64,000 bases of DNA from Bdellovibrionales bacterium (lineage in GTDB: Bacteria > Bdellovibrionota > Bdellovibrionia > Bdellovibrionales > CAYMLA01). The first letter of the stretch is position 1. Every line of letters begins with the position of its first letter. The stretch covers positions 2,096,784-2,160,783 of the forward strand of contig OZ244239.1 of the NCBI GenBank assembly GCA_965217115.1, in the 5' to 3' direction. Of this stretch, positions 1 through 64,000 are shown piece by piece. A program made the translations under genes and the position numbers. The notes below the pieces were generated by a model. The model was not told the origin of the DNA and searched no databases. It worked only from the letters and a program-made list of their open reading frames with translations.

Positions 1-2
1 AT

Positions 3-170
3 GGTTATAGTTTTCAGATTGAGCTTAAGTACCGTGCCTTGAGGGATGGCTTTGAAGGTATTGAAGTGCCAATTGTTTTTGAAGACCGTCAGGTGGGACA
101 GAGTAAGATGTCTTTAAAAATCGTGATAGAAGCTTTTTTTAGAGTGTGGCAATTCCGTTGGAAAAAATAG
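3..170 (+). CDS. C-terminal fragment of a GT2 polyprenol-phosphate mannosyl/glycosyltransferase; the 5' end lies outside the window
   Basis: An open frame runs from the window edge to TAG at 168-170: GYSFQIELKYRALRDGFEGIEVPIVFEDRQVGQSKMSLKIVIEAFFRVWQFRWKK. From memory, this resembles the conserved C-terminus of dolichol/polyprenol-phosphate mannose synthase-like GT2 enzymes. Confidence 0.5.
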   Translation, partial: GYSFQIELKYRALRDGFEGIEVPIVFEDRQVGQSKMSLKIVIEAFFRVWQFRWKK

Positions 171-203
171 GTTGAAATATTTCCCCCATGTATCGGTTTT
201 TTT

Positions 204-1547
204 TTATCCTTTTAAGGGGTGGCTAATAATACGAAGCTGTGTAAATTGGCGATGTCCCTCTTTAGAGCCATGGAAACCGTAACCGCTTTGCTTAGCACCA
301 ACCCAAGGACACCCTTTGGCCCCCGAAGGACTGCGATTGAGGCCGACCATTCCTGAGTTGAGGCTTCTAGCTATTTTTTGAGAACGATCAAGGTCTTTGC
401 TGAAAATCACTCCACCAAGAGCATAGTTTCCGAGATTGGCTAATTTTACGGCCTCACTGTCTGATTTGACACGCACGACACAGGCAACAGGGCCAAATGT
501 CTCTTCTCTCATGATGTTCATCTCAGGGGTGAGGTTTTCTAAAATGATGGGAGAAAAATAGTTACTGCTGTCTTGGCAGAGTTCGCCATAGATAATTTTA
601 GCTCCATCACTGAGGGCATCTTTGACCTGTTGAAGGACGTGATCTTTTTGTCTTCGATGGATCATATGTCCTATCTGAATATCTGCCGTGTGTCTCTTTA
701 ACTTTTCAATAAAATCATCTGCAACAGTATCCCTAACGTAGATCTTCTCTGTGCTAACACAAACTTGTCCTGCATTACGAAAAGAGCTGGTGGCAGCGAA
801 TTGAGCAGCGGCTTCCAGATCAGCGTCTTCTGCCACGATAAGAGGGTCCTTCCCACCAAGCTCTAAGATGACTCTCTTTAAATCACAGCTAGCAGTTCCA
901 AGAATTTTCTTACCAGTGGCTTGAGAACCAGTGAAGGTTATCAATTGCACGTCGGATTCAACGAGTTGCTGCCCCTGTTGTCCAGTGCCAATAATCACTT
1001 GTAGGACATTCTCAGGAAGGGCTTGATTGAGCAATTCGGCATATTTGAGACCTATAAGGGTCACCTCTTCAGAGGGTTTAAAGAGGACAGTGTTTCCAGC
1101 TAGCAGGCTAGGTATTATAAGGGTGTGTGGCATACCTAAGGGGAAATTCCATGGTGTAATACTTGCGCAGACTCCTAAGGGGTCATGGTAAATATGGGTT
1201 TTGGTGGCCGTGTCTGTACGAATTTCAGAGGACAGGGCGTCTTTGACCTCTTGATATAGAGGCTCAAGATTTCCGCAATAGTGCTGGATCTCTCTCTCAG
1301 CTTCGAGCGGAGTTTTTCCCATTTCATCGTGAATGAGCTGAGCCATGTCCTCTCTGTTGCTAAAAATAAGGTCATAGCCTTTTTTGATGTGATTCATTCG
1401 TTCATCAATGGTGAGTTGTCTCCATGATTCCTGTGCCCTGTGGGCTTGGGAAACCTTGCTCTTAATATCTTGCTGAGATGTGATTGGAAGCTCTTTAATA
1501 AGTTTACCAGTTGTAGGATTAAAGGACTCAAGTGTGGTTTTTTCCAT
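204..1547 (-). CDS. NAD(P)-dependent aldehyde dehydrogenase family protein
   Basis: 447-aa ORF with ALDH hallmarks: ELGGKDP (the ELGGK motif), a catalytic-Cys region NAGQVCVSTEKIYV, and FTGSQATGKKI (the FTGS motif). Confidence 0.85.
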   Translation of the reverse strand: MEKTTLESFNPTTGKLIKELPITSQQDIKSKVSQAHRAQESWRQLTIDERMNHIKKGYDLIFSNREDMAQLIHDEMGKTPLEAEREIQHYCGNLEPLYQEVKDALSSEIRTDTATKTHIYHDPLGVCASITPWNFPLGMPHTLIIPSLLAGNTVLFKPSEEVTLIGLKYAELLNQALPENVLQVIIGTGQQGQQLVESDVQLITFTGSQATGKKILGTASCDLKRVILELGGKDPLIVAEDADLEAAAQFAATSSFRNAGQVCVSTEKIYVRDTVADDFIEKLKRHTADIQIGHMIHRRQKDHVLQQVKDALSDGAKIIYGELCQDSSNYFSPIILENLTPEMNIMREETFGPVACVVRVKSDSEAVKLANLGNYALGGVIFSKDLDRSQKIARSLNSGMVGLNRSPSGAKGCPWVGAKQSGYGFHGSKEGHRQFTQLRIISHPLKG

Positions 1548-1767
1548 AAGAGTAAACTCTCCTTGGTGATTTTCATGGGTTATATTAGATGGAAGAGATG
1601 AGAGGAGAGCTTAATTTGTTTCTCACCTTGGGGCAAGTGATATATCTCCCTAGAGAGACTTCCTAGAGATCAGACTTTTGTCTATTTTTTTTTTAAAATA
1701 AAAAAATTATTTATAAATACGTTACAATTTTAGAGTTAGATATCCCTTATACTGTGGAGTGGAATTG

Positions 1768-2901
1768 ATGATGATTCGTAGCGTTTTTATCCTTTTATTT
1801 CTTATAGTCGGCTGCCAAACTTCTCCCCTAAAAGAGCAGGCAAAAAAAGTGAGACAGCCAAGTTCAAGCAGCATAATGAAGGGGCCTGTCACTTTGGTTT
1901 ATCATCGTTTTGGACCGCCAAATTCATCAACGAGTACCCATTCTGAACTTTTTAAAAAACAAATGGGCTATTTAGCAGCCCAGGGCTTTGATTTTTTAGA
2001 TGCCGAGAGCGCCATCGAAGATTTAAAAAACTCAAAAAAAGAGGGAGAACATAGTTTCTATTCAAATAGGGCAGTTATCATAACCTTCGATGACCCCCAT
2101 AAATCTATATTTACAGTGGGGGCAGCTCTTTTTAGAGAGTATGATATCCCTGTCATGTTATTTATTAATACGGACGATGTCGGGAAGAAAAAAAGCATGA
2201 GTTGGGAGCAAATTAATCAGCTTCTCAATGATCCTTCGCTGCGTGTAAAAATAGGGTGTCACTCCTACAAGCATGCGAACATGCCTTCAACAATGACTCC
2301 ACTTGAAATGAAAAATGATTTACAGATATGTATGGAAACAATTAAAGAAAAAACAGGGAAGTCTCCCAAACTATTTGCCTATCCTTATGGTGAATATTCT
2401 GAGGAGCTTATCAATGTGGTGAAAGACTTGGGGTTTAAAGCTGCATTTGCTCAATACTCTGGTGTTGTCTATGAAGGGTCTAACTTCTTTGCCTTACCCC
2501 GCTTCCCAATGAATGATTTCTATGGAAAAATTAAGGAAGGAGGAACTGATTTTCGTTTGAAAGTGAACACTCTTCCACTGCCTATTGAAATTGTTAATCA
2601 AGAAAATATGATGCGTGGATCGAAGATACCAGCAAGGATTGAATTTACATTAGACCCCGGATTGCGGGCAAGTGATCTTAGGTGTTTTTCGAATGTTGAA
2701 ATAGTAGAGACCCGAGAGGAGTTAAGTAAGCATAATAAAGCTATGTGGCGTGACAAATCCCGCTTCATTCTTCAATGGAATAAGCCCTTTTCTTCCCGCC
2801 GTGAATATATTAACTGCACTTTATTGGGAATTAGAGGAAAACCAATTCGATATTATTGGCATTCTTTTAAGCTAGGTGATCCGAATCTTCCTGAGAGATA
2901 A
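1768..2901 (+). CDS. Polysaccharide deacetylase (NodB-homology) lipoprotein
   Basis: ITFDDPHKS (NodB motif 1), CHSYKH (His motif) and FAYPYGEY. The lipoprotein signal is LLFLIVGC. ATG at 1768 lies 8 nt after GGAG, whereas the track start GTG at 1759 overlaps the RBS. Confidence 0.75.
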   Translation: MMIRSVFILLFLIVGCQTSPLKEQAKKVRQPSSSSIMKGPVTLVYHRFGPPNSSTSTHSELFKKQMGYLAAQGFDFLDAESAIEDLKNSKKEGEHSFYSNRAVIITFDDPHKSIFTVGAALFREYDIPVMLFINTDDVGKKKSMSWEQINQLLNDPSLRVKIGCHSYKHANMPSTMTPLEMKNDLQICMETIKEKTGKSPKLFAYPYGEYSEELINVVKDLGFKAAFAQYSGVVYEGSNFFALPRFPMNDFYGKIKEGGTDFRLKVNTLPLPIEIVNQENMMRGSKIPARIEFTLDPGLRASDLRCFSNVEIVETREELSKHNKAMWRDKSRFILQWNKPFSSRREYINCTLLGIRGKPIRYYWHSFKLGDPNLPER

Positions 2902-2946
2902 GATGTCTAGAGAGAGCCATCTTTCATGGCTCAAATATCTGCAGGC

Positions 2947-3513
2947 CTAGTGTTTTCTATACCAAGGCGTTTTCCTTAGAATAAATGTTAAGATGAGGGC
3001 CAACAGTATTCCTAGGGTGGCACCTCCTAAAACATCCAAAGGAAAATGAACCCCAACATATGTTCTGCTGTAGGCAATGGTCATTGCGAGGAAGTAGGTT
3101 GGCCACATGACAGGATAGGCAAGAGTGAGATAGGTGGCTGCAGCAAAATTATTGGCGGCGTGATTTGAAGTGAAGCTCCAGCCAGCATGGGGCCGTGTTT
3201 TTAAGTGAACATTGAGATCTTGATGGTGGCGGGGTCTAAGCCGTTGCACGTTGGCTTTGATAAGACGATGGGAGATAAGATCCGTTGCTCCTACAACGAG
3301 AATAAGAGCGAAGAAATGTTTAAGGGCCTTCTTCCGTGAAAGAAAGAACCAAGTTATAAGAATTGAAGGAACCAGAATAAACTTAAACCACCAGATCCTG
3401 TGTAAATCAGTTATTCCTGGCATGAGCATATCTAAAAGAGAAGAGGTCCATTGGTTGTGAATTAAATCAAAGAGGGTTTTGTCTAAAGCGATGATTTCTT
3501 GCAACATATCCAA
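2947..3513 (-). CDS. PAP2-family phosphatase (phosphatidic acid / undecaprenyl-diphosphate phosphatase type)
   Basis: All three PAP2 motifs are present: KANVQRLRPRH, SFTSNHAA and SRTYVGVHFPLDVLGG. The protein has multiple TM segments. Confidence 0.8.
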   Translation of the reverse strand: MDMLQEIIALDKTLFDLIHNQWTSSLLDMLMPGITDLHRIWWFKFILVPSILITWFFLSRKKALKHFFALILVVGATDLISHRLIKANVQRLRPRHHQDLNVHLKTRPHAGWSFTSNHAANNFAAATYLTLAYPVMWPTYFLAMTIAYSRTYVGVHFPLDVLGGATLGILLALILTFILRKTPWYRKH

Positions 3514-3527
3514 GCTCCGTTAAAGGA

Positions 3528-4565
3528 CTACTTTAACGCCTGTGCCAGATCATTGGCAACTTCTTTAGGGGAGATGCTGACCAGGCATTCCTGGTAAGAG
3601 TTCCTATTCGTGCAGGGTCCTTGACCGTGTTTACTACAAGGGCGGCAGGAGAGTTCCCTCTCTTTGATAACAGTGGTTGCGCGACCGGGGTAACCAAAAG
3701 GAGCTGGGCCCATGAGGGCAATACACTTCATGCCCAATTGTTCGGCAATGTGCATAAGCCCAGTGTCGTTAGACACCAAGGCTTTGCAGAGAGATACAGC
3801 GGCAGAGCTCTCCTCAAAAGAGAGTCGTCCAGCTAGATTCATGGTTCTTTCAGGTGCGATGTTAGCGATCTCTTGGATGAAATGATCCTCTGGTCCACCG
3901 AATAGAAGAAACTGCCATTGGGGATTATTTAGAATCAATTTCTGCCAGTGTTGCAGGGGCCATCGTTTTAATTCGTAGGAGGACGAAGGAGCTAGAGCAA
4001 TAAGTGGACGTTGATTATTAGAGGGGGGTCCAATTCTCTCTTCGGTTCGGAGTAAAAGTTCTACGGAAAAAAACACTTGTGGGCATGGAGGAAGACGAGT
4101 TGGAATTCCCCAGCGCACCAAAGGTTCGATGAGGGCTATTTGTCCAGGAAATGGTTTTGGGTAACGATTGATTCGGAGATAAAAAAGAAGAAAGCGTTTC
4201 CAGCGATAGCCTGAACGACGTAAAAAGTGATAGGGGCGAAAGAACCAGAGCATCCCTCCCAGGCCCCAGTGAATCATGCGTGAGCGCAGATTATTATGGG
4301 CATCATAGACGTGGGTAAACCGTTCTTTTCTGAGAGCTTTTATAAGCTGTATTAATCCTGGAAGACCCGATAGCCGATCGAGACTCCAAACTTTATTTAT
4401 GCACGGGTGGCTCTGTAGAAGTGTTGAGTACTCCTTGCGTGTGACAAAGTGAACAGTGGCCTGGGGAAACTGAGTCTTAATCACGGAGGGAATACTAAGA
4501 GATTGAACCACATCCCCGAAGCTTGAAAATCGAATGACTAAAAATTTCTCCTGTTCTTTTGCCAT
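3528..4565 (-). CDS. Glycosyltransferase family 9 (LPS heptosyltransferase-like)
   Basis: The N-terminus FLVIRFSSFGDVVQSLSIPSVIK and the C-terminal SNDTGLMHIAEQLG motif are typical of ADP-heptose:LPS heptosyltransferases. Confidence 0.8.
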   Translation of the reverse strand: MAKEQEKFLVIRFSSFGDVVQSLSIPSVIKTQFPQATVHFVTRKEYSTLLQSHPCINKVWSLDRLSGLPGLIQLIKALRKERFTHVYDAHNNLRSRMIHWGLGGMLWFFRPYHFLRRSGYRWKRFLLFYLRINRYPKPFPGQIALIEPLVRWGIPTRLPPCPQVFFSVELLLRTEERIGPPSNNQRPLIALAPSSSYELKRWPLQHWQKLILNNPQWQFLLFGGPEDHFIQEIANIAPERTMNLAGRLSFEESSAAVSLCKALVSNDTGLMHIAEQLGMKCIALMGPAPFGYPGRATTVIKERELSCRPCSKHGQGPCTNRNSYQECLVSISPKEVANDLAQALK

Positions 4566-4587
4566 AGGTCTCTAGTGATAACATCCC

Positions 4588-5811
4588 TTGATCTTTATTT
4601 CAATGCTGGGTATGAGAGATATGGGGGTACTAGAGTTGATCTTGCCATTGATTGTCCTTTCTTATTTGAGTTTATTTATTTTTGGTTTCTTAGACAACAT
4701 CAGGGGTCCCCTGTTTTCTGATATTCTAGAGTCTTTTAATCTGACTGACGGACAGGGGGGAGCCTTCTTTGCAATGGCTTCTCTAGGCTCTTTTGCAGGT
4801 GGATTATTAGCGAAAAGATTGTTTTCATCTTTTAAGATCTGGCAAATTAATCAATGGGCTCTGCTCTGCATCCTTGTGGGAGCTTTTGGAACTGGATGGG
4901 AGAGAGATTACAGTGTTGTCCTCCTTTTTTCTTTTATTTTTGGAGTGGGGTTAGGTGTTCTGGGAGTGGCGGTGAACGTTATGGTTCAGAGGGGGAGTTC
5001 GGAGAAGAAGTTACGTCAAATGATGTCAGGCTTGCATAGTTGTTACGGGTTATCAGCCCTCTTAGCTCCGTTTGTTGTGGCCTATGGTTATGGCAAGGGG
5101 TTCACTTGGCAGGAAATGATTATGGGAACTTCCCTATTGCCATTGTTAATTATTGTTGGAGTTCTTTTTAAGAGAAAATCAATGGACAGGGAAATCATAG
5201 AAGAGAGTCAGAAGGAAACCCCGAAAGAAATTCCAAAAAAAATCCCGAAAAAAATCAATGGGAGGACGGCTATAGATTCGAAGATGGGGGTCTTTGTCTT
5301 GGCCAACGCTCTCTATGTCTCCAGTGAATTAGCTATTTCCACACGTCTGGCTCTCTATATGCGTCGTTATGGGGAGACCCCTGAAGTTGCATCCTATTAT
5401 CTGTCGCTATTTTTTCTGGGACTTTTCATTTCTCGTTTGGTCCTTATCAAGTCAATAGCCCTCTCCCATCGTGTGATTATTTTAGGGGCATCGTTAAGTT
5501 CAATTGTCTCTTGGCTGTTGGGTCTTTGGGTGCATCCACTTTTTTTCTGTATACTGGGAATAACGATGGGACCTATCTTCCCTGTGTCAATGGCCTATGC
5601 GAGGGATGTATTTGCCAACAAGGCGAGCCATGTGGTGGCCTACTCAATCTCGGCTATGTCGTTGGCAATCATGGTGATGCATAGTTTGATTGGTTGGTTA
5701 ACAGATCTTTTTAATCTGCGATGGGCGTTACATCTAGCTGTATTAGTTTTACTGGTGCATTTTGTATTGATGAAAATATTATCCCGCAGAGTGGAGGGAG
5801 AAGGATATTGA
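4588..5811 (+). CDS. MFS transporter
   Basis: About 12 predicted hydrophobic helices with a charged central loop (KETPKEIPKKIPKK). The start is ambiguous: TTG at 4588 or ATG at 4603, 4612 or 4621. Confidence 0.7.
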   Translation: MIFISMLGMRDMGVLELILPLIVLSYLSLFIFGFLDNIRGPLFSDILESFNLTDGQGGAFFAMASLGSFAGGLLAKRLFSSFKIWQINQWALLCILVGAFGTGWERDYSVVLLFSFIFGVGLGVLGVAVNVMVQRGSSEKKLRQMMSGLHSCYGLSALLAPFVVAYGYGKGFTWQEMIMGTSLLPLLIIVGVLFKRKSMDREIIEESQKETPKEIPKKIPKKINGRTAIDSKMGVFVLANALYVSSELAISTRLALYMRRYGETPEVASYYLSLFFLGLFISRLVLIKSIALSHRVIILGASLSSIVSWLLGLWVHPLFFCILGITMGPIFPVSMAYARDVFANKASHVVAYSISAMSLAIMVMHSLIGWLTDLFNLRWALHLAVLVLLVHFVLMKILSRRVEGEGY

Positions 5812-7058
5812 AAGAGTCCTATCAATTCTATTTGGTTATCCCGGTCGGTCTTGAAAAAATAGCTTTAGAGGAGCTGAGTTACTGGTGGCCTCTCTTGCAA
5901 AAAAATACGGCAATGGACTCTCTACCACCGGTGGAGAGAACAAAGGGAGGTCTTGAGTTCACTTGTGCCATGAACTTAGGGCTACAGCTGAATTATTTAT
6001 TAAAAATCCCTTCGCGTATTTTGCTCCGTTTACAGGTTTTCCCCTGCACATCGTTTAAGGAGTTTTCAAAGAAGATCTCCCAGATTTCTTGGAGTGAGTT
6101 TTGGTCAGAGCCTCTAGATATTAAACTACACACGAGTTCCCACGGTTCAGCTCTCTACACAGCTAAGCGCATTGAAGGGAGTTTTCGCGATGGTTGGAAG
6201 GAGTTTTGGAAAGGAGAAACAGGGGGGGGAGCTGAAGGGAAACCAATCTCAAACAGTTCTCAAAGTATCTTTGTAAGATTGGTAGATGATGTGGCAACAG
6301 TGAGCCTAGATACATCGGGGGAGCATCTTCACCGCAGAGGTCAGAGGTCCCACATTGGGCAAGCGCCATTGCGCGAGAACTTAGCCGCAGCCCTATTGTG
6401 GTTAATGATTGGGAAGAATGGATTTAATAATTTAGGAGAGACCATTTTAGCTGATCCCATGTCAGGCTCAGGTATTTTCATGTTGGAAGCCTATCAGTTA
6501 TTGAAGGTAAAGAAGGAACGTGATTACAGTTTTCAGAATTGGAAGAAGGGGCAGAGAGATGGAGTGGCGAGATCCCATTGGCAGCAAGAGACCTTTGGGG
6601 GTTATGAGTTGTGGGATATAGATAAGAAGATGTTACAGGCCATCGATTCAAATCAGGAGGGCATACCTGAAGAGATGTTTGAAGTGCGACACAGTGACAT
6701 CATTGACTTGCAAGGGGTGAGTTCTAAAGAGATGAGTGGTAGAGAGATGGGTGGTGAAGAAATGAGTGGTAAAGACAGAGGAGCGAACCCTCTATGGGTG
6801 ATCGTCAACCCCCCCTACGGAGAGCGTTTAAAAGTCGAAGGCTCTTTAGTGGATTATTACAGTCGTCTCTGTATGAATATTCAGAGAGTGTGGCAACCCA
6901 GTGTTGTGGGACTCATCATCCCTCGCAAGGTGGGTATAAAGAAGATAAAAACATCTCCACACTGGGAGTCACAGAAATCCTGGTTTTTCCAAAACGGGGG
7001 AATCCCCGTTGGCTTTCATCTATTCTCAGTTAAACGGGAATTTCAAAGGCCTACTTAA
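5808..7058 (+). CDS. THUMP-domain class I SAM-dependent RNA methyltransferase (RlmL/RlmK-like)
   Basis: SAM-binding motif DPMSGSGIFMLEA and catalytic NPPYGERL. The long track ORF (5721) overlaps the MFS gene. An in-frame TTG at 5808, preceded by GGAGGGAGAAGGA, is the likelier start. Confidence 0.65.
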   Translation: MKESYQFYLVIPVGLEKIALEELSYWWPLLQKNTAMDSLPPVERTKGGLEFTCAMNLGLQLNYLLKIPSRILLRLQVFPCTSFKEFSKKISQISWSEFWSEPLDIKLHTSSHGSALYTAKRIEGSFRDGWKEFWKGETGGGAEGKPISNSSQSIFVRLVDDVATVSLDTSGEHLHRRGQRSHIGQAPLRENLAAALLWLMIGKNGFNNLGETILADPMSGSGIFMLEAYQLLKVKKERDYSFQNWKKGQRDGVARSHWQQETFGGYELWDIDKKMLQAIDSNQEGIPEEMFEVRHSDIIDLQGVSSKEMSGREMGGEEMSGKDRGANPLWVIVNPPYGERLKVEGSLVDYYSRLCMNIQRVWQPSVVGLIIPRKVGIKKIKTSPHWESQKSWFFQNGGIPVGFHLFSVKREFQRPT

Positions 7059-7088
7059 AGGGGGAATCATTGACTCAAAATCAAGTCA

Positions 7089-7910
7089 TTACTTTTGAGT
7101 GTCAAAACAATAGCTCTCCGATGTGTGATAGAACCTATCCTCTGACCAGTTGTCTTTATTGTTTTTAAATGGATGGAGATTTATCAGAATCCTTGAGCGT
7201 TCGTTTCCACTGGGGTCCAGTAGAGAAGAGTAGGTGTTAGGGTTTGAGTAGAATGCAGGAATAAGAGCATCGGTCTCATGGAGCAAGGTATCGATATCAC
7301 CGTTGGCATCGTTATCATCGTTATTGTAACCAGCGATCTTGATGGCATGATCGTAACGTCCTATTCCAGAGACGACAAAATGAATCTGCTCAAACCATTC
7401 CTGGGGAGAGCTTCCACTAACCTTGGCAAATGGATTCCCATCATTATGCTCGTTGATGATGTTTTGCAAAACAGTGTAGGAGAGGGTGTCATAATAACCT
7501 GAGATAGGAATTGATTGCCCGTACCCTTTAAGCTCTAGGCGAAATTCTAACGGTGTTTCAGAGATGTCCGTGCTTTGATGATCCAGTGCTTCCCATTTAA
7601 AGAGGCGAATATAGTAATTCGCAGTGCTGGAGAAGTTGCTTGTATTGATGGAGTTCATCTTTAAATAGACAAACTCAAAGCTAGCGTTGCCACCGCTATC
7701 ATGGAGAACCTTCATGTCGGCATCAATAAATGAGCTATCAAATGAATTGCACTGAGCCACTTTTCCAGAAGAGTCATCGGTTCCGATACGACTGGCCTGG
7801 TTCGAAGAACCATCTCCTATCTTCTGACTGCCGCAACCTATGGAGAATAACCCTATAATGATGGTGCTGCATAAGAAAAGACACTTAGATACTTTTGTTG
7901 AATGTTTCAT
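7089..7910 (-). CDS. Hypothetical lipoprotein
   Basis: The internal ATG at 7910 is preceded by GGGAGGAAAA. The signal plus lipobox is MKHSTKVSKCLFLCSTIIIGLFSIGCGS. I recognised no family. Confidence 0.5.
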   Translation of the reverse strand: MKHSTKVSKCLFLCSTIIIGLFSIGCGSQKIGDGSSNQASRIGTDDSSGKVAQCNSFDSSFIDADMKVLHDSGGNASFEFVYLKMNSINTSNFSSTANYYIRLFKWEALDHQSTDISETPLEFRLELKGYGQSIPISGYYDTLSYTVLQNIINEHNDGNPFAKVSGSSPQEWFEQIHFVVSGIGRYDHAIKIAGYNNDDNDANGDIDTLLHETDALIPAFYSNPNTYSSLLDPSGNERSRILINLHPFKNNKDNWSEDRFYHTSESYCFDTQK

Positions 7911-8091
7911 TTTTCCTCCCGTTCTTAATTGTATATACAGCAAGGATGATGCCAGTATCATATTGGGGCACAGAGAAAATAACAGCAATATTATATACTT
8001 AGGCGGCTCCATCCAGTCTTAAATTGAGACGGTGTGACTTGATATGGGGCCGTGCAAGTTGCAGAATCGTCTGTGGGTTGTCTACACTGAA

Positions 8092-8985
8092 ATGAGCGTT
8101 AAAAAAAAGCGGGTAAATATGCGAAATATTTTAAGTAATTACAAAACTGTCGTTTTGTTAGTCACGAGTCTGGGTTTTATGTGCTCCTGTGCAACGATTT
8201 CTCAGTTAAAAGACGGGCAAGTGCTCCATGGATTGGAGGAGAGCCTCTTAAAAGTCCCCCTGTTCTTGCATTTGAAATCAGTGAGAGGCGAAGTGGACAG
8301 GGTGTTTATTTATACGGAGGCTATTAATCAACATCACATAAACGGGCGTTCGCCAGTGTTAAAGAAAAACATCACGTCTTTTCTTGTGGAGATTGAGAAC
8401 TTAGGTGTTGATACAGAGAACCACCTAAATCAGCGTGTGCATGTTTTAAACAAAGAGGGAGAGTCGGATTTACATGATTACGCATACCCTCGATTAGGAG
8501 AGGTGTTTAACTATCAGTACAAGAGAAATGGCGAGGTTCTACAGGTAGAGAATTTTCCAAGGGATTCTCTTTTTTATGTGCCAGCGATCTCTCTACCTAA
8601 AGGGAAAAAAGGAAAGGGAGACACATGGGCATTGCAGAGATCATGGTGGGACTCTAAAAACAACGTGCAGCTAAATTTAGACATGGTAACGATTTTGGAG
8701 AGTTTCTTAGAATGTGGTGAAGGTCATATCTGTGCATTGTTGTCTATTGATGGGAAAGTCACGATCCCCTCGATGGTTAATAGTATTGAATCAGGTTTTT
8801 TAGGGCGTTTATCAGGAGAGATTCTTTTTTCCGTTGAGAAGGGAGTCGTGCTTGTATCAAACATAAAATCAGAAGAAGCCCTGCAAATCGGAGATGAGAC
8901 AATAGAAACCCATTCCTGTTTAAAGAGCGTGCTCATCTCTTCAAAAGTAGCAAGGGGCTTTAAAAAAAGTAAGTCTTGTGAATAG
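8092..8985 (+). CDS. Hypothetical lipoprotein
   Basis: The signal/lipobox is VVLLVTSLGFMCSC. The start is ambiguous (8044, 8092 or 8119). I recognised no family. Confidence 0.45.
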   Translation: MSVKKKRVNMRNILSNYKTVVLLVTSLGFMCSCATISQLKDGQVLHGLEESLLKVPLFLHLKSVRGEVDRVFIYTEAINQHHINGRSPVLKKNITSFLVEIENLGVDTENHLNQRVHVLNKEGESDLHDYAYPRLGEVFNYQYKRNGEVLQVENFPRDSLFYVPAISLPKGKKGKGDTWALQRSWWDSKNNVQLNLDMVTILESFLECGEGHICALLSIDGKVTIPSMVNSIESGFLGRLSGEILFSVEKGVVLVSNIKSEEALQIGDETIETHSCLKSVLISSKVARGFKKSKSCE

Positions 8986-8994
8986 TTAAAAGGT

Positions 8995-9360
8995 TCTTTA
9001 TGACAAACATATGACAAACAATGGTGGAGCCAGTTTTTTTTCTGATGAGCCGTTTTTTTTCTAGAGTCTCTCCCAAAAGAATCCAGCCCTTTTCTTGCTC
9101 AAACATCCGTTTGTCACCTTCCATTGCAGAGAAATGCAATGGAAGTCGCCAAGCCAAACTCGCCGAAAAGAACTGGATTCTTTTGGGAGAGACTCTAGAA
9201 AAAAAGAACGTATTCAATCAATTGAGTCAATGGATCTCTTTCTATGACTGACCTCCATGTATAACAACGCTGTTATCCATGGATAGTTTTAGAAAGAGAG
9301 CCCTCAAGATGGATCTCTTGGGAACATTTCTACTATTTATCACAAAGAACCAGTTAAAAC
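8995..9360. repeat. Dispersed structured repeat, copy A (about 350 bp, non-coding)
   Basis: It is about 90 percent alignable by eye to 22575-22926. It contains the tandem ATGACAAACA x2, a perfect 24-bp inverted repeat (9061-9084 and 9175-9198), an internal hairpin CCATTGCA-GAGAAA-TGCAATGG, and a second 12-bp hairpin at about 9255-9282. Confidence 0.85.
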
Positions 9361-9368
9361 CATGCCCT

Positions 9369-10064
9369 TTATGAAACTTGTGATCTCAACCAATGGCCTA
9401 GCTTGGTTTGTTCGGAGAGAAGCTTATTGGGTATGGATTCAAACTTAGTGAGATAATGGGAGAGCTTCCTCAGGTCCTCTTCTGTGTTGACCTTGAAGTC
9501 TTGGGACAGAGTGTGGACCTCCCCGCGTTTTTTTAAAACATCGTGGAATTCATTAAAAGCCTTATCAGATGTGTGAGAAACAGATTTCCATTCTTGGAAT
9601 GAGAGGTTGGCCTGACTGCCGTAAAGGTAGTAGCCGCCCCCATGACAAGGGCCAAGAACAAATTGATTTTGCAATGTCTTTTCAATGGCAAGCTCTATAC
9701 AAGAAGGTTCTATGTGAGGCTGATGGGGGGTCATAAAAAGAACAGCATCGTGCATTTCGAGTAAAGAGTCTTCTATGGATGCCAAGCACTCCCCAATGTC
9801 AAGACCACTTGTTGGTTGTAGAATTTTATTAAAATTTTGCCAAAGCCCGTTCTGTAGGCCAGCCTCTTCAGCAATAGCCCAGTAGGGGGTGAGTTTAAAA
9901 TCCTGTACTTGGGATGAAATTTTGAGGATAACTTCCTCAATGGCTTTTATAGATTGAATGTAAAACTCATTAATGGCCTCTGGGCCTAAGCTTCGTATTA
10001 AATCTAATTTTATAGGTGATAGACCAGGTGTTTTAACAAAAATAGCGAGGGCGATGTTTTTCAT
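9369..10064 (-). CDS. DUF2064 / TIGR04282-like nucleotidyl- or glycosyl-transferase family protein
   Basis: The N-terminus NIALAIFVKTPGLSPIKLDL matches, from memory, the DUF2064 signature (vFaKaPxxGxVKTRL). Confidence 0.5.
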   Translation of the reverse strand: MKNIALAIFVKTPGLSPIKLDLIRSLGPEAINEFYIQSIKAIEEVILKISSQVQDFKLTPYWAIAEEAGLQNGLWQNFNKILQPTSGLDIGECLASIEDSLLEMHDAVLFMTPHQPHIEPSCIELAIEKTLQNQFVLGPCHGGGYYLYGSQANLSFQEWKSVSHTSDKAFNEFHDVLKKRGEVHTLSQDFKVNTEEDLRKLSHYLTKFESIPNKLLSEQTKLGHWLRSQVS

Positions 10065-10098
10065 AGTGTCTGTCCTTTTATTGGTTTTGGAGATCTCT

Positions 10099-12456
10099 TT
10101 AGTGAAGCTCTGCCCATGTCACTCCTGAAGAAGTGTCTTTTGAATCAGTTTCTGTCTTCTTAGCAGATGAAGACCATTTTTGTACATAGAGACTTCGTGA
10201 TAAATAGGAGCGGATCGCTTTCTTTAAAGAATCAGTGCCATGGCCGTGTATGATTTTAACACGGTCTTCCTGTTGCAGGGTTGCTTTGTCTAATTGTATC
10301 TCTAGAGTTTCCAGGGCCCCATCAACTGTGAGTCCTCTCAGGTCTACAGTGCGAAATCCTCCGGACGTATCATACTGATGTCCACGGAGAGTTTTTGCCG
10401 TGGGGTTCTGTGTTGATTTTGGAGGTAATAACTCATGCCATGGCAGTATAAGACGTAGAGAGTTGGCCAGAACAGGGACTAAGCCTTTTTGATTGGGCGT
10501 TCCCTGAACAATCCCATTTTGTTTGAGATGGGAAACAAAGACATTAGACCCAGGGGGAAATTTATCTGCAAAAGCTTCGGGAGAGTCTACGACATTAGAT
10601 GAAGAATCTCTGTTGTTACCTGCGGAGCGGATAATCTGAGGGAATTCTTTTTTTATTTGTGAGAGGGTTTCGTGTTTACGGAAAATTTGTTCAACTTTTG
10701 TATTGCTTATCATATGGTCAAGTGTTCTCTCTGCCTTCTTGACAGATTTTTCTAGGTGTTGTTGTTTTTCCTTTTCAAACCCGTGTAATAAACTCTCGTA
10801 GTGACTTTTTAGTTTATTAACTTCCTTTCGTTCTTGGTTGAGAGAGTTTCTCATAGCCAGAATATCTCTTCTGAGGGTTTCTATATCCTCCATGCTCTCT
10901 AAATGTTTTTGAGATTCTGGAGACAAGAAGTCAATGGCCTGTTTGATGATGGCTGTATTTATGCCGATTCTCTTTGCTGTCTGTATGGCTAAGGATTCAC
11001 CTGCAATGCCTGGAAGAAATTGATAGGTAGGAATATCTTTTGCCTTGTCGTATTCCAAGCTGCCGTTGATAACTTTTGAGGATTCTGACCAGCCGACTTT
11101 AAGTGGGCCTAAATGACTTGTGATAACACCGTAGACTTTGTTGTCAGCGTAGGCATTGATAAAACTTCGAGCGATGGCACTGCCTTCCTCGGGATCTGTT
11201 GAGCCACAGATTTCATCGATAAGAACCAATGATCGGGGTCCTTTGTATTTTAGATTTTCATTTAATATTTTTAAATGGGCGGCGAATGTGCTCAAATGCT
11301 CATCCACACTCTGGGCATCTCCAACGGCAACGGTGATGTGTTCAAAGAAAGGAACGAGGGAATCCTTTTCGGCACAGATGGGTAGACCACATCGTGCCAT
11401 GTGTGCAGTTAAACCGATGGCTTTGAGAAGAATTGTCTTTCCCCCTGCATTGGGTCCAGAGAGGAGTAATATTTGTTTCTCCCTGTCGAGAGACACATCA
11501 TTGGCAACAATGGATGTTGAATGGTTGGATAGGTTTTGTGTCTCAAAAACAAGCAGAGGGTGACGAACTGAATTAAGCTCTAATTTATCTTCAGAAAAAC
11601 GACAGGGGTTTGCCCCAATGAGTTGTGTGAAACGGGCAAGGGAGAGAATGATATCGACCTCTACCATAAGCCCATAGGATTGTTGAAACTGTTCAAGCAG
11701 GGATCTGAGATAAAGGCTGAGTTTTCTAAGGAGTCGCTCTATTTCATCTTCAATATCGATTTCAATCTGTCGAATGCGATTGTTGATGGGGATAATTTGT
11801 TGGGGTTCCATAAAGACAGTTTGTTTCGAATTACTAGATGCGTGAATGACGCCTTCTATCTCGTGTTGCATTCCTCCTTTGATAGGCAGAACCCAGCGAC
11901 CCTCTCGGGTTGTTACGTACTTATCTTGTAGAATAGGTTCCATGCCGTGATCTTTTGTCAGGTGATCCAAGGTTTTACTGATCTCGCGCGCGAGGGACCT
12001 TTTCTCTTTAATGAGTTGGCTGAGTTTCTCACTGGCGTCAGTGCGAATCTCTCCAGAGGGTGTCATGATGGAGTCAATTTTTTCTAAAGGGGCAGAGGCA
12101 TCTAGGAGTTCTTCCTGTAAGAACTCAATCCACTCTCTGGAGCTGTTTTCGATGAACTCTTTGAGTGTTAGAGCTTCTTGGCAAAACCAGCGCACATCTT
12201 TTATTTCGAGAATCTTGAGGACGGCCTCTTTTTTGAGTCGAGAGGCCCAGGGGTTAAAAAAATCTAAGCTCTCCATAAAAGGCCTAGGCCCTTGGTGTAG
12301 GAGAGAGCAAGCATCGTCAATTTTTTGAAAACTCCGACAGGCCTCTCGACTTGATGGAAGGGGAGCAAGGAGGGAAATTTTTTCTTTTGCAACATCGCTC
12401 GTGGCAAGAGGTTGAATTTTTCTAATGACGTCAGTCCAATCAATATGACTTAGCAT
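10099..12456 (-). CDS. mutS2: Endonuclease MutS2 (MutS domain V ATPase plus C-terminal Smr)
   Basis: Walker A LLLSGPNAGGKTILLKAIGL, Walker B LVLIDEICGSTDPEEG, and a C-terminal Smr domain VDLRGLTVDGALETLEIQLD...IIHGHGTDSLKKAIRSYL. Confidence 0.9.
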   Translation of the reverse strand: MLSHIDWTDVIRKIQPLATSDVAKEKISLLAPLPSSREACRSFQKIDDACSLLHQGPRPFMESLDFFNPWASRLKKEAVLKILEIKDVRWFCQEALTLKEFIENSSREWIEFLQEELLDASAPLEKIDSIMTPSGEIRTDASEKLSQLIKEKRSLAREISKTLDHLTKDHGMEPILQDKYVTTREGRWVLPIKGGMQHEIEGVIHASSNSKQTVFMEPQQIIPINNRIRQIEIDIEDEIERLLRKLSLYLRSLLEQFQQSYGLMVEVDIILSLARFTQLIGANPCRFSEDKLELNSVRHPLLVFETQNLSNHSTSIVANDVSLDREKQILLLSGPNAGGKTILLKAIGLTAHMARCGLPICAEKDSLVPFFEHITVAVGDAQSVDEHLSTFAAHLKILNENLKYKGPRSLVLIDEICGSTDPEEGSAIARSFINAYADNKVYGVITSHLGPLKVGWSESSKVINGSLEYDKAKDIPTYQFLPGIAGESLAIQTAKRIGINTAIIKQAIDFLSPESQKHLESMEDIETLRRDILAMRNSLNQERKEVNKLKSHYESLLHGFEKEKQQHLEKSVKKAERTLDHMISNTKVEQIFRKHETLSQIKKEFPQIIRSAGNNRDSSSNVVDSPEAFADKFPPGSNVFVSHLKQNGIVQGTPNQKGLVPVLANSLRLILPWHELLPPKSTQNPTAKTLRGHQYDTSGGFRTVDLRGLTVDGALETLEIQLDKATLQQEDRVKIIHGHGTDSLKKAIRSYLSRSLYVQKWSSSAKKTETDSKDTSSGVTWAELH

Positions 12457-14084
12457 GATGGGTCTCTGTATTTTTTTAAGGCTAGAAATGCGAGGAGAGA
12501 AAACAACAGAACCCAGGGGAGTCGATAACCATATTTTTGGTAAAAAGTAATGGGAGCGGGTGTAATATAGGGGATTTCAAAAAATCCCATCCACTCTTCT
12601 CCGATGGGGGAAGATTGGAGAATGGTTCCATCGGCGAGTATTGCGCCCGAAATTCCAGTGTTGGTATTACGAATAAGGGGACGACGGAACTCTATAGCCC
12701 GAGCCATAGTCATGTAACTGTTCTGATAGGGTTCAAAAGTTTGACCAAGCCAAGAGTCATTGGCGTGGTTGATAAAAATCTCAGCCCCCTTGTCGGCAAA
12801 TTTTTTCATGTATAACGGGAAGAGGCTTTCATAACAAATACTGGGTCCTATTTTGATGTTATCACTGGTCACAAATGTTTTTGCACCAATGCCTTTGCCA
12901 AATGGAGATGAGAATGGAAGTAAATAATAAAGGAAAGGAAAAATATCTCCAAAAGGGGCGTACTCTCCCCAAGGCAAGAGGATGTGTTTGCGATAGGGGG
13001 TCGAAATCAATTCACCATTCTTATCTAGGTAGAAGAGTCCATTGGATGTTTTTTTCTCTCCTTCTTCATTGGGGAGCAAATCTTTAGAATAGGCTCCAGT
13101 GAGTAGGGGGATTTGTATTTGTTTTACGAAGAGTTTCAACTGTGAGGGAAGCCTGCGCAGGTGGCGGTGCTTATCAAAGGACACTGGGAATGCTGTTTCA
13201 GGCCATAGGATCAACTGAGTCTCAGGATGTTTATCGATCCCCTCCCTGGTCATCGTCATAAATTTATTAACAATGTATGAGCGAAACTCCTCTCCTTCTT
13301 GGGCATAGACCTTCATGAGATTACCAATGTTCGCTTGGACCTGTAGAATATTTAATTGGGTTTTTTGAGATTGATTTTTCCGTGACCAAGTCAGTTGTTT
13401 TTGATAACCCCAAAATTGGAAGGTCAGAAATAATAGAGATGCTGTGGCGATGGCAGTGATCATGTGTCGACGTGCCTTTGGTTTTTTCTCTAAGGGTGTT
13501 CTGCTCTGCCAATAGGCGTAGGCGATCAATGCATTGATGATATAAGTGACAAGGCTTAATCCTTGGAAGCCTATGGTGTCGGCCATCTGTGCTCCAGGCC
13601 ATTGCGCCCAGAGCCAGGAGTATCCCAAGTTCCATGGAAAGATGGAAGGCCAAAAAGTTTCCATGAGAAAATGAATACAGGCGAGACTCAGAAGAGAGGC
13701 GAGGGGTCCTAAGTTAAAATATTTTTTAACTCGCCACCAAATGACAGCAGAGAGGGGGATATAAAGATGTATGAACATGGCAAATAAGATAAGGACAGGG
13801 ATTGCAAGTATCCATGGCAGATATCCAAACTCGTGGGCGGTGCCGGCCACCCAATGAAAACCTATCAGAGTGAATAGAAACTGGGCGAACCAACTCGTGA
13901 GAAAAACTTGCTTGATTGTTAGAGTACAGGGTTTGTCCTCTGAACATTTAAAAAGAAAAAACCATAGAAACGAAAACCCAAAAAAGATAGCCCAAGGTGG
14001 GAATGGGATATAGCTGGTACCAATGAGAAGCCCAGTTAATAGAGGGGCTTGATATTTTTTTAAATGGGACAGACAATCTTTCAT
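12450..14084 (-). CDS. lnt: Apolipoprotein N-acyltransferase
   Basis: An N-terminal polytopic membrane domain is followed by a C-terminal CN-hydrolase domain with LILWPETAFP (catalytic Glu region) and GPSICYESLFP (catalytic Cys). Confidence 0.85.
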   Translation of the reverse strand: MKDCLSHLKKYQAPLLTGLLIGTSYIPFPPWAIFFGFSFLWFFLFKCSEDKPCTLTIKQVFLTSWFAQFLFTLIGFHWVAGTAHEFGYLPWILAIPVLILFAMFIHLYIPLSAVIWWRVKKYFNLGPLASLLSLACIHFLMETFWPSIFPWNLGYSWLWAQWPGAQMADTIGFQGLSLVTYIINALIAYAYWQSRTPLEKKPKARRHMITAIATASLLFLTFQFWGYQKQLTWSRKNQSQKTQLNILQVQANIGNLMKVYAQEGEEFRSYIVNKFMTMTREGIDKHPETQLILWPETAFPVSFDKHRHLRRLPSQLKLFVKQIQIPLLTGAYSKDLLPNEEGEKKTSNGLFYLDKNGELISTPYRKHILLPWGEYAPFGDIFPFLYYLLPFSSPFGKGIGAKTFVTSDNIKIGPSICYESLFPLYMKKFADKGAEIFINHANDSWLGQTFEPYQNSYMTMARAIEFRRPLIRNTNTGISGAILADGTILQSSPIGEEWMGFFEIPYITPAPITFYQKYGYRLPWVLLFSLLAFLALKKYRDPSC

Positions 14085-14509
14085 AGGGGGATTTAAGCAT
14101 AGAATTTTTGGAGGGCCAACTTGGATTTTCTAGACATGGAATGGCCTCTACAGGGCTGGCGACGGAATTAATAACTAAAACTTTAAAGTGCAACGATCTG
14201 TCATTTGAGAACTCACAGGAGCGGTCTGGCGCGTTTTTATGGGCAGAAGACGGTGGGAGTGGGTTTGCCAAGGCCCCCCCTTAAAGGCAGAATTGCTGAA
14301 AAATTAAGCACAAAAAATAAGCTGAAAAAGAGGTGAAAGCCTCTAAATCCTCCCCTCTAGAGGAACCCCGTGGAGGGAAGTTCAATAAATCAGCCCCTGT
14401 TCTTGAGGGTGTGTTTTTCGACGAGTTTTGTGATGACTGGAGATTGGAGTGTCGGTTGGAGTGTCGAGACTGTTGAGGCTCGTCATTTTGTGGGCGCATA
14501 GGATCGGCA

Positions 14510-15907
14510 TTATTTTTCAGCAGAAGGTAGAGCTTTTAGGAGTTCCTGTCCAAAGCTCGAGGCGTTTGCCGTGGAGGAATTTGTCTTTTTCACAGCACTG
14601 CTGCCGTCGGAGGCAAATTTACCTTGCTCCATTGATTGTGTGTTAGAAGCGATGATTCCATTTCGGGAAACCCCTTTATCCAGTGTGACAAGGGCTTTGA
14701 ATAAATTGAGTTTTCTTGATGTTCCTGTTTTGGCAAGGAGTTCTTTGCTGCGATCTCCCGTTTGGAGAAGGTACTTACTCACTTCAGCGCTGGAGAAATG
14801 GGGAAAACGTGACATCACTAAGACAGCTCCACCGGCGACAAAACTGGTTGCTTGGGATGTGCCTGTCATATATCCGTATTGACTGTTGGGGAGGGTGGAT
14901 AAAATATTCTCTCCAGGGGCAGCAATATCAACAGTTTCAATACCGTAGTTGCTGGATTTTAAAACTTTGAGACTTGGGTTGAGAGCTGTGACAGAAATAA
15001 TATTATCCAAGGAATAATCGGCAGGGTAGTATTTGTGAAGATCAGAGTTGGATTTTTCATTACCAGCGGCAGCGACAAAGAGAATGCCTTCTTTTCGTGC
15101 GGTTTCTATAGCGTTAAATTCAGCCGCACTGTACTCTAGGCCGCCACCAGAGTAATTGATGATACGGATTCTCTCTTTATGTCCCTGTGCTTTTAGGATG
15201 CGCGACATTTTGATGATGTAGTTAATAGCACTAATCGTATTTGAGAGATTGTCTGTTTGTGGGAATCTTGGGTCGTAGTATTTGAGGGTCATGATCTTTA
15301 CCTTTGGAGAGACTCCGCTAACCCCTTTGCCATTTCCACCTTGCGCGCCAATGATTCCTGAAATATGAGTTCCATGTCCATGGGTGTCTTTGAGATTATT
15401 ATTGTTACTGACAAAATTCCAGCCGTGAAGGTCATCAATGTAACCATTCCCATCATCATCAATACCATTTGTTGATTTGTTACGGCCTTTTCGATCTAAG
15501 CCTGATTCTCCGGGGTTTCTCCAAAGGTTTTTCTTTAAATCTTCGTGATTGATATCAATGCCCGTGTCTATGACGGCGACAATGATTTTGTCATTTCCTT
15601 GGGAGACAGACCAAGCTCGTTTAACATCAGATTTTTGCAATCCCCATTTCTCTGACATAGCAGGGTCTGAGAGGAGAACACTGGTTTCAATGAGTCCTTT
15701 CTGGGAAATGACTTTACTACTACCCAAGGACTGCTTGCGGAGTAATCTCTGTTTGAGACTTGTCTTTTTTAGAGAGGCAAGGGGGCTGGAGAATGAGCGT
15801 GAAAAGAGAGCTTGGTGTTGGTTGTAGAAGAGTCCGCAAATAATCAGAGTGCCAATGACCGCTATTGAGATAAAAGGAGACAGCTCTGTTTTCTTTTCCA
15901 TAGACAC
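14510..15907 (-). CDS. Secreted subtilisin-like serine protease (peptidase S8)
   Basis: The catalytic triad motifs are VAVIDTGIDINHEDL (Asp), HGHGTHISGIIGA (His) and GTSQATSFVAGGA (Ser). There is an N-terminal signal or anchor. Confidence 0.85.
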   Translation of the reverse strand: MSMEKKTELSPFISIAVIGTLIICGLFYNQHQALFSRSFSSPLASLKKTSLKQRLLRKQSLGSSKVISQKGLIETSVLLSDPAMSEKWGLQKSDVKRAWSVSQGNDKIIVAVIDTGIDINHEDLKKNLWRNPGESGLDRKGRNKSTNGIDDDGNGYIDDLHGWNFVSNNNNLKDTHGHGTHISGIIGAQGGNGKGVSGVSPKVKIMTLKYYDPRFPQTDNLSNTISAINYIIKMSRILKAQGHKERIRIINYSGGGLEYSAAEFNAIETARKEGILFVAAAGNEKSNSDLHKYYPADYSLDNIISVTALNPSLKVLKSSNYGIETVDIAAPGENILSTLPNSQYGYMTGTSQATSFVAGGAVLVMSRFPHFSSAEVSKYLLQTGDRSKELLAKTGTSRKLNLFKALVTLDKGVSRNGIIASNTQSMEQGKFASDGSSAVKKTNSSTANASSFGQELLKALPSAEK

Positions 15908-16224
15908 TCACTCCAATTTTTTTGTGTTTTGCCATTATTTTTCGCGTTTGTGCAGACTTCTAATAATAAGATCGGATACATGGGCTCTAACCTTAAATAA
16001 AGGGAGGCCAGTGCCAAAAGAAAAAACTTAAACACCTGTAATCACTTGATTTTACAGATGGGAAGAGGGGGAGAAATGATTTCCTCCTCAAGGGAGTGTA
16101 TCGTTTCTATACGATGATGATCTGTTCTCATTTCCCAGCGATGATGTCCTCCTGTTGATATAAATATTTCCCTAAATTTTTTTAATAATTTAGGGGGTCA
16201 ACAAGGGAGAAAAACGTCGGGAGT

Positions 16225-17112
16225 TCATTGTCGTTGTAGGCGCTGTATGCGAATTTCTAGGGAGGGGTGTGTAGAGAGCAGAGATCCGAGGGCACTCTTT
16301 GTCTTCCCAGATATTTTCAAGCTAGCCATAGCCTCGCCTTGATTGGAGATAAGTTCTTCTGTTCCAGCCAGTGCTTTTAAAGCGGAGATCATTTTGTTTT
16401 TGCCAGCGAGCTTTGCTCCACCGGCGTCGGCACGGAATTCGCGAAGACGGGAGAAGTAATTAACAACAAAGGAGCCGAGAATTCCAAAGACAATTTGAAA
16501 GAAAATAACCATAGCGATTTCTGTGAAGAACCCAACCTCTTCATCTAGCTGTGATGTGATAATATTGGTGATGATGCGGGCGAAGAACATAACAAAGGCG
16601 TTCACGATTCCTTGTATAAGAGTCATTGTCACCATGTCACCGTTGGCGATGTGGGAAATTTCGTGGCCAAGAATGGCCTCCAATTGTTCATCGTCCATTC
16701 GTTTGAGGAGTCCTGTTGAGACAGCCACAAGGGAATTCTTTTTGCTACGTCCTGTGGCGAAGGCATTGATCTCAGGACTGTCATACACTCCCACCTCTGG
16801 CATTTCGGGCAATCCCGCACGGCGGGCTAAGCGATGGGTGGTTTCTAAAAAATGACGAAACTCAGTGTGGGAATCGTGGGGGTCAATTATTTTTACTCCC
16901 ATCATCCTCTTGGCCATGAATTTGGACATAAGAAGGGAGATAAAGGCGCCGCCCATACCCCAGAAAGCGCATAACCACATAAGGTAGGAGTAGTAGGAAT
17001 CTTGATACATTTGATCGACGGGAATAAAGAGATTAAGTATCTGCCAGGCAATGGAGATAGTGGCAAGAACGAGGATGTTGGTAATAATAAATAAAGAAAT
17101 ACGCTTAAACAT
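16225..17112 (-). CDS. htpX: Zinc metalloprotease HtpX (M48)
   Basis: HEISHIANGD (HExxH), four TM segments, and typical HtpX length and architecture. Confidence 0.9.
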   Translation of the reverse strand: MFKRISLFIITNILVLATISIAWQILNLFIPVDQMYQDSYYSYLMWLCAFWGMGGAFISLLMSKFMAKRMMGVKIIDPHDSHTEFRHFLETTHRLARRAGLPEMPEVGVYDSPEINAFATGRSKKNSLVAVSTGLLKRMDDEQLEAILGHEISHIANGDMVTMTLIQGIVNAFVMFFARIITNIITSQLDEEVGFFTEIAMVIFFQIVFGILGSFVVNYFSRLREFRADAGGAKLAGKNKMISALKALAGTEELISNQGEAMASLKISGKTKSALGSLLSTHPSLEIRIQRLQRQ

Positions 17113-17227
17113 GTCTAAAAACTCCTTGCATGAGTGTTATCCTATTTCGATAAATTAAATAAAGCCGATAATTTGCCGACCACTATAGAATGTCTGTTAT
17201 TCTTCCAATGTCAAGAGTGATCGCAGA

Positions 17228-17941
17228 TTATAGAATAGCTAATTCAAAATCACAGGACTGTCGTTCTCTCTCTAAATTGATCTCTTTAAGGCTCTTTATC
17301 CAGAGGCGATTTTTAGCATCCCAGCTATAACCCTTGGCCTTGGCCTTGTCTTTTTCCTCAAAGCTGACAATGGCCTTAACAGTTAAATTGGGACTGGCGT
17401 TTAATTTTATAATCTCCTTGATGTCATACTGTGAGATGATTTTCAGCATCGTGAGAACATCAAAGATAGCTCTGTGGGAGTAGTAATTTAAAAACAGATG
17501 TTCTGCTGCGAGGTAACTTAATTTTTTTGAACCGATTCTCTCTGGATATGGAACATCGAGCACAGAATCAAGCCATGTTTTCTTAAGAGCCCCCTCGACG
17601 ACAGGAGTGGATGGGAATTCATTGAGAGCTTTTTCGATGAAGGCCCTATCAAAGGGAGCATTGTGGGCGACAATGTAATCAGCTTGCCCCATAAGATTTG
17701 TTAGGCGACTTAAAACCTCTTCCTTTGGTTTCGCAAAGTTTTTGAGATCAGAATCCTGTATGCCTGTTATCTGAGTGATCTCTTGGGGGACGCTCTGTCC
17801 CTTTGGGAGTGCGACTAATTCAGAAAAAATAACCAGAGGTGTCTTACGATCCGTATCCCAGAGAACGGCGCCAAGTTCAATGATTTCACAGGTGTTCGCA
17901 TCTAAGCCAGTGGTTTCTACATCGAGTCCTAATAAGTGCAT
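17228..17941 (-). CDS. DEDDh 3'-5' exonuclease (DnaQ/epsilon-like)
   Basis: Exo I LGLDVETTGLD, Exo II AHNAPFDRAFI, and Exo III HRAIFDV. Confidence 0.75.
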   Translation of the reverse strand: MHLLGLDVETTGLDANTCEIIELGAVLWDTDRKTPLVIFSELVALPKGQSVPQEITQITGIQDSDLKNFAKPKEEVLSRLTNLMGQADYIVAHNAPFDRAFIEKALNEFPSTPVVEGALKKTWLDSVLDVPYPERIGSKKLSYLAAEHLFLNYYSHRAIFDVLTMLKIISQYDIKEIIKLNASPNLTVKAIVSFEEKDKAKAKGYSWDAKNRLWIKSLKEINLERERQSCDFELAIL

Positions 17942-19680
17942 TTTTTAAAGTCCTCTTTAAAGGTTCTGATTTTTGCATGGGGAAGTAAGCCAAAGGAGAG
18001 CAAGGTGTCGTTAAAACACTTTAGTTTCAGTTTTCCATACTCCTGTGTAAACTCTTTTTTTAGATTAAAAATTTTCAAGAATCCATGGTAATAGGCCGTC
18101 GCTTGACCGGGGCTTCTGAAAGTGTATCTTTGATATTCTAAGCCAGCCATCGTTTTAGAAACTCCCAATTCTCTGTTAAAAACAAAGAGAACTTTAGCCT
18201 TTCCAGCTTTTCCTAATTGAACCATGGGATCAAGGAAATATCTTGCAACTCTCCAGAGGTGCATCTGCAGAGCAATTAATTTTTCTTTATCTGTCAAATA
18301 GGGTTGCACCAATCTTTCAGCATAGAGCGCCCAGCCTTCAGTATTTACAGAATTTCCTGCATATCGGGCGCGAATCATTGAGATATCCCCGTTTAACATT
18401 GCACTGAATTGAAGATCATGTCCAGGTCTTCCCTCATGGGCTGTCAAGATAATCGCCGCACTTTTATAACTGAAATCATCAAAAGGAGGTTTTCCTGAAG
18501 GGGCTGTGGGAACAACAAATTCCGGCAGAACACCATTATTGTTAATAAAAGGCGGGGCATTCATATGTGGTATAGGGGCGGCCTTGCTCTCTGCTTCTCC
18601 AGCCAATCGTATTTTTAATTTCTTAGATGGGAGCGACACTAATTTATGGGTTTTAATAATCTTTTTTAACCTATCAGCTGCAGAGTGATAAAGCTGGCTC
18701 ACATCATTGGCGCTTGTAACCTGTTCTAATTTTAAAAACTTAATCACTCCAAGGGGAGTGTCGTCCTTTAAATTATGTTTTTTAGCTATTTTCTTTGCAA
18801 GACGAGAGAAGGGTTCATAGAGTTTTCTGTATTCTTTTTGACCAGCTAAAATCATCTCTTCTGGATCGGTATCTACTCCATACCTTTTTAATATGAGCTT
18901 ATAAATATTAAGTGGGTAGGCGGGGTCTTTTCTAGTGAGGGGGAGTATTTCTTCTTTCAAGAAACGATCATAAAGGACAACTTCAGAGCGAAATAGGCGA
19001 TACTCTTTTTTCCAATCAGAGCGGCCAGTTTTTTCCAATAATTCCCGAACTCCTTTTATGTAGCTCTTCGAGTTAGAGAGATACTTTTTTATGCCATCCA
19101 CATGGGGATAGAGCTTTTTTTGAAGCTTGTATTTTTTTTGATGCCTCTTTATCTCAGACCAATAGGCTCGCACAATGTTTTTCTTTCCATGACTATTGCT
19201 AGACATGTAATATTTAAATCTAGAGACGGCATCTCTTTTTCTCTTACTCGAAGATTGATCGTTCACTAATTGGAAGAGACTCTGGTAGACAGATCTACTC
19301 ACTGCCGGGATTGAAATATGCCCGGCGCTTTGAAAAACTTTTAGCGATCTTAGATCTAGCTTAACCTCCTCCAAGAGAAGGAGAAAATCCATTTTCAGGT
19401 TTTTGTCTCTAGTCCCTTGAACTTTCTTCTCTAAGAGTTTTTTCCATTTTTTTAAGAGTGCGAGTTCAGCGTCTTCCAGCGCCTTAGATGGATGTATCCC
19501 CCTCGTATCAAATTCTTGATAACCCATGTAAGACCCCAGCTCTGGAGTTAATTCTGAAAAGTCCTTCGTGAATTTTTCGGCTAGGCGATCGGACTTCGTT
19601 ATCCAAGAATCCCCGGCTTGAGTGGAATAACCAGCCAAGACAAGGAGCATAAAAGGGAGGAGGGAGTATTTAATTTTCAC
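17929..19680 (-). CDS. DUF885-family secreted protein or lipoprotein
   Basis: The signal peptide is MKIKYSLLPFMLLVLAGYSTQA. The HEGRPGHDLQF motif is characteristic of DUF885 (HExxPGHxxQ). Confidence 0.7.
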   Translation of the reverse strand: MKIKYSLLPFMLLVLAGYSTQAGDSWITKSDRLAEKFTKDFSELTPELGSYMGYQEFDTRGIHPSKALEDAELALLKKWKKLLEKKVQGTRDKNLKMDFLLLLEEVKLDLRSLKVFQSAGHISIPAVSRSVYQSLFQLVNDQSSSKRKRDAVSRFKYYMSSNSHGKKNIVRAYWSEIKRHQKKYKLQKKLYPHVDGIKKYLSNSKSYIKGVRELLEKTGRSDWKKEYRLFRSEVVLYDRFLKEEILPLTRKDPAYPLNIYKLILKRYGVDTDPEEMILAGQKEYRKLYEPFSRLAKKIAKKHNLKDDTPLGVIKFLKLEQVTSANDVSQLYHSAADRLKKIIKTHKLVSLPSKKLKIRLAGEAESKAAPIPHMNAPPFINNNGVLPEFVVPTAPSGKPPFDDFSYKSAAIILTAHEGRPGHDLQFSAMLNGDISMIRARYAGNSVNTEGWALYAERLVQPYLTDKEKLIALQMHLWRVARYFLDPMVQLGKAGKAKVLFVFNRELGVSKTMAGLEYQRYTFRSPGQATAYYHGFLKIFNLKKEFTQEYGKLKLKCFNDTLLSFGLLPHAKIRTFKEDFKKCTY

Positions 19681-19988
19681 TAGAGAAGCTCCTTAGGTGT
19701 TTGCCCACTGATTTAGCACATCGGGCTTTTGTATCAGCCCCAGTGAGGTCAAAAATTTAACTTCTTATAGGGTATAAGTTATTTTTAGTCCACAAGGATT
19801 CCAAGTTTTACTGTCAAACGGCTTCACGGCAGGAAGCTATCCATAGGGAAAATTATTCAGGGTTTGCGGGGCTTTTGGACGTAGAGTGTCATTTGCCGTG
19901 GGCTAAACATCCTAAGAGTTCTTTAAGATGCCGCTTGATGGTGTTTGATTTTTTTCTCGGTGGCACGGAATATGTAGTTTCAGGGGGG

Positions 19989-21086
19989 ATGATGGATGGA
20001 AAGGTTTTTTTTCTGATAGCGATAGCTCTGGTCTCTTTTAAAAGTCATGTCTCTCTTGGAGGTATTGATGACTATGGAGAGGTGGATGCTTATTTTAGAC
20101 GAATTCAAAGGGAGGCGGATGTTGAAGATGCAAAAACTCTCACTCCCCAGGAGCGTTACCAGGAGAGATTAATTGTTTTTACGAGGGGAGAGCCCGCAGA
20201 TTTTGATTCTGAGGGTTATCTTGAATTAGGGGCATTAACAGGTCAAAAGACTGTTTTCAGACAGAGTGGTGGCTTTGTCGGTGGCGGCGGTGGCTCTGGT
20301 GTTTTGAGAGGTGAGGATTTTGATTTTCTAGATTTGGTTCAATTTGATGGAAATTTTCACGATGTTAAACAGAGTCATGGAAGGCATTCTTTAAACATTG
20401 ATTTAGTTTCTAAGACAGAGGGCAGTAAAGGTTCTGCCAGAAAAACTCTCAAGTTACCTCTCTATGATAACTCTGGGTTATCTAAAAAAACATTGTCAGT
20501 GCAAGTGGAGTCTGATGTTGGAGGTCGAGGGCGAGAGCTTCAGAGACTCTTTAAGAAGAGTGATCCGTTTGTCCATGCAGAGAAGGTGCTTAATTCCTTT
20601 AGTATTGCATTGGCAGTTCCATCGCTTTTATTGGGGAACATCTCTTGGCATTTCACTTCTGAAGAGCCTCGAAATGGGAGAAGGTTCAATCCGAAGGGGT
20701 TGAAAGTTGATGCTTTAGAAACGGTGGGTTATCTTCACTCTGTTCCAGTGAACGGAAAAAAGAGAACATTTGTCGTTATTTCAGTTCCCCGTTGGAACAG
20801 ACTTGGTTTTTTTGGGCAGGTTGGGATGATAGTTCATGAGGCGCTGCGGGTTTATCAACTCTCATCTTCCCATCCAGATCAGAAACATCATTTTTCAGAA
20901 GATTCATTACAGAGAGCCACTTCTCTGGCGACTCTGTGTCATCCAAACAGTGAAGGTCTTCGCTATTACCTATTAGCTCTTCTGTCTACTTACAATGGAT
21001 ACCACGGGGGAGTGGATGGACTGGGAGTAGGTGTCACCCATGGAAAAGTCAGAGAATCTTGCCAGAGAGTTGATAGAGAAAATTAA
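19989..21086 (+). CDS. Secreted hypothetical protein with a WNR...HE motif, paralogous to 44748-45758
   Basis: The signal-like N-terminus starts at MMDGKVFFLIAIALVSFKS (the track start TTG 19875 is less likely). It shares the block VVISVPRWNRLGFFGQVGMIVHEALRVYQL with MIIDKNLWNRMSHLSRAALLGHEEFYFYQR in the 44748 gene. Confidence 0.45.
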   Translation: MMDGKVFFLIAIALVSFKSHVSLGGIDDYGEVDAYFRRIQREADVEDAKTLTPQERYQERLIVFTRGEPADFDSEGYLELGALTGQKTVFRQSGGFVGGGGGSGVLRGEDFDFLDLVQFDGNFHDVKQSHGRHSLNIDLVSKTEGSKGSARKTLKLPLYDNSGLSKKTLSVQVESDVGGRGRELQRLFKKSDPFVHAEKVLNSFSIALAVPSLLLGNISWHFTSEEPRNGRRFNPKGLKVDALETVGYLHSVPVNGKKRTFVVISVPRWNRLGFFGQVGMIVHEALRVYQLSSSHPDQKHHFSEDSLQRATSLATLCHPNSEGLRYYLLALLSTYNGYHGGVDGLGVGVTHGKVRESCQRVDREN

Positions 21087-21907
21087 GTCCAAGGAAACAG
21101 GTCAATACTCAGTTGATAAACCTCTGTTGGGTTTGACGTTGTGGTGACTTCCCTCTCAATCTCTTTTAAAACATTTAAAAACTTATTTCTGATTGAGTCA
21201 AAATTCTCTTGAGTTCCATTAAAGAGAACAGAGAGAGCATACTTTTGATTCTTCGTTAAACCATCAATTCTTGAGAAGGCATTTGTTTTCATTAAAGAGT
21301 GGTACGCGTGTGTGATTGATGAGTCCTTGGAGAGAAAAAAATGGTTCTTAACAATAGAGAGCTTAGGGCCGTTTCTCTTGATAAGGTTCATTGCTTCCAG
21401 GCGGGCGAGGAAGACTTCATACTGTTGGGATGAGATATTGAGCAGGTTAAGAATTAAGCTCTGATCTTCTTTGAAGGATTTTATTCCTAGAAGGAGATGT
21501 ATTAATTGAAGCTGGGGGGAGAGAAAGTACTGTTCGGAGAGGGAACTTTTGGAGTTAATAATATCTGCACTGAGATGGTCTTCAGTTCTCAATTTCTTCT
21601 CTCTAAAAGCTCTGATGGATTCTTTGAGTCTCCGTCTTCGATGGGGTAAGGAACTTCTCTGGTATTTAAAGAGCAATTCAATGAATTCAATCTCATCCCC
21701 GTTAAATTCTAGGTACTCGACAAGCAAGAAGAGCTGATCCCCACTCAGATGGGACTCCTCTTTAAAAACCTTTGAGAGATAGGAGCTTTGGATGTGGCAT
21801 TTCTTTGCGATCGTTCCAAAATTAAACTCAAGCCCCCTGCCCCTCTTGAGCTGAGAGGCCTGGCGGTGAAGGACTTTTCTGTAGTCATTCGTGCTGAATA
21901 TATCCAT
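21083..21907 (-). CDS. TIGR02147-family (DUF4423-type) HTH protein
   Basis: The N-terminus DYRKVLHRQASQLK...FNFGTIAKKCHIQSSYLSKVFKEESHLS fits, from memory, the TIGR02147 paralog family of Fibrobacter and Bdellovibrio. It is a paralog of 43779-44594. Confidence 0.6.
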   Translation of the reverse strand: MDIFSTNDYRKVLHRQASQLKRGRGLEFNFGTIAKKCHIQSSYLSKVFKEESHLSGDQLFLLVEYLEFNGDEIEFIELLFKYQRSSLPHRRRRLKESIRAFREKKLRTEDHLSADIINSKSSLSEQYFLSPQLQLIHLLLGIKSFKEDQSLILNLLNISSQQYEVFLARLEAMNLIKRNGPKLSIVKNHFFLSKDSSITHAYHSLMKTNAFSRIDGLTKNQKYALSVLFNGTQENFDSIRNKFLNVLKEIEREVTTTSNPTEVYQLSIDLFPWT

Positions 21908-22056
21908 AATTTATATAATACATGAATATCTCCATTTAAATAGTGAAATTATTAAATTTCCTATAATAAATTAATAAATTAATAAATAGACAGGGATAAT
22001 TGCCGGTGCTACGTGTGTTTACAGAATGTAACAAAACTAGAACGGGGGGATAAAAA

Positions 22057-22494
22057 ATGAAAAAGTTAATACTGTGTCTGTGTCTTTTAGGAATAGCCAG
22101 TCCATCGATGGCCATTGATTTCGATGGTGTTTGGGATGATATTTCCGATATAAGAAGATGTGAGAAAAAGGTTGAGGAACGGGATAATCAGATAAAGGAA
22201 CAGAAGAGACACATAAGAAAAATAACAAGAAAGCTAAGAAGATCAGAGAGACAAGTGGACGAACTAAATAGAGAGATAGAAGAAAAAGACGCCATCATAA
22301 GAGATCTCCGTAGAGGCGAAGGTGTCGTTATGCACATCTGTTCATCGGAGGCTTACTATGACGGACCCTATGTGGGAAGAGCCCGAACTAAAACTGAAGC
22401 AGAAGCAAAATCCATGGGAGACTGTAGAAGAACAAGCGAAAATAAACATTGGTGCAAAATCATTTCCTGCGAAAAATACACCGAGGGAAGTTAG
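22057..22494 (+). CDS. Small secreted coiled-coil / Cys-rich protein
   Basis: RBS GGGGGGATAAAAAATG, signal peptide MKKLILCLCLLGIASPSMA, a charged heptad-like middle, and a Cys-containing C-terminus. A rho-independent terminator follows. Confidence 0.6.
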   Translation: MKKLILCLCLLGIASPSMAIDFDGVWDDISDIRRCEKKVEERDNQIKEQKRHIRKITRKLRRSERQVDELNREIEEKDAIIRDLRRGEGVVMHICSSEAYYDGPYVGRARTKTEAEAKSMGDCRRTSENKHWCKIISCEKYTEGS

Positions 22495-22543
22495 TTAGGA
22501 TTTAATTTTTTAGTTAGGATTTATTTTATTTTAGTCGTGCTGC

Positions 22544-22572
22544 AAAGGCCACTCTAGGGAGTGGTCTTTTTT
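22544..22572 (+). terminator. Rho-independent terminator
   Basis: AAAGGCCACTC-TAGG-GAGTGGTCTTT forms an 11-bp stem (one G.U pair) and is followed by a T-run. Confidence 0.65.
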
Positions 22573-22574
22573 GA

Positions 22575-22926
22575 TTCTTTATGACAAACATATGACAAAC
22601 AAAACAATAGTGGAGTCAGTTTTTTTCTAGAGTCTCTCCCAAAAGAATCCAGCCCTTTTCTTGCTCAAACATCCGTTTGTCACCTTCCATTGCAGAGAAA
22701 TGCAATGGAAGTCGCCAAGCCAAACTCGCCGAAAAGAACTGAATTCTTTTGGAAGAGACTCTAGAAAAAAAGGCCGTATTCAATCAATGGATCAATGGAT
22801 CTCTTTCTATGACTGACCTCCATGTGTAACAACGCTGTTATCCATGGATAGTTTTAGAAAGAGAGCCCTCAAGATAGGTCTCTTGGGAACAGTTCCAGTA
22901 TTTATCACAAAGAACCCTTTTAAAAC
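22575..22926. repeat. Dispersed structured repeat, copy B
   Basis: Alignable to 8995-9360. The inverted-repeat arms are 22627-22650 and 22741-22764, with two substitutions in the right arm. It lacks the 20-bp TCTGATGAGCCGTTTTTTTT insertion of copy A. Confidence 0.85.
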
Positions 22927-23116
22927 TCCAAACTGACAATTTACGCTAGGGGGTAGACACCTTGAAAAAGCTCAGTGACCGATAGATTGATGTCTGAGCT
23001 GCCTTCTCCATGGCATAGAATATGTACTCTAGAACCTTGAAATTAACGGTATCAATCGTATCTAGGAGAGTTGATCTCCCAAGGAAATAGAACGATACCC
23101 AATAAGGAGATAAAAA

Positions 23117-23380
23117 ATGAAAAAGCTAATACTGTGTCTGTGTTTTTTAGGAATAGCCAGTCCATCAATGGCTGGTAGGGCTGGTGATATTTTGGGTAGT
23201 ACTTGGAGTAGTGGTGATAATAAAAGCGGGCATGAAGAAAAGATTAAAAAGATTAAAAAGCTGGAAAGTCAGATAGAGAAACAAAAGGGAGATATAGAAA
23301 AATTAGAGGAAAAAGTGGACAAAGTAGATGAAAGACTAGGTGCCCTCGTCAAACTCATATTCGGCTCTTCTTATAGGTAA
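23117..23380 (+). CDS. Truncated paralog of the 22057 secreted coiled-coil protein
   Basis: The signal peptide is near-identical (MKKLILCLCFLGIASPSMA). The ORF stops after 87 aa, and the homologous C-terminal coding sequence continues out of frame downstream. Confidence 0.5.
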   Translation: MKKLILCLCFLGIASPSMAGRAGDILGSTWSSGDNKSGHEEKIKKIKKLESQIEKQKGDIEKLEEKVDKVDERLGALVKLIFGSSYR

Positions 23381-23385
23381 TATTT

Positions 23386-23480
23386 GTGGGAAAAGCCCGA
23401 ACTAGAACTATAGAAGCACAAGGGATAATACTTATTTGTGCAAGATCACTTCCTGCAAAGACGACACCGAGGGAAGTTAG
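23386..23480 (+). pseudogene. Decayed 3' remnant of the secreted coiled-coil paralog
   Basis: GTGGGAAAAGCCCGAACTAGAACT...ATCACTTCCTGCAAAGACGACACCGAGGGAAGTTAG aligns to 22372-22494 (GTGGGAAGAGCCCGAACTAAAACT...ATCATTTCCTGCGAAAAATACACCGAGGGAAGTTAG) with an internal deletion and a stop codon. Confidence 0.6.
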
Positions 23481-23538
23481 TTAGTTAGGTTTTAATTAGT
23501 TAGTTAAAGTTAAAATTTTTTTATTTTAGTCATGCTGC

Positions 23539-23567
23539 AAAGGCCACTCTAGGGAGTGGTCTTTTTT
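23539..23567 (+). terminator. Rho-independent terminator (duplicate of 22544-22572)
   Basis: The same AAAGGCCACTCTAGGGAGTGGTCTTTTTT hairpin plus T-run. Confidence 0.6.
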
Positions 23568-23776
23568 ATTGAAGGTTGGCGCAATATGATGCTACGCATT
23601 TATGCGTGGAGCTTCCTTTAAAGGGAGTGATGTTTTTGGCGTTCGTTTCACTTATTTGTAAAACATGGGTGGGGCTGAAGTGGGTTTTAAGTCTTTGACA
23701 GGGATAAGCACCTAATATTGAATAGGTAGAGTCCCAAGAAGAGGGCCATTTAGTTTTTTTTTACACCTAGGAAACT

Positions 23777-25336
23777 ATGAGCGAAGAAGAGAAAAGAAGA
23801 CTAAAGCAACAGCTTTGGAGTATCGCCAATGAGCTGCGTGGCAGAATGGCTGCGGATGAATTTAGAGACTACATCCTGGGCTTTATTTTCTACAAATACT
23901 TATCTGAAAAAATGTTAAACTATGCCAACAATCTATTGAAGGAAGATTCCAAGACGTATCTCTCCCTTGATAATGATTCCCCTGAGAGCAAAGATTTGCT
24001 TGATGCAATTAAAGAACAGTCTGTTAGTAACCATGGTTATTTCTTAAAACCTTCTGAGTTATTTAGTGAAATTGCCAAACGGGGGAATGGGGATGGAAAT
24101 AATTTTATTCTCGATGATTTAACGCAAATCCTACGGAATATTGAGCAGAGCACAATGGGCCATGAGTCAGAGGATGATTTTGGTGATTTGTTTGAGGATA
24201 TGGATTTGGCATCCACTAAATTAGGTCGAACTGAGGCTGCTAAAAACACACTTATCGCAAAAGTGCTGTCCCACCTAGATCAAATTAATTTTGATTTAGA
24301 GAATGCCAATTCAGACGTCCTAGGTGATGCCTATGAGTATCTTATTGCTCAATTTGCAGCAGGAGCGGGCAAGAAAGCGGGTGAGTTTTACACTCCTCAG
24401 CAGGTGTCTAAAATTCTTGCCAAGATTGTAACCAATGGAAAAGCCAAATTAAAGTCAGTGTATGATCCCACTTGTGGCTCAGGCTCTTTGCTATTGCGTG
24501 TGTCTAAGGAAACCGAAGTCTCTAGCTTTTATGGCCAAGAACTAAATCGCACGACTTATAACTTGGCTCGAATGAATATGATTTTACACAACATCCATTC
24601 CCGTGACTTTAACCTTAAGCAAGAAGACACCCTTGAACACCCTCAACATATTGATGAGCGGTTTGAGGCGGTGGTGGCCAACCCCCCTTTCTCAGCTGAT
24701 TGGAGTGCAAACCCTCTTCATATGAATGATGATCGGTTTTCGCAATATGGTAAGCTGGCCCCGAAGACAAAAGCTGACTTTGCTTTTGTTCAACACATGA
24801 TTCACAGTCTTGATGAGAATGGAACAATGGCTGTGGTATTGCCCCATGGGGTGTTATTTCGTGGGGCATCAGAGGGTCATATTAGGAGATTTTTAATTGA
24901 AGATAGAAACTTCCTTGATGCAGTCATTGGTTTACCTGCGAATATTTTTTATGGGACAAGCATCCCCACTTGTCTCTTGGTTTTTAAAAAATGCCGTGAG
25001 GATAGTGGGAACGTTTTATTTATTGATGCCAGCAATGAATTTACTAAAGAGAAAAATCAAAATATTCTCACCGATGGGAACGTCAACAAAATCATGGAGA
25101 CCTTTAAAAATAGAAAGGCCATAGAAAAATACTCCTACTTGGCCCCATTAAGCGAAATTGAGGAAAACGGTTACAATCTAAACATCCCAAGGTATGTAGA
25201 CACCTTTGAAGAGGAGAAGCCCATAGACCTTGGAGCTGTCTCTAAAGATTTAAAAAGTCTAAATAAAGAAATGGAAGCCACAGATAAAGAGATCACCAAG
25301 TTTTGTGATGAGTTGGGTATTGCCACACCGTTTTAA
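23777..25336 (+). CDS. hsdM: Type I restriction-modification system methyltransferase subunit
   Basis: The N-terminal HsdM_N region is LWSIANELRGRMAADEFRDYILGFIFYKYLSE. The SAM motif is YDPTCGSGSLL and the catalytic motif is VVANPPFS. Confidence 0.9.
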   Translation: MSEEEKRRLKQQLWSIANELRGRMAADEFRDYILGFIFYKYLSEKMLNYANNLLKEDSKTYLSLDNDSPESKDLLDAIKEQSVSNHGYFLKPSELFSEIAKRGNGDGNNFILDDLTQILRNIEQSTMGHESEDDFGDLFEDMDLASTKLGRTEAAKNTLIAKVLSHLDQINFDLENANSDVLGDAYEYLIAQFAAGAGKKAGEFYTPQQVSKILAKIVTNGKAKLKSVYDPTCGSGSLLLRVSKETEVSSFYGQELNRTTYNLARMNMILHNIHSRDFNLKQEDTLEHPQHIDERFEAVVANPPFSADWSANPLHMNDDRFSQYGKLAPKTKADFAFVQHMIHSLDENGTMAVVLPHGVLFRGASEGHIRRFLIEDRNFLDAVIGLPANIFYGTSIPTCLLVFKKCREDSGNVLFIDASNEFTKEKNQNILTDGNVNKIMETFKNRKAIEKYSYLAPLSEIEENGYNLNIPRYVDTFEEEKPIDLGAVSKDLKSLNKEMEATDKEITKFCDELGIATPF

Positions 25337-25347
25337 AGGGGGGAGAG

Positions 25348-25764
25348 ATGGATAATGAAGAATTAGATTTAACATCTTTCTCTAGAGCAGTTGAGACGTT
25401 TAGGGTGGCACTCGATGAATACACAAAAGATGAAATCAATGATTTCGTCCGCGATGCTTGTATTCAGCGGTTTAAGTATTGTTATGATTCGTCAAAAAAG
25501 ATAATAAAGCGTTATTTAAAAGGGGTTGTCGATGACCCTATGGAACTTGAGAGCATAGGTTTAGCAAACTTAATTAGAGATGCTTATACAAGAGGCTTAG
25601 TTAAACATAGTTGGGATGTCTGGGATACGTACCGACTCAATCGCAATGCCACTTCCCATGGGTATGATGAGGCAACGGCCATCGGAATTGTTGAGGCATT
25701 GCCAGCCTTCTACCAAGAGGTCTTATTTTTATTAGAAAGGTTAGGCTCAAAAAATGAAACTTAA
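25348..25764 (+). CDS. HEPN-domain protein (nucleotidyltransferase substrate-binding, HI0074 family); putative toxin of a HEPN/MNT pair
   Basis: 138 aa with the Rx4H motif RNATSH, typical HI0074-like size, and an 11-nt overlap with the downstream MNT-encoding ORF. Confidence 0.7.
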   Translation: MDNEELDLTSFSRAVETFRVALDEYTKDEINDFVRDACIQRFKYCYDSSKKIIKRYLKGVVDDPMELESIGLANLIRDAYTRGLVKHSWDVWDTYRLNRNATSHGYDEATAIGIVEALPAFYQEVLFLLERLGSKNET

Positions 25765-27319
25765 ATTTGATGTCACCCCTGAAGAATTCTCCATAATAAG
25801 AGATATTTTAGAGAAGAATCTTTCCAGTCATTGCAAGGTTTGGGTATTTGGCAGTCGCGCTAAAGGCAGTGCCTTATTTAACTCGGATTTGGATGTGGCA
25901 TTAGAGTGTAAAACTAAAATAGCACAAAAATTTTTAATACAATTAAAAACAGATTTTGAAGAGTCAAGACTTCCATATAAGGTGGATGTTTTAGATATAA
26001 AGAGTGTCGAACCTTATTTTAAAGAGATCATTGATAAGCAGAAAACCCCTTTTCCCCTTGAAATAAAAAATAAAGTGCCAAAATTAAGGTTTAAGGAGTT
26101 TAGTGGGGAGTGGGAAGAAAAGAAGTATGGTGAGATGTACTCTTTTTTCACAACTAATTCACTTTCAAGAGAAAACTTAAATTATGAATATGGTAAAGTA
26201 AAAAACATTCATTATGGTGACATACATACGAAATTTACAACACTCTTTGATCTTGAAAAAGAGCAAGTCCCTTTTGTGAATAAAGGGGTAGATATTTCAA
26301 AGATAAAATCTGAAAGTTATTGTTTGGAAGGTGATTTGGTAATTGCTGATGCTTCGGAAGATTATTTAGCTATCGGAAAAACTATTGAGATAATAAATTT
26401 GAATGGTGAAAAAGTAATAGCAGGGCTACATACCTTTTTAGCAAGGCCCAATAAGCACAAGATAGCATTGGGTTATATTAGCTATTTCCTACAGTCTTGG
26501 AAATTTAGAAAACAAATAATGACAATTGCTCAAGGTTCAAAAGTTTTAAGTATTTCTATACCAAGACTTTCTGCAACAAAACTAACCCTACCAACCAAAC
26601 CAGAACAACAAAAAATCGCCTCATTCCTAACAGCAGTGGACAGAAAAATAGCCCACCTAAATAAAAAGAAATCCTTACTTGAGAGTTATAAAAAAGGCCT
26701 AATGCAAAAAATATTCTCACAAACCATCCGCTTCAAAACCAACGACGGCAACAATTTCCCCGATTGGGAAGAAAAGAGGTTGGGGGATACATCAGAAATA
26801 GTTGGGGGAGGCACGCCTCCAACGGGTATTAAGAAATATTGGGATGGTGATATCCAATGGTTTACACCTACAGAAATCAAGAACAAGTATGTATGTAACA
26901 GCAATCGAACTATTACGCGGGCTGGGCTAGACGCATCCTCGGCAAAGTTACTGCCCAAGGGGACTCTACTTTTTTCTAGTAGGGCTACTATTGGTGAGGT
27001 GGGAATAGCGACCCAGGAATGTACAACTAATCAAGGTTTTCAGTCCTTCATTGTTAATCAAAATCATGAGCCTGAATTTTTATATAACTGGATACTCCAA
27101 AATAAGAAGAAATTTATTAAAGGAGCTTCAGGTTCTACTTTCCTAGAAATCGGAAAGAATGAAATTAAAAGAATAGAATTAAACTTACCAATAAAACCAG
27201 AACAACAAAAAATTGCTTCATTCCTAACAGCAGTGGACAGAAAAATTGAACAATTGAATGAAAAGCAAAAATTATTTGGTGAATTTAAAAAAGCACTCCT
27301 CCAACAGATGTTTGTATAA
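25754..27319 (+). CDS. hsdS: In-frame fusion of a minimal nucleotidyltransferase (MNT) domain to the type I R-M specificity subunit
   Basis: The first 100 aa or so carry the MNT signature VWVFGSRAKGSALFNSDLDVAL. There is no stop before a canonical HsdS N-terminus (VPKLRFKEFSGEWEEKKYGE). Two TRDs are separated by conserved helices (PEQQKIASFLTAVDRKI x2). The DNA direct repeats 26597-26650 and 27194-27246 are near-identical. An in-frame GTG at 26075 is a possible separate HsdS start but has no visible RBS. Confidence 0.8.
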   Translation: MKLKFDVTPEEFSIIRDILEKNLSSHCKVWVFGSRAKGSALFNSDLDVALECKTKIAQKFLIQLKTDFEESRLPYKVDVLDIKSVEPYFKEIIDKQKTPFPLEIKNKVPKLRFKEFSGEWEEKKYGEMYSFFTTNSLSRENLNYEYGKVKNIHYGDIHTKFTTLFDLEKEQVPFVNKGVDISKIKSESYCLEGDLVIADASEDYLAIGKTIEIINLNGEKVIAGLHTFLARPNKHKIALGYISYFLQSWKFRKQIMTIAQGSKVLSISIPRLSATKLTLPTKPEQQKIASFLTAVDRKIAHLNKKKSLLESYKKGLMQKIFSQTIRFKTNDGNNFPDWEEKRLGDTSEIVGGGTPPTGIKKYWDGDIQWFTPTEIKNKYVCNSNRTITRAGLDASSAKLLPKGTLLFSSRATIGEVGIATQECTTNQGFQSFIVNQNHEPEFLYNWILQNKKKFIKGASGSTFLEIGKNEIKRIELNLPIKPEQQKIASFLTAVDRKIEQLNEKQKLFGEFKKALLQQMFV

Positions 27320-27328
27320 AGGCTGGTA

Positions 27329-27886
27329 ATGAATATGGAAAGATGTAGAAAGTGGTTAAAGTTTTTTGGGATCGGACTTATATCCCTTGTGTTAATTTAC
27401 TTTCTCTGGATTTCTCTCATAGAATTATGGTGCATATTCTCCTTAGGCGATAAAGATATTAAATCTACGATAATAGGTATATTTGTCACTGCCGTTGTTT
27501 CTTTAACAGGTATTCTTATCTCTAAAAAATTAGATAGAAAAAATCAAGAACAAAAAGATCTAAGAGACCTTAGGACCCCATCCTATGAAGAGTTTATTTC
27601 TTTTGTGTTTAAAGCAATGTTTTCTGTAAAAAAAGGCAGGAAACCTATGGGTGTAGGGGAAATTAATAAAGAAATGGAAAGGTTGACCCCGTTACTTATA
27701 GCGCAAGCCTCTGAAAAAGTTCTCCTTGCGTATGAAAGATTCAGAGAAGAAGAAGATGATGAGATTGAAAGAATAAATACTATATTAAAGTTAGTTTTAA
27801 TAATGAGGGAAGATTTAGGCTACACAAATAAAGGTATTTCTATTGAGACCCTCAAAAATATTTTTATAATAAAAGAGAGCGATTAA
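27329..27886 (+). CDS. Hypothetical 2-TM membrane protein embedded in the type I R-M operon
   Basis: Two N-terminal hydrophobic helices (FFGIGLISLVLIYFLWISLI and IIGIFVTAVVSLTGILI) precede a charged helical C-terminal domain. It starts 10 nt after the hsdS stop. I recognised no family. Confidence 0.5.
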   Translation: MNMERCRKWLKFFGIGLISLVLIYFLWISLIELWCIFSLGDKDIKSTIIGIFVTAVVSLTGILISKKLDRKNQEQKDLRDLRTPSYEEFISFVFKAMFSVKKGRKPMGVGEINKEMERLTPLLIAQASEKVLLAYERFREEEDDEIERINTILKLVLIMREDLGYTNKGISIETLKNIFIIKESD

Positions 27887-27908
27887 AAGACACTTAATAG
27901 AGAGACCT

Positions 27909-28562
27909 ATGGATTCTTTTAAGAAGTTAATAAATGAAAATTCAATATATTTTGAGAAGATGGAGTATTATTTTGCGATCGCCCAAGAAGCTGAAGTAAA
28001 TTTGAGAGACAACCCTGATATTTCGATAGAAAGCTGTAAATCACTTATAGAAGGAGTCTCGAAGTATATTCTTAGTGTGTTATTAGCTGAAAATTATAAT
28101 GATAACACTATTTCAAGAAAGAAGTTTAAAGCCATAGTAAATACCATGTTAAAAGAGGTGGCTAAACGCAGAGGAGCCATTGATGACAACCATTTTATAT
28201 CCCAATGCTTGGAGTTTGTAGGGATTTTAGGTAAAACTAGAAATGACAGGGGAGACATTTGCCATGGAAGATGCTCTCCTAAGGAAGAAGTGAGTTCTCC
28301 TGAACTAGCAAAGCTTGTTTTCAGTATGACTGATGCTGTGTTGTCATATATACTAGATATTTTTTTTCAAATAGAGGACCCTCGAATCAAAGAAGAAGAA
28401 TCTTACGATCATGAATCTCTTAGGGATTTCAATGATTATTTAGATGAAGAAAATCCGTTGGATGATGGCATAAGCTATAGTAAAGCTATTTTTTATCAAG
28501 ACCCCATAGCGTATAAAGTAAAATATGATAATTTCTTAGACAATCAAGAGGCCAATCAATGA
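27909..28562 (+). CDS. Abi_C-like (HEPN-superfamily) abortive-infection-type protein
   Basis: From memory, SIESCKSLIEGVSKYILSVLL ... GILGKTRNDRGDICHGR matches the Abi_C (PF14355) pattern with an Rx4H motif (RGDICH). It has an acidic C-terminal tail, and its stop overlaps the hsdR start (ATGA). Confidence 0.5.
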   Translation: MDSFKKLINENSIYFEKMEYYFAIAQEAEVNLRDNPDISIESCKSLIEGVSKYILSVLLAENYNDNTISRKKFKAIVNTMLKEVAKRRGAIDDNHFISQCLEFVGILGKTRNDRGDICHGRCSPKEEVSSPELAKLVFSMTDAVLSYILDIFFQIEDPRIKEEESYDHESLRDFNDYLDEENPLDDGISYSKAIFYQDPIAYKVKYDNFLDNQEANQ

Positions 28563-31393
28563 CAATTCAATCCGAAAATACCCTAGAGAATTTGCTTATT
28601 GAGCAGTTGGTGTCATTGGAATACGAAAAAGTGTCAGCGAACACCGAAGAGAAGCTATTGGTTAATTTAAAGACCCAGTTGGAAAAACACAACAAAACGA
28701 CCTTTAGCGGGATTGAGTTTAAGCGCATTATGAACCACCTTAGCAGGGGTAGTGTTTTTGAGAAATCCAAGATTCTTAGAGACAAGTTTGTGCTTAATCG
28801 AGAAGATGGAACTAAGAGCTATATCAATTTTTTAGATAGCACACACTGGTGTCAGAACTTATTTCAAGTCACCAGTCAAGTCACCATTGAGGGGAAATAC
28901 AAAAACCGTTACGATGTAACTCTTCTAATAAACGGTCTTCCCCTTGTGCAAATCGAGTTAAAGCGCAGAGGGTCAGAACTTAAAAAAGCTTTTAATCAAA
29001 ATAACCGTTATCAAAGGCACTCTTTCCATGCCAATAGTGCCTTATTCGGGTATGTGCAAATATTTGTCATTTCAAATGGAGTCAATACTAAGTACTATGC
29101 CAATAATAGAGATCAATCTTTTAAACAAACTTTTTTCTGGGCTGATAAAGACAACAGAAACATAACAAACCTGAATAAATTCACAGGGAGTTTCTTAGAG
29201 AGATGTCATATCTCAAAAATGATCTGTAGATATATCGTTTTAGCCGAGAGTGATAAAAGACCTATGGTTTTGCGTCCATATCAGTACTACGCCACTGAAT
29301 TGATTCTTGATAGAGTGGTTAACTCCAATAGAAATGCTTACATCTGGCACACCACGGGGAGTGGAAAAACATTAACATCATTTAAAACTTCACAGTTACT
29401 AATGAAACTTCCGCAAGTGTATAAGGTGGTCTTTGTTGTAGATAGAAAGGATTTAGATTATCAAACCACTAAAGAATTTAATAGTTTTAGCAGTGGTAGC
29501 GTGGATGGCACAGACAACACCCAAGCCCTGGTGAGACAATTCAACGATGATACAAAACTCATTGTCACCACCATCCAAAAGCTAAATACGGCGATCAGTA
29601 AAGAGCGATATCTGTCCACCATGGAAAATTTAAAAGACAAGAACATCGTATTTATTCTCGATGAATGTCATCGTTCACAATTTGGAGAGACTCACCTAAA
29701 GATTACAAAGTTTTTCGAGAAAAGCCAGATGATTGGCTTCACAGGCACGCCGATATTTGCACAAAATGCTGTTGCCAATACGATTGGCAAGCGCACCACT
29801 GCCGATCTATTTGATAAATGCCTCCATAAATATGTCATCACTGACGCGATTGCTGACGATAATGTGTTGAAATTCTCCATTGAGTATGTCGGTAGATATA
29901 GACAAAGAGAAGGCAGTGCTAATAGTATTGATATTAAAGTTGAGAATATTGACACTAAAGAGGCACTAGAATCTGATGATAGATTAGAGAAAATCACAAA
30001 CTACATTATTGCAAACCATGGTCGTAAGACACATGCTAAAGATTTTAATGCCATGCTTGCTGTGAGCGGTATTTCGACACTAACAAAGTACTATGAGCTA
30101 TTTAAATCAAAAAAGGAAAGGGGTGAGCATAATCTAAAAATAGCAACCATCTTTAGTTACAGTGCCAATGAGGATGATAAAGACGCTGATGGTATTCCTG
30201 AATCAGAGGGCGCAAATGTTGATGAGGCCAATATTAATCAGCACAGTCGAGATAAATTAGAGAGTTATATTGAAGATTACAACCAGTTATTTGGCACGAA
30301 GTTTACCACCAAGGAGTCGCAGAGTTATTATAACTATTATAATGACATTGCTAAACGAGTAAGAAACAGGGAAATTGATATTTTGCTAGTGATTAATATG
30401 TTTTTGACAGGTTTTGATAGCCCTACACTTAACACCCTGTATGTGGATAAAAAGTTAAAGTATCATGGACTCATTCAAGCCTTTTCACGGACCAATAGGA
30501 TTGTGGCTGAAAAGAAATCCCAAGGAAATATTGTAAGTTTTAGAAATCTTAAAGAGGCCACCGATGAAGCGATCACCCTATTCTCAAATAAGGATGCCAG
30601 AGAGAAAATATTGATTCAGCCTTATGAGGAGTATGTCGAGTTGTTTAACAAAGCATTTGCAACCCTACTGGGCATAGCACCCAGTGTTAATAGCGCGGGT
30701 GCCTTAGTGACTAAGGAAGAGCAGCTAAAATTCATTAAAGCCTTTAGAGAGTTGATGCGGCTAAAGAATGTTCTCTCTGGATTTAGTGATTTTAATTTCT
30801 CAGATTTATCTATGGGAGAGCAGCAGTTCGAGGATTACAAGTCTAAGTATCTCGATTTGTATGAGGCAGTTAAGTACAGTATGGAGGATAACAGAGTATC
30901 TATACTTGATGATGTGGATTTTGAACTGGACCTCCTCCACAGAGATGAAATCAATGTGGATTATATATTGAAGCTTCTTACTGAATACAATGGAAGCACA
31001 GAAGAACAATGGGATGAGAAGAAGGAAAATATTTTTAATCTCATATCTGGCCAAGAACACTTAAGGTCTAAGAGAGAATTAATTGAAGAATTTATCGACA
31101 ATAACTTAATAAATATCTCTAACGGAGATGATATTGAGACTGAGTTTAATAAATTCTGGGAGGAACAGAAATCAAAGGAACTTACTGAGTTATGCGATGA
31201 AGAGAATTTAGACAAGCCTCGCGTTAAGAGCCTTATCGAAACCTACATCTACGATCAACGTGAGCCACTGGGCGATGATATCGCTAAAACACTACAAACC
31301 AAATTCAAATTACTAGAGCGACAAAAAGTGATCTCAAGGGTCCTTAATATGCTCATGAAGCATATTGAAAAATTCTATAACGCAAAGACCTGA
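28559..31393 (+). CDS. hsdR: Type I restriction endonuclease R subunit
   Basis: The N-terminal PD-(D/E)xK motif is RYDVTLLINGLPLVQIELKR. The helicase motifs are HTTGSGKTLTSF (I), ILDECHRSQ (II, DEAH-like), GFTGTP (III) and QAFSRTNR (VI). Confidence 0.9.
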   Translation: MTIQSENTLENLLIEQLVSLEYEKVSANTEEKLLVNLKTQLEKHNKTTFSGIEFKRIMNHLSRGSVFEKSKILRDKFVLNREDGTKSYINFLDSTHWCQNLFQVTSQVTIEGKYKNRYDVTLLINGLPLVQIELKRRGSELKKAFNQNNRYQRHSFHANSALFGYVQIFVISNGVNTKYYANNRDQSFKQTFFWADKDNRNITNLNKFTGSFLERCHISKMICRYIVLAESDKRPMVLRPYQYYATELILDRVVNSNRNAYIWHTTGSGKTLTSFKTSQLLMKLPQVYKVVFVVDRKDLDYQTTKEFNSFSSGSVDGTDNTQALVRQFNDDTKLIVTTIQKLNTAISKERYLSTMENLKDKNIVFILDECHRSQFGETHLKITKFFEKSQMIGFTGTPIFAQNAVANTIGKRTTADLFDKCLHKYVITDAIADDNVLKFSIEYVGRYRQREGSANSIDIKVENIDTKEALESDDRLEKITNYIIANHGRKTHAKDFNAMLAVSGISTLTKYYELFKSKKERGEHNLKIATIFSYSANEDDKDADGIPESEGANVDEANINQHSRDKLESYIEDYNQLFGTKFTTKESQSYYNYYNDIAKRVRNREIDILLVINMFLTGFDSPTLNTLYVDKKLKYHGLIQAFSRTNRIVAEKKSQGNIVSFRNLKEATDEAITLFSNKDAREKILIQPYEEYVELFNKAFATLLGIAPSVNSAGALVTKEEQLKFIKAFRELMRLKNVLSGFSDFNFSDLSMGEQQFEDYKSKYLDLYEAVKYSMEDNRVSILDDVDFELDLLHRDEINVDYILKLLTEYNGSTEEQWDEKKENIFNLISGQEHLRSKRELIEEFIDNNLINISNGDDIETEFNKFWEEQKSKELTELCDEENLDKPRVKSLIETYIYDQREPLGDDIAKTLQTKFKLLERQKVISRVLNMLMKHIEKFYNAKT

Positions 31394-31477
31394 TTACTCC
31401 TAAAAAAAAGTCGAAGCCCAAACTGAGGCAGGGTCAAAGTTTATGGAGATATGCAAGAAAATAGTCACAGATACTAT

Positions 31478-33379
31478 TTAGGTGTCATTATTTTTTATAT
31501 CTACTGGGTTAGACCAAATTTTTTCTAAATTTACAGTGTCGCTATTTGGCTGATTAGCTTTATCTAAGAGATCTATAGTGGTCTTCACAGGTAAATTTGT
31601 TGCTACTCCAGCAAAAAAACAACTTCCAACTGATAAAATAGGTATGGATTCAAAAGATAGCTTGTCTAAGTAAGCAACGGCTTTATGAATTGCATTTATA
31701 TCAGAATCATTTAATAATTTGTGAATGAAATAATTATGCAACTGTGAAATCATTGTGGTTGATATATCCTGTGGCCTCTGGCTGGCGATGGTTAAAAATG
31801 TATTAAATTTTCTACCCTCTTTGATAATCTCCTCAAATATTTCTAATCTGTAATCTTTCCAACTTTCGCTCTCTCGTGCTGATTTATCCGATAGGATATT
31901 GTGAGCTTCATCAATGATCAAATGTAATGATTTTTCTTTAAAATCTTTGTCTGCCTTATGAGTTTCATATAATTTTTTGATTATCAACAATGGCAATGTT
32001 TTTTTGATTTCTGTATTAACATCCTTCAAGTTAATAATGATTAAGTTTTTTTTATCAAAGATATCGGAGTCACTTCCTGTATTTAAAACTTTTTCAATAT
32101 CTTTTTGCTTGCTCTTTAGTTTGTTGATAGCTGGCGCAATATGGTCATTTTGAGCTTTATCATTATAAACGTCATAAATTATTTGCAAATACAGGAAATG
32201 TATAAATTTTGATATAGAATCTTTTGGGAACTCATAAGTGTCAATTCTTCTATATATGTCTAACTCTTCAATATCATTATCAACTAGCTTGTGTCGGGGG
32301 TTACCATAATTATTTGGAATAAACCCTTTAGGATCTACTCCTGATCCACCACCATGCCATTCTAATCTAGCAAATATTTCTTCATCAGTTTTTTTTATTA
32401 TATTTTCGAAATAGTCAAGTAATGTAAAAGCCTTATCTTTTAAGATCATGCGGTAGATTTTTTTTAGCTCAGATCTTAATGAATTTTTGAAATGGTTTAA
32501 AGATTCGTTATGCACTTTGTGTACACGTTTATATAATCTGATAGTTCTTTCTATAAAAGGCTTCTGTGTTTTTTCTGTTGCATTTGCTAAAATTGAAAGT
32601 AACTCAATGTCAATTAAATCTTTTTCATGTAATGGAATTTTATCTTCCCCGTTCTCTGTTGCTGTGCTTAGAGTATAAACTTTTTTATTCTCTGTGATAA
32701 TTTGATCTTGGTCCTCATCCTCATCTTTTCCACCATACTCGCCGTTAAAATCTATAATTACAAACCGAGATTTTTCCTTAAAATCGTCACGTTCCTCCAT
32801 GAGCTTAAAAAGTTCATAGTATATTTTTGCTAGAGTATGGGATTTCCCACTTCCAGTATTACCAAAAATACCGATGTGGCTTGCAAATAGTTGGTTAATA
32901 GATACTTTTATTTTTTGTGCAGGTTCATCTGACAGAGAGCCGATAGTAATCGTTTTTTCATCTTCTCTATGGAACTGATGCAGTTGACGAAATTCATCTC
33001 TGTCGAGTAAATAACAATCATTGTCAACAAGTGGCATTTCTTTTATACCTTGCCTAAACTTACTTCCTTCAAAATAACCAGCTAATGAAACTTCTAAAAA
33101 CCGCTCAATATTATCCTCTTCCTTGTTATATTCTTTATGAGTAACTGCTTTAGTCCCTATAGATTCACCTTCAATTTTACCAATAATATTAGTAAATCCC
33201 TTGGTTATTTTAATGTAACTATTAACGGAGATATTTTTTAAGACTTGACCATCAAATAAGAGATGAGATGCATTTTTGTTTTTATTAACCTTAATTCTAA
33301 CAGATCTACCAGAGATGGAGTGGACTGAGCCAACTATAAAAACTGACTCCCTCTTTAATTGACTCTTGACATCACGCAT
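31478..33379 (-). CDS. HerA-like (DUF87) ATPase, partner of the SIR2 protein
   Basis: Walker A GIFGNTGSGKSHT and Walker B HLIIDEAHNIL. ATG at 33379 overlaps the SIR2 stop by 8 nt (an alternative ATG lies at 33403). Confidence 0.75.
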   Translation of the reverse strand: MRDVKSQLKRESVFIVGSVHSISGRSVRIKVNKNKNASHLLFDGQVLKNISVNSYIKITKGFTNIIGKIEGESIGTKAVTHKEYNKEEDNIERFLEVSLAGYFEGSKFRQGIKEMPLVDNDCYLLDRDEFRQLHQFHREDEKTITIGSLSDEPAQKIKVSINQLFASHIGIFGNTGSGKSHTLAKIYYELFKLMEERDDFKEKSRFVIIDFNGEYGGKDEDEDQDQIITENKKVYTLSTATENGEDKIPLHEKDLIDIELLSILANATEKTQKPFIERTIRLYKRVHKVHNESLNHFKNSLRSELKKIYRMILKDKAFTLLDYFENIIKKTDEEIFARLEWHGGGSGVDPKGFIPNNYGNPRHKLVDNDIEELDIYRRIDTYEFPKDSISKFIHFLYLQIIYDVYNDKAQNDHIAPAINKLKSKQKDIEKVLNTGSDSDIFDKKNLIIINLKDVNTEIKKTLPLLIIKKLYETHKADKDFKEKSLHLIIDEAHNILSDKSARESESWKDYRLEIFEEIIKEGRKFNTFLTIASQRPQDISTTMISQLHNYFIHKLLNDSDINAIHKAVAYLDKLSFESIPILSVGSCFFAGVATNLPVKTTIDLLDKANQPNSDTVNLEKIWSNPVDIKNNDT

Positions 33380-34487
33380 CGCTGCTATCCTCTTTTGTGG
33401 CATTCATTTTTTTAAATATTTGATCAGTTATTCTTTCTAAACCATAGTTATCTCCATTTTTAGGTGCGATAATTTTTATATTATGATTTTTTGATGTCTC
33501 CATTAATTCGTTAAGATATGCTCCACTGTCCTCTGAATAAGAAAAAACATACACTTGCAACGTTGGATTTGATCTTGCTGCTCTTTTCGTGATCTCTTTA
33601 ATATGTTGGTCCTTCATTGAGAAACCAATGACAAATAGGACAGAATTTTCTTTCTCCAATTCATTAGAATATGAGCGTAACAGTTCATAGTAGTATTTGT
33701 TTAAAACTGTCTCAGAGAACTTAGTCTCTTCAGGGTTAACAACAAGGATCTTTTTTTGATATTCTTTTAGGAAAGTTCTTTTTTTCTTTATTAAAGAACG
33801 CTCAAAATGAGACAAGTCTGAAGATAAATATATTTTCCTATTCTCATTGTTGAGATCAGACTCGTTATATTTCCAATTAACAGAGCCGTGAATTTTAAAA
33901 ATATTAAATATAGGGATTTCAGAACGTTTATCAAAATGTTGACTTCTTTGTATAATTGATTGCTTAAAATTACTCAAATCAAAAACAGGGTTCATTTTAC
34001 CTAGAAAGCCATCATTATAATGAATTTCTAAATCTTCTAATACTTTTTCAAAAAAAATATCAATATTTGTCGTGAATATATTTACCTGTCGTCCTATTAC
34101 AGTTGTTTTTCTATCTAGAATGAGCTTTGATAGAGTCGTAAGGAAATTCATATAGTTCCTGTACGTTATCCATAAGCTTATCTTGTTGGGCTCAGCTTCT
34201 TCTTGTAATTTATCGTGTCTATATTTAGAGCAGGGCTCTTTGAAATCATATGAAATTATATATTTATTTGGAAGCATCACTTTTTCAAAATACTCTTTGT
34301 ATTTATCTGATTTTTCGACTGCCTTTTTTGCGTTATTTATATCGTGCTCAATATTATTTAACGTCGGAAGGCATGGCTGAGATATGCCTGATCCCATTAA
34401 GAAATTAATATTTGCACTAGCAAATATGTCTTTGAACCTTGGCAATAAATGCTCTAATTCATCTTGAGTATTATCCTCGTCACTCAC
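33372..34487 (-). CDS. SIR2-like (SIR2_2) domain protein of a SIR2-HerA defense pair
   Basis: NFLMGSGISQPCLPT (Rossmann Gly loop), FKIHGSVNW and FVIGFSMKDQHI are typical of defense-associated SIR2_2 proteins. The GTG start at 34487 is preceded by AAAGGTGG (the track start is 34496). Confidence 0.75.
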   Translation of the reverse strand: MSDEDNTQDELEHLLPRFKDIFASANINFLMGSGISQPCLPTLNNIEHDINNAKKAVEKSDKYKEYFEKVMLPNKYIISYDFKEPCSKYRHDKLQEEAEPNKISLWITYRNYMNFLTTLSKLILDRKTTVIGRQVNIFTTNIDIFFEKVLEDLEIHYNDGFLGKMNPVFDLSNFKQSIIQRSQHFDKRSEIPIFNIFKIHGSVNWKYNESDLNNENRKIYLSSDLSHFERSLIKKKRTFLKEYQKKILVVNPEETKFSETVLNKYYYELLRSYSNELEKENSVLFVIGFSMKDQHIKEITKRAARSNPTLQVYVFSYSEDSGAYLNELMETSKNHNIKIIAPKNGDNYGLERITDQIFKKMNATKEDSSDA

Positions 34488-34581
34488 TTGAACCACCTTT
34501 CTGTTGTTTTCATAAAATAAAAAGAGACCAAAATTTTAATGACACAATTCAAAAAATAAATTGCCATCAGATAAAAATCTG

Positions 34582-34986
34582 TTAAATAATTAGGATAACT
34601 AAGGCTAAAAAGATAATTTCTATTAAATAAAAAATAGAGAGCGTTAAAGAAAGAATTGCACTAATCCATTTGTTGTTTTTTCTAGTTAATTCAGAGAGGG
34701 TGTTCATTTTAAAATTGGTGGTTTCTTGCTTGCGGACATCATCATAGATACATCTAAAAAACCTTTCTTGCCAAAGAAAATAACCATCTAGTATCCAGAA
34801 CCCTAGTATCGGGATAAAAAAACAAGTTAAAATATAAGAAGAGTTATCTTGTTTTGATATGAGTAAAATAGCCCCAGTAAGAAGCCCCATACTCCATGAT
34901 TTTATATAAAAAGAATTTTGAGCGAGCCTGTTTATGATGCCTTGTATGAACTCTAAATGTTTTATTACCATCTCATTATCAGTCAC
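34582..34986 (-). CDS. Small 3-TM membrane protein, translationally coupled to the upstream TIR-like gene
   Basis: GTG start 1 nt after the TIR-like stop (TGAAGTG). It has an amphipathic N-terminal helix and hydrophobic segments WSMGLLTGAILLI, YILTCFFIPILGFWILDGYFLW and WISAILSLTLSIFYLIEIIFLALVILII. I recognised no family. Confidence 0.5.
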   Translation of the reverse strand: MTDNEMVIKHLEFIQGIINRLAQNSFYIKSWSMGLLTGAILLISKQDNSSYILTCFFIPILGFWILDGYFLWQERFFRCIYDDVRKQETTNFKMNTLSELTRKNNKWISAILSLTLSIFYLIEIIFLALVILII

Positions 34987-34987
34987 T

Positions 34988-35638
34988 TCAAACCTCTTTA
35001 CAAAGATCGTACTCTTCTTTTTTATCTCTTATACTGATGGCCTTATTTATATAACAATCTGTATCATTAATAAAATCCTTCCATTCAATACTTTTAATGT
35101 ATGAACCTTTCCTATATTTACAATGTTTACACCTAGCTGTATGTTTCTTTTTTCGATTGAACATATTATTCTTTAAAATTCCGAATAAACGACTTGTTCT
35201 AAGAGTTCGAAGATTACAGTGGGCGCAAGTATTTTCTCTGATAAAGTAAGCATATTCTTCATTTGAGTCAGGTAAAACAACAGCAAGTATAGCATTAGTT
35301 TGGCTTGTCACGTCGTTTCTGGTAACCTTTTTTAATGAATAAGCTATCTCCCAAGGAATCCATTGATCATCTTCAGGCTTAGAATCTTCTTTCATATTTG
35401 GGGATATCAAAACGATAGTTACGCTGCTATCATAAATCTTATCTTTTAAGCGAGATTCAATAGTTTCATCCTTAAAATGACTTAGATCCTCATTGCCTTC
35501 TCCTTTATAAATGTCATTAGTAAAACAGTTCTCCTCAAGATAATCTACGTAATCACGGGCAGTGCCATGACGTCCTTCTGGTAATTTGTAAACATCGTTA
35601 TCGCGATATTTATATGAAACAAATATTTTTCGCGCCAT
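34988..35638 (-). CDS. TIR-like domain protein (DUF1863 / ThsB-like) with a C-terminal Cys-rich, zinc-ribbon-like segment
   Basis: RKIFVSYKYRDND at the N-terminus, SSVTIVLISPN, and WIPWEIAYSLK (a conserved Glu context) fit, from memory, the MTH538/DUF1863 TIR-like pattern. The Cys segment is CAHCN...CKHCK. RBS GGAG lies 7 nt upstream of the ATG. Confidence 0.6.
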   Translation of the reverse strand: MARKIFVSYKYRDNDVYKLPEGRHGTARDYVDYLEENCFTNDIYKGEGNEDLSHFKDETIESRLKDKIYDSSVTIVLISPNMKEDSKPEDDQWIPWEIAYSLKKVTRNDVTSQTNAILAVVLPDSNEEYAYFIRENTCAHCNLRTLRTSRLFGILKNNMFNRKKKHTARCKHCKYRKGSYIKSIEWKDFINDTDCYINKAISIRDKKEEYDLCKEV

Positions 35639-35972
35639 TTCATCGCTCCGTTTTTATTTTACTGTTTTGCCTGTGAATCTCAACCTTTGAGTGTTTGCTT
35701 GATATTACATGCCCAGCTGCATTCCCACCAGAATATTATTGAAATTCCATAGGAGTGTCTCTTTTCAGTGCAAGGTTTTATTGGAGAATCGTCATTGCAG
35801 GAACACAGTATGAATATCGAAATTGAAACGGGTGCTAGGGAAACACCAAGACGCCTCATATTGATATTAAAAGCAACCCTGCACACAGAGGGGAATAGTT
35901 ATTAAGGCATCTCTACTTTTATCCGATGAATCTAGGGTGAGAGTTGTTAGTTGATTTGGGAGAGAGAGTTAG

Positions 35973-36965
35973 ATGTTTTCTAGGAAAGTTTTAATGGGGT
36001 TGTTTTTAAGTCTTTTTTTTGGATTTGTTGTGTTTGCAGATCTTAAGGAGACTGAGGTCACTCAAAAAGATCCCCTACAAGGTGATGTGGGGGCTCAGTA
36101 TCATTTAGGGCTTATGTACTATGGCGGGCAAGGGATTCCAAGGAATCATAAAACAGCTAGAGGTTTGTTCAAAAAAGCGGCCCTTCAAGGTTATGCTCCA
36201 GCTCAGAATAGCTTAGGGATTATGTACAATAGAGGGCATGGCGTCCTAAAGAATTATAAAAAAGCGGCGGCTTTGTACAGAAAGGCAGCCCTCCAAGGCT
36301 TTGTTCAAGCTCAGTATAATTTAGGGGTTATGTACTACAATGGGCAAGGCGTTCCAAAGAATTATAAAAAAGCGGCGGCTTTGTACAGAAAGGCAGCCCT
36401 CCAAGGCTTTGTTCGAGCTCAGTATAATTTAGGGGTCATGCACTATGCTGGGGAAGGTGTTCCAAAGAGTTATAAGAAAGCCATCGGTTTGTACAAAAAG
36501 TTAGACCTTCAAGGTTATGCTCAAGCTCAGTACAATTTAGGGGTGATGCACTATAGTGGGGAAGGCGTTCCAAAGAATTATAAAAAAGCGATGGCTTTGT
36601 ACAGAAAAGCAGCCCTCCAAGGTCATGCTCCAGCTCAGTATAATTTAGGGTCCATGCACTATGGTGGGCAAGGCGTTCCAAAGAATTATAAAACAGCCGC
36701 AGGTTGGTACAAAAAATCAGCTCTCCAAGGCGATCCCAAATCTCAGTATAATCTAGGGGTGATGCATATTGAAGGGCAGGGCGTTTCAGAGAACTATATC
36801 ACAGGCTATGCTTGGCTATTTATAGCTGCATCAAGAAAGTATCCGGCGGCGAGTCATCTTTTAAATATTTTAGAAAAGGAAATGACAAAGTCACAGATAG
36901 TTAATGCTCAGAAGCTACTCTCAAAATTAAAGTCAAAGTCCAGAAATTTGAATTCTCTAAAATAA
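35973..36965 (+). CDS. Secreted Sel1-like (SLR) repeat protein
   Basis: Signal peptide plus about 7 tandem 36-aa units, AQYNLGVMYYNGQGVPKNYKKAAALYRKAALQG. The units starting at 36252 and 36360 are near-identical at the DNA level (period 108 bp). Confidence 0.85.
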   Translation: MFSRKVLMGLFLSLFFGFVVFADLKETEVTQKDPLQGDVGAQYHLGLMYYGGQGIPRNHKTARGLFKKAALQGYAPAQNSLGIMYNRGHGVLKNYKKAAALYRKAALQGFVQAQYNLGVMYYNGQGVPKNYKKAAALYRKAALQGFVRAQYNLGVMHYAGEGVPKSYKKAIGLYKKLDLQGYAQAQYNLGVMHYSGEGVPKNYKKAMALYRKAALQGHAPAQYNLGSMHYGGQGVPKNYKTAAGWYKKSALQGDPKSQYNLGVMHIEGQGVSENYITGYAWLFIAASRKYPAASHLLNILEKEMTKSQIVNAQKLLSKLKSKSRNLNSLK

Positions 36966-37095
36966 AATATTAATTGATCCTTCTTGAACATCTGGGGGTG
37001 GGTTGTTCCGACTGAGTGATATATCAAAAAAAAGAGGATTTCTCGGGGAAATATTGGATAAAAGAAGTTTATGACAAAAGCCCCCCCTTGGGCGA

Positions 37096-37500
37096 CTAAA
37101 GGTGAATATTAAGGGTTAGTGGCAAGTTATGCAAAATCTTTTTGAGTGTTTCTCCTGTAATGTTTGTGTACCCCTCGGCTTCATACCTAGAGATCATTCT
37201 TACTGGCACATCGACTTTTCTTGCGAAAGCCTCCTTTGTTAAGTTTTCTGCAATTCTATATTTGATAGGTAATAACAAGATTTCTTCAGGCGTATCTATT
37301 TTTATTGCTTTAAGCCCTTTAGAGCAAAGTTTTTCATACTCAGAGACATCATCTTCAAGTTTTTGCTTCAGAGCTTCTGTTTGGATAACAGAGGATTTTG
37401 CAAGAATATTTTTCGCTGATTTTCTCATTTCAATAAGAGACTCAGATAAAGAATCAATTTTTTTCTTAGCTGCATTTAGTTGTCGATCACTTGTAATCAT
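37096..37500 (-). CDS. HigA-like XRE-family HTH protein (putative antitoxin)
   Basis: The N-terminal helix is ITSDRQLNAAKKKIDSLSESL. The C-terminal HTH is LTKEAFARKVDVPVRMISRYEAEGYTNITGETLKKIL. The size and architecture are typical of HigA-type antitoxins. Confidence 0.55.
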   Translation of the reverse strand: MITSDRQLNAAKKKIDSLSESLIEMRKSAKNILAKSSVIQTEALKQKLEDDVSEYEKLCSKGLKAIKIDTPEEILLLPIKYRIAENLTKEAFARKVDVPVRMISRYEAEGYTNITGETLKKILHNLPLTLNIHL

Positions 37501-37510
37501 AATGCACTCC

Positions 37511-37867
37511 TTAAAGGTTTATTTGAATAATGCCTTTGGCCTCGCCATTTTTGTTAGTTTGAAAAAAATCAGGAAAAGGTTTGTTTGTACTTTTCTCCTT
37601 CTGTTCTGCAATAAAAAAGTCTAAACTATATTCTTTTAGAATGTTCTCTCTACATATTTGAGACTCTTCGGCAGAGCTAAAGTTCCAGAAGCTTTCATCG
37701 AGTAAATGTAGATTTTCTTCTTTCACTCCATTGATCTCCCAACAACCATCAATATCATTTGGTACCCCCTTAGCTGTGGTGAAACTTCCATGTTTCCACG
37801 ATTTTTTACCCACAGACTCTGCGGAAGAGGCACTTTTTTTATTTCTATCAGATGCTCCAAATTTCAT
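37511..37867 (-). CDS. Possibly N-terminally truncated DUF6932-like (nucleotidyltransferase-fold-like) protein; putative toxin partner
   Basis: From memory, HGSFTTAKGVPNDIDGCWEI resembles the GSFvTxKxxPnDiD signature. The ORF start lies inside the 3' end of the DUF262 gene (20-nt overlap), and the motif sits unusually close to the N-terminus. Confidence 0.3.
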   Translation of the reverse strand: MKFGASDRNKKSASSAESVGKKSWKHGSFTTAKGVPNDIDGCWEINGVKEENLHLLDESFWNFSSAEESQICRENILKEYSLDFFIAEQKEKSTNKPFPDFFQTNKNGEAKGIIQINL

Positions 37868-39518
37868 TATAGGCTTTTTCCGACAAGTACTTAGTTCTCT
37901 CTAGAATCTTTTCTTTTGACCATTCGGGAGCCTCAAGAATATTTTTCTCGAAATGGGGATATTTGCTTACAAATATTTCTTTTTTATCAATAAAAGATTT
38001 ATTCTTAAGTTCCTCGCTATTATCTTTAGCTGTAACAAAGACAAGATTTCCAATATTAGCTTTATCGTTCATAGGCAGATCATCAACACTCTGAGAAGCA
38101 ATATGCTCAATTGTCATTAAACTGTAGTCTAGAGGTGTTCCTCTTCGAGAAGCTTCGTCAAATTTCCTCAAAATATATTGAATTATTTTTTTATCTTTAG
38201 TAAATTTATCTGAATATTTTAGATCAGCAAATGCAAGCTCAAACTCCTCATATGTTGGCTTATCCTGAGCTAACTTATTTTTAACATTATTTAAAACTGC
38301 GACCTTTTCTTGTTCATCTGGAGCGTGCCTTAGCTCTCTTGCTTTTTTAGCATAGTAAGATGAAAGACCACCTGAAGAACGCTGTGAGGTAACTGCATTG
38401 TGCATGAAGTGAAACTTTTCAATATAGTTAATGTATTTTTTTGCGTTTTTTAAGTTTATTTTTGTTGCATAATATTCAGCTAATATTGCAAGAACTATTG
38501 GCAATGGTTGTCTAACCTTAAAAACAGACAATGCTTCTAAGGATCTTTTTAAATTTTCTTCTTCATTAGTCCACTCCATATACGTTGGTTCATATATAGC
38601 TCTGTAATATTTAGACTCAATTAGCATTGCTTCTAAATGTTCTGATACATTTTCTGAATTGACGTTGTTTTTAAATTCTTTAAAAAGTTTCTTTTGTGTT
38701 GTGTATGTTTCTTTAGATAACCAGTAGTGGTAAATGAAAGTATTTATATCAATATCTATTTTTGAGGTTTGAATATTCCCGAGCATTTCCTTCCACTTGT
38801 CACGTACTCGATCCAATGTTTCTGTTTCACTTCTTAAAAGTTTTGTAATATGGTTTTTCACTAAGTCTGATGGCTGTAGATCTTTTCCACGCGTATTCAA
38901 TGTTTCAAATATAATATACGCGTCATCTTCATTATCAAGTTCAATAAATATTACTTTTAATCTAACAACCTGATCTCTTAAAGCCTTCAGATAATTAATT
39001 TTTTCTTTATCTGATTCAAAGTCATTAAGTTCACTACGAATTAAGCCTTTAAGAAGTTCAAAAGCATCTCTTAAAGCTTTTTCTTCATCTGTTATTGAGG
39101 TCATATTTTCATTATTATTAAAGCTTTGAATGCATTTATGAAAGTATGGATAAGACATTTCTGTCTGCAGAATAAACTGATCTTTATTATCCAGATCTTT
39201 TTTCATGATAAGTCGCTGAATGCCCTTCGCTAATTCTTCATTGTCTAAAATCTTTAAATGATCTCGAATCGCAGAGAATATTAAAGTTAAAGATGTTAAT
39301 CTTTGCTGGCCGTCTACAATCCCAAATAAACTTTGTTGCTTTTTGAAAACGACCATTGAACCAATGAAATATTCATTATCTGCTCTGTTCGTAATATCTG
39401 CCCAAAACTCTACTACATTATCTTTTTCCCAAGAGTATGGTCTTTGAAAGCGAGGTATTTGGTAAAAGCCACTTTCCAAAATTGATTTTATATCTTTATC
39501 TATGCTTGAAACTTTCAT
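37848..39518 (-). CDS. DUF262 / DUF1524 (GmrSD-like) nuclease, type IV restriction-like
   Basis: The DUF262 N-terminus is YQIPRFQRPYSWEKDNVVEFWADI ... DGQQRLTSL. The C-terminal His-Me-type region is MTIEHIASQS. ATG at 39518 lies 7 nt after the dcm stop (track start 39578, alternative 39536). Confidence 0.8.
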   Translation of the reverse strand: MKVSSIDKDIKSILESGFYQIPRFQRPYSWEKDNVVEFWADITNRADNEYFIGSMVVFKKQQSLFGIVDGQQRLTSLTLIFSAIRDHLKILDNEELAKGIQRLIMKKDLDNKDQFILQTEMSYPYFHKCIQSFNNNENMTSITDEEKALRDAFELLKGLIRSELNDFESDKEKINYLKALRDQVVRLKVIFIELDNEDDAYIIFETLNTRGKDLQPSDLVKNHITKLLRSETETLDRVRDKWKEMLGNIQTSKIDIDINTFIYHYWLSKETYTTQKKLFKEFKNNVNSENVSEHLEAMLIESKYYRAIYEPTYMEWTNEEENLKRSLEALSVFKVRQPLPIVLAILAEYYATKINLKNAKKYINYIEKFHFMHNAVTSQRSSGGLSSYYAKKARELRHAPDEQEKVAVLNNVKNKLAQDKPTYEEFELAFADLKYSDKFTKDKKIIQYILRKFDEASRRGTPLDYSLMTIEHIASQSVDDLPMNDKANIGNLVFVTAKDNSEELKNKSFIDKKEIFVSKYPHFEKNILEAPEWSKEKILERTKYLSEKAYNEIWSI

Positions 39519-39525
39519 TGTTGAA

Positions 39526-40701
39526 TTAGCCCCCATACTCTTTTGGAAGTTCTTTCGTAAAATTAACTTGAAACTCATCTTTATTATAGTTAGGAATAAG
39601 CTTCAAATTTTTTGAGTTTACTTTGTCATCAAAAAACTGTTTTCTAATTTCTTTACCAAGAAGTTCACCAATAGCAGAAGGGACAGCGTTTCCAATTTGC
39701 TTTTGAACATTAGAGTTCCCGCCTAATATTTCCACATCATCAGGAAAAGTTTGAATTCTGGCCATTTCTCTCATTGTGAGTCTTCTGTTATTCCAATGAA
39801 AAGGGCCGATAGCTGTTCCTGGTTGTGCTTGAATTGTCCAACTTGGTTTATCCGGGTGAAGTTTTAATAAGAAACTCCAATATCTTGAACGCCATTTAAA
39901 GAGTGGTTGTCCATTCCCCCTTTCGGTATGGAAAAGATAATTTTCTCCGGGAGGTATTGAAGGTAGCAATGCGCCCCATTTTCCTCCAACTTCTGATTCG
40001 TGATGAGTTTCCTCTTCTGGTACAAGATCACCAATTGCATCCCAAGCCGTTCTGAAAGTTTTGCCTCCAATTGCAAGCATTGGATTGTCATCATCTTTAG
40101 GAAAGAAACGAGCTTTTGGAAAATCAAATTCGTAACCATCTCTTGAACCAATAATGAAAACACGTTCTCTGATCTGAGACACACCAAAATGAGCTGTGTT
40201 TATTACTTTCCATTTAAAAGTGTAATTTACATCATTTCGTTCATTGATTTCTTTAATTGTATTTTCAAGGTAGCGAAGACCTTCATCTTTTCCCTTATAA
40301 GCAAGGCCAAAGACATTTTCTAATATAAAAGCATGAGGAAGAGTATCTTCTAAAACTCGCATATATTGATTAAGGGTATTTGATCTAGGGTCTTTCAATC
40401 TTTTAGCATCACCATCTCTCCAATACCCAGATTTTGAAAAAGGTTGGCATGGTGGTCCACCAATTAAAAGTCCAGCGTCGCCTCTTTTAAGCTTGGCTGC
40501 TTCTAAAATAGTTGCACTATCTACATTTTCAATTCTATCTTCAATAATAGGCCAGTTACGATTATGTCTTAATGTTTTACAACACCACTTATCCATTTCA
40601 ACTGCAACAGCAGTATTAAAACCTGCAGCTTCAACTCCGTAGTCGAGTCCTCCTGCACCTGTATAAAGACTAATTACTTTCTTGAGATTTTTTTTACTCA
40701 T
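39526..40701 (-). CDS. dcm: DNA (cytosine-5)-methyltransferase
   Basis: Motif I LYTGAGGLDYG, motif IV GGPPCQPFS, motif VI FILENV, motif VIII QIRERVFIIG, and motif X GNAVP. Confidence 0.9.
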   Translation of the reverse strand: MSKKNLKKVISLYTGAGGLDYGVEAAGFNTAVAVEMDKWCCKTLRHNRNWPIIEDRIENVDSATILEAAKLKRGDAGLLIGGPPCQPFSKSGYWRDGDAKRLKDPRSNTLNQYMRVLEDTLPHAFILENVFGLAYKGKDEGLRYLENTIKEINERNDVNYTFKWKVINTAHFGVSQIRERVFIIGSRDGYEFDFPKARFFPKDDDNPMLAIGGKTFRTAWDAIGDLVPEEETHHESEVGGKWGALLPSIPPGENYLFHTERGNGQPLFKWRSRYWSFLLKLHPDKPSWTIQAQPGTAIGPFHWNNRRLTMREMARIQTFPDDVEILGGNSNVQKQIGNAVPSAIGELLGKEIRKQFFDDKVNSKNLKLIPNYNKDEFQVNFTKELPKEYGG

Positions 40702-40780
40702 TAGTTGTACCTATTCCTTTAAAAATATTTTAACATTAAGTAAATTATTGAAAACTAGTAAAATTGTGCGACGGAAATAA

Positions 40781-40795
40781 TGTATTGTCAATACA
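40781..40795. promoter_or_regulatory. Putative operator (C-box-like palindrome) in the divergent dcm / C-protein intergenic region
   Basis: Perfect palindrome TGTATTG-T-CAATACA, 10 nt upstream of the ATG of the HTH gene and within the 104-bp divergent promoter region. Confidence 0.35.
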
Positions 40796-40805
40796 CGAGA
40801 ATAAA

Positions 40806-41039
40806 ATGCTGAAATTTAATTTAAAAAATGCAATGCAAGCTTATGAGGCAAAGACGGGCCTTCACCTAACCTATGAAGAACTAGGGCAAATGACTAGCAT
40901 TTCATCAGATACTTTGAAGTCTATCGCTACTCGGCCAGGCTACAACGCGACGCTCAAAATGATTTCAGATATTGCTTCTGTACTCAATATTGACCCAATA
41001 AAATATTTTGAATGGAAAATGGATAATAATGGCGAATAA
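40806..41039 (+). CDS. XRE-family HTH protein, probable R-M controller (C) protein
   Basis: A 77-aa HTH protein (LTYEELGQMTSISSDTLKSIATRPGYNATLKMISDIASVL), divergent from the methyltransferase and overlapping the start of the downstream nuclease gene. This is the classic C-R arrangement. Confidence 0.6.
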   Translation: MLKFNLKNAMQAYEAKTGLHLTYEELGQMTSISSDTLKSIATRPGYNATLKMISDIASVLNIDPIKYFEWKMDNNGE

Positions 41040-41895
41040 CAATATAACACTAGCAAAATTAACTGGATTATCAGAACAAGACCTTGCAGAAGTTTTTGCT
41101 AAAAATCCTCGCGCCTATATGGCTGTAAAGGGAGCTGTTGCTGAAAAGCACCTAGAGAAGCTTCTTCTAGAATATCAAGCAAACGGGAAGATTAAATGCT
41201 TTACGACGGCAAGTGGTGACTTCGATAAGGATTTCTATGTCATTCTTAACGATGGTAAAAAAATATCACTAGAATGCAAAAATATTCAAGTTCTAAGCAC
41301 ATCAAACAAAACTCTAGTATCACAATATATTAACTTTCTAATTGATAACAGTTACCTTGATGAGAGCTGGCTAAAAGGGACTATAAACAATTTAATTAAA
41401 AGTGGTGGTATTTTGCTTGAGCCAGACTCTAAAGACTCAATTGATTCTTTAGAGGATATATTTAAATTAATCCTAAGCCAAAAGACTAAAACGACAGACA
41501 AAGTATATAAATCATTCCCTCAAGACCTTCGTGAATCAGGTGTTCCTAGATATGAGTTTAGCTCTTTGCTAGTTAAAGAAAGTGACGCTCTTGTAAATGA
41601 TATTGATACATTTATTACTCAGTTTGATGATCATCCGTTATCTATTGATTTTCAAAGAACAAGAAATTCTACCGATGATGATGGTGATACCAAGAAACAA
41701 AGATTCTATTGTCTTGATGAGATAGATGTTGTTGGGGCCTGCCTCTTTTCAAGAACAATGAAGTGGCAATTTGTCTTTGGACACTCTAGACATTTCGCAA
41801 TTCATAAAAAATACGAAGATCGCTATGCTAATAAGCTTCTTATTGAACCTGGTAAATGGTCATCAGACTTAATCTCTTCTCTATCAATTAAATAG
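41029..41895 (+). CDS. Putative type II restriction endonuclease (PD-(D/E)xK)
   Basis: Candidate motif DFDKDFYV...KISLECKNI (D...ExK). Its position directly downstream of and overlapping the C gene, opposite an m5C methyltransferase, supports the call. I recognised no family. Confidence 0.4.
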   Translation: MANNNITLAKLTGLSEQDLAEVFAKNPRAYMAVKGAVAEKHLEKLLLEYQANGKIKCFTTASGDFDKDFYVILNDGKKISLECKNIQVLSTSNKTLVSQYINFLIDNSYLDESWLKGTINNLIKSGGILLEPDSKDSIDSLEDIFKLILSQKTKTTDKVYKSFPQDLRESGVPRYEFSSLLVKESDALVNDIDTFITQFDDHPLSIDFQRTRNSTDDDGDTKKQRFYCLDEIDVVGACLFSRTMKWQFVFGHSRHFAIHKKYEDRYANKLLIEPGKWSSDLISSLSIK

Positions 41896-42225
41896 GTTTC
41901 ATAGATTCCCCTCCACTTAAGTACGAGAGGTGAATTTATGAAACAAAATAAAATTAATGCAATATTGAAAATCAGACCCAACCTGCTTATGACCTTAGAA
42001 GTCTTGAGGTATTTGCTACTTATTTTCAATGCATTAGAGGTATATTTTTGGGACTTTAATCTAAAATTGAATTTTCTTATCATCCAAACCTTTGGAAGAA
42101 AAAAAATAGTAGAGGGCTTACCTATTAAGCATTTTTGTTTTAACTCACCTCAGCCTTTAGTTCAGTTCAGTTTAATTAAGTTTAACCGATATGCTTTACA
42201 AGGATAAAAATTCAAGGAGACATTC

Positions 42226-42777
42226 ATGAAAATTATAATACTCTTAACTTTAAGTCTCAGCTTAATTTCTTGTGCTGGAACGAAATTGGAAACCTCTGTT
42301 ACAAAAAATACTAACGCAAAAAGAGGTCCTTCTAGCCCGGAGAATGCACCAGAGCTTGGTCGTACAAGTGTAATGCAAGGATCAAACATCTACAGTTATA
42401 GCCGACCTATAAATATGAACCCTATTATAGCTAATATCACTTCTAGCGATGGGGGGCCAGTTCTTACGAGGTGGAGAATGCCAGAAAAAATTGATAGGGT
42501 TTGGACAGCAAAATTAGATTGGATGAAAATTAAAAAAAACGGACCTAGGTCCTTATTTAGAACTATCAAAATAACTGGAGCAGAAGAAATATCTCTAGTT
42601 TTAGATACTGGCATTATATATGCCAATATTAACCACAGGAGAGTAAAAATTGGACAAACGACAAGCCATCTTTTTGGTAGAGGAGAGACTCATTTTGATC
42701 AAGGGTACATACTAACTTGGCCTGTAGAGGTTAAGGACAAAGAGGATCAATTAGTTTTTAGAGAGCCACTTTTTTAG
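42226..42777 (+). CDS. Hypothetical lipoprotein
   Basis: RBS AAGGAG and lipobox MKIIILLTLSLSLISCAG. It is followed by the TGGGTCATAATCGCCGGGA repeat. Confidence 0.5.
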   Translation: MKIIILLTLSLSLISCAGTKLETSVTKNTNAKRGPSSPENAPELGRTSVMQGSNIYSYSRPINMNPIIANITSSDGGPVLTRWRMPEKIDRVWTAKLDWMKIKKNGPRSLFRTIKITGAEEISLVLDTGIIYANINHRRVKIGQTTSHLFGRGETHFDQGYILTWPVEVKDKEDQLVFREPLF

Positions 42778-42817
42778 GACGAGTCATTTACTTTAAGTTA
42801 GCAGTTTAACCTAAAAT

Positions 42818-42880
42818 GACCAATGGGTCATAATCGCCGGGAAATAAGAGTGGGTCATAATCGCCGGGATATAACACTAG
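42818..42880. repeat. Tandem 27-bp-period motif TGGGTCATAATCGCCGGGA x2
   Basis: Copies at 42824-42842 and 42851-42869. The whole block of about 60 bp recurs at 43555-43616, after the next lipoprotein gene. Confidence 0.7.
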
Positions 42881-42966
42881 TCAAAAGGTTAGTTTGATTT
42901 AGTTTAAATAATCCGATAAACTCTTAGGAAGGTAGATACAATATAAAAAAATGTGAGGGCTTTACT

Positions 42967-43545
42967 ATGAAAATAATTATACTGTCTCTGTTAGGCTTAA
43001 GTTTTGTTGCCTGTTCGGGAGTAGGGAGCAAAACAGCATCTGTTACACCGAAGAGAAACATAGCAAATACTGGCCTTGAAGAACACGTTTCGACACTACC
43101 AGAGAGTCCCCATAAAAGAAGCAAAAGTACTAAAATAGCCCTTGTTGATTGTTATAGTGCTGGCAAAAAAACTGTTAAAATTGCCAAAAAATTTATTGCC
43201 ATTGAAAGTCATACCTATAATAAAGACAATAGTTTTTCTGTAGATGGATTCCCTTTTTTAATATCAAATATTCTTAAAAACGATGATGGTGTATTTCGCT
43301 CTAGAAACGGACGTACCTTATCTGCTGGAGCTTATTTGATGGCGACTAATAAAAATATTAGGGTAAGATACATGTGTGGTTCAGGTAGTATAGAATGGTT
43401 TGGAGACATTGCGACCTTTTATAATAGGGCTAAAGGGTTTTATAGGGCTAGAGGAGGGTTTTATGGTGCAGATATGATGTTACTTGAAGACGATTTAATA
43501 AAACAAGGATTGACCAGGGAGAGTATTAAAGATTGGGATGATTAA
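42967..43545 (+). CDS. Hypothetical lipoprotein
   Basis: Lipobox MKIIILSLLGLSFVACSG. The upstream region and the downstream repeat are similar to those of the 42226 gene. Confidence 0.5.
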   Translation: MKIIILSLLGLSFVACSGVGSKTASVTPKRNIANTGLEEHVSTLPESPHKRSKSTKIALVDCYSAGKKTVKIAKKFIAIESHTYNKDNSFSVDGFPFLISNILKNDDGVFRSRNGRTLSAGAYLMATNKNIRVRYMCGSGSIEWFGDIATFYNRAKGFYRARGGFYGADMMLLEDDLIKQGLTRESIKDWDD

Positions 43546-43554
43546 ATCTCCTTT

Positions 43555-43616
43555 AACCAATGGGTCATAATCTCTGGAAAATAAAAGTGGGTCACATAAT
43601 CGCCGGGATATAACAA
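43555..43616. repeat. Second copy of the TGGGTCA(C)ATAATC..CCGGGA tandem motif block
   Basis: ACCAATGGGTCATAATCTCTGGAAAATAAAAGTGGGTCACATAATCGCCGGGATATAACA aligns to 42818-42880. Confidence 0.7.
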
Positions 43617-43778
43617 AGAATGTCTGTCCCTAGATAAATAATCAGACCCTAGCCGACAAGGCTAGGAGATCCTCTTGTGTGTACACACTCGATAGTTTTA
43701 TAATAACCCTCTAAAGAGCGCCGTTGTCTCTACATCGGCGCCGAGTTAATATAGACGGTTTGAGATAAAATCATTAGC

Positions 43779-44594
43779 TTATTGAATATTGAAAAGGTCA
43801 ATGCTTAAGCAAGCTAATTCCTCTGGTGTCGTTGTATCAATAACTCCACTGACCTCTTGTACTGTGTTTAGCAGTATCGCTTTAATTTTTTTTAAATCTT
43901 TCTTTGAAACAGTTAAAGGTGCTGTGAAGAAGAGCTCTCTATTTGAAGCTTTTTCGAGTTTTTCAATAGCTTTTAAACGCCAGTTTATATGATGTCGATT
44001 TATTAAAATTGAGTCCCTGTCTAAGTGCGTTTTAGAAATACCTTGAGATAATTTACCATCAACTTCAAGACATAACCCTGAGGAATTAAGAAATTTTAGA
44101 ACCTTTGATAAATCTTTTTTGTTAATATTAAAAAGCTGTTCTATATCATCAATAGAGCTTACCGTTTCAAGAGATGTTGCAAGCCATACGGCCATGAACC
44201 TCCAGTCAGAATAATATTGTGATTTCTGTTGTTCTGTTAACTCAACAGATTTTTTAATTCTAGACTTTACTGTAAAATATTTATCTTTTATCTGTTGAAG
44301 AATTGATTGATAGTACTCTTTAAGTTCCACTGTTCCAGATCGGGAATGATTTATAAGCACCATAAAGTAATCTCTATCATTTTCCGTTAGTCCAAAGTAG
44401 TCACATACCTTAAAAGCTTGCTCCACTGAAAACTCTTTAGAACCACTTAAGACTTGAGAGATTAAACTCGTATGGACATTTAAATACTTAGAGATGCGTA
44501 AAAACTCGCCTCGGCCATTTTTTGGCAGTGATGATATTCTATAGTTTAAATAATTTTTATAATTATCAAATTGGTATATAGAGTCCATTTGCAA
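43779..44594 (-). CDS. TIGR02147-family (DUF4423-type) HTH protein, paralog of 21083-21907
   Basis: NYKNYLNYRISSLPKNGRGEFLRISKYLNVHTSLISQVLSGSKEFS. It has the same length and architecture as the 21083 gene. Confidence 0.6.
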   Translation of the reverse strand: MQMDSIYQFDNYKNYLNYRISSLPKNGRGEFLRISKYLNVHTSLISQVLSGSKEFSVEQAFKVCDYFGLTENDRDYFMVLINHSRSGTVELKEYYQSILQQIKDKYFTVKSRIKKSVELTEQQKSQYYSDWRFMAVWLATSLETVSSIDDIEQLFNINKKDLSKVLKFLNSSGLCLEVDGKLSQGISKTHLDRDSILINRHHINWRLKAIEKLEKASNRELFFTAPLTVSKKDLKKIKAILLNTVQEVSGVIDTTTPEELACLSIDLFNIQ

Positions 44595-44747
44595 AGTTTA
44601 CCATTTGGTATTCAAAAAGCAATATTAAATACGGAATAAATCTAATTTTTATGAAGCAAAGGTGTGATATTTACTTCAGCGGTAAGGCAGATTTTTTGAC
44701 GTCTTACATAGATAATAGTATAAACATTTTACCTTGGGAGGCTAATA

Positions 44748-45758
44748 ATGAAGCTATTACTTTTATCATTTATTTTTCCTTTAATTTTAAACTCTTACGC
44801 ATGGGCTGATGCTGGATCAATGGGTTCTGGCGGAGGAATGGTGGTTGATTGTAATGGTTCAATTGAGCTTCTTGATGTTTTTGAAGCAAAGAAAAACATT
44901 AAACTCAAAATAATGCCTAGCTCAGAAAACACTCTTGATGACTACATTACTATCTATGTGAATAAGGCGAGACTTCAAAACCAGCTAAATGCAGGCAATG
45001 AGGAGTGGTGGAAGCGTCATTTTCATGAAAAATTTTACAAGGTTAAAAAGCTAATTAACTGGCATACTAGTACAGAGGAGCTACCATCGACAGGTGATGT
45101 TGGGAAAACTTATGGTGTTCCTAATAATTGCACAATCAGACAGGTTGCTATCTTCACAGACAAAAAACATCATATGATCATCGACAAAAACCTATGGAAT
45201 CGTATGAGCCATCTTTCTCGTGCAGCATTACTGGGGCATGAGGAATTTTATTTTTATCAAAGACAGCTTGGGGACACAACCTCGGAAAATACGCGTTCAT
45301 ATGTTGGACAGGTTATCGCAAATGCAGGTTCAATACCTGTATTAGATGGCAAAGATGAATATTCTTACTTTTGTAGAGCTAGGAATGGAAGTCTTCCCGT
45401 AATTGGAAAGACTGATTTTTACTTAAATATAAAAGAAGTCATTTGGGGAGATATGTTTCTTGGTTCGACACTTGAGTTTCAATTCACTCACTTACTTGGA
45501 AATGATCTCCTCGTTAGAAGTCGGGCTAGTATGGCTAAGTTGCCCGTTAAGTTAGATATTGATATTTATGGATTATCACTTAGGGAAGGTGAATCTGTAA
45601 AGAAGAGAGTTTATCTTGATACTGTTCATTCCCATTCTCACTCTCAAAGTCTCTATGTTGAATTTAAAATGATGAAAGGCCAACCTGCCGTGATAACTTT
45701 TTACAAAGGTGATGAAGAGCTTGGAACTGTTGATGTGAGAAACTGTTCTCACAGATAA
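44748..45758 (+). CDS. Secreted hypothetical protein with a WNR...HE motif
   Basis: Signal peptide MKLLLLSFIFPLILNSYAWA. It shares the WNRM...LLGHEEF block with the 19989 gene and is divergent from a TIGR02147 gene. Confidence 0.5.
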   Translation: MKLLLLSFIFPLILNSYAWADAGSMGSGGGMVVDCNGSIELLDVFEAKKNIKLKIMPSSENTLDDYITIYVNKARLQNQLNAGNEEWWKRHFHEKFYKVKKLINWHTSTEELPSTGDVGKTYGVPNNCTIRQVAIFTDKKHHMIIDKNLWNRMSHLSRAALLGHEEFYFYQRQLGDTTSENTRSYVGQVIANAGSIPVLDGKDEYSYFCRARNGSLPVIGKTDFYLNIKEVIWGDMFLGSTLEFQFTHLLGNDLLVRSRASMAKLPVKLDIDIYGLSLREGESVKKRVYLDTVHSHSHSQSLYVEFKMMKGQPAVITFYKGDEELGTVDVRNCSHR

Positions 45759-45825
45759 AAAAAATGGACTGCGCCCTTTAGATGGGATCGCTTTCCACCA
45801 AAGTTACAAAATAGGTCTATTAGCG

Positions 45826-45960
45826 GGTTTAATATCTAAAACATCTTTTTTTAAATTCACTCGGTGGACGATATCCAAGCGCCGAGTGAAGCCTTTTCTT
45901 TTGATAAAGCTACCTATATCCATTGAGATTTCCTACGATGGGTCGAACTTCTTCCTTTAA
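45826..45960 (-). pseudogene. Relic of an IS3-family (rve) transposase C-terminus
   Basis: The minus-strand translation is LKEEVRPIVGNLNGYR*LYQKKRLHSALGYRPPSEFKK. This matches the conserved IS3 OrfB end (YNxxRxHSALGYxxPxEF) but has an in-frame stop and no upstream catalytic domain. Confidence 0.55.
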
Positions 45961-46036
45961 AATACTTGATACAAAGTGATCTTTGCCTTTAAGCCTCTTT
46001 TTTTAAAGAATTTCAAAAAATAAAGAAAATTTAAAC

Positions 46037-46113
46037 TGGAGCGGGTGATGGGATTCGAACCCACGGCCTCAACCTTGGCAAGGTTGCGCTCTAGCCAGCT
46101 GAGCTACACCCGC
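46037..46113 (-). tRNA. tRNA-Gly (anticodon GCC)
   Basis: The reverse complement reads GCGGGTG-TA-GCTCAGCTGGCTAGAGC-G-CAACC-TTGCCAA-GGTTG-AGGCC-GTGGGTTCGAATCCCAT-CACCCGC-TCCA. It forms a clean cloverleaf with anticodon loop TTGCCAA and an encoded CCA. Confidence 0.9.
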
Positions 46114-46250
46114 AGATGGATAAAGAAAAAATAAAGGTACTTCATGGACTGTGAGACTGTCAAATATTGTTTTAATGGCGGCGGGCGGGTGGGCGCGGGG
46201 GCAGGTGAGGTGAAGTGAGGTGAGATGAGGGACTATAGACTCTTGGGGGA

Positions 46251-47192
46251 TTAGCTCGGGGTGTTTTGGTTTTGCCAAAAGCCCAGTTGTTTTTTGCCCT
46301 TGCGCTCAGGGTGGAGTTGGTAGTGGTGGGCACAGTTCTTTGAACAAGTGACAGACTTGAATTCTAACTCTAAACATCCCTTGCAAATATGGGTGAAACT
46401 GTCACAGCGCTGACACTGGATGCTCTCTTCAGCGGGGTCGCCACAGTGGGGGCATAAAGAAAAAAGCTGGGAGGGCCGCAGCTCTTGATCCACGGCAACC
46501 CGATGGTCAAAAACATAACACTCCCCCTCAAACTGATCGTTAGGGAACTGCTCTATGTAATTAAGAATCCCGCCATCGAGTTGATGGACATTCTTAAACC
46601 CCTGCTGTTGTAATTCCAAGAGCCCCTTTTCACAGCGGATACCGCCCGTGCAGTACATCAGAATTTTTTGATCCTTAGGGAGGTTTTTCTCTCTGACGAA
46701 ATTAGGGAAATCAGTGAATTGATCAATGTGGGGATCAATGGCCTGTTTGAATTTTCCCAGCTTTGTCTCGTAGTGATTGCGAGTGTCGAACAAGAGAAAA
46801 TCTTTTTCATTTTTAAGAACGGAATTCCACTTCTCTGGTGAGAGATGGTGGGCCTTTTTATTATCTGGTTTTAATTCAGCAGTGTTCAAGGTCACAATCT
46901 CTTCGCGCACTTTGCAAATGAGACGGTGAAACGGATTGAAGTCAGAGAGACTGTCTTTGAAATGCAAGGACTCCCCTTTGACCAACTGACGGATGTATTT
47001 TTTGACCTCTTTAATGGATTCATCAGATCCACAGATCGTTGAATTCAGCCCCTCAGTGGCGAGAATGAAAAGACCTCGAATCTGTAGGGATTTGCAAAAA
47101 TCGAGCAAGTCCTTCCTGATCCCATCAATCTGGTCCCCGGGGAAGGGGGTGAATTTATAAAATGTCGTGATGTGGTATTGGTTTTTCTCCAT
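46251..47192 (-). CDS. trhO: Rhodanese-domain tRNA uridine(34) hydroxylase (UPF0176/YceA family)
   Basis: The N-terminus HITTFYKFTPF, the rhodanese active-site loop MYCTGGIRCEK, and a C-terminal Cys cluster CPHCG...CQRC. Confidence 0.8.
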   Translation of the reverse strand: MEKNQYHITTFYKFTPFPGDQIDGIRKDLLDFCKSLQIRGLFILATEGLNSTICGSDESIKEVKKYIRQLVKGESLHFKDSLSDFNPFHRLICKVREEIVTLNTAELKPDNKKAHHLSPEKWNSVLKNEKDFLLFDTRNHYETKLGKFKQAIDPHIDQFTDFPNFVREKNLPKDQKILMYCTGGIRCEKGLLELQQQGFKNVHQLDGGILNYIEQFPNDQFEGECYVFDHRVAVDQELRPSQLFSLCPHCGDPAEESIQCQRCDSFTHICKGCLELEFKSVTCSKNCAHHYQLHPERKGKKQLGFWQNQNTPS

Positions 47193-47393
47193 AGGTCTAT
47201 GTATTTACTTGATTCATCCCATTGAGGTCAAGGGTTCGGGAAGAATAAGAAGGGAGAGCGCCATGGTGTAAACCCCCTTTTAGAATCACGGGTTTTTTGC
47301 CAAAACCAATTCAAACAATTGAATTAAAAGAATAAATTGGTTATTAACTCAAAGGCGAGGGCGCGATTGGCGCCCCCTAGAGTTGGAGTTTTT

Positions 47394-48986
47394 ATGTCAG
47401 TGCAAGGGGAAATTCAGAGGAGAAGAACTTTTGCGATTATCTCCCATCCAGATGCGGGAAAAACCACGTTGACAGAGAAGCTGCTCTACCACGGCGGAGC
47501 CATTCACGCGACGGGTGAGGTCAAGGGCAAGGGCGGAACGCGGGCGGCTAAATCTGATTGGATGAAATTAGAACAGGAGAAGGGAATCTCCATCACCTCC
47601 AGCGTGATGCAATTTGATTACAATGGACATAGAATTAATCTTCTAGACACTCCCGGACATAAAGACTTTGGGGAAGACACCTACCGAACCCTTATGGCCG
47701 CCGATTGCGCAATTATGTTGATAGACGTGGCCAAGGGAGTTGAGGAGAGAACAAAACAACTCTATGAAGTTTGTCGCTATCGCCAAGTCCCCGTGTTTAC
47801 GTTCATTAACAAATGCGACCGAGATGGGGTGGCCCCCCTGGATTTGATTGATGATGTGGAGAACACTTTGAATATGAAGTGCTATCCCGTGACCTGGCCC
47901 ATAGGTACGGGGGATCTCTTTAAAGGAATTTACAATCGCTTCAGCAAAGAGCTCATGCTCTATGATCAACGCAGAGATGATGTCCATGAGTTGGAGATCG
48001 TTCCCATCAAAGGCTACGATGATGAACGGCTCTTAAAAGAGACAGAAGGTCCATTCTATGAAGGGTTCATCGAGGAGTTGGAACTTCTCGATGGAGTGTT
48101 GCCCCCGTTTGATGAAGCGGCTTTTCTAAGGGGCGAGATCAGTCCCGTGACTTTCGGCAGTGCCAAACAGAACTTTGCGGTGGACACCTTCCTTGATTTC
48201 TTCACTAAGTACGCCCCTGCTCCTGCGCCAAGAAAAACAAGATCAGGTGATTTTGTGGACCCTCTGGATAAGAATTTTTCGGCCTTTGTGTTTAAGATAC
48301 AGGCCAACATGGATCGAAACCATCGTGACCGAGTGGCTTTTATGAGAATATGTTCGGGGGTTTTTGAACGGGGAATGAAAGCCCACCACAGTCGATTGGG
48401 ACGGGAACTGCGCATGGCCTACTCTAGCCAGTTTATGGCAGGCGAGAGGGAGACAGTGGATAACGCCTACGCTGGAGATATTCTGGGCATTAATGACACA
48501 GGTCATTTTCAGGTGGGCGACACGGTGTCGACATCTAAGAAGATCTCCTTTGAAGCGATTCCTAAGTTTGCTCCAGAACTTTTTTGCAAGTTGAGTATTA
48601 GGGACGCCCTTCGTCGCAAAAAAATGCAGGACGCCTTGAAACAATTGGCCCAAGAGGGTTTAATTCAGTTGTTCATAGATCCAGCGATCGGGGAACAGGA
48701 GTTTATTATCGGTGTTATCGGTGAATTGCAATTCACCGTGTTGACCCATCGTCTATCAGATGAATACGGTTTGGAAGTGAAGTTAAATCGTGAGCCCTTT
48801 GCCGTCGCTCGCTGGCCGCGAAAAGAGGGATTGCCTATTCAGGGCGAGTTGGCAGGTGGGATTCGTCTCTACAGGGATTTGGACGATAATCCAGTGATTC
48901 TTTTGAATCAGAAATGGGATTTGAACTGGGCGCAGAAGGAAAATCCTGATATTGAGTTTTGTACATCTATTACGTCGGTGAGGTAG
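47394..48986 (+). CDS. prfC: Peptide chain release factor 3
   Basis: RRRTFAIISHPDAGKTTLTEKLL (G1), LLDTPGHKDF (G3) and FINKCDR (G4). The length and order match RF3. ATG at 47394 is chosen over the upstream track start. Confidence 0.9.
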   Translation: MSVQGEIQRRRTFAIISHPDAGKTTLTEKLLYHGGAIHATGEVKGKGGTRAAKSDWMKLEQEKGISITSSVMQFDYNGHRINLLDTPGHKDFGEDTYRTLMAADCAIMLIDVAKGVEERTKQLYEVCRYRQVPVFTFINKCDRDGVAPLDLIDDVENTLNMKCYPVTWPIGTGDLFKGIYNRFSKELMLYDQRRDDVHELEIVPIKGYDDERLLKETEGPFYEGFIEELELLDGVLPPFDEAAFLRGEISPVTFGSAKQNFAVDTFLDFFTKYAPAPAPRKTRSGDFVDPLDKNFSAFVFKIQANMDRNHRDRVAFMRICSGVFERGMKAHHSRLGRELRMAYSSQFMAGERETVDNAYAGDILGINDTGHFQVGDTVSTSKKISFEAIPKFAPELFCKLSIRDALRRKKMQDALKQLAQEGLIQLFIDPAIGEQEFIIGVIGELQFTVLTHRLSDEYGLEVKLNREPFAVARWPRKEGLPIQGELAGGIRLYRDLDDNPVILLNQKWDLNWAQKENPDIEFCTSITSVR

Positions 48987-48992
48987 GGAAAA

Positions 48993-50369
48993 ATGTTTGA
49001 AAGTTTATCAGATAAAATTCTTGGAAGTGTCAAAAAGATCCGTGGACAGGGAAGAATCTCTGAAAAAAACATTGAAGAGATACTTAAAGAAATCCGTTTA
49101 AGCCTACTTGAGGCCGATGTTAACTTTAAAGTGGTTAAGAAGTTCATCGATGGCGTGAAAGAAAAGGCCATGGGCGAAGAAGTGATCAAGGGAGTCAACC
49201 CTGACCAAGCCTTTGTCAAAATTATCCATGATGAATTGGTGGCGGTGCTCGGTGGTGGAGAGTCTGAGTTAAGCGTGCGTAAAAAACCTGCAGTGATTTT
49301 CATGGTGGGTTTGCAGGGGACAGGAAAGACAACCTCTTCGGCAAAACTAGCCCTCCACGTGCGCAAGAAGTTTGGAAAAAAACCAGGCCTGGTTCCAGCC
49401 GATGTGTATCGTCCCGCGGCCATAGAACAGTTAAAAACTCTGGCCAAACAGAATGATTTTCCTGTCTTTGATTCACAGGTGGGAATGAAGCCTGAGGAGA
49501 TTTTAACTCAATCCAAGAAATGGTGTCAGGACAACATGATTGATGTGGTGATTGTCGACACCGCCGGGCGTTTGCAAATTGATGAAGATCTCATGGGTGA
49601 GTTGGGACGTCTGAAAAAAGTTTGGGAGCCAGAGGAGACACTGCTTGTTGCCGACGCAATGCTGGGGCAGACCTCGGTGGATGTGGCCAGGGGGTTCCAT
49701 GAAAAACTGGGACTGACGGGTTTGGTCTTAACAAAGATTGACGGCGATGCCCGTGGTGGTGCGGCCTTGAGTATTCGTGAAACAACGGGCGTGCCGATTA
49801 AGTTTCTAGGTGTGGGAGAGAAGGTTGGCAATTTAGAGGTCTTCCATCCTGATCGTTTAGCCGGTCGAATTCTAGATATGGGGGATATGGTCAGTCTGGT
49901 TGAGAGGGCCAGTGAGGTCATTGATGAAAAGGCGGCCCAAGATTCGGTGAAGAAATTAGCTAAGAACAAATTCACTGTGGAGGATTTTCTCTCGCAGATT
50001 AAGATGATGAAAAAATTAGGGGGAATGGAGAGTATTTTGGGAATGCTGCCAGGAATGGGGCAGATGAAAAAACAGATGAAGAGCATGGCTCCCCCCGATG
50101 AAGAATTACGCAGAATAGAGGCGATTATTTGCTCGATGACCCATGTTGAGCGACGCAATCACAAGGTTCTCAACGGCTCTCGAAGGGAGAGAATCGCCAA
50201 GGGAAGCGGCACACAAGTCAGAGATGTGAATAAATTCATCAAGAAATTTGAAGAGTCCCAGAAAATGATGTCCAAGATGATGAAGACGGGAATGGGAGGT
50301 CTGATGGGAAAAATGTCTGGCCTCGGTGGATCTAGTGGTGGGCGAGGAGGCTCGGGATTTCCATTTTGA
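48993..50369 (+). CDS. ffh: Signal recognition particle protein
   Basis: The NG domain has MVGLQGTGKTTSSAKLA, DTAGRL and TKIDGDARGG. The C-terminal M domain is Met-rich. Confidence 0.95.
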   Translation: MFESLSDKILGSVKKIRGQGRISEKNIEEILKEIRLSLLEADVNFKVVKKFIDGVKEKAMGEEVIKGVNPDQAFVKIIHDELVAVLGGGESELSVRKKPAVIFMVGLQGTGKTTSSAKLALHVRKKFGKKPGLVPADVYRPAAIEQLKTLAKQNDFPVFDSQVGMKPEEILTQSKKWCQDNMIDVVIVDTAGRLQIDEDLMGELGRLKKVWEPEETLLVADAMLGQTSVDVARGFHEKLGLTGLVLTKIDGDARGGAALSIRETTGVPIKFLGVGEKVGNLEVFHPDRLAGRILDMGDMVSLVERASEVIDEKAAQDSVKKLAKNKFTVEDFLSQIKMMKKLGGMESILGMLPGMGQMKKQMKSMAPPDEELRRIEAIICSMTHVERRNHKVLNGSRRERIAKGSGTQVRDVNKFIKKFEESQKMMSKMMKTGMGGLMGKMSGLGGSSGGRGGSGFPF

Positions 50370-50510
50370 CGCGCCGCATGGAAACGGGTTTTTTTCTTAA
50401 TTCCCCTTGGGCACTCCGTGAAATAGATCTTGTATATTGCTGGGGCGTGGAGTAAACCATTACGACGTGTGATTTGCGCGAATTATTTTTTTTATTGAGG
50501 AGTTTTTTCT

Positions 50511-50753
50511 ATGGTCGTTATCCGCTTGGCAAGGATTGGTTCAACACACAGACCTAAATATCGTATTACGGTTGCAGATCAACGTCGTCATGCGACGAAG
50601 CGTTTTATCGAGGTTTTGGGAACGTTTAATCCGAGCCCCCGTGGTGAGGAAAAAAAGCTGGATATCAATGTAGAAAGAGTCAATGAATGGATTAGCAAAG
50701 GCGCTCAACCCAGTGATAGGGTGAAATCTCTCCTCAAACAAGCGCAGGCTTGA
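50511..50753 (+). CDS. rpsP: 30S ribosomal protein S16
   Basis: MVVIRLARIGSTHRPKYRITVADQR is the canonical S16 N-terminus. The gene sits in the conserved ffh-rpsP-rimM-trmD-rplS context. Confidence 0.95.
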   Translation: MVVIRLARIGSTHRPKYRITVADQRRHATKRFIEVLGTFNPSPRGEEKKLDINVERVNEWISKGAQPSDRVKSLLKQAQA

Positions 50754-50813
50754 TAGATAATCAGAGAATACAAATAAATAGGATCGATTCTAAAGTGAGA
50801 GACGGAGAAAATA

Positions 50814-51059
50814 ATGGATCATAGTAATTTGAGTGATTTAGTTGAGTTCATGGCAAAGTCGTTGGTGGATAATCCAGATGATGTGCAAGTCAATGAGGTC
50901 GAGGGCGAGCAGACCACAGTGCTTGAGCTTAAGGTTCACGACAGTGATTTGGGAAAGGTCATCGGTAAGCAAGGGCGTACAGCACGATCTATGCGAACTG
51001 TTTTAAATGCGGCGGGCACCAAAATCTCGAAGCGTTGTGTTTTGGAAATTATTGAATAG
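50814..51059 (+). CDS. KH-domain RNA-binding protein (YlqC / UPF0109 family)
   Basis: 81 aa with the [17 protein letters not shown] (GxxG KH) motif, in the conserved position between rpsP and rimM. Confidence 0.8.
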
Positions 51060-51092
51060 GCGAAGAAAGACGGAAAATTTAATTTTAAAAAA

Positions 51093-51118
51093 AGCTGGGA
51101 ACATCACCCGGCTTTTTT
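51093..51118 (+). terminator. Possible intra-operon rho-independent terminator or attenuator
   Basis: AGCTGGG-AACATCA-CCCGGCT forms a 7-bp stem (one G.U pair) followed by TTTTTT, between the KH gene and rimM. Confidence 0.4.
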
Positions 51119-51127
51119 ATTGGGAAG

Positions 51128-51655
51128 GTGCTCTTGTTAAAGGTGGGTAAAGTTAAGGAGGCCCATGGAATCAAGGGCGAACTTTATATTCTGGTCTTCT
51201 CCAAAGAAACTCCCTGGCTAGAAGATCTTAAAAACATTCATTTGCGAAATGAGAGTTCCCAAGAGTCCATTGAGTTAGAGATTGGAAATGCCAGACGACA
51301 TAAATCAGGTTTTATATTACGAACAGAGACGATCAAAGATAGAAACCGAGCTGAGGAGTTAAAGGGTTGGGAGTTTTACCTGCCAAAGGATTTATTTGTC
51401 ACAGAGGGGAAGGGGGATTTTTTTCTCTGTGAGATAGAGAATTTCCAGGTGATAGATGAAAACTCAGAGATGATTGGAGTGGTGTCTGGATTTGCTTCAA
51501 CTCCAGGGCAGGATCTTATGCGCTTGAGGACGGAGGGGGGAGATGAGTTTTTGGTTCCCCTCGTCGATCGTTTTATCGTCAAGGTCGATCGAGAGAGGGA
51601 GATCTTGCAGGTGTCACTGCCGGATGGATTATTAGAGCCAGAATATGCGATTTAA
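51128..51655 (+). CDS. rimM: 16S rRNA processing protein RimM
   Basis: The KVGKVKEAHGIKGELYI N-terminus, a PRC-barrel C-terminus, and conserved operon position. The start is uncertain (GTG 51128 or TTG 51134). Confidence 0.85.
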   Translation: MLLLKVGKVKEAHGIKGELYILVFSKETPWLEDLKNIHLRNESSQESIELEIGNARRHKSGFILRTETIKDRNRAEELKGWEFYLPKDLFVTEGKGDFFLCEIENFQVIDENSEMIGVVSGFASTPGQDLMRLRTEGGDEFLVPLVDRFIVKVDREREILQVSLPDGLLEPEYAI

Positions 51656-52460
51656 TATTATCACGCTATTGCCGAAAATGATTGATGACGCTCTGAAAGA
51701 GGGCGTTGTCGCCCAGGCCTTTGCCCACGGTGATCTTGATTTAAATTTAGTAAATCCCAGAGATTTTGCCCAGGACATTCACCAAACTGTGGATGATCGT
51801 CCCTTTGGTGGTGGGGATGGTATGATAATGATGGCGGAGCCGTTGAGGCGGGCCGTGGATTCGGTGAAAAACTCTGAAGGCAGTGGCCAGGTAATTTATC
51901 TCTCTCCCCACGGGGAGAAATTTTCAAATGCCATGGCTGTAGAGATGGGTCAGAGTGGAGAGATCACCTTGGTGTGTGGACGCTATGGTGGAGTGGACCA
52001 GAGATTTATTGATGGACTGGTGGATCGTGAAGTCTCCCTGGGGGATTATGTCTTGAGTGGGGGAGAGCTGGGGGCTCTGGTGATGGTGGATGCCATCGCT
52101 CGGTTCATTCCTGGAGTTTTGGGGAATCCGGAGTCAGCCCACAGTGAGTCTTTTTCACAGGGATTACTAGAAGGTCCCCAGTACACCCGTCCTCGGAGCT
52201 ATGGGGGCAGAGATGTGCCATCCGTGCTTTTGAGTGGAGATCACGCAAGAATAAAACAATGGCGGCGGCAGGTGGCGATTTTATACACCTGGGGATTGCG
52301 TCCAGAGTTACTCAAGAGAGCCGTCAAAGACGGCTTGGTAAAGTCTGATGAGATTGGCTTAGCCCACAGGTATTGGCTGGAGTTAGATGCTGGGGAGAGG
52401 GACAGGATTTTTGCAGGTTCCATGGGTGAGAGACTTGACCCCGAATTGCTAAAATGTTAA
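51645..52460 (+). CDS. trmD: tRNA (guanine37-N1)-methyltransferase
   Basis: MRFNIITLLPKM, DDRPFGGGDGMIM, CGRYGGVDQR and SLGDYVLSGGE are TrmD signature blocks. Confidence 0.9.
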   Translation: MRFNIITLLPKMIDDALKEGVVAQAFAHGDLDLNLVNPRDFAQDIHQTVDDRPFGGGDGMIMMAEPLRRAVDSVKNSEGSGQVIYLSPHGEKFSNAMAVEMGQSGEITLVCGRYGGVDQRFIDGLVDREVSLGDYVLSGGELGALVMVDAIARFIPGVLGNPESAHSESFSQGLLEGPQYTRPRSYGGRDVPSVLLSGDHARIKQWRRQVAILYTWGLRPELLKRAVKDGLVKSDEIGLAHRYWLELDAGERDRIFAGSMGERLDPELLKC

Positions 52461-52547
52461 AAATTTCGTCTTGTGTTGGCCGTGGTTTGATTTGGTCCGA
52501 CCCACTGATTTGAATTTTGGATAAAAAAAATAGAGGAGACTGGGATC

Positions 52548-52946
52548 ATGACAGATCTTGTGAGAAGAGTGACCTTTGGTCGCATGGAGAAAAAAAAGTT
52601 TGAGAGCTTTAATACTGGGGACACCGTGAAGGTTTCTGTGCGTATTAAAGAGGGAGATAAAGAGCGTATTCAGATTTATCAGGGAGTTGTTTTAAAAATT
52701 CAAGGTTCTGGTATGGGTAGGACGTTCACTGTTAGAAAAATATCTTCTGGTGTGGGAGTAGAGAAGACTTTTCCTTTTGTCTCCCCTGCGGTGGAGAAGG
52801 TCGAAGTCTTAGCTTATGGTAAAGTTCGCCGTGCCCGGTTGTTTTATCAACGGGGACGTTCTGGTAAGGCGGCTAAAATTGTTTCTGAGTTGGCGGTCAC
52901 TCGTAGGGGACGCTTGAAGGCAGAAACTGAAAAAAGTTCCTCTTAA
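52548..52946 (+). CDS. rplS: 50S ribosomal protein L19
   Basis: [46 protein letters not shown] is the canonical L19 core. Confidence 0.95.
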
Positions 52947-52989
52947 AAAATACCCTCCATTTGCTTGGCGGGATTTAAAACCAAATCCT

Positions 52990-53547
52990 GTGATAGGAGT
53001 GGACGAGGCGGGTCGCGGTTGTCTGATTGGTCCCGTTTACGCTGGGGCCGTTATTATCAATGGAAAAGAGGACACGTCTTTTTTAACTGACTCTAAATTA
53101 ATTTCCGAAAAACAGAGAGAAGAATTATTTGAAATCATTTTAAATGATCATCAAGTGGGCATAGGTTTTGCGACAGTTGAGGAGATTGAAAAACTCAATA
53201 TTCTCCACGCGGCTTTGTTGGCGATGAAGAGGGCTGTTGAGAATTTAAATCTGTCCAATGGAGGTCATGTGCTTGTTGATGGGAATAAATTAATTTCTGG
53301 TTTAGAGAGTTATGAGCAGACGACTTTGGTTAAGGGTGATTTAAGGGCGACGCCTGTTTCAGCGGCCTCTATTGTGGCCAAGGTCTCCCGGGATCGATTG
53401 CTTCGGAAAATGGCGGGGGAGTACCCAGAATATAATTTAGCTCAGCACAAGGGATACGGCACGAAGGCCCATAGGGAGGCGATCGCTCGATTTGGTCCAA
53501 CTCCAGAGCATAGGCGGAAATTTTCTGGTGTTAAAGAGTATTTATAA
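52990..53547 (+). CDS. rnhB: Ribonuclease HII
   Basis: GVDEAGRGCLIGPVYAGAV (DEAGRG catalytic motif), DSKLIS and SAASIVAKVSRD. Confidence 0.9.
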   Translation: MIGVDEAGRGCLIGPVYAGAVIINGKEDTSFLTDSKLISEKQREELFEIILNDHQVGIGFATVEEIEKLNILHAALLAMKRAVENLNLSNGGHVLVDGNKLISGLESYEQTTLVKGDLRATPVSAASIVAKVSRDRLLRKMAGEYPEYNLAQHKGYGTKAHREAIARFGPTPEHRRKFSGVKEYL

Positions 53548-53863
53548 GAATGGCCGCTGGGCCGAAGAGATCACAAAGAAATTTTATCAAAAGCAGGGTT
53601 ACACTCTTGATTGGCAGCGGAGAAAGATCATGGGGATAGAGGTGGACCTTGTTTTTCAAAACGCAGATCACTTCTTGATGGTGGAGGTGAAGACTCAAGT
53701 GAAGGCGGAATTTTTAGACAGCTGCTTGGGGAGTGAGCAGAAGAGGAGATTGTCCCAGGCCCTCTTGTTCTTAACAGAGAACTTATCTAAACCGATCATT
53801 ATGGAATTGGCTATAGTGAGTCACTGTGGCGAGGTGACGAGGCTTGAGGATGTATTGGTCTAA
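53528..53863 (+). CDS. yraN: YraN-family (UPF0102) endonuclease
   Basis: GRWAEEITKKFYQKQGYTL ... GIEVDLVF ... LMVEVKT is the YraN PD-(D/E)xK pattern, in the conserved position after rnhB. The start is uncertain (GTG 53528 or the track start 53492). Confidence 0.7.
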   Translation: MLKSIYKNGRWAEEITKKFYQKQGYTLDWQRRKIMGIEVDLVFQNADHFLMVEVKTQVKAEFLDSCLGSEQKRRLSQALLFLTENLSKPIIMELAIVSHCGEVTRLEDVLV

Positions 53864-53889
53864 GAGAGTGTGTGGCTTGTTTTTTATTT

Positions 53890-56370
53890 CTAATAGAGTG
53901 AGCTTTTCTTGTCGCCATTAAATTTAAATTCAAAAGAGATATTAAAATCAGTGGGGTCAGCTTGATCTCTGGAATCAGCCAGTGAAAAACTGACAGCCCA
54001 ACAGTTACCAGGGAATTTTACGAGGGCTATGGATTTCCAAGATTTTAGTTCTGCTGTGACTTGGTTGTAGATCATGTTAGCGGCAAAATCTAAGTACTGC
54101 CATGATTTAAAAAATGAGAGCGTGTAATCCTCAACCCTAGTGTCGTAGGGAATAGTGGTCTCTTCACCGATTTGAAATTTACGATTGATCAAGAGTTCTA
54201 GATAATCTGATGTGTTTACGGAGAAGCGCAGACGGGAGTCAAAATTAGCTACAGAGTGGTAGGGATAGTAACTGAGCTTGGTGATTGTTTCAAAAAACTT
54301 TAGATGAACCTCTAAGAGAGTATTGATGGTGGACCAGGGTTGTTTGTTGTTTCTACGAGCCTCAAAAGAGTCGTAGGTTTGAGATAATTGAAGTTTAGCG
54401 ATTTGTTTGTAATCGGCTCCATCGGGGGTCCATGTTTTGCGGGTGAGTTTATTGTTAATGGCAAAAGTGACGAGTTCACGATCGTAGAGGCGGTCGAAAT
54501 AATCAAATTGAAGCCTTCTGTTAGAGAATAAATCCTGATTACTAATCGATTCGTTCGCACGGAAGAAGGGAGTCTCAGCTTGCTTCCCTTCGATATTGAA
54601 AAAAGGATGACCTTCGTCTTCGATCCAGGGTATGGTGGTTGCGATAATTTCAGGTTGAATCTCATGTTTATAGATGGGTCGCTTGGTGTTTCCCATGCCG
54701 TAACTCTTACTGAGAGTTGTCTTTGTGGAGAGAGTTGCCCTTAAATGACTGCGGTGGTAATTGCTTTGTTCAGAGAATCCAAAATTATATCGTGTTTGAC
54801 GAAATGTCAGGCTGGGAACAAAATCAAAATAACGGCCCAAGTGCAGGGGATAGATGACACTGGGACTGATATTTATTCGTTGTCCTGTACGGATGAGATC
54901 TTGTGGGTCAAATTTTCCATCGCGTATGTTGTGACAATCCGGAGAAAAGTCATCGCAGGTGAGACCGTCTTTCTTGGCATTATTTGTTGGAAAGCGTCGG
55001 GTAATTTTTGATGTTCGCGCCGATCGGTTGTCACCGTCTAGTTCAGTGATGTCATCGTAATTGGAGTCTGGTCGATAGAAATTGGTGTAGTTCATATCTA
55101 AACGAAAGAGCAGAGGAAGGTTAAATATTTTCTGTTCAGCTAAAGAGTAGGTGACCTCTGGCAGGCGATGGACAGCGTCTTTGTTGTCTCCATAGGGATT
55201 GGCTTGCAGTAGATTGATGTAGTAGGAGGCATCGATACTTAGATGTTGGGTGTCGGTGTTCTTAGTAAAAGACATTCGATTGTCCAAGGCTGAGTAGCCA
55301 TTGGTGAGAGTTTCTTCAGCGAAATCTTTGGAGTACTGCAAATCACTGGGCAGGTCTAAATTAACTCTATAAATAGAGTTGTTAGAAAATTCAAAGTGAT
55401 TTTCGTATTTGAAATGCCAACGTTTGACTCCTTGGGGTTTCCCGTCAGGTTGATACTTGCTGAAACGATAATCATCCCTTCCTAAATGGGGAGCATCAAC
55501 ATAGGTGTAGTTGAGTTTGCCGCGGCTGTTTTCTGAGAGAAGATAACGGTATTCAAAGAGATAGCGTTTTCTTCTTGGATGGTTGTTGAAGGTCCATGTC
55601 GTATCTTGACTACGGTTCATTGCCCAAAAAAAACTTTGAGAAAAGGTAAAGCCTCTACCGCTGAAACCAAAAGAAGGGAATAACAACCCTGATTGGCGAG
55701 CGCTTTTTAAAGGAATAATAATATAAGGCAATGGGAGTATGGGAAGACCGGCTATGCGAAGTATGGGGTAACTGATGTATGCGTACTCTCCTATGCGAGC
55801 CTTAATGTGACTGCCAGTGAAATTCCATGGAGCGGGGCAGGTGTCACAGGCGGTGTAACTGCCTTGAGTCACTTCATAATCATTTTCACCCACTTTATGA
55901 ATAATTTCTCCAGCAAAAACAACGCCGCCTGATTTAACAAAGCCATCGTACATGGTTCCTAAGTTCGTTTTATAACTAATTGTAACTCTCTTGGTCGAGA
56001 TATGAGCTGTTGGAGTGACGATGGTTACGTTACCATAGGCCTCTATCATTTTTCCCTTAGAGTACACTGTGGCTCTTTGAGCCGAGAGATGTTGATTGTT
56101 AAAAACAATCTGCACCTGTCCTGAGAGTTCGATGGTGCCCCTGTCGGAGTCCTGGAACACATTGTCGGCATTGAGCACAATGTCTTTGATCTCAGGAAGG
56201 GCAAAGGAGGTTGAGCCCATGGAGGCATTCAAGAAAAGAGTCAAGACAGTGCATGGAAGGATATTCGCTAAGATACTAAAATAATTGATATTTCCAACAC
56301 GCAACACATCCACCCCTAATATCGCGCCATCATAGTCGTTGAGGTGTCGAGGGTAAATTAAAATTACCAA
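53890..56370 (-). CDS. lptD: LPS-assembly outer-membrane protein LptD (OstA family)
   Basis: The N-terminal OstA_N-like segment is LNADNVFQDSDRGTIELSGQVQIVFNNQHLSAQRATVY. A long beta-barrel-like C-terminus rich in aromatic-X-aromatic strands follows. The true start is probably downstream of the track start. Confidence 0.75.
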   Translation of the reverse strand: MVILIYPRHLNDYDGAILGVDVLRVGNINYFSILANILPCTVLTLFLNASMGSTSFALPEIKDIVLNADNVFQDSDRGTIELSGQVQIVFNNQHLSAQRATVYSKGKMIEAYGNVTIVTPTAHISTKRVTISYKTNLGTMYDGFVKSGGVVFAGEIIHKVGENDYEVTQGSYTACDTCPAPWNFTGSHIKARIGEYAYISYPILRIAGLPILPLPYIIIPLKSARQSGLLFPSFGFSGRGFTFSQSFFWAMNRSQDTTWTFNNHPRRKRYLFEYRYLLSENSRGKLNYTYVDAPHLGRDDYRFSKYQPDGKPQGVKRWHFKYENHFEFSNNSIYRVNLDLPSDLQYSKDFAEETLTNGYSALDNRMSFTKNTDTQHLSIDASYYINLLQANPYGDNKDAVHRLPEVTYSLAEQKIFNLPLLFRLDMNYTNFYRPDSNYDDITELDGDNRSARTSKITRRFPTNNAKKDGLTCDDFSPDCHNIRDGKFDPQDLIRTGQRINISPSVIYPLHLGRYFDFVPSLTFRQTRYNFGFSEQSNYHRSHLRATLSTKTTLSKSYGMGNTKRPIYKHEIQPEIIATTIPWIEDEGHPFFNIEGKQAETPFFRANESISNQDLFSNRRLQFDYFDRLYDRELVTFAINNKLTRKTWTPDGADYKQIAKLQLSQTYDSFEARRNNKQPWSTINTLLEVHLKFFETITKLSYYPYHSVANFDSRLRFSVNTSDYLELLINRKFQIGEETTIPYDTRVEDYTLSFFKSWQYLDFAANMIYNQVTAELKSWKSIALVKFPGNCWAVSFSLADSRDQADPTDFNISFEFKFNGDKKSSLY

Positions 56371-56614
56371 TTAATTAATGCACCGCAAGGAGGGATGAAG
56401 GGCGGGTGAAGGGCGAGCAAAAGAGAGGAGCTAAATCACTCTTGTCCCCATGACATTTGTCTCGCAGAAAGACAAAAGTTCGGTCTAGAAAAACAGCTGT
56501 TTTTCAATGAGGGGAAGTGTGGAGGGAATCCTAGTCTTTGCGCTCATTGTTTTATGAATGTTCAGTTGTCATAATTTACTCTACTGGTGAAAACAGTTTG
56601 TAAGAGGGGAACCT

Positions 56615-57145
56615 ATGGAAGCGAAAATAAAACAGGAAGGCGATGTCAATATCGTGCGGCTGTCTGGAAAAATTGATTTGGATACGGTGAACAAGTTTCG
56701 TACAGCCTGTTTAGAGAGACTTGTGAACAGGAAAGTGGTGATCAGTATGGGTGAACTTTTCTTTGTTGGTTCAAACGGGATAGTTATTTTCTTAGAAACT
56801 CTTAAGGAGCTAGGAAAGAGAAATACAAGAAGCATCAGAGTGTGTGGTGCTCGCCCTGAGTTCCTAAAGATATTTGCCGCGCACAATCTTGATAGGGTTG
56901 ATGCCTATGATGATGAGAGAAAAGCGATGGTGTCCTTTAGTTATGCTCAACCTCAAATCGATTTTTTGCCCAAGAGAAAAGAGACAATATTCCAATCAAA
57001 CATTCAAACATCCTTTAAAGAAAAAGAAAAAGAACAGGAGCAATCACAAACAGCATCCGCTGAAAGTCAGAGAGATGAAGAGAGAGAAGGGATTTACCCC
57101 GATTTTTCTGAACAAGTCCGCAATGGGAAGTTTAATTATAAGTGA
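56615..57145 (+). CDS. STAS-domain protein (anti-sigma-factor-antagonist-like) with an acidic C-terminal extension
   Basis: VNIVRLSGKIDLDTVNKFRTACLE...ELFFVGSNGIVIFLETL fits the SpoIIAA/STAS pattern. Confidence 0.6.
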   Translation: MEAKIKQEGDVNIVRLSGKIDLDTVNKFRTACLERLVNRKVVISMGELFFVGSNGIVIFLETLKELGKRNTRSIRVCGARPEFLKIFAAHNLDRVDAYDDERKAMVSFSYAQPQIDFLPKRKETIFQSNIQTSFKEKEKEQEQSQTASAESQRDEEREGIYPDFSEQVRNGKFNYK

Positions 57146-57309
57146 AACTCTCCATCGACGGTCACACAATCAAATTATCTTAAGGACACCAAAGTATTTC
57201 CAGGTGATTCACCACTCCAGCCATAAATATATCCTATTACAGTCATATTTATAAGTTATTATATTTATCAACCCCCGTTTGATAGCTTATCTTCTTAAGG
57301 AGACAAGTT

Positions 57310-57573
57310 ATGGAGACATTAGGGGAGAGGTTAAGAAAACTAAGGGAGCAAAGAGGGTTTTCGATCTCGGAGATTTCTAAGAGCATATCTGTCAGCCCGA
57401 GCACATATAGAGATTGGGAGTATGGCAGGGAGATTAAAGGTGAGCCCTATGTTAGGATTGCTGATTATTTCAATGTCTCCTTAAATTATCTATTAACTGG
57501 TCGAGAACTTGATATTGAAAACTCCCTTCAAGAGGTGGAGAGGCATGTAAAAATTATACGGTCCTTTCTGTAG
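57310..57573 (+). CDS. XRE-family HTH transcriptional regulator
   Basis: LGERLRKLREQRGFSISEISKSISVSPSTYRDWEYGR is a canonical Cro/C1 HTH. It lies directly upstream of the secreted-protein array. Confidence 0.7.
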   Translation: METLGERLRKLREQRGFSISEISKSISVSPSTYRDWEYGREIKGEPYVRIADYFNVSLNYLLTGRELDIENSLQEVERHVKIIRSFL

Positions 57574-57673
57574 ATCAATGGATGTGAGCGACAAACAGAT
57601 TTTACATAGGAATCAAATCCTATGGAGAGTAGGTCTTTAAAAAAATTAAAAACCTTTATAGGGAGGAATGAAT

Positions 57674-58201
57674 ATGGGAAAGGTATTATTTGGATTACTA
57701 CTAACAACGGCTATCTCACTGGGAGCGCAGACACCTTTGAATGTGATCCATTCAGGATGCACTGATAGGACATTTGCACGGAATCAAATGGATGTTGCTG
57801 AGCATGGTGATAGTATATATTTCAAACTTTCGGGATCAAGTGTTTTCAATTTAACAACTGATCCCTGGGATTTCTATTTGATCACTAAGAGTTTTAAGAT
57901 TAAAAAGTCTGATTGTGAATTCAGTGATAATAAGCGAATCATTTACTGCAACTATTCTTCTGAAGTCGATGTCACTGTTTACACCCCGTCTCTAGCTCTA
58001 GAAGGCTTGGATAAGTCTTCTGTCGTCAAAGTGAAAGGATTAAGATTAGAGGTTCGGTATTTTAGTTCTGCTAGGCCCTTTGTAGGTTCTGGCTTTGAGT
58101 TATCTACTCAATACAAAGTGGGAGACACTGACGAATACACAACAAACAATGCTGTGTTTCATGGCACTAAAGAGCTGGGTTGTACAAACCCTTTTGAATA
58201 G
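57674..58201 (+). CDS. Small secreted 4-Cys protein, type A (array member 1)
   Basis: The second ATG lies 7 nt after GGGAGG. The signal is MGKVLFGLLLTTAISLGA/QTP. The conserved Cys residues are in GCTD, SDCEF, IYCN and GCTNPFE. Confidence 0.65.
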   Translation: MGKVLFGLLLTTAISLGAQTPLNVIHSGCTDRTFARNQMDVAEHGDSIYFKLSGSSVFNLTTDPWDFYLITKSFKIKKSDCEFSDNKRIIYCNYSSEVDVTVYTPSLALEGLDKSSVVKVKGLRLEVRYFSSARPFVGSGFELSTQYKVGDTDEYTTNNAVFHGTKELGCTNPFE

Positions 58202-58335
58202 CAAGAAAAGAATGACCGTTACTTTAGAGGTTTCTCCATAGCGTGTGCGATCTGTTGGGAGAGACTTTTGAGTTGATATAAATAAAGCAACTAAGAGTAA
58301 GTCTTTAAAAAAATTAAAAACCTTTATAGGGAGGA
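58202..58335. repeat. Array spacer containing a short IS-relic segment plus a conserved promoter/RBS region
   Basis: ACCGTTACTTTAGAGGTTTCTCCATAGCGTGTGCGATCTGTTGGGAGAGACTTTTGAGTTGATATAAATAAA...TTAAAAACCTTTATAGGGAGGA recurs at 58846-58983 and 59536-59673, and in a longer form at 60181-60400 and 63742-64000. Confidence 0.8.
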
Positions 58336-58341
58336 ATGAGC

Positions 58342-58845
58342 ATGGGAAAGGTATTATTTGCATTACTACTAACAACGGCGATCTCACTGGGAGCGCAGAC
58401 ACCTTTGAATGTGATTAATTCAAAATGCATTGATATGTCATATGCATACAATCAAATGGATGTTGCTGAGCGTGGTGATAGTCTATATTTGAAACTTTCG
58501 GGAGCAACTATTTTCAATTTATCAACTGATCCCTGGGATTCCTCTCTGATCACTAAGAGTTTTCAGATTAAAAAATCTGATTGTGAATTCAGTGATAATA
58601 AGCGACACATTTTCTGTGACAGTGTTTCTGAAGTCGATGTCACTGTTCATACCTTGTTTTCAGAAGGTTTGGATAAGCCTTCTGTCGTCAAAGTGAAAGA
58701 ATTAAGTTTAGAGGTTCGGTATTTTAGTTCTGCTAATCATCATCTAACAGACTCCTTTTTTGGGTTATCTATTAGATACAAATTGGGAGACACTGGTAAA
58801 TACATAACAAACAAAAGCTTGTTTAATAATTGTACAAGCCTTTGA
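58342..58845 (+). CDS. Small secreted 4-Cys protein, type B (array member 2)
   Basis: Same signal peptide. It has the type B C-terminus NNCTSL, and its SDCEFSDNKRHIFCDS core is shared with type A. Confidence 0.65.
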   Translation: MGKVLFALLLTTAISLGAQTPLNVINSKCIDMSYAYNQMDVAERGDSLYLKLSGATIFNLSTDPWDSSLITKSFQIKKSDCEFSDNKRHIFCDSVSEVDVTVHTLFSEGLDKPSVVKVKELSLEVRYFSSANHHLTDSFFGLSIRYKLGDTGKYITNKSLFNNCTSL

Positions 58846-58983
58846 TAGCAAGGAAATAATGACCGTTACTTTAGAGGTTTCTCCATAACGTGTGCGATCG
58901 TGTTGGGAGAGACTTTTGAGTTGATATAAATAAACTAGTTAAGAGTAAGTTTTTAAAAAGTTAAAAACCTTATATGGGGAGGA
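58846..58983. repeat. Array spacer (copy 2)
   Basis: Alignable to 58202-58335. Confidence 0.8.
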
Positions 58984-58989
58984 ATGAAC

Positions 58990-59535
58990 ATGGGAAAGGT
59001 ATTATTTGCATTACTACTAACAACGGCGATTTCACTGGGAGCGCAGACACCTTTGAATGTTATCCATTCAGGATGCACTGATTGGGCATTTACATACAAT
59101 CAATATGCATACAATCAAATGGATGTTGCTGAGCGTGGTGATAGTATATATTTCAAACTTTTGGGATCAAGTGTTTTCAATTTAACAACTGATTCCTGGG
59201 ATTCCCATCTGATCGTTAAGAGTTTTAAGATAAAAAAGTCTGAGTGTAGATTCAGTGATAATAAGCGGCTCATTTTCTGCAATAGTGTTTCTGAAGTCGA
59301 TGTCACTGTTTACACCCCGTCTCTAGAAGGCTTGGATAAGTCTTCTGTCGTCAAAGTGAAAGGATTAAAATTAGAGGTTCGGTATTTTAGTTCTGCTAAT
59401 CCCCTAGCAAGCTCTGGCTTTGAGTTATCTACTCGATACAAAGTAGGAGACACTGACGAATACATAACAAATAATACTTTGTTTCATGGCACTAGAGAGC
59501 TGGGTTGTACAAACCCTTTTCTTGGAAAACGATGA
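58990..59535 (+). CDS. Small secreted 4-Cys protein, type A (array member 3)
   Basis: High identity to member 1. The C-terminus is GCTNPFLGKR. Confidence 0.65.
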   Translation: MGKVLFALLLTTAISLGAQTPLNVIHSGCTDWAFTYNQYAYNQMDVAERGDSIYFKLLGSSVFNLTTDSWDSHLIVKSFKIKKSECRFSDNKRLIFCNSVSEVDVTVYTPSLEGLDKSSVVKVKGLKLEVRYFSSANPLASSGFELSTRYKVGDTDEYITNNTLFHGTRELGCTNPFLGKR

Positions 59536-59673
59536 TAGCAAGGAAATAATGACCGTTACTTTAGAGGTTTCTCCATAACGTGTGCGATCGTGTTGGGAGA
59601 GACTTTTGAGTTGATATAAATAAAGCAACTAAGAGTAAGTCTTTAAAAAAATTAAAAACCTTTATAGGGAGGA
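59536..59673. repeat. Array spacer (copy 3)
   Basis: Alignable to 58202-58335. Confidence 0.8.
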
Positions 59674-59679
59674 ATGAGC

Positions 59680-60180
59680 ATGGGAAAGGTATTATTTGCA
59701 TTACTACTAACAACGGCTATCTCACTGGGAGCGCAGACACCTTTGAATGTTATCGATTCAAGATGCGTTGATAGGTCGGATGCAAATCATATGCAGGTTA
59801 ATGAGCGGGGTGATAGTATATATTTGTCACTTTCGGGATCAAGTATTTTCAATTTACCAACTGATTATTCCTGGGGTTCCCATATGAGAATTAAGATTTT
59901 TCAGATTAAAAAATCTGATTGTAAATTCAGTGATAATAAGCGACACATTTTCTGTGACAGTGTTTCTGAAGTCGATGTCACTGTTCATACCCTGTATGCA
60001 GGCTCGAACAAGCCTTCTGTCGTCAAGGTGAAAGAATTAAGTTTAGAGGTTCTGCATTTTAGTTCTGCTAATCATCATCTAACAGACTCTACCTTTGGGT
60101 TATCTACTCGATACAAAGTGGGAGACACTGGCAAATACATAACAAACAATACTTTGTTTGATAGTTGTACAAGCCTTTGA
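59680..60180 (+). CDS. Small secreted 4-Cys protein, type B (array member 4)
   Basis: High identity to member 2. The C-terminus is DSCTSL. Confidence 0.65.
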   Translation: MGKVLFALLLTTAISLGAQTPLNVIDSRCVDRSDANHMQVNERGDSIYLSLSGSSIFNLPTDYSWGSHMRIKIFQIKKSDCKFSDNKRHIFCDSVSEVDVTVHTLYAGSNKPSVVKVKELSLEVLHFSSANHHLTDSTFGLSTRYKVGDTGKYITNNTLFDSCTSL

Positions 60181-60400
60181 TAGTAAGGAAATAATGACCG
60201 TTACTTTAGAGGTTTCTCCATAACGTGTGTGATCGTGTGAACCGTTTAAGCCGTTCAATTTCAAAGAGCCTTTTCTGATGGGAGAGGCTTTTGAGTCGAT
60301 ATAAATAAACCAGTGACTGCCTTTTTTGTAAACCACGCCTTCAGGCAGAGAGTGAAGCCTTTGAGATTCAAGGTCTGACACTTCAAATCTTCGAGGGGCT
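60181..60400 (-). pseudogene. Longer relic of a transposase 3' end (IS5-family-like, degenerate)
   Basis: One minus-strand frame gives ...LYRLKSLSHQKRLFEIERLKRFTRSHTLWRNL*. From memory, this resembles the IS5/IS427-group C-terminus (LYKQRNxIERFFxxLKxFRRIATRYDKL). The array spacers carry the same sequence with an internal deletion of about 45 bp. Confidence 0.4.
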
Positions 60401-60571
60401 TTAGTCTAGATTCCCTCTCTGTTTTCTGCCAGTCTCGCCGACTTTGTTTACTTATTTCTAAGAAGCTTCGATACTGTGTATGTCGTGTAGAAACTTATAA
60501 ATGTAATAACTGGTGAGTGTTATAAATCATCGTGTAGAAAATTGAAGTAAAAACTTGAAGGAGTTTTAAGA

Positions 60572-61570
60572 ATGTTAAAGCAATCATTTTCCGCTGTGTT
60601 TTTCCTAGGGGTGGTTCTCTTATTTGGCTGTAGCACAATTGATAATAGGAGGCAGTCTAATAACAACGATCGTCTTCAGCCAGTCCGTGGGCTGGCTGAA
60701 TCAAAAGCTGCCAGCATGATTGGGCCTAATGGTGAGCCGATTCAGGCCGTTTTTGTTCCAGTCAAAGCGGGGACAGTTAAAATGGAGAGTCCGGATGATG
60801 ATGGGGGTTTACATGAAGTGCTTCTCACGAAAGATTTTGAAATACAGACGACTGAGGTGACGCAGAGGCAATGGTTTCTTGTAATGGGTCGCAACCCTTC
60901 ACATTTTAGCCCGTTTAAGATGATAGGAGTAATGGACCAGCTAGTGAATTCTCTTTTCGATCTTGAGCAGGAGAGTATAAATGACGACCATTGTCCCAGG
61001 ACTGCTATTATTAAAGAGAGTTATACTATGTGTCCAGATCACCCAGTGGAGTCGGTTTCTTGGAATCATGTGCAGATATTTATTGAGAAACTAAACAAGT
61101 ATAGTCAGGGTTATATTTACAGATTACCCACAGAAGCGGAGTGGTTATACGCCGCCCGTGGGGGGACATCCACTCCTTTTAACTCAGGGGATAATATTTC
61201 TTCAGATAGGGTGAACTACGATGGTGTTCGTCTCTATGGAAGAAGTGCCATTAAGGGTGTCTATAGAAAGCAAACAGTTGCCGTGCGTAGTCTTAGTAAT
61301 GCGAATGCTTTAGGGATTTTTGACATGGATGGAAATGTAGGGGAGTGGGTGCAGGATTGGTATGTAAAGGACCCTAAATCTGGTCCTCGGAGTGTTACTA
61401 AGACTCCCAAAGGGCCTCCCAGTAGCTGGTCCCGTGTTATACGTGGCGCTAGCTGGGCCGAGGAAGTTCGGCAATCGACGGATCGTAGACATAGAGATTG
61501 GGGGTGGCTTGCTGGTGGCGATGGGTATGCCATCGATCTGGGCTTCCGCCTTGTGAGGACTGCCAAATAA
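60572..61570 (+). CDS. FGE-sulfatase (SUMF1/EgtB/PvdO-family) domain lipoprotein, copy 1
   Basis: Lipobox VVLLFGCST. The FGE-domain blocks are FEIQTTEVTQRQW, HPVESVSW, YRLPTEAEWLYAARGG, MDGNVGEWVQDW and IRGASW. Confidence 0.8.
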   Translation: MLKQSFSAVFFLGVVLLFGCSTIDNRRQSNNNDRLQPVRGLAESKAASMIGPNGEPIQAVFVPVKAGTVKMESPDDDGGLHEVLLTKDFEIQTTEVTQRQWFLVMGRNPSHFSPFKMIGVMDQLVNSLFDLEQESINDDHCPRTAIIKESYTMCPDHPVESVSWNHVQIFIEKLNKYSQGYIYRLPTEAEWLYAARGGTSTPFNSGDNISSDRVNYDGVRLYGRSAIKGVYRKQTVAVRSLSNANALGIFDMDGNVGEWVQDWYVKDPKSGPRSVTKTPKGPPSSWSRVIRGASWAEEVRQSTDRRHRDWGWLAGGDGYAIDLGFRLVRTAK

Positions 61571-61588
61571 AGAGAAGGAGTTTTAAGA

Positions 61589-62569
61589 ATGTTAAAGCAA
61601 TCATTTTCCGCTGTGTTTTTCCTAGGGGTGGTTCTCTTATTTGGCTGTAGCACAATTGATAATAGGAGGCAGTCTAATAACAACGATCGTCTTCAGCCAG
61701 TCCGTGGGCTGGCTGAATCAAAAGCTGCCATCCTGATTGGCCCCCATGCCGAGTTTGTTCCAGTCAGAGCGGGCAAATTTGAAATGGGGAGTCCGGAAGA
61801 TGAAGACGGTCGTGGTGATGATGAGGATTTACATGGAGTGTTTCTCAGTAAAGATTTTGAAATACAGACAACTGAGGTGACGCAGAGGCAATGGTCCCAT
61901 GTAATGGGTGAGAACCCCTCAAAATTTAAACCGTTTATGTTTAAGAAGTTTGTTGGGTTCTTTGTTACGAGCCTTGATATAAATGACGACTATTGTCCCA
62001 AGACTTCTATTGTTAATATTGAAAAGGATTATACTATGTGTCCAGATCACCCAGTGGAGCAGGTTTCTTGGAATGCTGTGCAGAGTTTTATTGAGAAACT
62101 AAACAAATCTAGTCAGACTCATGTTTACAGATTACCCACAGAAGCGGAGTGGGAATACGCCGCCCGTGAAGAGGGGAGATCAACGACTCCTTTTAACTTA
62201 GGGAATAATATTTCTCCAAATAAGGTGAACTACAAGGGTCCTCGTCCCTATGGAAGTGTCCCTTGGCGTCTCTATAGAGAGCAAACAGTTGCTGTGGGTA
62301 GTCTTGATAATGCAAATGATTTAGGAGTTTTTGACATGCATGGAAATGTAGGGGAGTGGGTGCAGGATTGGCATGCAGATTACCCTAAATCTGGTCCTAG
62401 GAGTTTTACTAAGGACCCCAAAGGGCCTTCCCGTGGCTGGTCCCGTCTTATACGTGGCGGTAGCTGGCTCGACCAAGCTCGGAACACGCGATCGGCGTAT
62501 CGTACCAGTCATGCAGAAAGTGGATATGGCCCCAATACGGGCTTCCGCCTTGTGAGGACTGCCAAATAA
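61589..62569 (+). CDS. FGE-sulfatase domain lipoprotein, copy 2
   Basis: The 5' end is identical to copy 1 for the first 44 aa or so. It has YRLPTEAEWEYAARE, MHGNVGEWVQDW and IRGGSW...RSAYR. The intergenic spacer is 18 nt. Confidence 0.8.
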   Translation: MLKQSFSAVFFLGVVLLFGCSTIDNRRQSNNNDRLQPVRGLAESKAAILIGPHAEFVPVRAGKFEMGSPEDEDGRGDDEDLHGVFLSKDFEIQTTEVTQRQWSHVMGENPSKFKPFMFKKFVGFFVTSLDINDDYCPKTSIVNIEKDYTMCPDHPVEQVSWNAVQSFIEKLNKSSQTHVYRLPTEAEWEYAAREEGRSTTPFNLGNNISPNKVNYKGPRPYGSVPWRLYREQTVAVGSLDNANDLGVFDMHGNVGEWVQDWHADYPKSGPRSFTKDPKGPSRGWSRLIRGGSWLDQARNTRSAYRTSHAESGYGPNTGFRLVRTAK

Positions 62570-62587
62570 AGAGAAGGAGTTTTAAGA

Positions 62588-63595
62588 ATGTTAAAGCAAT
62601 CATTTTTCGCTGTGTTTTTCCTAGGGGTGGTTCTCTTATTTGGCTGTAGCACAATTGATAATAGGAAGCTGTCTAATAACAAGGATCGTCTTCAGTCAGT
62701 CCGTGGGCTGGCAGGATCAAAAGATGCCATCCTGATTGGCCCCCATGCCGAGTTTGTTCCAGTCAAAGCGGGCAAATTTGAAATGGGGAGTCCGGATGAT
62801 GAATTCGGGCATTATGAGAATGAAAATTTACATGAAGTGCTTCTCACCAAAGATTTTGAAATACAGACGACTGAGGTGACGCAGAGGCAATGGTTTTATG
62901 TAATGGGTGACAACCCTTCACGTTTTAAACCAGTGGTGGTTAGGGAGTCTGTGATGTTTTTTCTTGAGCGCGATCGTATAGATGACGACTATTGTCCAAA
63001 GACTGCTATTATTAATATTATTAAAAGGAGTTATACTCTGTGTCCAGATCACCCAGTGGAGTCGGTTTCCTGGGATGATGTGCAGAGGTTTATTGAGAAA
63101 CTAAACAAATCTAGTCAGGTTTATGTTTACAGATTACCCACAGAAGCGGAGTGGGAATACGCCGCCCGTGAAGGGGGGAGATCAACAACTCCTTTTAATC
63201 TGGGGGAGAGTATTTCTCCAGATAAGGTGAACTACCATAGTAATCGTAATCGTAATCGTTATAGTCCCTATAATAGTATGGTCCCTCATGGTCTCTCTAG
63301 AGGGCAAACAGTTGCTGTGGGTAGTCTTGGTAATCGGAATGCTTTAGGGATTTTTGACATGCATGGAAATGTGGGGGAGTGGGTGCAGGATTGGTATGGA
63401 AAGTACCCTAAATCTGGTCCTAGGAGTTTTACTAAGGACCCCAAAGGGCCTTCCCGTGGCTGGACTCGTCTTATACGTGGCGGTAGCTGGGTCGACGTCG
63501 CTGGGGACACGCGATCGGCCTATCGTGAAAGTCGGATGGAAAGTGGATATAGCTCCCATACGGGCTTCCGCCTTGTGAGGACTTTTAAAGAGTAG
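62588..63595 (+). CDS. FGE-sulfatase domain lipoprotein, copy 3
   Basis: Same architecture, with an NRNRNR insertion and IRGGSW...RSAYR. The intergenic spacer is 18 nt. Confidence 0.8.
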   Translation: MLKQSFFAVFFLGVVLLFGCSTIDNRKLSNNKDRLQSVRGLAGSKDAILIGPHAEFVPVKAGKFEMGSPDDEFGHYENENLHEVLLTKDFEIQTTEVTQRQWFYVMGDNPSRFKPVVVRESVMFFLERDRIDDDYCPKTAIINIIKRSYTLCPDHPVESVSWDDVQRFIEKLNKSSQVYVYRLPTEAEWEYAAREGGRSTTPFNLGESISPDKVNYHSNRNRNRYSPYNSMVPHGLSRGQTVAVGSLGNRNALGIFDMHGNVGEWVQDWYGKYPKSGPRSFTKDPKGPSRGWTRLIRGGSWVDVAGDTRSAYRESRMESGYSSHTGFRLVRTFKE

Positions 63596-63741
63596 ACTTA
63601 AATTTTGACCCTCTCCCAGAACGACAGTTCCCTTGGAAAAGAATATTGAGGTTCTTCGTGATTATATGATATGGGGTTGTTTAATCTTCTTAGAGATTGG
63701 AGATATCTTGGAGGGAAGTAAAAGATATCTCTGACATATTG

Positions 63742-64000
63742 TTTTTACTTTAGAGGTTGGGCATAGCGTGTGCGATAGAATGAACTTTCAGGCATGAATA
63801 TTTTCCCTGACAGGGAAGGGTTTGCCCGATCACCTTCAGATAGATTTGATTTTTTAGATATTTTCTGTGTGAATCGTCTAAGCCGTTCAATTTCAAAGAG
63901 CCTTTTCTGATGGGAGAGGCTTTTGAGTCGATATAAATAAACCAGTGACTGCCTTTTTTGTAAACCACGCCTTCAAGGGTGATATTTTTTCCTGAAGCCC
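63742..64000 (-). pseudogene. Second long copy of the IS-relic; it runs off the window
   Basis: 63870-63975 is near-identical to 60240-60345 (CCGTTCAATTTCAAAGAGCCTTTTCTGATGGGAGAGGCTTTTGAGTCGATATAAATAAACCAGTGACTGCCTTTTTTGTAAACCACGCCTTCA). The ends diverge. Confidence 0.5.

Follow-up and report, generated by a model that had tools for sequence, protein, structure and literature searches.

What might it mean that the specificity subunit of a type I restriction-modification (R-M) system begins with the domain of a putative antitoxin enzyme? Much is known about type I R-M and about type VII toxin-antitoxin (TA) systems, and a join between an antitoxin enzyme and an R-M subunit is apparently undescribed: we found no account of a fusion between a minimal nucleotidyltransferase (MNT) and HsdS or HsdR in the literature, including PMC3710099, PMC3632139, PMC3874165 and PMC13000451. 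The case analysed here comes from contig OZ244239.1 of a Bdellovibrionales bacterium, of which a 64,000-nt stretch was studied (hereafter the window, to which all coordinates refer). It holds a six-gene type I (IC-like) R-M operon in the order hsdM, HEPN, MNT::hsdS, orf185, orf217 and hsdR (Table 1), so that the fused gene shares its operon with both hsdM and hsdR, the latter encoding an EcoR124-type C-terminal domain. A genome search found one HEPN, one MNT and one hsdS in the source genome.

Table 1. Features of the R-M operon and of the fused gene, in window coordinates.
Feature	Position	Strand	Evidence
Terminator-like hairpin of the preceding gene; upstream operon boundary	23539..23564	+	11-bp stem, then T-run
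hsdM, 519 aa	23777..25336	+	N6_Mtase 1.3e-110, HsdM_N
HEPN, HI0074 type, 138 aa, predicted RNase toxin	25348..25764	+	PF08780, TIGR01987
Codon AAG, Lys43 of HEPN, aligned to Glu47 of Legionella HEPN	25474..25476	+	alignment
RNATSHGY (Rx4HxY motif), HEPN residues 99-106; Tyr106 is the predicted AMPylation site	25642..25665	+	motif in sequence
MNT::HsdS fusion ORF, 521 aa, 59.6 kDa	25754..27319	+	domain profiles, AF2 model
MNT domain, residues 1-100, short HI0073 type, without alpha4 helix	25754..26053	+	PDB 1NO5 match
MNT catalytic motif GSx10DxD (G33 S34 ... D45 x D47), GSRAKGSALFNSDLD, residues 33-47	25850..25894	+	conservation
Junction FPLEIKNKVPKLRF: MNT end (FPL), short linker, HsdS N-terminus (VPxLRF)	26051..26092	+	alignment, AF2
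HsdS part, two TRDs and two long conserved helices (residues 282-321, 481-520)	26066..27319	+	Methylase_S x2, Specificity_I
In-frame GTG (Val108), possible internal start for a 47-kDa free HsdS	26075..26077	+	codon comparison
Direct repeat copy 1, central conserved HsdS region	26575..26715	+	self-alignment
Direct repeat copy 2, C-terminal conserved HsdS region	27172..27312	+	self-alignment
orf185, predicted membrane protein, cargo gene	27329..27886	+	two N-terminal hydrophobic segments (hydropathy scan)
orf217, cargo gene	27909..28562	+	weak Abi_C (HEPN-clan) match, RGDICH motif
hsdR, 944 aa, type IC-like, without MNT extension	28559..31393	+	HSDR_N, SWI2_SNF2, T1R_D3-like, EcoR124_C

An initial annotation, made from the sequence alone, had placed between hsdM and the specificity region a HI0074-type HEPN gene with an RNATSH motif, overlapped by 11 nt by a frame that reads through an MNT domain straight into a complete two-TRD HsdS, and the profile and structure comparisons bear out this gene content. 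The HEPN protein scores above the cut-offs of both PF08780 (86.2 bits against 31.8) and TIGR01987 HI0074 (61.6 against 55.8) and matches PDB 1JOG (E=2.9e-12) and the Legionella HEPN 8XDJ (E=3.1e-7). In the fused ORF a Polbeta/NTP_transf_2 domain (residues 15–96) is followed by two Methylase_S domains and by full-length matches to the PADLOC Specificity_I profiles from residue ~105 to 521, with no stop codon between the two parts. The overlap of its start with the 3' end of the HEPN gene suggests translational coupling. The AF2 model of the 521-aa protein (mean pLDDT 87.5) consists of a separate MNT domain, a low-confidence linker of ~8 residues (pLDDT <50 at residues 104–107) and a canonical HsdS, whose fold matches 1YF2 (E=2.3e-27), 7BST and 2Y7C, with the HsdS subunits of EcoR124I and EcoKI among these matches.

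The MNT domain matches HI0073 (PDB 1NO5) at E=3.9e-13, with 37% identity, an rmsd of 1.6 Å and a TM score of 0.85–0.88, and its fold also matches 8XEO (TM 0.86); the MNT-family profile (A2) finds MntA 5YEP at 4.8e-7 and the Legionella MNT 8XEH at 2e-6. Since the domain reaches only 39.2 bits against the NCBIfam MntA_antitoxin equivalog (cut-off 60), we regard it as a relative of MntA and not as its equivalog. In the model its helices are confined to residues 9–22, 58–69 and 87–96, after which the linker begins, and there is no C-terminal alpha4 helix. The third aspartate, D78, lies in VDVLD (residues 77–81). With GSx10DxD and this third Asp in the MNT, Rx4HxY in the HEPN, and the two genes adjacent in one operon, the pair carries the sequence hallmarks by which a type VII TA system would be recognised.

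The predicted toxin deserves a closer look. Its gene is preceded by a strong Shine-Dalgarno (SD) sequence (GGGGGGAGAG), the RNATSHGY-type motif is kept in nearly all HEPN partners of the relatives, and both toxin motifs, IQRFEY and RxxTSHxY, are conserved in the HEPN partners of fused MNTs. In the Legionella HEPN the metal site on helix 2 is formed by Gln44 and Glu47; the residue AMPylated is Y105, and the E47A mutation abolished both RNase activity and toxicity (PMC11586414). In the window copy the glutamine is kept as Q40 while the glutamate is replaced by K43 (IQRFKY), at a position occupied by Glu in 43 of 44 relatives. Because the Legionella HEPN requires this Glu to be toxic, the toxin of the window copy is probably attenuated and the module possibly disarmed. 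The initial annotation had overlooked this substitution.

How does this arrangement compare with known systems? The closest solved relatives of both parts are HI0073 and HI0074 of Haemophilus influenzae (1NO5, 1JOG), both of them small, free-standing and unfused proteins, whose function, to our knowledge, has never been tested. In HepT/MntA of Shewanella oneidensis and HEPN/MNT of Aphanizomenon flos-aquae (5YEP, 7BXO, 7AE2) the MNT reportedly oligo-AMPylates the tyrosine of Rx4HxY and in this way neutralises the HEPN RNase. These MNTs are longer than the window domain and insert alpha4, which the window MNT lacks, into the HEPN dimer; their genes run MNT-then-HEPN, with a HEPN of the DUF86 family, whereas the window has HEPN-then-MNT, with a HEPN of the PF08780 type. 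[quoted passage not shown] The Legionella pneumophila HEPN-MNT pair (8XDJ, 8XEH, 8XEO; Jin et al. 2024, PMC11586414) is the closest homologue with experimental data, with a short MNT (~108 aa) that has GSx10DxD and no alpha4, and a PF08780-type HEPN with RX4HXY and the Q/E site on helix 2. There, however, the MNT is free and R-M genes are absent, while in the window the MNT is the N-terminal domain of HsdS; the essential Glu47 of the Legionella toxin is the residue replaced by lysine in the window copy.

Other physical links between such enzymes and immune complexes provide partial parallels. In the fused MNT-HEPN of Shewanella (FhepTA, PMC13000451) the fusion stabilises a labile MNT, but the partner is the toxin itself, as opposed to an R-M subunit with the toxin kept separate. 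The PDB chains named 'Cmr1-MntA' (9Z7Q, 9Z7V, 9Z7X), for which our literature search found no paper, would by that name place a MntA-type domain at the C-terminus of a type III CRISPR subunit; the MNT profile matches them at E=2.3e-5. In the PrrC-EcoprrI system a type IC hsd operon includes the gene of a HEPN-superfamily RNase, which is physically attached to the R-M complex and provides a second line of defence (PMC3710099, PMC3874165). PrrC is an ABC-ATPase-HEPN protein, bound non-covalently and freed by the T4 Stp peptide, whereas the window HEPN is a small, single-domain HI0074-type protein of 138 aa with no ABC-type ATPase domain and it is the antitoxin that is fused, covalently, to HsdS, so the resemblance is one of analogy only.

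To judge from homologous sequences the fusion is genuine, and it recurs in many bacterial phyla and in some archaea. A word search returned 46 other MNT-HsdS fused proteins. When the 150 cluster representatives (50% identity) nearest to the MNT part were taken from an exhaustive search, 78 had a length of 380 aa or more, and 77 of these 78 contain both Polbeta and Methylase_S. The fusion is thus common, accounting for about half of the closest representative MNT clusters. The earlier description of the fusion as unusual therefore holds for the literature but not in sequence space, where it is the majority state among the closest MNT relatives. The catalytic residues G33, S34, D45, D47 and D78 are invariant both in 26 aligned and in the 78 fused homologues; in the fused-homologue alignment R35 is invariant as well, the FPL...PxLRF junction is conserved (F100, P109, L111, R112 and F113 invariant, P101 in at least 90%) and the TRDs are hypervariable. 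The homologues were checked for a stop codon between MNT and hsdS, and the frame is open. Chance is excluded by the domain E-values together with the retention of the same architecture elsewhere.

Gene context is similarly constant. Among the best 80 species-level loci at least 26 are fused, each with HEPN directly upstream, and in nearly all 80 HEPN lies directly 5' of MNT, usually with an overlap of 4–17 nt. HEPN was directly 5' of MNT::HsdS in 12/12 context look-ups, a count that includes one look-up that gave no DNA; in one locus (L010) the gene sits in an uncalled gap and was found by tblastn. Upstream hsdM was present in 11 of these 12, the exception being an orphan (L009) without hsdM or hsdR, and hsdR lies downstream wherever the examined locus extends that far. 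The tree contains a type IC-like fused clade (support 99/97) and a separate Dehalococcoidia/Nitrosopumilaceae clade (100/92), in which the MNT is fused to a different HsdS family; two further fused loci (L044, L082) are placed elsewhere, and another two (L101, L104) carry other MNT types. In six loci and in L112 an MNT is fused to HsdR, and each of these fusions is accompanied by a second HEPN of its own. Loci with the same synteny in which the genes are unfused (Acetobacter pAPA01-020, L038, L032) indicate that the parts are modular. Strict dependence between toxin and antitoxin is not universal: the locus with the nearest relative of the window MNT (L053) has a truncated MNT and intact HEPN motifs, and two others (L018, L020) have intact fusions and degenerate HEPN motifs. 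The fused gene is also carried by the RefSeq plasmid pZMOB01 of Zymomonas mobilis ATCC 10988, a cultured and tractable carrier. Published data on an hsdSp deletion in Zymomonas ZM4 (Lal et al. 2021, PMC8432527) were considered as data on the fusion and dropped, the pZM32 hsdS being a plain 420-aa gene directly after hsdM, without MNT. Because annotations name the fused genes only 'restriction endonuclease subunit S', nothing in them currently reveals the TA module inside.

On balance we favour the reading that the window encodes a type VII (HEPN/MNT, AMPylation) TA pair of the HI0074/HI0073 subfamily, with the antitoxin joined covalently to the N-terminus of HsdS and tethered in this way to the R-M complex. 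HEPN would be translated first, from its strong SD, and the fused gene would follow by coupling through the 11-nt overlap. Going by the Legionella pneumophila homologue, the MNT domain would use ATP to oligo-AMPylate HEPN Tyr106 in RNATSHGY and so keep the RNase silent. HsdS forms the core of the M2S1 and R2M2S1 complexes, and from this architecture each R-M complex should carry one antitoxin enzyme. Placing the MNT on HsdS would also tie the supply, stability and location of the antitoxin to the specificity subunit. If HsdS were lost, broken down or perhaps inhibited, newly made HEPN would stay unmodified and active, and the module could act as a back-up abortive-infection switch, as PrrC does, as an addiction device for an otherwise non-addictive type I system, or as neither.

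That the toxin would be freed on loss or inhibition of the R-M complex, a coupling already raised in the initial annotation, is plausible, and is strengthened by the fact that MNT domains have joined two HsdS families and HsdR independently, although relatives such as L053 speak against a strict form of it. The recurrence of the fusion offers a concrete, testable case for the long-standing hypothesis of immunity coupled to suicide or dormancy, and would show how the fate of an immune complex can govern an enzymatic antitoxin, which need not be present in stoichiometric amounts. More speculatively, and as an idea that we hold only tentatively and think rather doubtful, the R-M holoenzyme could be a general platform for type VII antitoxins, on which MNTs carried by HsdS, and in some operons by HsdR, AMPylate their HEPNs only while the complex is intact and unoccupied, so that anti-restriction proteins of phages, or breakdown of the complex, would stop AMPylation and lead to RNA cleavage and abortive infection. 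If true, many phyla would possess a counterpart of PrrC-EcoprrI in which the link is covalent.

Could the tether instead be without regulatory meaning, the stop codon between two adjacent coupled genes having been lost and MNT and HsdS acting independently? Such a loss would be an easy accident, and a 1-nt deletion in the C4 run of the junction would give ...FPLK-stop with a GTG 8 nt later and split the genes again. Only a short linker, with predicted flexibility, joins the two parts, and unfused versions of the same synteny exist (pAPA01-020, L038). The same MNT also continues into PurF in six Acidobacteriaceae, and two loci (L073, L081) give it other tails, so the family could simply tolerate C-terminal read-through. 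We nevertheless consider a neutral fusion unlikely: most of the 150 closest representatives carry it, it is kept in several phyla at MNT identities of 45–65% with the junction conserved, and it has originated repeatedly, HsdR as well as different HsdS families serving as partner; such recurrence and persistence are not expected of a neutral accident. The idea that an assembly or sequencing error at 26040–26080 wrongly joins two genes is hardly tenable. The junction does hold short homopolymer runs (A4, C4, T4, C4, A6), where the 1-nt deletion just mentioned would separate the genes, but dozens of independent assemblies, which differ in their nucleotide sequences, show this open junction too, as does pZMOB01, and the source genome is a single closed 2.17-Mb contig. 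We also considered phase variation at the junction and judged it unlikely, the homopolymers being only 4–6 nt long and the genome having no other hsdS cassette.

Another arrangement, to which we give little credence, has two products: the working specificity subunit would be the free HsdS started at GTG 26075, and the full-length protein would be mainly an antitoxin, stabilised or localised by its HsdS tail. The initial annotation had noted this in-frame GTG, with no obvious ribosome-binding site, as a possible source of separate HsdS. The codon is indeed number 108 of the frame, and we found no SD-like sequence upstream of it (TTGAAATAAAAAATAAAGTG). Codon statistics speak partly for its use: among the relatives GTG makes up 15 of 20 Val codons before PxLRF, at the position-108 column, where Val usage in the individual genes would predict ~4.4, although this statistic is inflated because related sequences are not independent. 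A control for the bias was sought in the unfused HsdS of 400 same-phylum genomes, but the 11 other genomes with a match carry HsdS of different subfamilies, which lack the VPxLRF N-terminus; the comparison was therefore made with two further conserved Val columns in the fused genes themselves, and there GTG makes up 32–48%. Three further genes have ATG or TTG 3–4 codons upstream of position 108, and unfused hsdS genes start 3–5 codons before this point. However, 12 of 27 fused genes have no GTG here (GTT, GTA, ACG, ACT, GAA, ATA or ATT instead), no conserved SD precedes the position among the fused relatives, and in the lineages without GTG the fusion itself must be the HsdS. Within the favoured reading, too, GTG108 may give some free HsdS.

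The HEPN, finally, might not be a toxin at all; it could be the substrate-binding subunit of a two-protein nucleotidyltransferase on a DNA-recognition complex, directed at some other target (a phage protein, an R-M subunit or nucleic acid). Such a role was reportedly first proposed for HI0073/HI0074, the pair to which ours is closest, and 'NTase substrate binding' is the Pfam name of the HEPN family. K43 suggests that RNase function is dispensable in the window copy, and MNT domains are found also on HsdR and, by the chain name 'Cmr1-MntA', on a CRISPR subunit. Against this, the closest homologue examined by experiment is a toxic RNase that AMPylation of the motif tyrosine neutralises (PMC11586414), almost all partners keep both this Tyr and the Q/E site, and no candidate for an alternative substrate is evident, which makes this possibility, in our opinion, very improbable.

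The HsdS part contains two direct repeats, 75% identical over 141 nt, with 54-nt cores (26597–26650 and 27194–27247) that are identical at 51 positions. They had been noted earlier as near-identical and as standard substrates for TRD reshuffling; the near-identity holds and reflects no more than the two conserved helices of HsdS. Reshuffling lacks a local substrate, as the genome has no second hsdS. PADLOC offers no model for HEPN, orf185 or orf217, and orf185 gave no family match in the profile searches (Pfam/NCBIfam-type profiles and PADLOC). The match of orf217 to PF14355 (E=7e-4) stays under the cut-off; a homologue of it, 34% identical, lies immediately 3' of the MNT::HsdS gene in another fused locus (L027).

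The layout described in the initial annotation, in which hsdM is followed by a 138-aa gene and a 521-aa ORF overlapping it by 11 nt, was found as stated, and the MNT::HsdS fusion can be considered real since conservation across homologues settles the matter. The Polbeta/NTP_transf_2 domain occupies residues 15–96 of the 521-aa protein, with GSRAKGSALFNSDLD, and is followed by two Methylase_S domains; type I specificity profiles align over their full length with the remainder of the protein, from residue ~105 to its C-terminus. A search scored on residues 1–125 returned 46 other proteins of ~290–600 aa that combine Polbeta and Methylase_S. The initial annotation had considered that homologues might carry a stop codon between the two parts; instead, they stay open from MNT into HsdS. 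In an alignment of 26 of these fused proteins the MNT catalytic residues G33, S34, R35, D45, D47 and D78 are invariant and the junction is kept (F100 invariant, P101 in at least 90%, L102, then P109-x-L111-R112-F113), while the TRDs are hypervariable. An exhaustive HMMER search with the same residues against 1.84 billion representatives gave 352 matches below 1e-10. Among the best 150 of these, 78 proteins are at least 380 aa long, 38 are 135 aa or shorter and 34 are intermediate, mostly fragments; 77 of the 78 long proteins contain both Polbeta and Methylase_S, again with invariant catalytic residues.

Features of the R-M operon (window positions, or residues where indicated)
Feature	Position	Strand	Remarks
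Terminator-like hairpin, strong	23539-23564	+	5' of hsdM
hsdM	23777-25336	+	ORF of operon
HEPN gene, 138 aa	25348-25764	+	PF08780 86.2 bits, TIGR01987 (HI0074 family model) 61.6 bits, both over curated cut-offs
RNATSHGY motif of HEPN	residues 99-106	+	read in 138-aa protein
MNT::HsdS ORF, 521 aa	25754-27319	+	starts 11 nt before stop of HEPN gene
orf185, cargo, 185 aa	27329-27886	+	between hsdS and hsdR; two N-terminal hydrophobic segments
orf217, cargo, 217 aa	27909-28562	+	between hsdS and hsdR; weak Abi_C (HEPN-clan) match, RGDICH motif
hsdR	28559-31393	+	distal gene of operon

The genes of the operon are separated by at most 22 nt or overlap, and a terminator scan found no convincing interruption from the hairpin down to hsdR. 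The operon has a G+C content of 36.8% vs 40.1% for the window, and the two conserved HsdS regions are encoded by direct repeats that share 75% identity across 141 nt and 51/54 positions in their core. The cargo gene orf185 matches no family, and none of the retrieved loci contains a homologue of it. The product of orf217 is a putative second RNase of the same operon, without a cognate MNT; a homologue with 34% identity lies directly 3' of the MNT::HsdS gene in the related locus L027 (7537–8130). The R-M operon is part of a defence island. Directly downstream of hsdR, on the minus strand (31478–34496), is a HerA-type ATPase (PADLOC HerA, 604 bits) whose gene is overlapped at its upstream side by a 374-aa ORF, an arrangement that would fit a SIR2-HerA defence pair. 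On the other side, two ORFs (22057–22494 and the shorter 23117–23380) share a near-identical signal-peptide-like N-terminus, MKKLILCLC(L/F)LGIASPSMA, and coiled-coil-like sequence.

The arrangement recurs in relatives. In 12 of 12 context look-ups HEPN (PF08780) lies directly 5' of MNT::HsdS (in the relative's locus L010 it sits in an uncalled gap and was found by tblastn), hsdM is upstream in 11 (L009, an orphan, lacks both hsdM and hsdR), and hsdR follows 3' wherever the locus extends that far. Both flanks of the pair are slots for variable cargo in these look-ups. Reverse-transcriptase (RVT_1) genes were seen directly 3' of MNT::HsdS in L114 (3038–4530) and on the contig of another relative, P0031, and genes for PIN, Bro-N, DUF559, DUF2971 or DUF3800 flank the pair (5' or 3') in other loci. 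A species-level scan with one genome per species gave 148 relatives; in nearly all of the best 80 HEPN is directly 5' of MNT, with an overlap of usually 4–17 nt, which is the reverse of the MNT-first order reported as the rule (Anantharaman et al., PMC3710099). At least 26 of these best 80 are fused to HsdS, with a type IC-like HsdS similar to that of the window in 19 (two of them truncated at contig ends and two carrying frameshifts) and a different HsdS family in 7. Carriers are found in Pseudomonadota (alpha, beta, gamma, zeta), Campylobacterota, Fibrobacterota, Nitrospinota, Deferribacterota, Chloroflexota and Nitrosopumilaceae archaea. In a cultured organism, the RefSeq plasmid pZMOB01 of Zymomonas mobilis ATCC 10988 carries an HI0074-family HEPN, a 527-aa MNT fusion annotated 'restriction endonuclease subunit S', and hsdR, in that order.

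MNT domains and R-M subunits have been joined repeatedly, as separate clades, other MNT types, MNT::HsdR proteins and unfused versions all exist. In the MNT-domain tree the type IC-like fusions form one clade (support 99/97) with only four genuinely free members. The fusions of Dehalococcoidia and Nitrosopumilaceae, which involve the other HsdS family, group in a clade of their own (100/92), and L044 and L082 fall elsewhere. Two further fusions (L101, L104), with other MNT types, come from a sample of the window's phylum. HsdR itself bears a 105–138-aa N-terminal MNT extension in six loci (L010/L024, L021, L022, L025, L027, L028) and in L112, each time with a second HEPN gene 5', in the order hsdM-HEPN1-MNT1::hsdS-HEPN2-MNT2::hsdR, so judging from the sequences HsdS and HsdR each bear an antitoxin domain in these operons. 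The MNT domain of these HsdR proteins (in L010 at 8711–11911, the same as L024) has the motif LYGSRAKG...GSDIDL. Among unfused versions, Acetobacter pAPA01-020 has the same synteny but its MNT ends in a stop codon, with the hsdS start 32 nt further; in L038 the stop is followed by 2 nt and ATG (MKKTCTPKLRF), and L032 has the order HEPN-MNT-hsdM-hsdS. A single mutation separates the fused from the split form, since a 1-nt deletion in the C4 run at the window junction would give ...FPLK-stop, 8 nt 5' of the GTG discussed below. The repeated joining is evidence of selection for the tether, although not proof.

The nearest relative of the MNT part is HI0073 (1NO5; E = 3.9e-13, 37% identity, rmsd 1.6 Å, TM 0.85–0.88), and a profile of its family additionally picks up Shewanella MntA (4.8e-7) and the Legionella MNT (2e-6; fold TM 0.86). 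That of the HEPN is HI0074 (2.9e-12), with a further match to Legionella HEPN 8XDJ (3.1e-7). The AF2 model of the fusion (mean pLDDT 87.5) has a compact three-helix MNT without the α4 helix, a low-confidence linker (residues 104–107 below 50) and, C-terminal to it, a canonical HsdS with coiled-coil helices 282–321 and 481–520, matching the folds of 1YF2 and the EcoR124I and EcoKI S subunits. In the Legionella pair a short α4-less MNT oligo-AMPylates Tyr105 of RX4HXY (Jin et al. 2024, PMC11586414). The HEPN of that pair cleaves RNA in a Mg-dependent manner; Gln44 and Glu47 are required for both its RNase activity and its toxicity, and Arg and His of the motif are dispensable (PMC11586414). The tolerance of this MNT subclass for C-terminal fusion may stem from a C-terminus that toxin binding does not require.

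By homology, the MNT domain would AMPylate Tyr106 of the HEPN protein and keep it inactive. Because the M2S1 and R2M2S1 complexes are built around HsdS, the architecture suggests that the R-M complex would carry the antitoxin enzyme, that the enzyme would share the abundance and fate of the complex, and that newly made HEPN would stay unmodified if HsdS were lost or degraded. Directly seen are the gene order, the overlap, the intact catalytic residues, the complete HsdS and, in searches of the host genome, single copies of HEPN, MNT and hsdS. By analogy with PrrC and EcoprrI (PMC3710099, PMC3874165), the tethered pair could be a second line of defence that switches on abortive infection; alternatively, it could be an addiction module for the R-M locus.

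A free HsdS might additionally be made from the GTG at 26075–26077 that the initial annotation had pointed out, which is indeed in frame (codon 108) and is not preceded by an SD-like sequence. In type IC-like fusions GTG precedes PxLRF in 15 of 20 Val cases vs ~4.4 expected from each gene's own Val codon usage, related sequences not being independent, and its share at two other conserved Val columns is 32% and 48%. It is not simply an old start codon, since unfused hsdS genes start 3–5 codons 5' of this Val, which is GTA in L032. These data hint that some lineages, possibly including that of the window, also make free HsdS. On the other side, GTG is absent from the site in 12 of 27 fused genes, no SD is conserved before the site, and in lineages lacking GTG the fusion itself must be the working HsdS.

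The window's particular copy of the fusion system may be disarmed. Its HEPN reads IQRFKY vs IQRFEY in 43 of 44 relatives, and K43 (AAG, 25474–25476) aligns with Glu47 of the Legionella HEPN, where E47A abolished toxicity (PMC11586414), so on sequence grounds the toxin is probably attenuated. Lys was seen at this site elsewhere only in L035, whose HEPN is clearly dead. Toxin-antitoxin dependence, as read from the genes, is also not strict in all relatives. In L053 (5590–6520), the nearest MNT relative, from an uncultured PS1-clade MAG, MNT is cut after ~52 residues and followed by ~300 nt of AT-rich sequence and an hsdS with its own ATG, beside intact HEPN motifs (IQRFEY, RNATSHGY), while L018 and L020 have degenerate HEPN motifs beside intact fusions.

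Coupling of HEPN toxins to R-M systems is in general an established idea, but the MNT::HsdS fusion is widespread, conserved and apparently unstudied: full-text searches and the main papers on HEPN proteins, type I R-M and type VII TA gave no description of MNT-HsdS or MNT-HsdR fusions. The nearest precedents are fused MNT-HEPN proteins (PMC13000451) and the chains named 'Cmr1-MntA' in PDB 9Z7Q, 9Z7V and 9Z7X, which were matched by an MNT profile. In these chains, known from their name, as a literature search found no paper on them, a type III CRISPR subunit ends in an MntA-type domain, a second case of this antitoxin domain fused to an immune-complex subunit.

As a further caveat, in six Acidobacteriaceae species (L067 5977–7764; L074, L077, L079, L084, L087), forming a 100/100 clade, the frame of the same HI0073-type MNT with a HEPN gene 5' runs without a stop into PurF (GATase_6/7 and Pribosyltran), and therefore read-through into a downstream gene is possible outside R-M contexts. 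The PurF catalytic Cys comes after '...DKLREH' with no Met before it. Possible readings are a very large propeptide formed by MNT or an internal start of PurF. Another MNT of the same subfamily (L073, 2162–3040) has a ~190-aa C-terminal extension with RNKCAH, an Rx4H-like motif, and no Pfam match, and may be an MNT-HEPN fusion.

Follow-up and report, generated by a model that had tools for sequence, protein, structure and literature searches.

The gene pair thsB-thsF is very likely a type V Thoeris anti-phage system and, as such, adds an example to a known system rather than defining a new one. It lies in a 64,000-nucleotide stretch of a Bdellovibrionales genome (hereafter the window), where both genes are real and the pair almost certainly acts in phage defence. 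Type V Thoeris, consisting of a TIR protein and ThsF, has been defined and validated by Yirmiya et al. (bioRxiv 10.64898/2025.12.03.692087). Systems from Bacillus thuringiensis DAR 81934 (Bt) and Bacillus sp. 1NLA3E protect B. subtilis, both assayed ThsBs make 3'cADPR upon infection, and the Tad1 sponge lowers type V defence (10.64898/2025.12.03.692087). 3'cADPR is toxic to cells with the Bt system and not to cells with the Bacillus sp. 1NLA3E system, and a Vibrio cholerae type V system gave no defence in E. coli (10.64898/2025.12.03.692087).

The pair in the window shares with these systems a two-gene composition (a TIR protein plus a three-TM effector of ~135-140 aa), a ThsF that is homologous over its full length, a defence-island setting and a ThsB from a listed cluster. 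The latter, TIR cluster 2742576382, is given as 'DUF2270 - Type V' in Table S1, whose labels carry some noise according to the authors' own warning (10.64898/2025.12.03.692087), and it is not one of the clusters that hold the two validated type V ThsBs. Further differences concern the ThsB protein, which has 216 aa and a C..C...C..C insert as opposed to the 252 aa and N-terminal extension of Bt ThsB, and the host, which has a GC content of ~40% and is not a Bacillus. By analogy, 3'cADPR is the candidate signal of this ThsB clade. The earlier note had regarded the combination as unrecognised and potentially new, a view that fails because two existing definitions apply: PDC-M50A in PADLOC-DB v2 (2023) covers the small protein, and type V Thoeris covers the combination of a TIR with ThsF (10.64898/2025.12.03.692087).

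Gene layout and flanking signals

Both genes are located on the minus strand. The thsB ORF (34988..35638) encodes the 216-aa TIR-domain protein from an ATG start with GGAG 7 nt upstream. Its stop codon TGA (34990-34988) is followed, after a single base, by the GTG start (34986-34984) of the thsF ORF (34582..34986; 134 aa, three hydrophobic segments), resulting in the junction TGAAGTG, and AAGAGG is found 6 nt upstream of this GTG. The GTG start is supported by homologues that begin at the same residue (MTDKE/MNDKE). Judging from sequence, thsB and thsF are translationally coupled. An 85-bp spacer separates thsF from a SIR2 gene (33372-34496, minus strand, GTG start at 34496). This layout had been described correctly in the earlier note, down to a weak hairpin in the spacer: CAGATTTTTATCTG (34568..34581, minus strand), read from the sequence, forms an A/T-rich 5-bp stem directly 3' of the thsF TAA stop. 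The terminator scan did not call this hairpin terminator-like, and read-through from thsF into SIR2-HerA may occur.

The pair probably has a promoter of its own. A consensus scan identified a sigma-70-like site (TTGAGA-16-TAAAAT, 10/12; 35656..35683, minus strand) that ends 18 nt short of the thsB ATG. As counts of such promoter and terminator sites in the region were not above those of shuffles, the thsB promoter is a candidate only and the operon boundaries are unproven. That the two genes form their own unit, as had been proposed, is in line with the occurrence of the pair without SIR2-HerA in related loci.

The TIR protein ThsB

The 216-aa protein is, by homology, a ThsB-family TIR enzyme with a conserved catalytic-type glutamate (E97). 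A ThsB-type TIR had already been suspected from the motifs KIFVSYKYRD (residues 4-13) and WIPWEIAYS (residues 93-101), and this assignment was borne out by matches to Pfam PF08937 ThsB_TIR (E 4.4e-8) and to the PADLOC ThsB model PDLC00428 (E 9.9e-82, residues 1-215). A link to the published type V set is given by IMG 2558966873 (56% identity, E 1e-72), labelled 'DUF2270 - Type V' in Table S1. The AlphaFold2 model (pLDDT 76, pTM 0.80) was used for the structural search that the earlier note had proposed, and Foldseek recovered a TIR fold, 9VYL_A, with a TM-score of 0.88, 51% identity and E 7.6e-24; a profile search against the PDB also retrieved 9vyl_A (E 1.9e-93). This entry, 'Crystal structure of BdThsB1 with NAD' (released 2026-01-28; depositor name 'Putative cyclic ADP-D-ribose synthase TIR1'), is homologous to ThsB along the entire sequence, with the C-terminal extension and a CPYCNC...C..H motif included, and comes from another organism. 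Glu97 (P95-W96-E97) is invariant across 32 homologues, falls inside the PF08937 match and aligns with 'PWEISY' of 9VYL; it is the putative catalytic glutamate.

The TIR core spans residues ~1-125 and is followed by a C-terminal extension (~126-216) that carries two cysteine motifs, C138-x2-C141 and C170-x2-C173. These had been interpreted as a possible zinc ribbon sensor, and only half of that proposal holds: the C..C...C..(C/H) pattern is kept in the close ThsB subfamily, but TIRs of this cluster that are more distantly related lack it (Yirmiya et al. Table S1). Given this patchy distribution within the cluster, the cysteine motif looks like a structural insert.

The membrane protein ThsF

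The 134-aa protein is, by homology, a member of the ThsF family, whose B. thuringiensis representative defends. BLASTP aligned it with the 141-aa protein encoded immediately after ThsB in B. thuringiensis DAR 81934 (39% identity over 132 aa, E 1e-29), and hhalign gave a probability of 99.85% (E 7.5e-31) for the same comparison; Bt ThsF was identified here by its position, next to and downstream of a ThsB whose sequence agrees with the published one at 100% identity. Both ThsF proteins match the same four PADLOC PDC-M50A models (PDLC04686, PDLC04685, PDLC04687 and PDLC04684; for the window ThsF, E 8.7e-36 with PDLC04686 to 8e-17) and contain the core motif FW.LDG.FL.QE..FR..YD.VR. At conserved N-terminal positions, H10, N19 and WSM of the window ThsF correspond to Y, S and WTV in Bt ThsF. 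The family is large, with 4643 representatives (50% identity) at E<=1e-3.

ThsF is predicted to have three membrane-spanning helices, as a type V effector should. Hydropathy places the hydrophobic segments at ~28-44, 51-69 and 107-134, the first being only moderately hydrophobic, and Bt ThsF has the same three-segment pattern, in agreement with its published description (10.64898/2025.12.03.692087). The AlphaFold2 model (pLDDT 80.9) contains helices at 3-44, 57-85 and 114-133, and the N-terminal helix is amphipathic (hydrophobic moment 1.73 vs 0.79 for TM1). The suggestion of a membrane effector partner for the TIR is thus supported by a conserved three-segment protein that is homologous to a validated Thoeris effector. 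The earlier note had also advised a comparison with SLATT proteins, and no SLATT match was found at E <= 1 (Pfam).

ThsF escapes detection altogether in current Pfam and NCBIfam scans. No match to PF10028 (DUF2270) was obtained with hmmscan for ThsF or seven family members up to E 10, nor for the validated Bt ThsF at E <= 0.001, and the precomputed Pfam field of the latter is empty. Since the validated protein itself goes unmatched, PF10028 cannot discriminate membership by hmmscan, and the published PF10028 label for ThsF probably stems from a more sensitive method. Sub-threshold hits to DUF3278 (E 0.026-0.0009, recurrent across members) and 8xMP were set aside, and no meaning was drawn from DUF3278. 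Foldseek of the ThsF monomer model against the PDB returned nothing at E <= 0.001, a three-helix monomer being uninformative, and the profile search of PDB sequences gave no match.

Conserved neighbourhood of ThsF

The pairing of TIR proteins with ThsF is far above chance. In the co-occurrence analysis that the earlier note had recommended, the small ORF was conserved beside a TIR gene (within 3 kb) in 46 of 80 related genome loci. ThsB proteins of the same clade as in the window lie directly upstream of ThsF at 18 of the 80 loci, a different ThsB-type TIR of ~163 aa adjoins ThsF at ~32 loci, mostly directly downstream, and several loci hold both types. Other TIR clades adjoin ThsF homologues on plasmids of Klebsiella, Priestia, Clostridium and Vibrio and in Vibrio prophage-like elements, while the Shewanella sp. 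VB17 pair is isolated amid housekeeping genes. In two proteins (P0459 and P0444), a SLOG domain is joined to an entire ThsF module. Type I ThsA senses 3'cADPR through its SLOG domain, and these fusions fit ThsF as a membrane effector driven by a nucleotide signal.

The remaining 34 loci, mostly from metagenome-assembled genomes of sponge symbionts, carry ThsF without a detectable TIR nearby. Searching them by jackhmmer with 12 Table S1 TIR clades yielded two marginal hits only, and a Pfam scan of 51 flanking proteins revealed no alternative recurring partner. Their flanks are mixed and comprise Shedu, Schlafen/AlbA_2, HsdR, Eco57I-like, AAA_21, TPR and housekeeping genes. If these copies are shared effectors, they might respond to signals from TIRs encoded at other genomic sites.

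Proposed mechanism

Based on the published homologues, phage infection would lead ThsB to convert NAD+ to a cyclic ADP-ribose isomer. Our best guess for this signal is 3'cADPR, the product of the two validated type V ThsBs. The signal would then bind ThsF in a pocket at the cytoplasmic face, and activated ThsF would harm the membrane so that the infected cell is halted before the phage cycle completes. In the published AF3 model, ThsF assembles into a homo-oligomeric ring whose inter-protomer pockets are positively charged (10.64898/2025.12.03.692087). Conserved basic and polar residues of the window ThsF are located on the predicted cytoplasmic side, which is compatible with this ring model. 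Candidate pocket residues are H10, Q15, R20 and K29 in the N-terminal helix and the start of TM1, together with D67, Q73, E74, R75, R78, Y81 and R85 at the end of TM2 and in the next helix. The pair would act independently of the adjacent SIR2-HerA.

Alternative explanations

The most serious alternative is a Thoeris system with other chemistry, in which the signal of this ThsB clade is not 3'cADPR but 2'cADPR, canonical cADPR, N7-cADPR, His-ADPR or another molecule, with ThsF tuned to it. We regard this as possible, if somewhat unlikely. It is favoured by the position of the window ThsB outside the validated clusters and by the substitutions at conserved N-terminal positions of ThsF relative to Bt (H10 to Y, N19 to S, WSM to WTV). 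Moreover, related TIRs pair with different effectors, and the Bacillus sp. 1NLA3E type V system is not activated by 3'cADPR, so the ligand may vary (10.64898/2025.12.03.692087). On the other hand, 3'cADPR is the product of both type V ThsBs assayed so far, and the core ThsF motif is common to the window protein and Bt ThsF, which responds to this molecule. A different division of labour, with the TIR as the killing, NAD+-depleting effector and the small membrane protein as its sensor, anchor or regulator, is very unlikely. The authors do warn that the TIR may be an NADase effector in non-verified configurations, and many TIRs of CBASS, Pycsar and pAgo systems act in this way (10.64898/2025.12.03.692087). 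However, the validated type V TIR alone makes the signal, and 3'cADPR is toxic only to system-bearing cells. Further, the TIR partners of ThsF belong to five or more unrelated clades and may be encoded before or after it, and ThsF also occurs in SLOG fusions; this pattern fits a shared effector and not a TIR-specific regulator.

The window itself raises the question of a four-gene system, for instance one in which the TIR signal activates the neighbouring SIR2 NADase, given that all four genes lie on one strand, that the gap between thsF and SIR2 is only 85 bp with no terminator-like site in it, and that type I Thoeris has a SIR2 effector. Such functional cross-talk, which the earlier note had considered, finds no support in our data and appears extremely improbable. 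The SIR2 protein contains SIR2_2 only, with no SLOG, Macro or other ligand-binding domain in Pfam, and aligns from end to end with the SIR2-HerA-type PADLOC model, while the adjacent HerA matches the PADLOC HerA model (E 7.8e-182); SIR2-HerA is a known, self-sufficient system. Linkage to thsB-thsF was rejected by tblastn of both proteins, which found SIR2 or HerA at none of the 80 ThsF loci, and the pair stands alone in Shewanella and on plasmids. The adjacency therefore reflects co-location in a defence island, and the region is indeed a low-GC stacked island of type I RM, SIR2-HerA, Thoeris V, GmrSD and Dcm-type RM. That the pair is an inactive remnant, or that the GTG ORF is not expressed, is likewise highly improbable. 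The non-ATG start of thsF and the many related loci with ThsF and no TIR could be read that way, but both ORFs are full length relative to their homologues and free of frameshifts, the near-invariant residues of both families are all present in ThsB and ThsF, and the strong AAGAGG precedes a GTG from which the N-terminus aligns with homologues. Type V Thoeris hence remains our preferred reading of the pair.

Relation to other systems and significance

The unpublished candidate PDC-M50 of PADLOC-DB v2 comprises a small membrane protein (A) and a ~162-aa TIR (B). The window ThsF matches all four PDC-M50A models, and the ~163-aa TIR of the ~32 related loci matches PDC-M50B (E 2.4e-56). In contrast, the window TIR matches PDC-M50B (PDLC04688) only weakly (E 2e-5, residues 1-104) and is strongest on the general ThsB model PDLC00428, and in the window the TIR gene comes first. 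In the literature library searched, we found no publications on PDC-M50, 9VYL or BdThsB. Type II Thoeris (ThsB plus a Macro-TM effector, signal His-ADPR) and type VII Thoeris (ThsB plus a SLATT effector, signal cADPR) resemble the pair in their TIR-made signal, membrane-disrupting effector and abortive-infection logic. The window effector, however, has neither a Macro nor a SLATT domain (Pfam, E <= 1) and is much smaller, so that any ligand site must sit within the 134-aa protein. Type I Thoeris (ThsB plus the SIR2-SLOG protein ThsA, signal 3'cADPR) also has a ThsB-type TIR and probably the same signal, and the ~163-aa TIRs that accompany ThsF at other loci are similar to B. cereus ThsB (6LHY, E 7.7e-33). 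A SLOG-containing ThsA, however, is not present, and the SIR2 next to the pair belongs to the SIR2-HerA type.

For genome annotation, the gain is that two 'hypothetical' genes can be named thsB and thsF. The value for the field is modest and consists of a further ThsB clade that is paired with ThsF, while the SLOG-ThsF fusions and the frequent TIR-less ThsF copies are leads in a very large family. It is doubtful that the signal of this ThsB clade, made for a tuned ThsF, differs from 3'cADPR, or else that the TIR-less ThsF proteins are shared effectors or work with a partner other than a TIR; if true, either reading would extend type V Thoeris beyond its description so far.

Locus organisation and the surrounding defence island

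On the minus strand of the window, thsB (34988-35638; 216 aa) and thsF (34582-34986; 134 aa, GTG start) precede genes for SIR2 (33372-34496; 374 aa) and HerA (31478-33403; 641 aa), all four on one strand. thsB and thsF are translationally coupled, with a TGAAGTG junction and AAGAGG 6 nt ahead of the GTG, a start codon that is credible because the homologues begin at the aligned residue. A 5-bp, A/T-rich hairpin (CAGATTTTTATCTG, 34568-34581) immediately follows the thsF stop codon within the 85-bp spacer that separates thsF from SIR2. ThsB carries KIFVSYKYRD (residues 4-13), WIPWEIAYS (residues 93-101), and the cysteine motifs C138-x2-C141 and C170-x2-C173; every sequence detail given in the earlier note proved correct. 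Directly upstream of thsB, the opposite strand encodes a SEL1/TPR-like repeat protein of 330 aa whose N-terminus is hydrophobic (35973-36965), in a GC-richer patch (0.38) of the island described below.

These genes are embedded in a low-GC island at about 25-46 kb (25000-46113; GC 0.31-0.37 vs 0.40-0.47 outside) that ends at a tRNA-Gly gene (46037-46113, minus strand), and no integrase was found among the ORFs scanned. Besides SIR2-HerA and the Thoeris pair, the island contains a type I RM system with hsdM (23777-25336), hsdS, and hsdR (28559-31393), an HTH/DUF6932 pair, GmrSD (37848-39578), and a Dcm C5-methylase (39526-40701), whose cognate endonuclease is possibly a 295-aa ORF without assigned family (41008-41895). 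Between hsdM and hsdR, the type I RM operon also encodes a HEPN-like NTase_sub_bind protein (25348-25764), a protein of 521 aa whose Pol-beta nucleotidyltransferase N-terminus is joined to HsdS domains (25754-27319), one of 185 aa without family (27329-27886), and one of 217 aa that matches Abi_C weakly (27909-28562); these extra genes (25348-28562) may represent a HEPN-MNT pair plus defence cargo of unknown type. The HTH_3 (134 aa) and DUF6932 (118 aa) proteins beside GmrSD, encoded 10 nt apart (37096-37867), may constitute a toxin-antitoxin-like or regulatory module. Two minus-strand DUF4423 paralogues, of 274 aa (21083-21907) and 271 aa (43779-44594), are placed roughly to either side of the island.

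The SIR2-HerA system directly downstream of thsF (31478-34496) is complete, its two ORFs overlapping by 32 nt as called, and matches the respective PADLOC models (SIR2, E 3.4e-63; HerA, E 7.8e-182). No terminator-like site was found in the thsF-SIR2 gap, so that thsBF and SIR2-HerA may be co-transcribed. The further proposal of cross-talk between the TIR and SIR2 found no backing, as neither a SLOG nor any other sensor domain was found in the window SIR2, and tblastn searches with SIR2 and HerA gave zero matches across 80 fetched ThsF loci. Functional dependence of thsBF on SIR2-HerA is not indicated, and their adjacency reflects the defence island.

A ThsB-type TIR and a small membrane protein

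Both its sequence and its predicted fold identify the 216-aa protein as a ThsB-type TIR, in agreement with the earlier note. It matches Pfam PF08937 (E 4.4e-8) and, over its full length, a PADLOC ThsB model (E 9.9e-82), while a profile built from 32 homologues retrieved one solved structure along the whole length (9VYL, E 1.9e-93; released 2026-01-28), deposited as “Putative cyclic ADP-D-ribose synthase TIR1” and “BdThsB1 with NAD”. The AlphaFold2 model (pLDDT 76, pTM 0.80) superimposes on 9VYL with a TM-score of 0.88 at 51% identity. Glu97 of the P-W-E motif is invariant among the 32 homologues, as are C141 and C170, with C138 present in 28 sequences and position 173, a cysteine in the window protein, mostly occupied by Cys or His. 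This pattern suggests a small metal-binding insert, which partly upholds the idea of a zinc-ribbon sensor; however, the insert is absent from more distantly related TIRs of its own cluster (2742576382), and a structural role is therefore more likely than universal sensing.

As noted before, ThsF has an amphipathic helix at its N-terminus and three segments that are hydrophobic (about 28-44, 51-69, and 107-134), the first only moderately so, and its AlphaFold2 model (pLDDT 80.9, pTM 0.69) contains three helices (3-44, 57-85, and 114-133). No family was found for it in Pfam or NCBIfam, and it matches all four PDC-M50A models (best E 8.7e-36), which belong to the unpublished candidate (PDC) systems of PADLOC. 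Across 133 diverse representatives, conservation was highest at H10, L11, Q15, R20, N24, S25, F26, K29, W31, P59, F63, W64, L66, D67, L71, Q73, E74, R75, R78, Y81, M94, S113, T115, and F119. The polar residues of this set map to the N-terminal helix and to the helix that follows TM2, at what is predicted to be the cytoplasmic face, and might form a ligand pocket.

Membership in type V Thoeris and proposed mechanism

Type V Thoeris combines a TIR (ThsB) with a three-TM “DUF2270” effector, renamed ThsF (Yirmiya et al., bioRxiv 10.64898/2025.12.03.692087, Dec 2025). In that study, the systems of Bacillus thuringiensis DAR 81934 (Bt) and Bacillus sp. 1NLA3E protected B. subtilis, both ThsBs made 3'cADPR upon infection, and the Tad1 sponge lowered defence; added 3'cADPR was toxic to cells with the Bt system, and one validated system gave no response to it. 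An AF3 model showed ThsF as a homo-heptameric ring whose inter-protomer pockets are positively charged. Many TIRs of cluster 2742576382 are labelled “DUF2270 - Type V” in its Table S1; they share the full-length layout of the window ThsB, which is 56% identical to one of them (E 1e-72).

The Bt effector was located by searching with the published Bt ThsB sequence, which led to a 100%-identical library protein (P0241) whose locus was then read: immediately after the ThsB gene comes one for a 141-aa protein with three hydrophobic segments, and the 271-aa product of the upstream gene has none. Over 132 residues, the window ThsF shares 39% identity with this 141-aa protein (E 1e-29), hhalign of the ThsF family alignment against it gave a probability of 99.85%, and both match the same PDC-M50A models. 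Judged by this homology, the window pair is a member of type V Thoeris. The novelty claimed for it therefore falls, since an existing system already covers the pair, while the suggested mechanism of a signalling TIR with a membrane effector appears right by homology. The pair is thus, on sequence grounds, a new member of a known, recently validated kind of system. Pfam PF10028 (DUF2270) in current Pfam-A was matched in hmmscan neither by the window ThsF and seven relatives nor by the validated Bt ThsF (3773-4198 of its locus, L092), so that the label is unusable as a membership test here and probably stems from a more sensitive method. With neither a PF10028 match nor an NCBIfam model, standard annotation pipelines will leave ThsF as a “hypothetical protein”.

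Both window proteins are homologous to type V components, their genes are translationally coupled in a conserved adjacency, and the conserved residues are intact. By extension from the published homologues, phage-triggered ThsB would convert NAD+ to a cADPR isomer, most likely 3'cADPR, which would bind ThsF oligomers, so that the membrane would be breached and infection would abort.

Type I ThsA senses 3'cADPR through its SLOG domain. Two library proteins, P0459 (378 aa) and P0444 (362 aa), carry an N-terminal SLOG domain fused to a complete C-terminal ThsF module, which fits ThsF as a membrane effector driven by a nucleotide signal. The P0459 domain matches PF18163 (E 1.7e-15); the P0444 N-terminus has no Pfam match and resembles it by sequence. 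These fusions may represent the “4TM SLOG” class of putative effectors, which gave no defence in an E. coli test (Yirmiya et al., bioRxiv 10.64898/2025.12.03.692087).

Distribution of ThsF and its TIR partners

The ThsF family comprises >1000 clusters at 90% identity, and a 50%-identity representative library contains 4643 members (E <= 1e-3), 2692 of them at E <= 1e-10. A scan with one genome per species yielded 275 loci, of which 80 were fetched (L001-L080), the majority being symbiont MAGs from sponges and invertebrates (Poribacteria, Binatia, Gammaproteobacteria, Nitrospirales). No TIR was detected within 3 kb of ThsF in 34 of these, a count altered only marginally by jackhmmer searches with 12 further TIR clades, and no recurrent alternative partner was found there. 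Such ThsF genes (e.g. L005, L008, L013, L015, L020, L031, L045, L058, L065) are frequently situated within type I RM operons or beside Shedu, Schlafen/AlbA_2, or Eco57I-like genes, and one Poribacteria contig holds three copies (L058, L060, L065).

The partnership is conserved in the remainder, with a TIR within 3 kb in 46/80 loci. Full-length ThsB of the window type (49-58% identity) is encoded directly upstream in 18 and within 2 kb in three more, and a different TIR of ~163 aa, matching PDC-M50B (E 2.4e-56) and resembling B. cereus ThsB (6LHY), adjoins ThsF in about 32, usually directly downstream; several loci combine the two types, arranged as TIR-ThsF-TIR(-TIR). The same thsB-thsF pair stands alone amid housekeeping genes in Shewanella sp. 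VB17. On plasmids, a pair is present in Vibrio chagasii, and ThsF accompanies a Bt-type and a second TIR in Priestia megaterium. Pairs also travel on mobile elements: 14-kb Vinavirales-type prophage-like elements of Vibrio cyclitrophicus with integrase, ThsB, and ThsF (L094, PQ189363.1, 1-5018), a Clostridium botulinum plasmid that also bears a phage terminase gene (L090, NZ_CP063819.1), and a Klebsiella pneumoniae conjugative plasmid with ThsF next to a TIR (L089, NZ_CP024543.1). Plasmid matches come mostly from Klebsiella (40 records) and Escherichia (36 records), and plasmid-borne ThsF homologues adjoin still other TIR clades. Such sharing of one small effector among many TIR clades, with the genes in either order, is the pattern of Thoeris systems.
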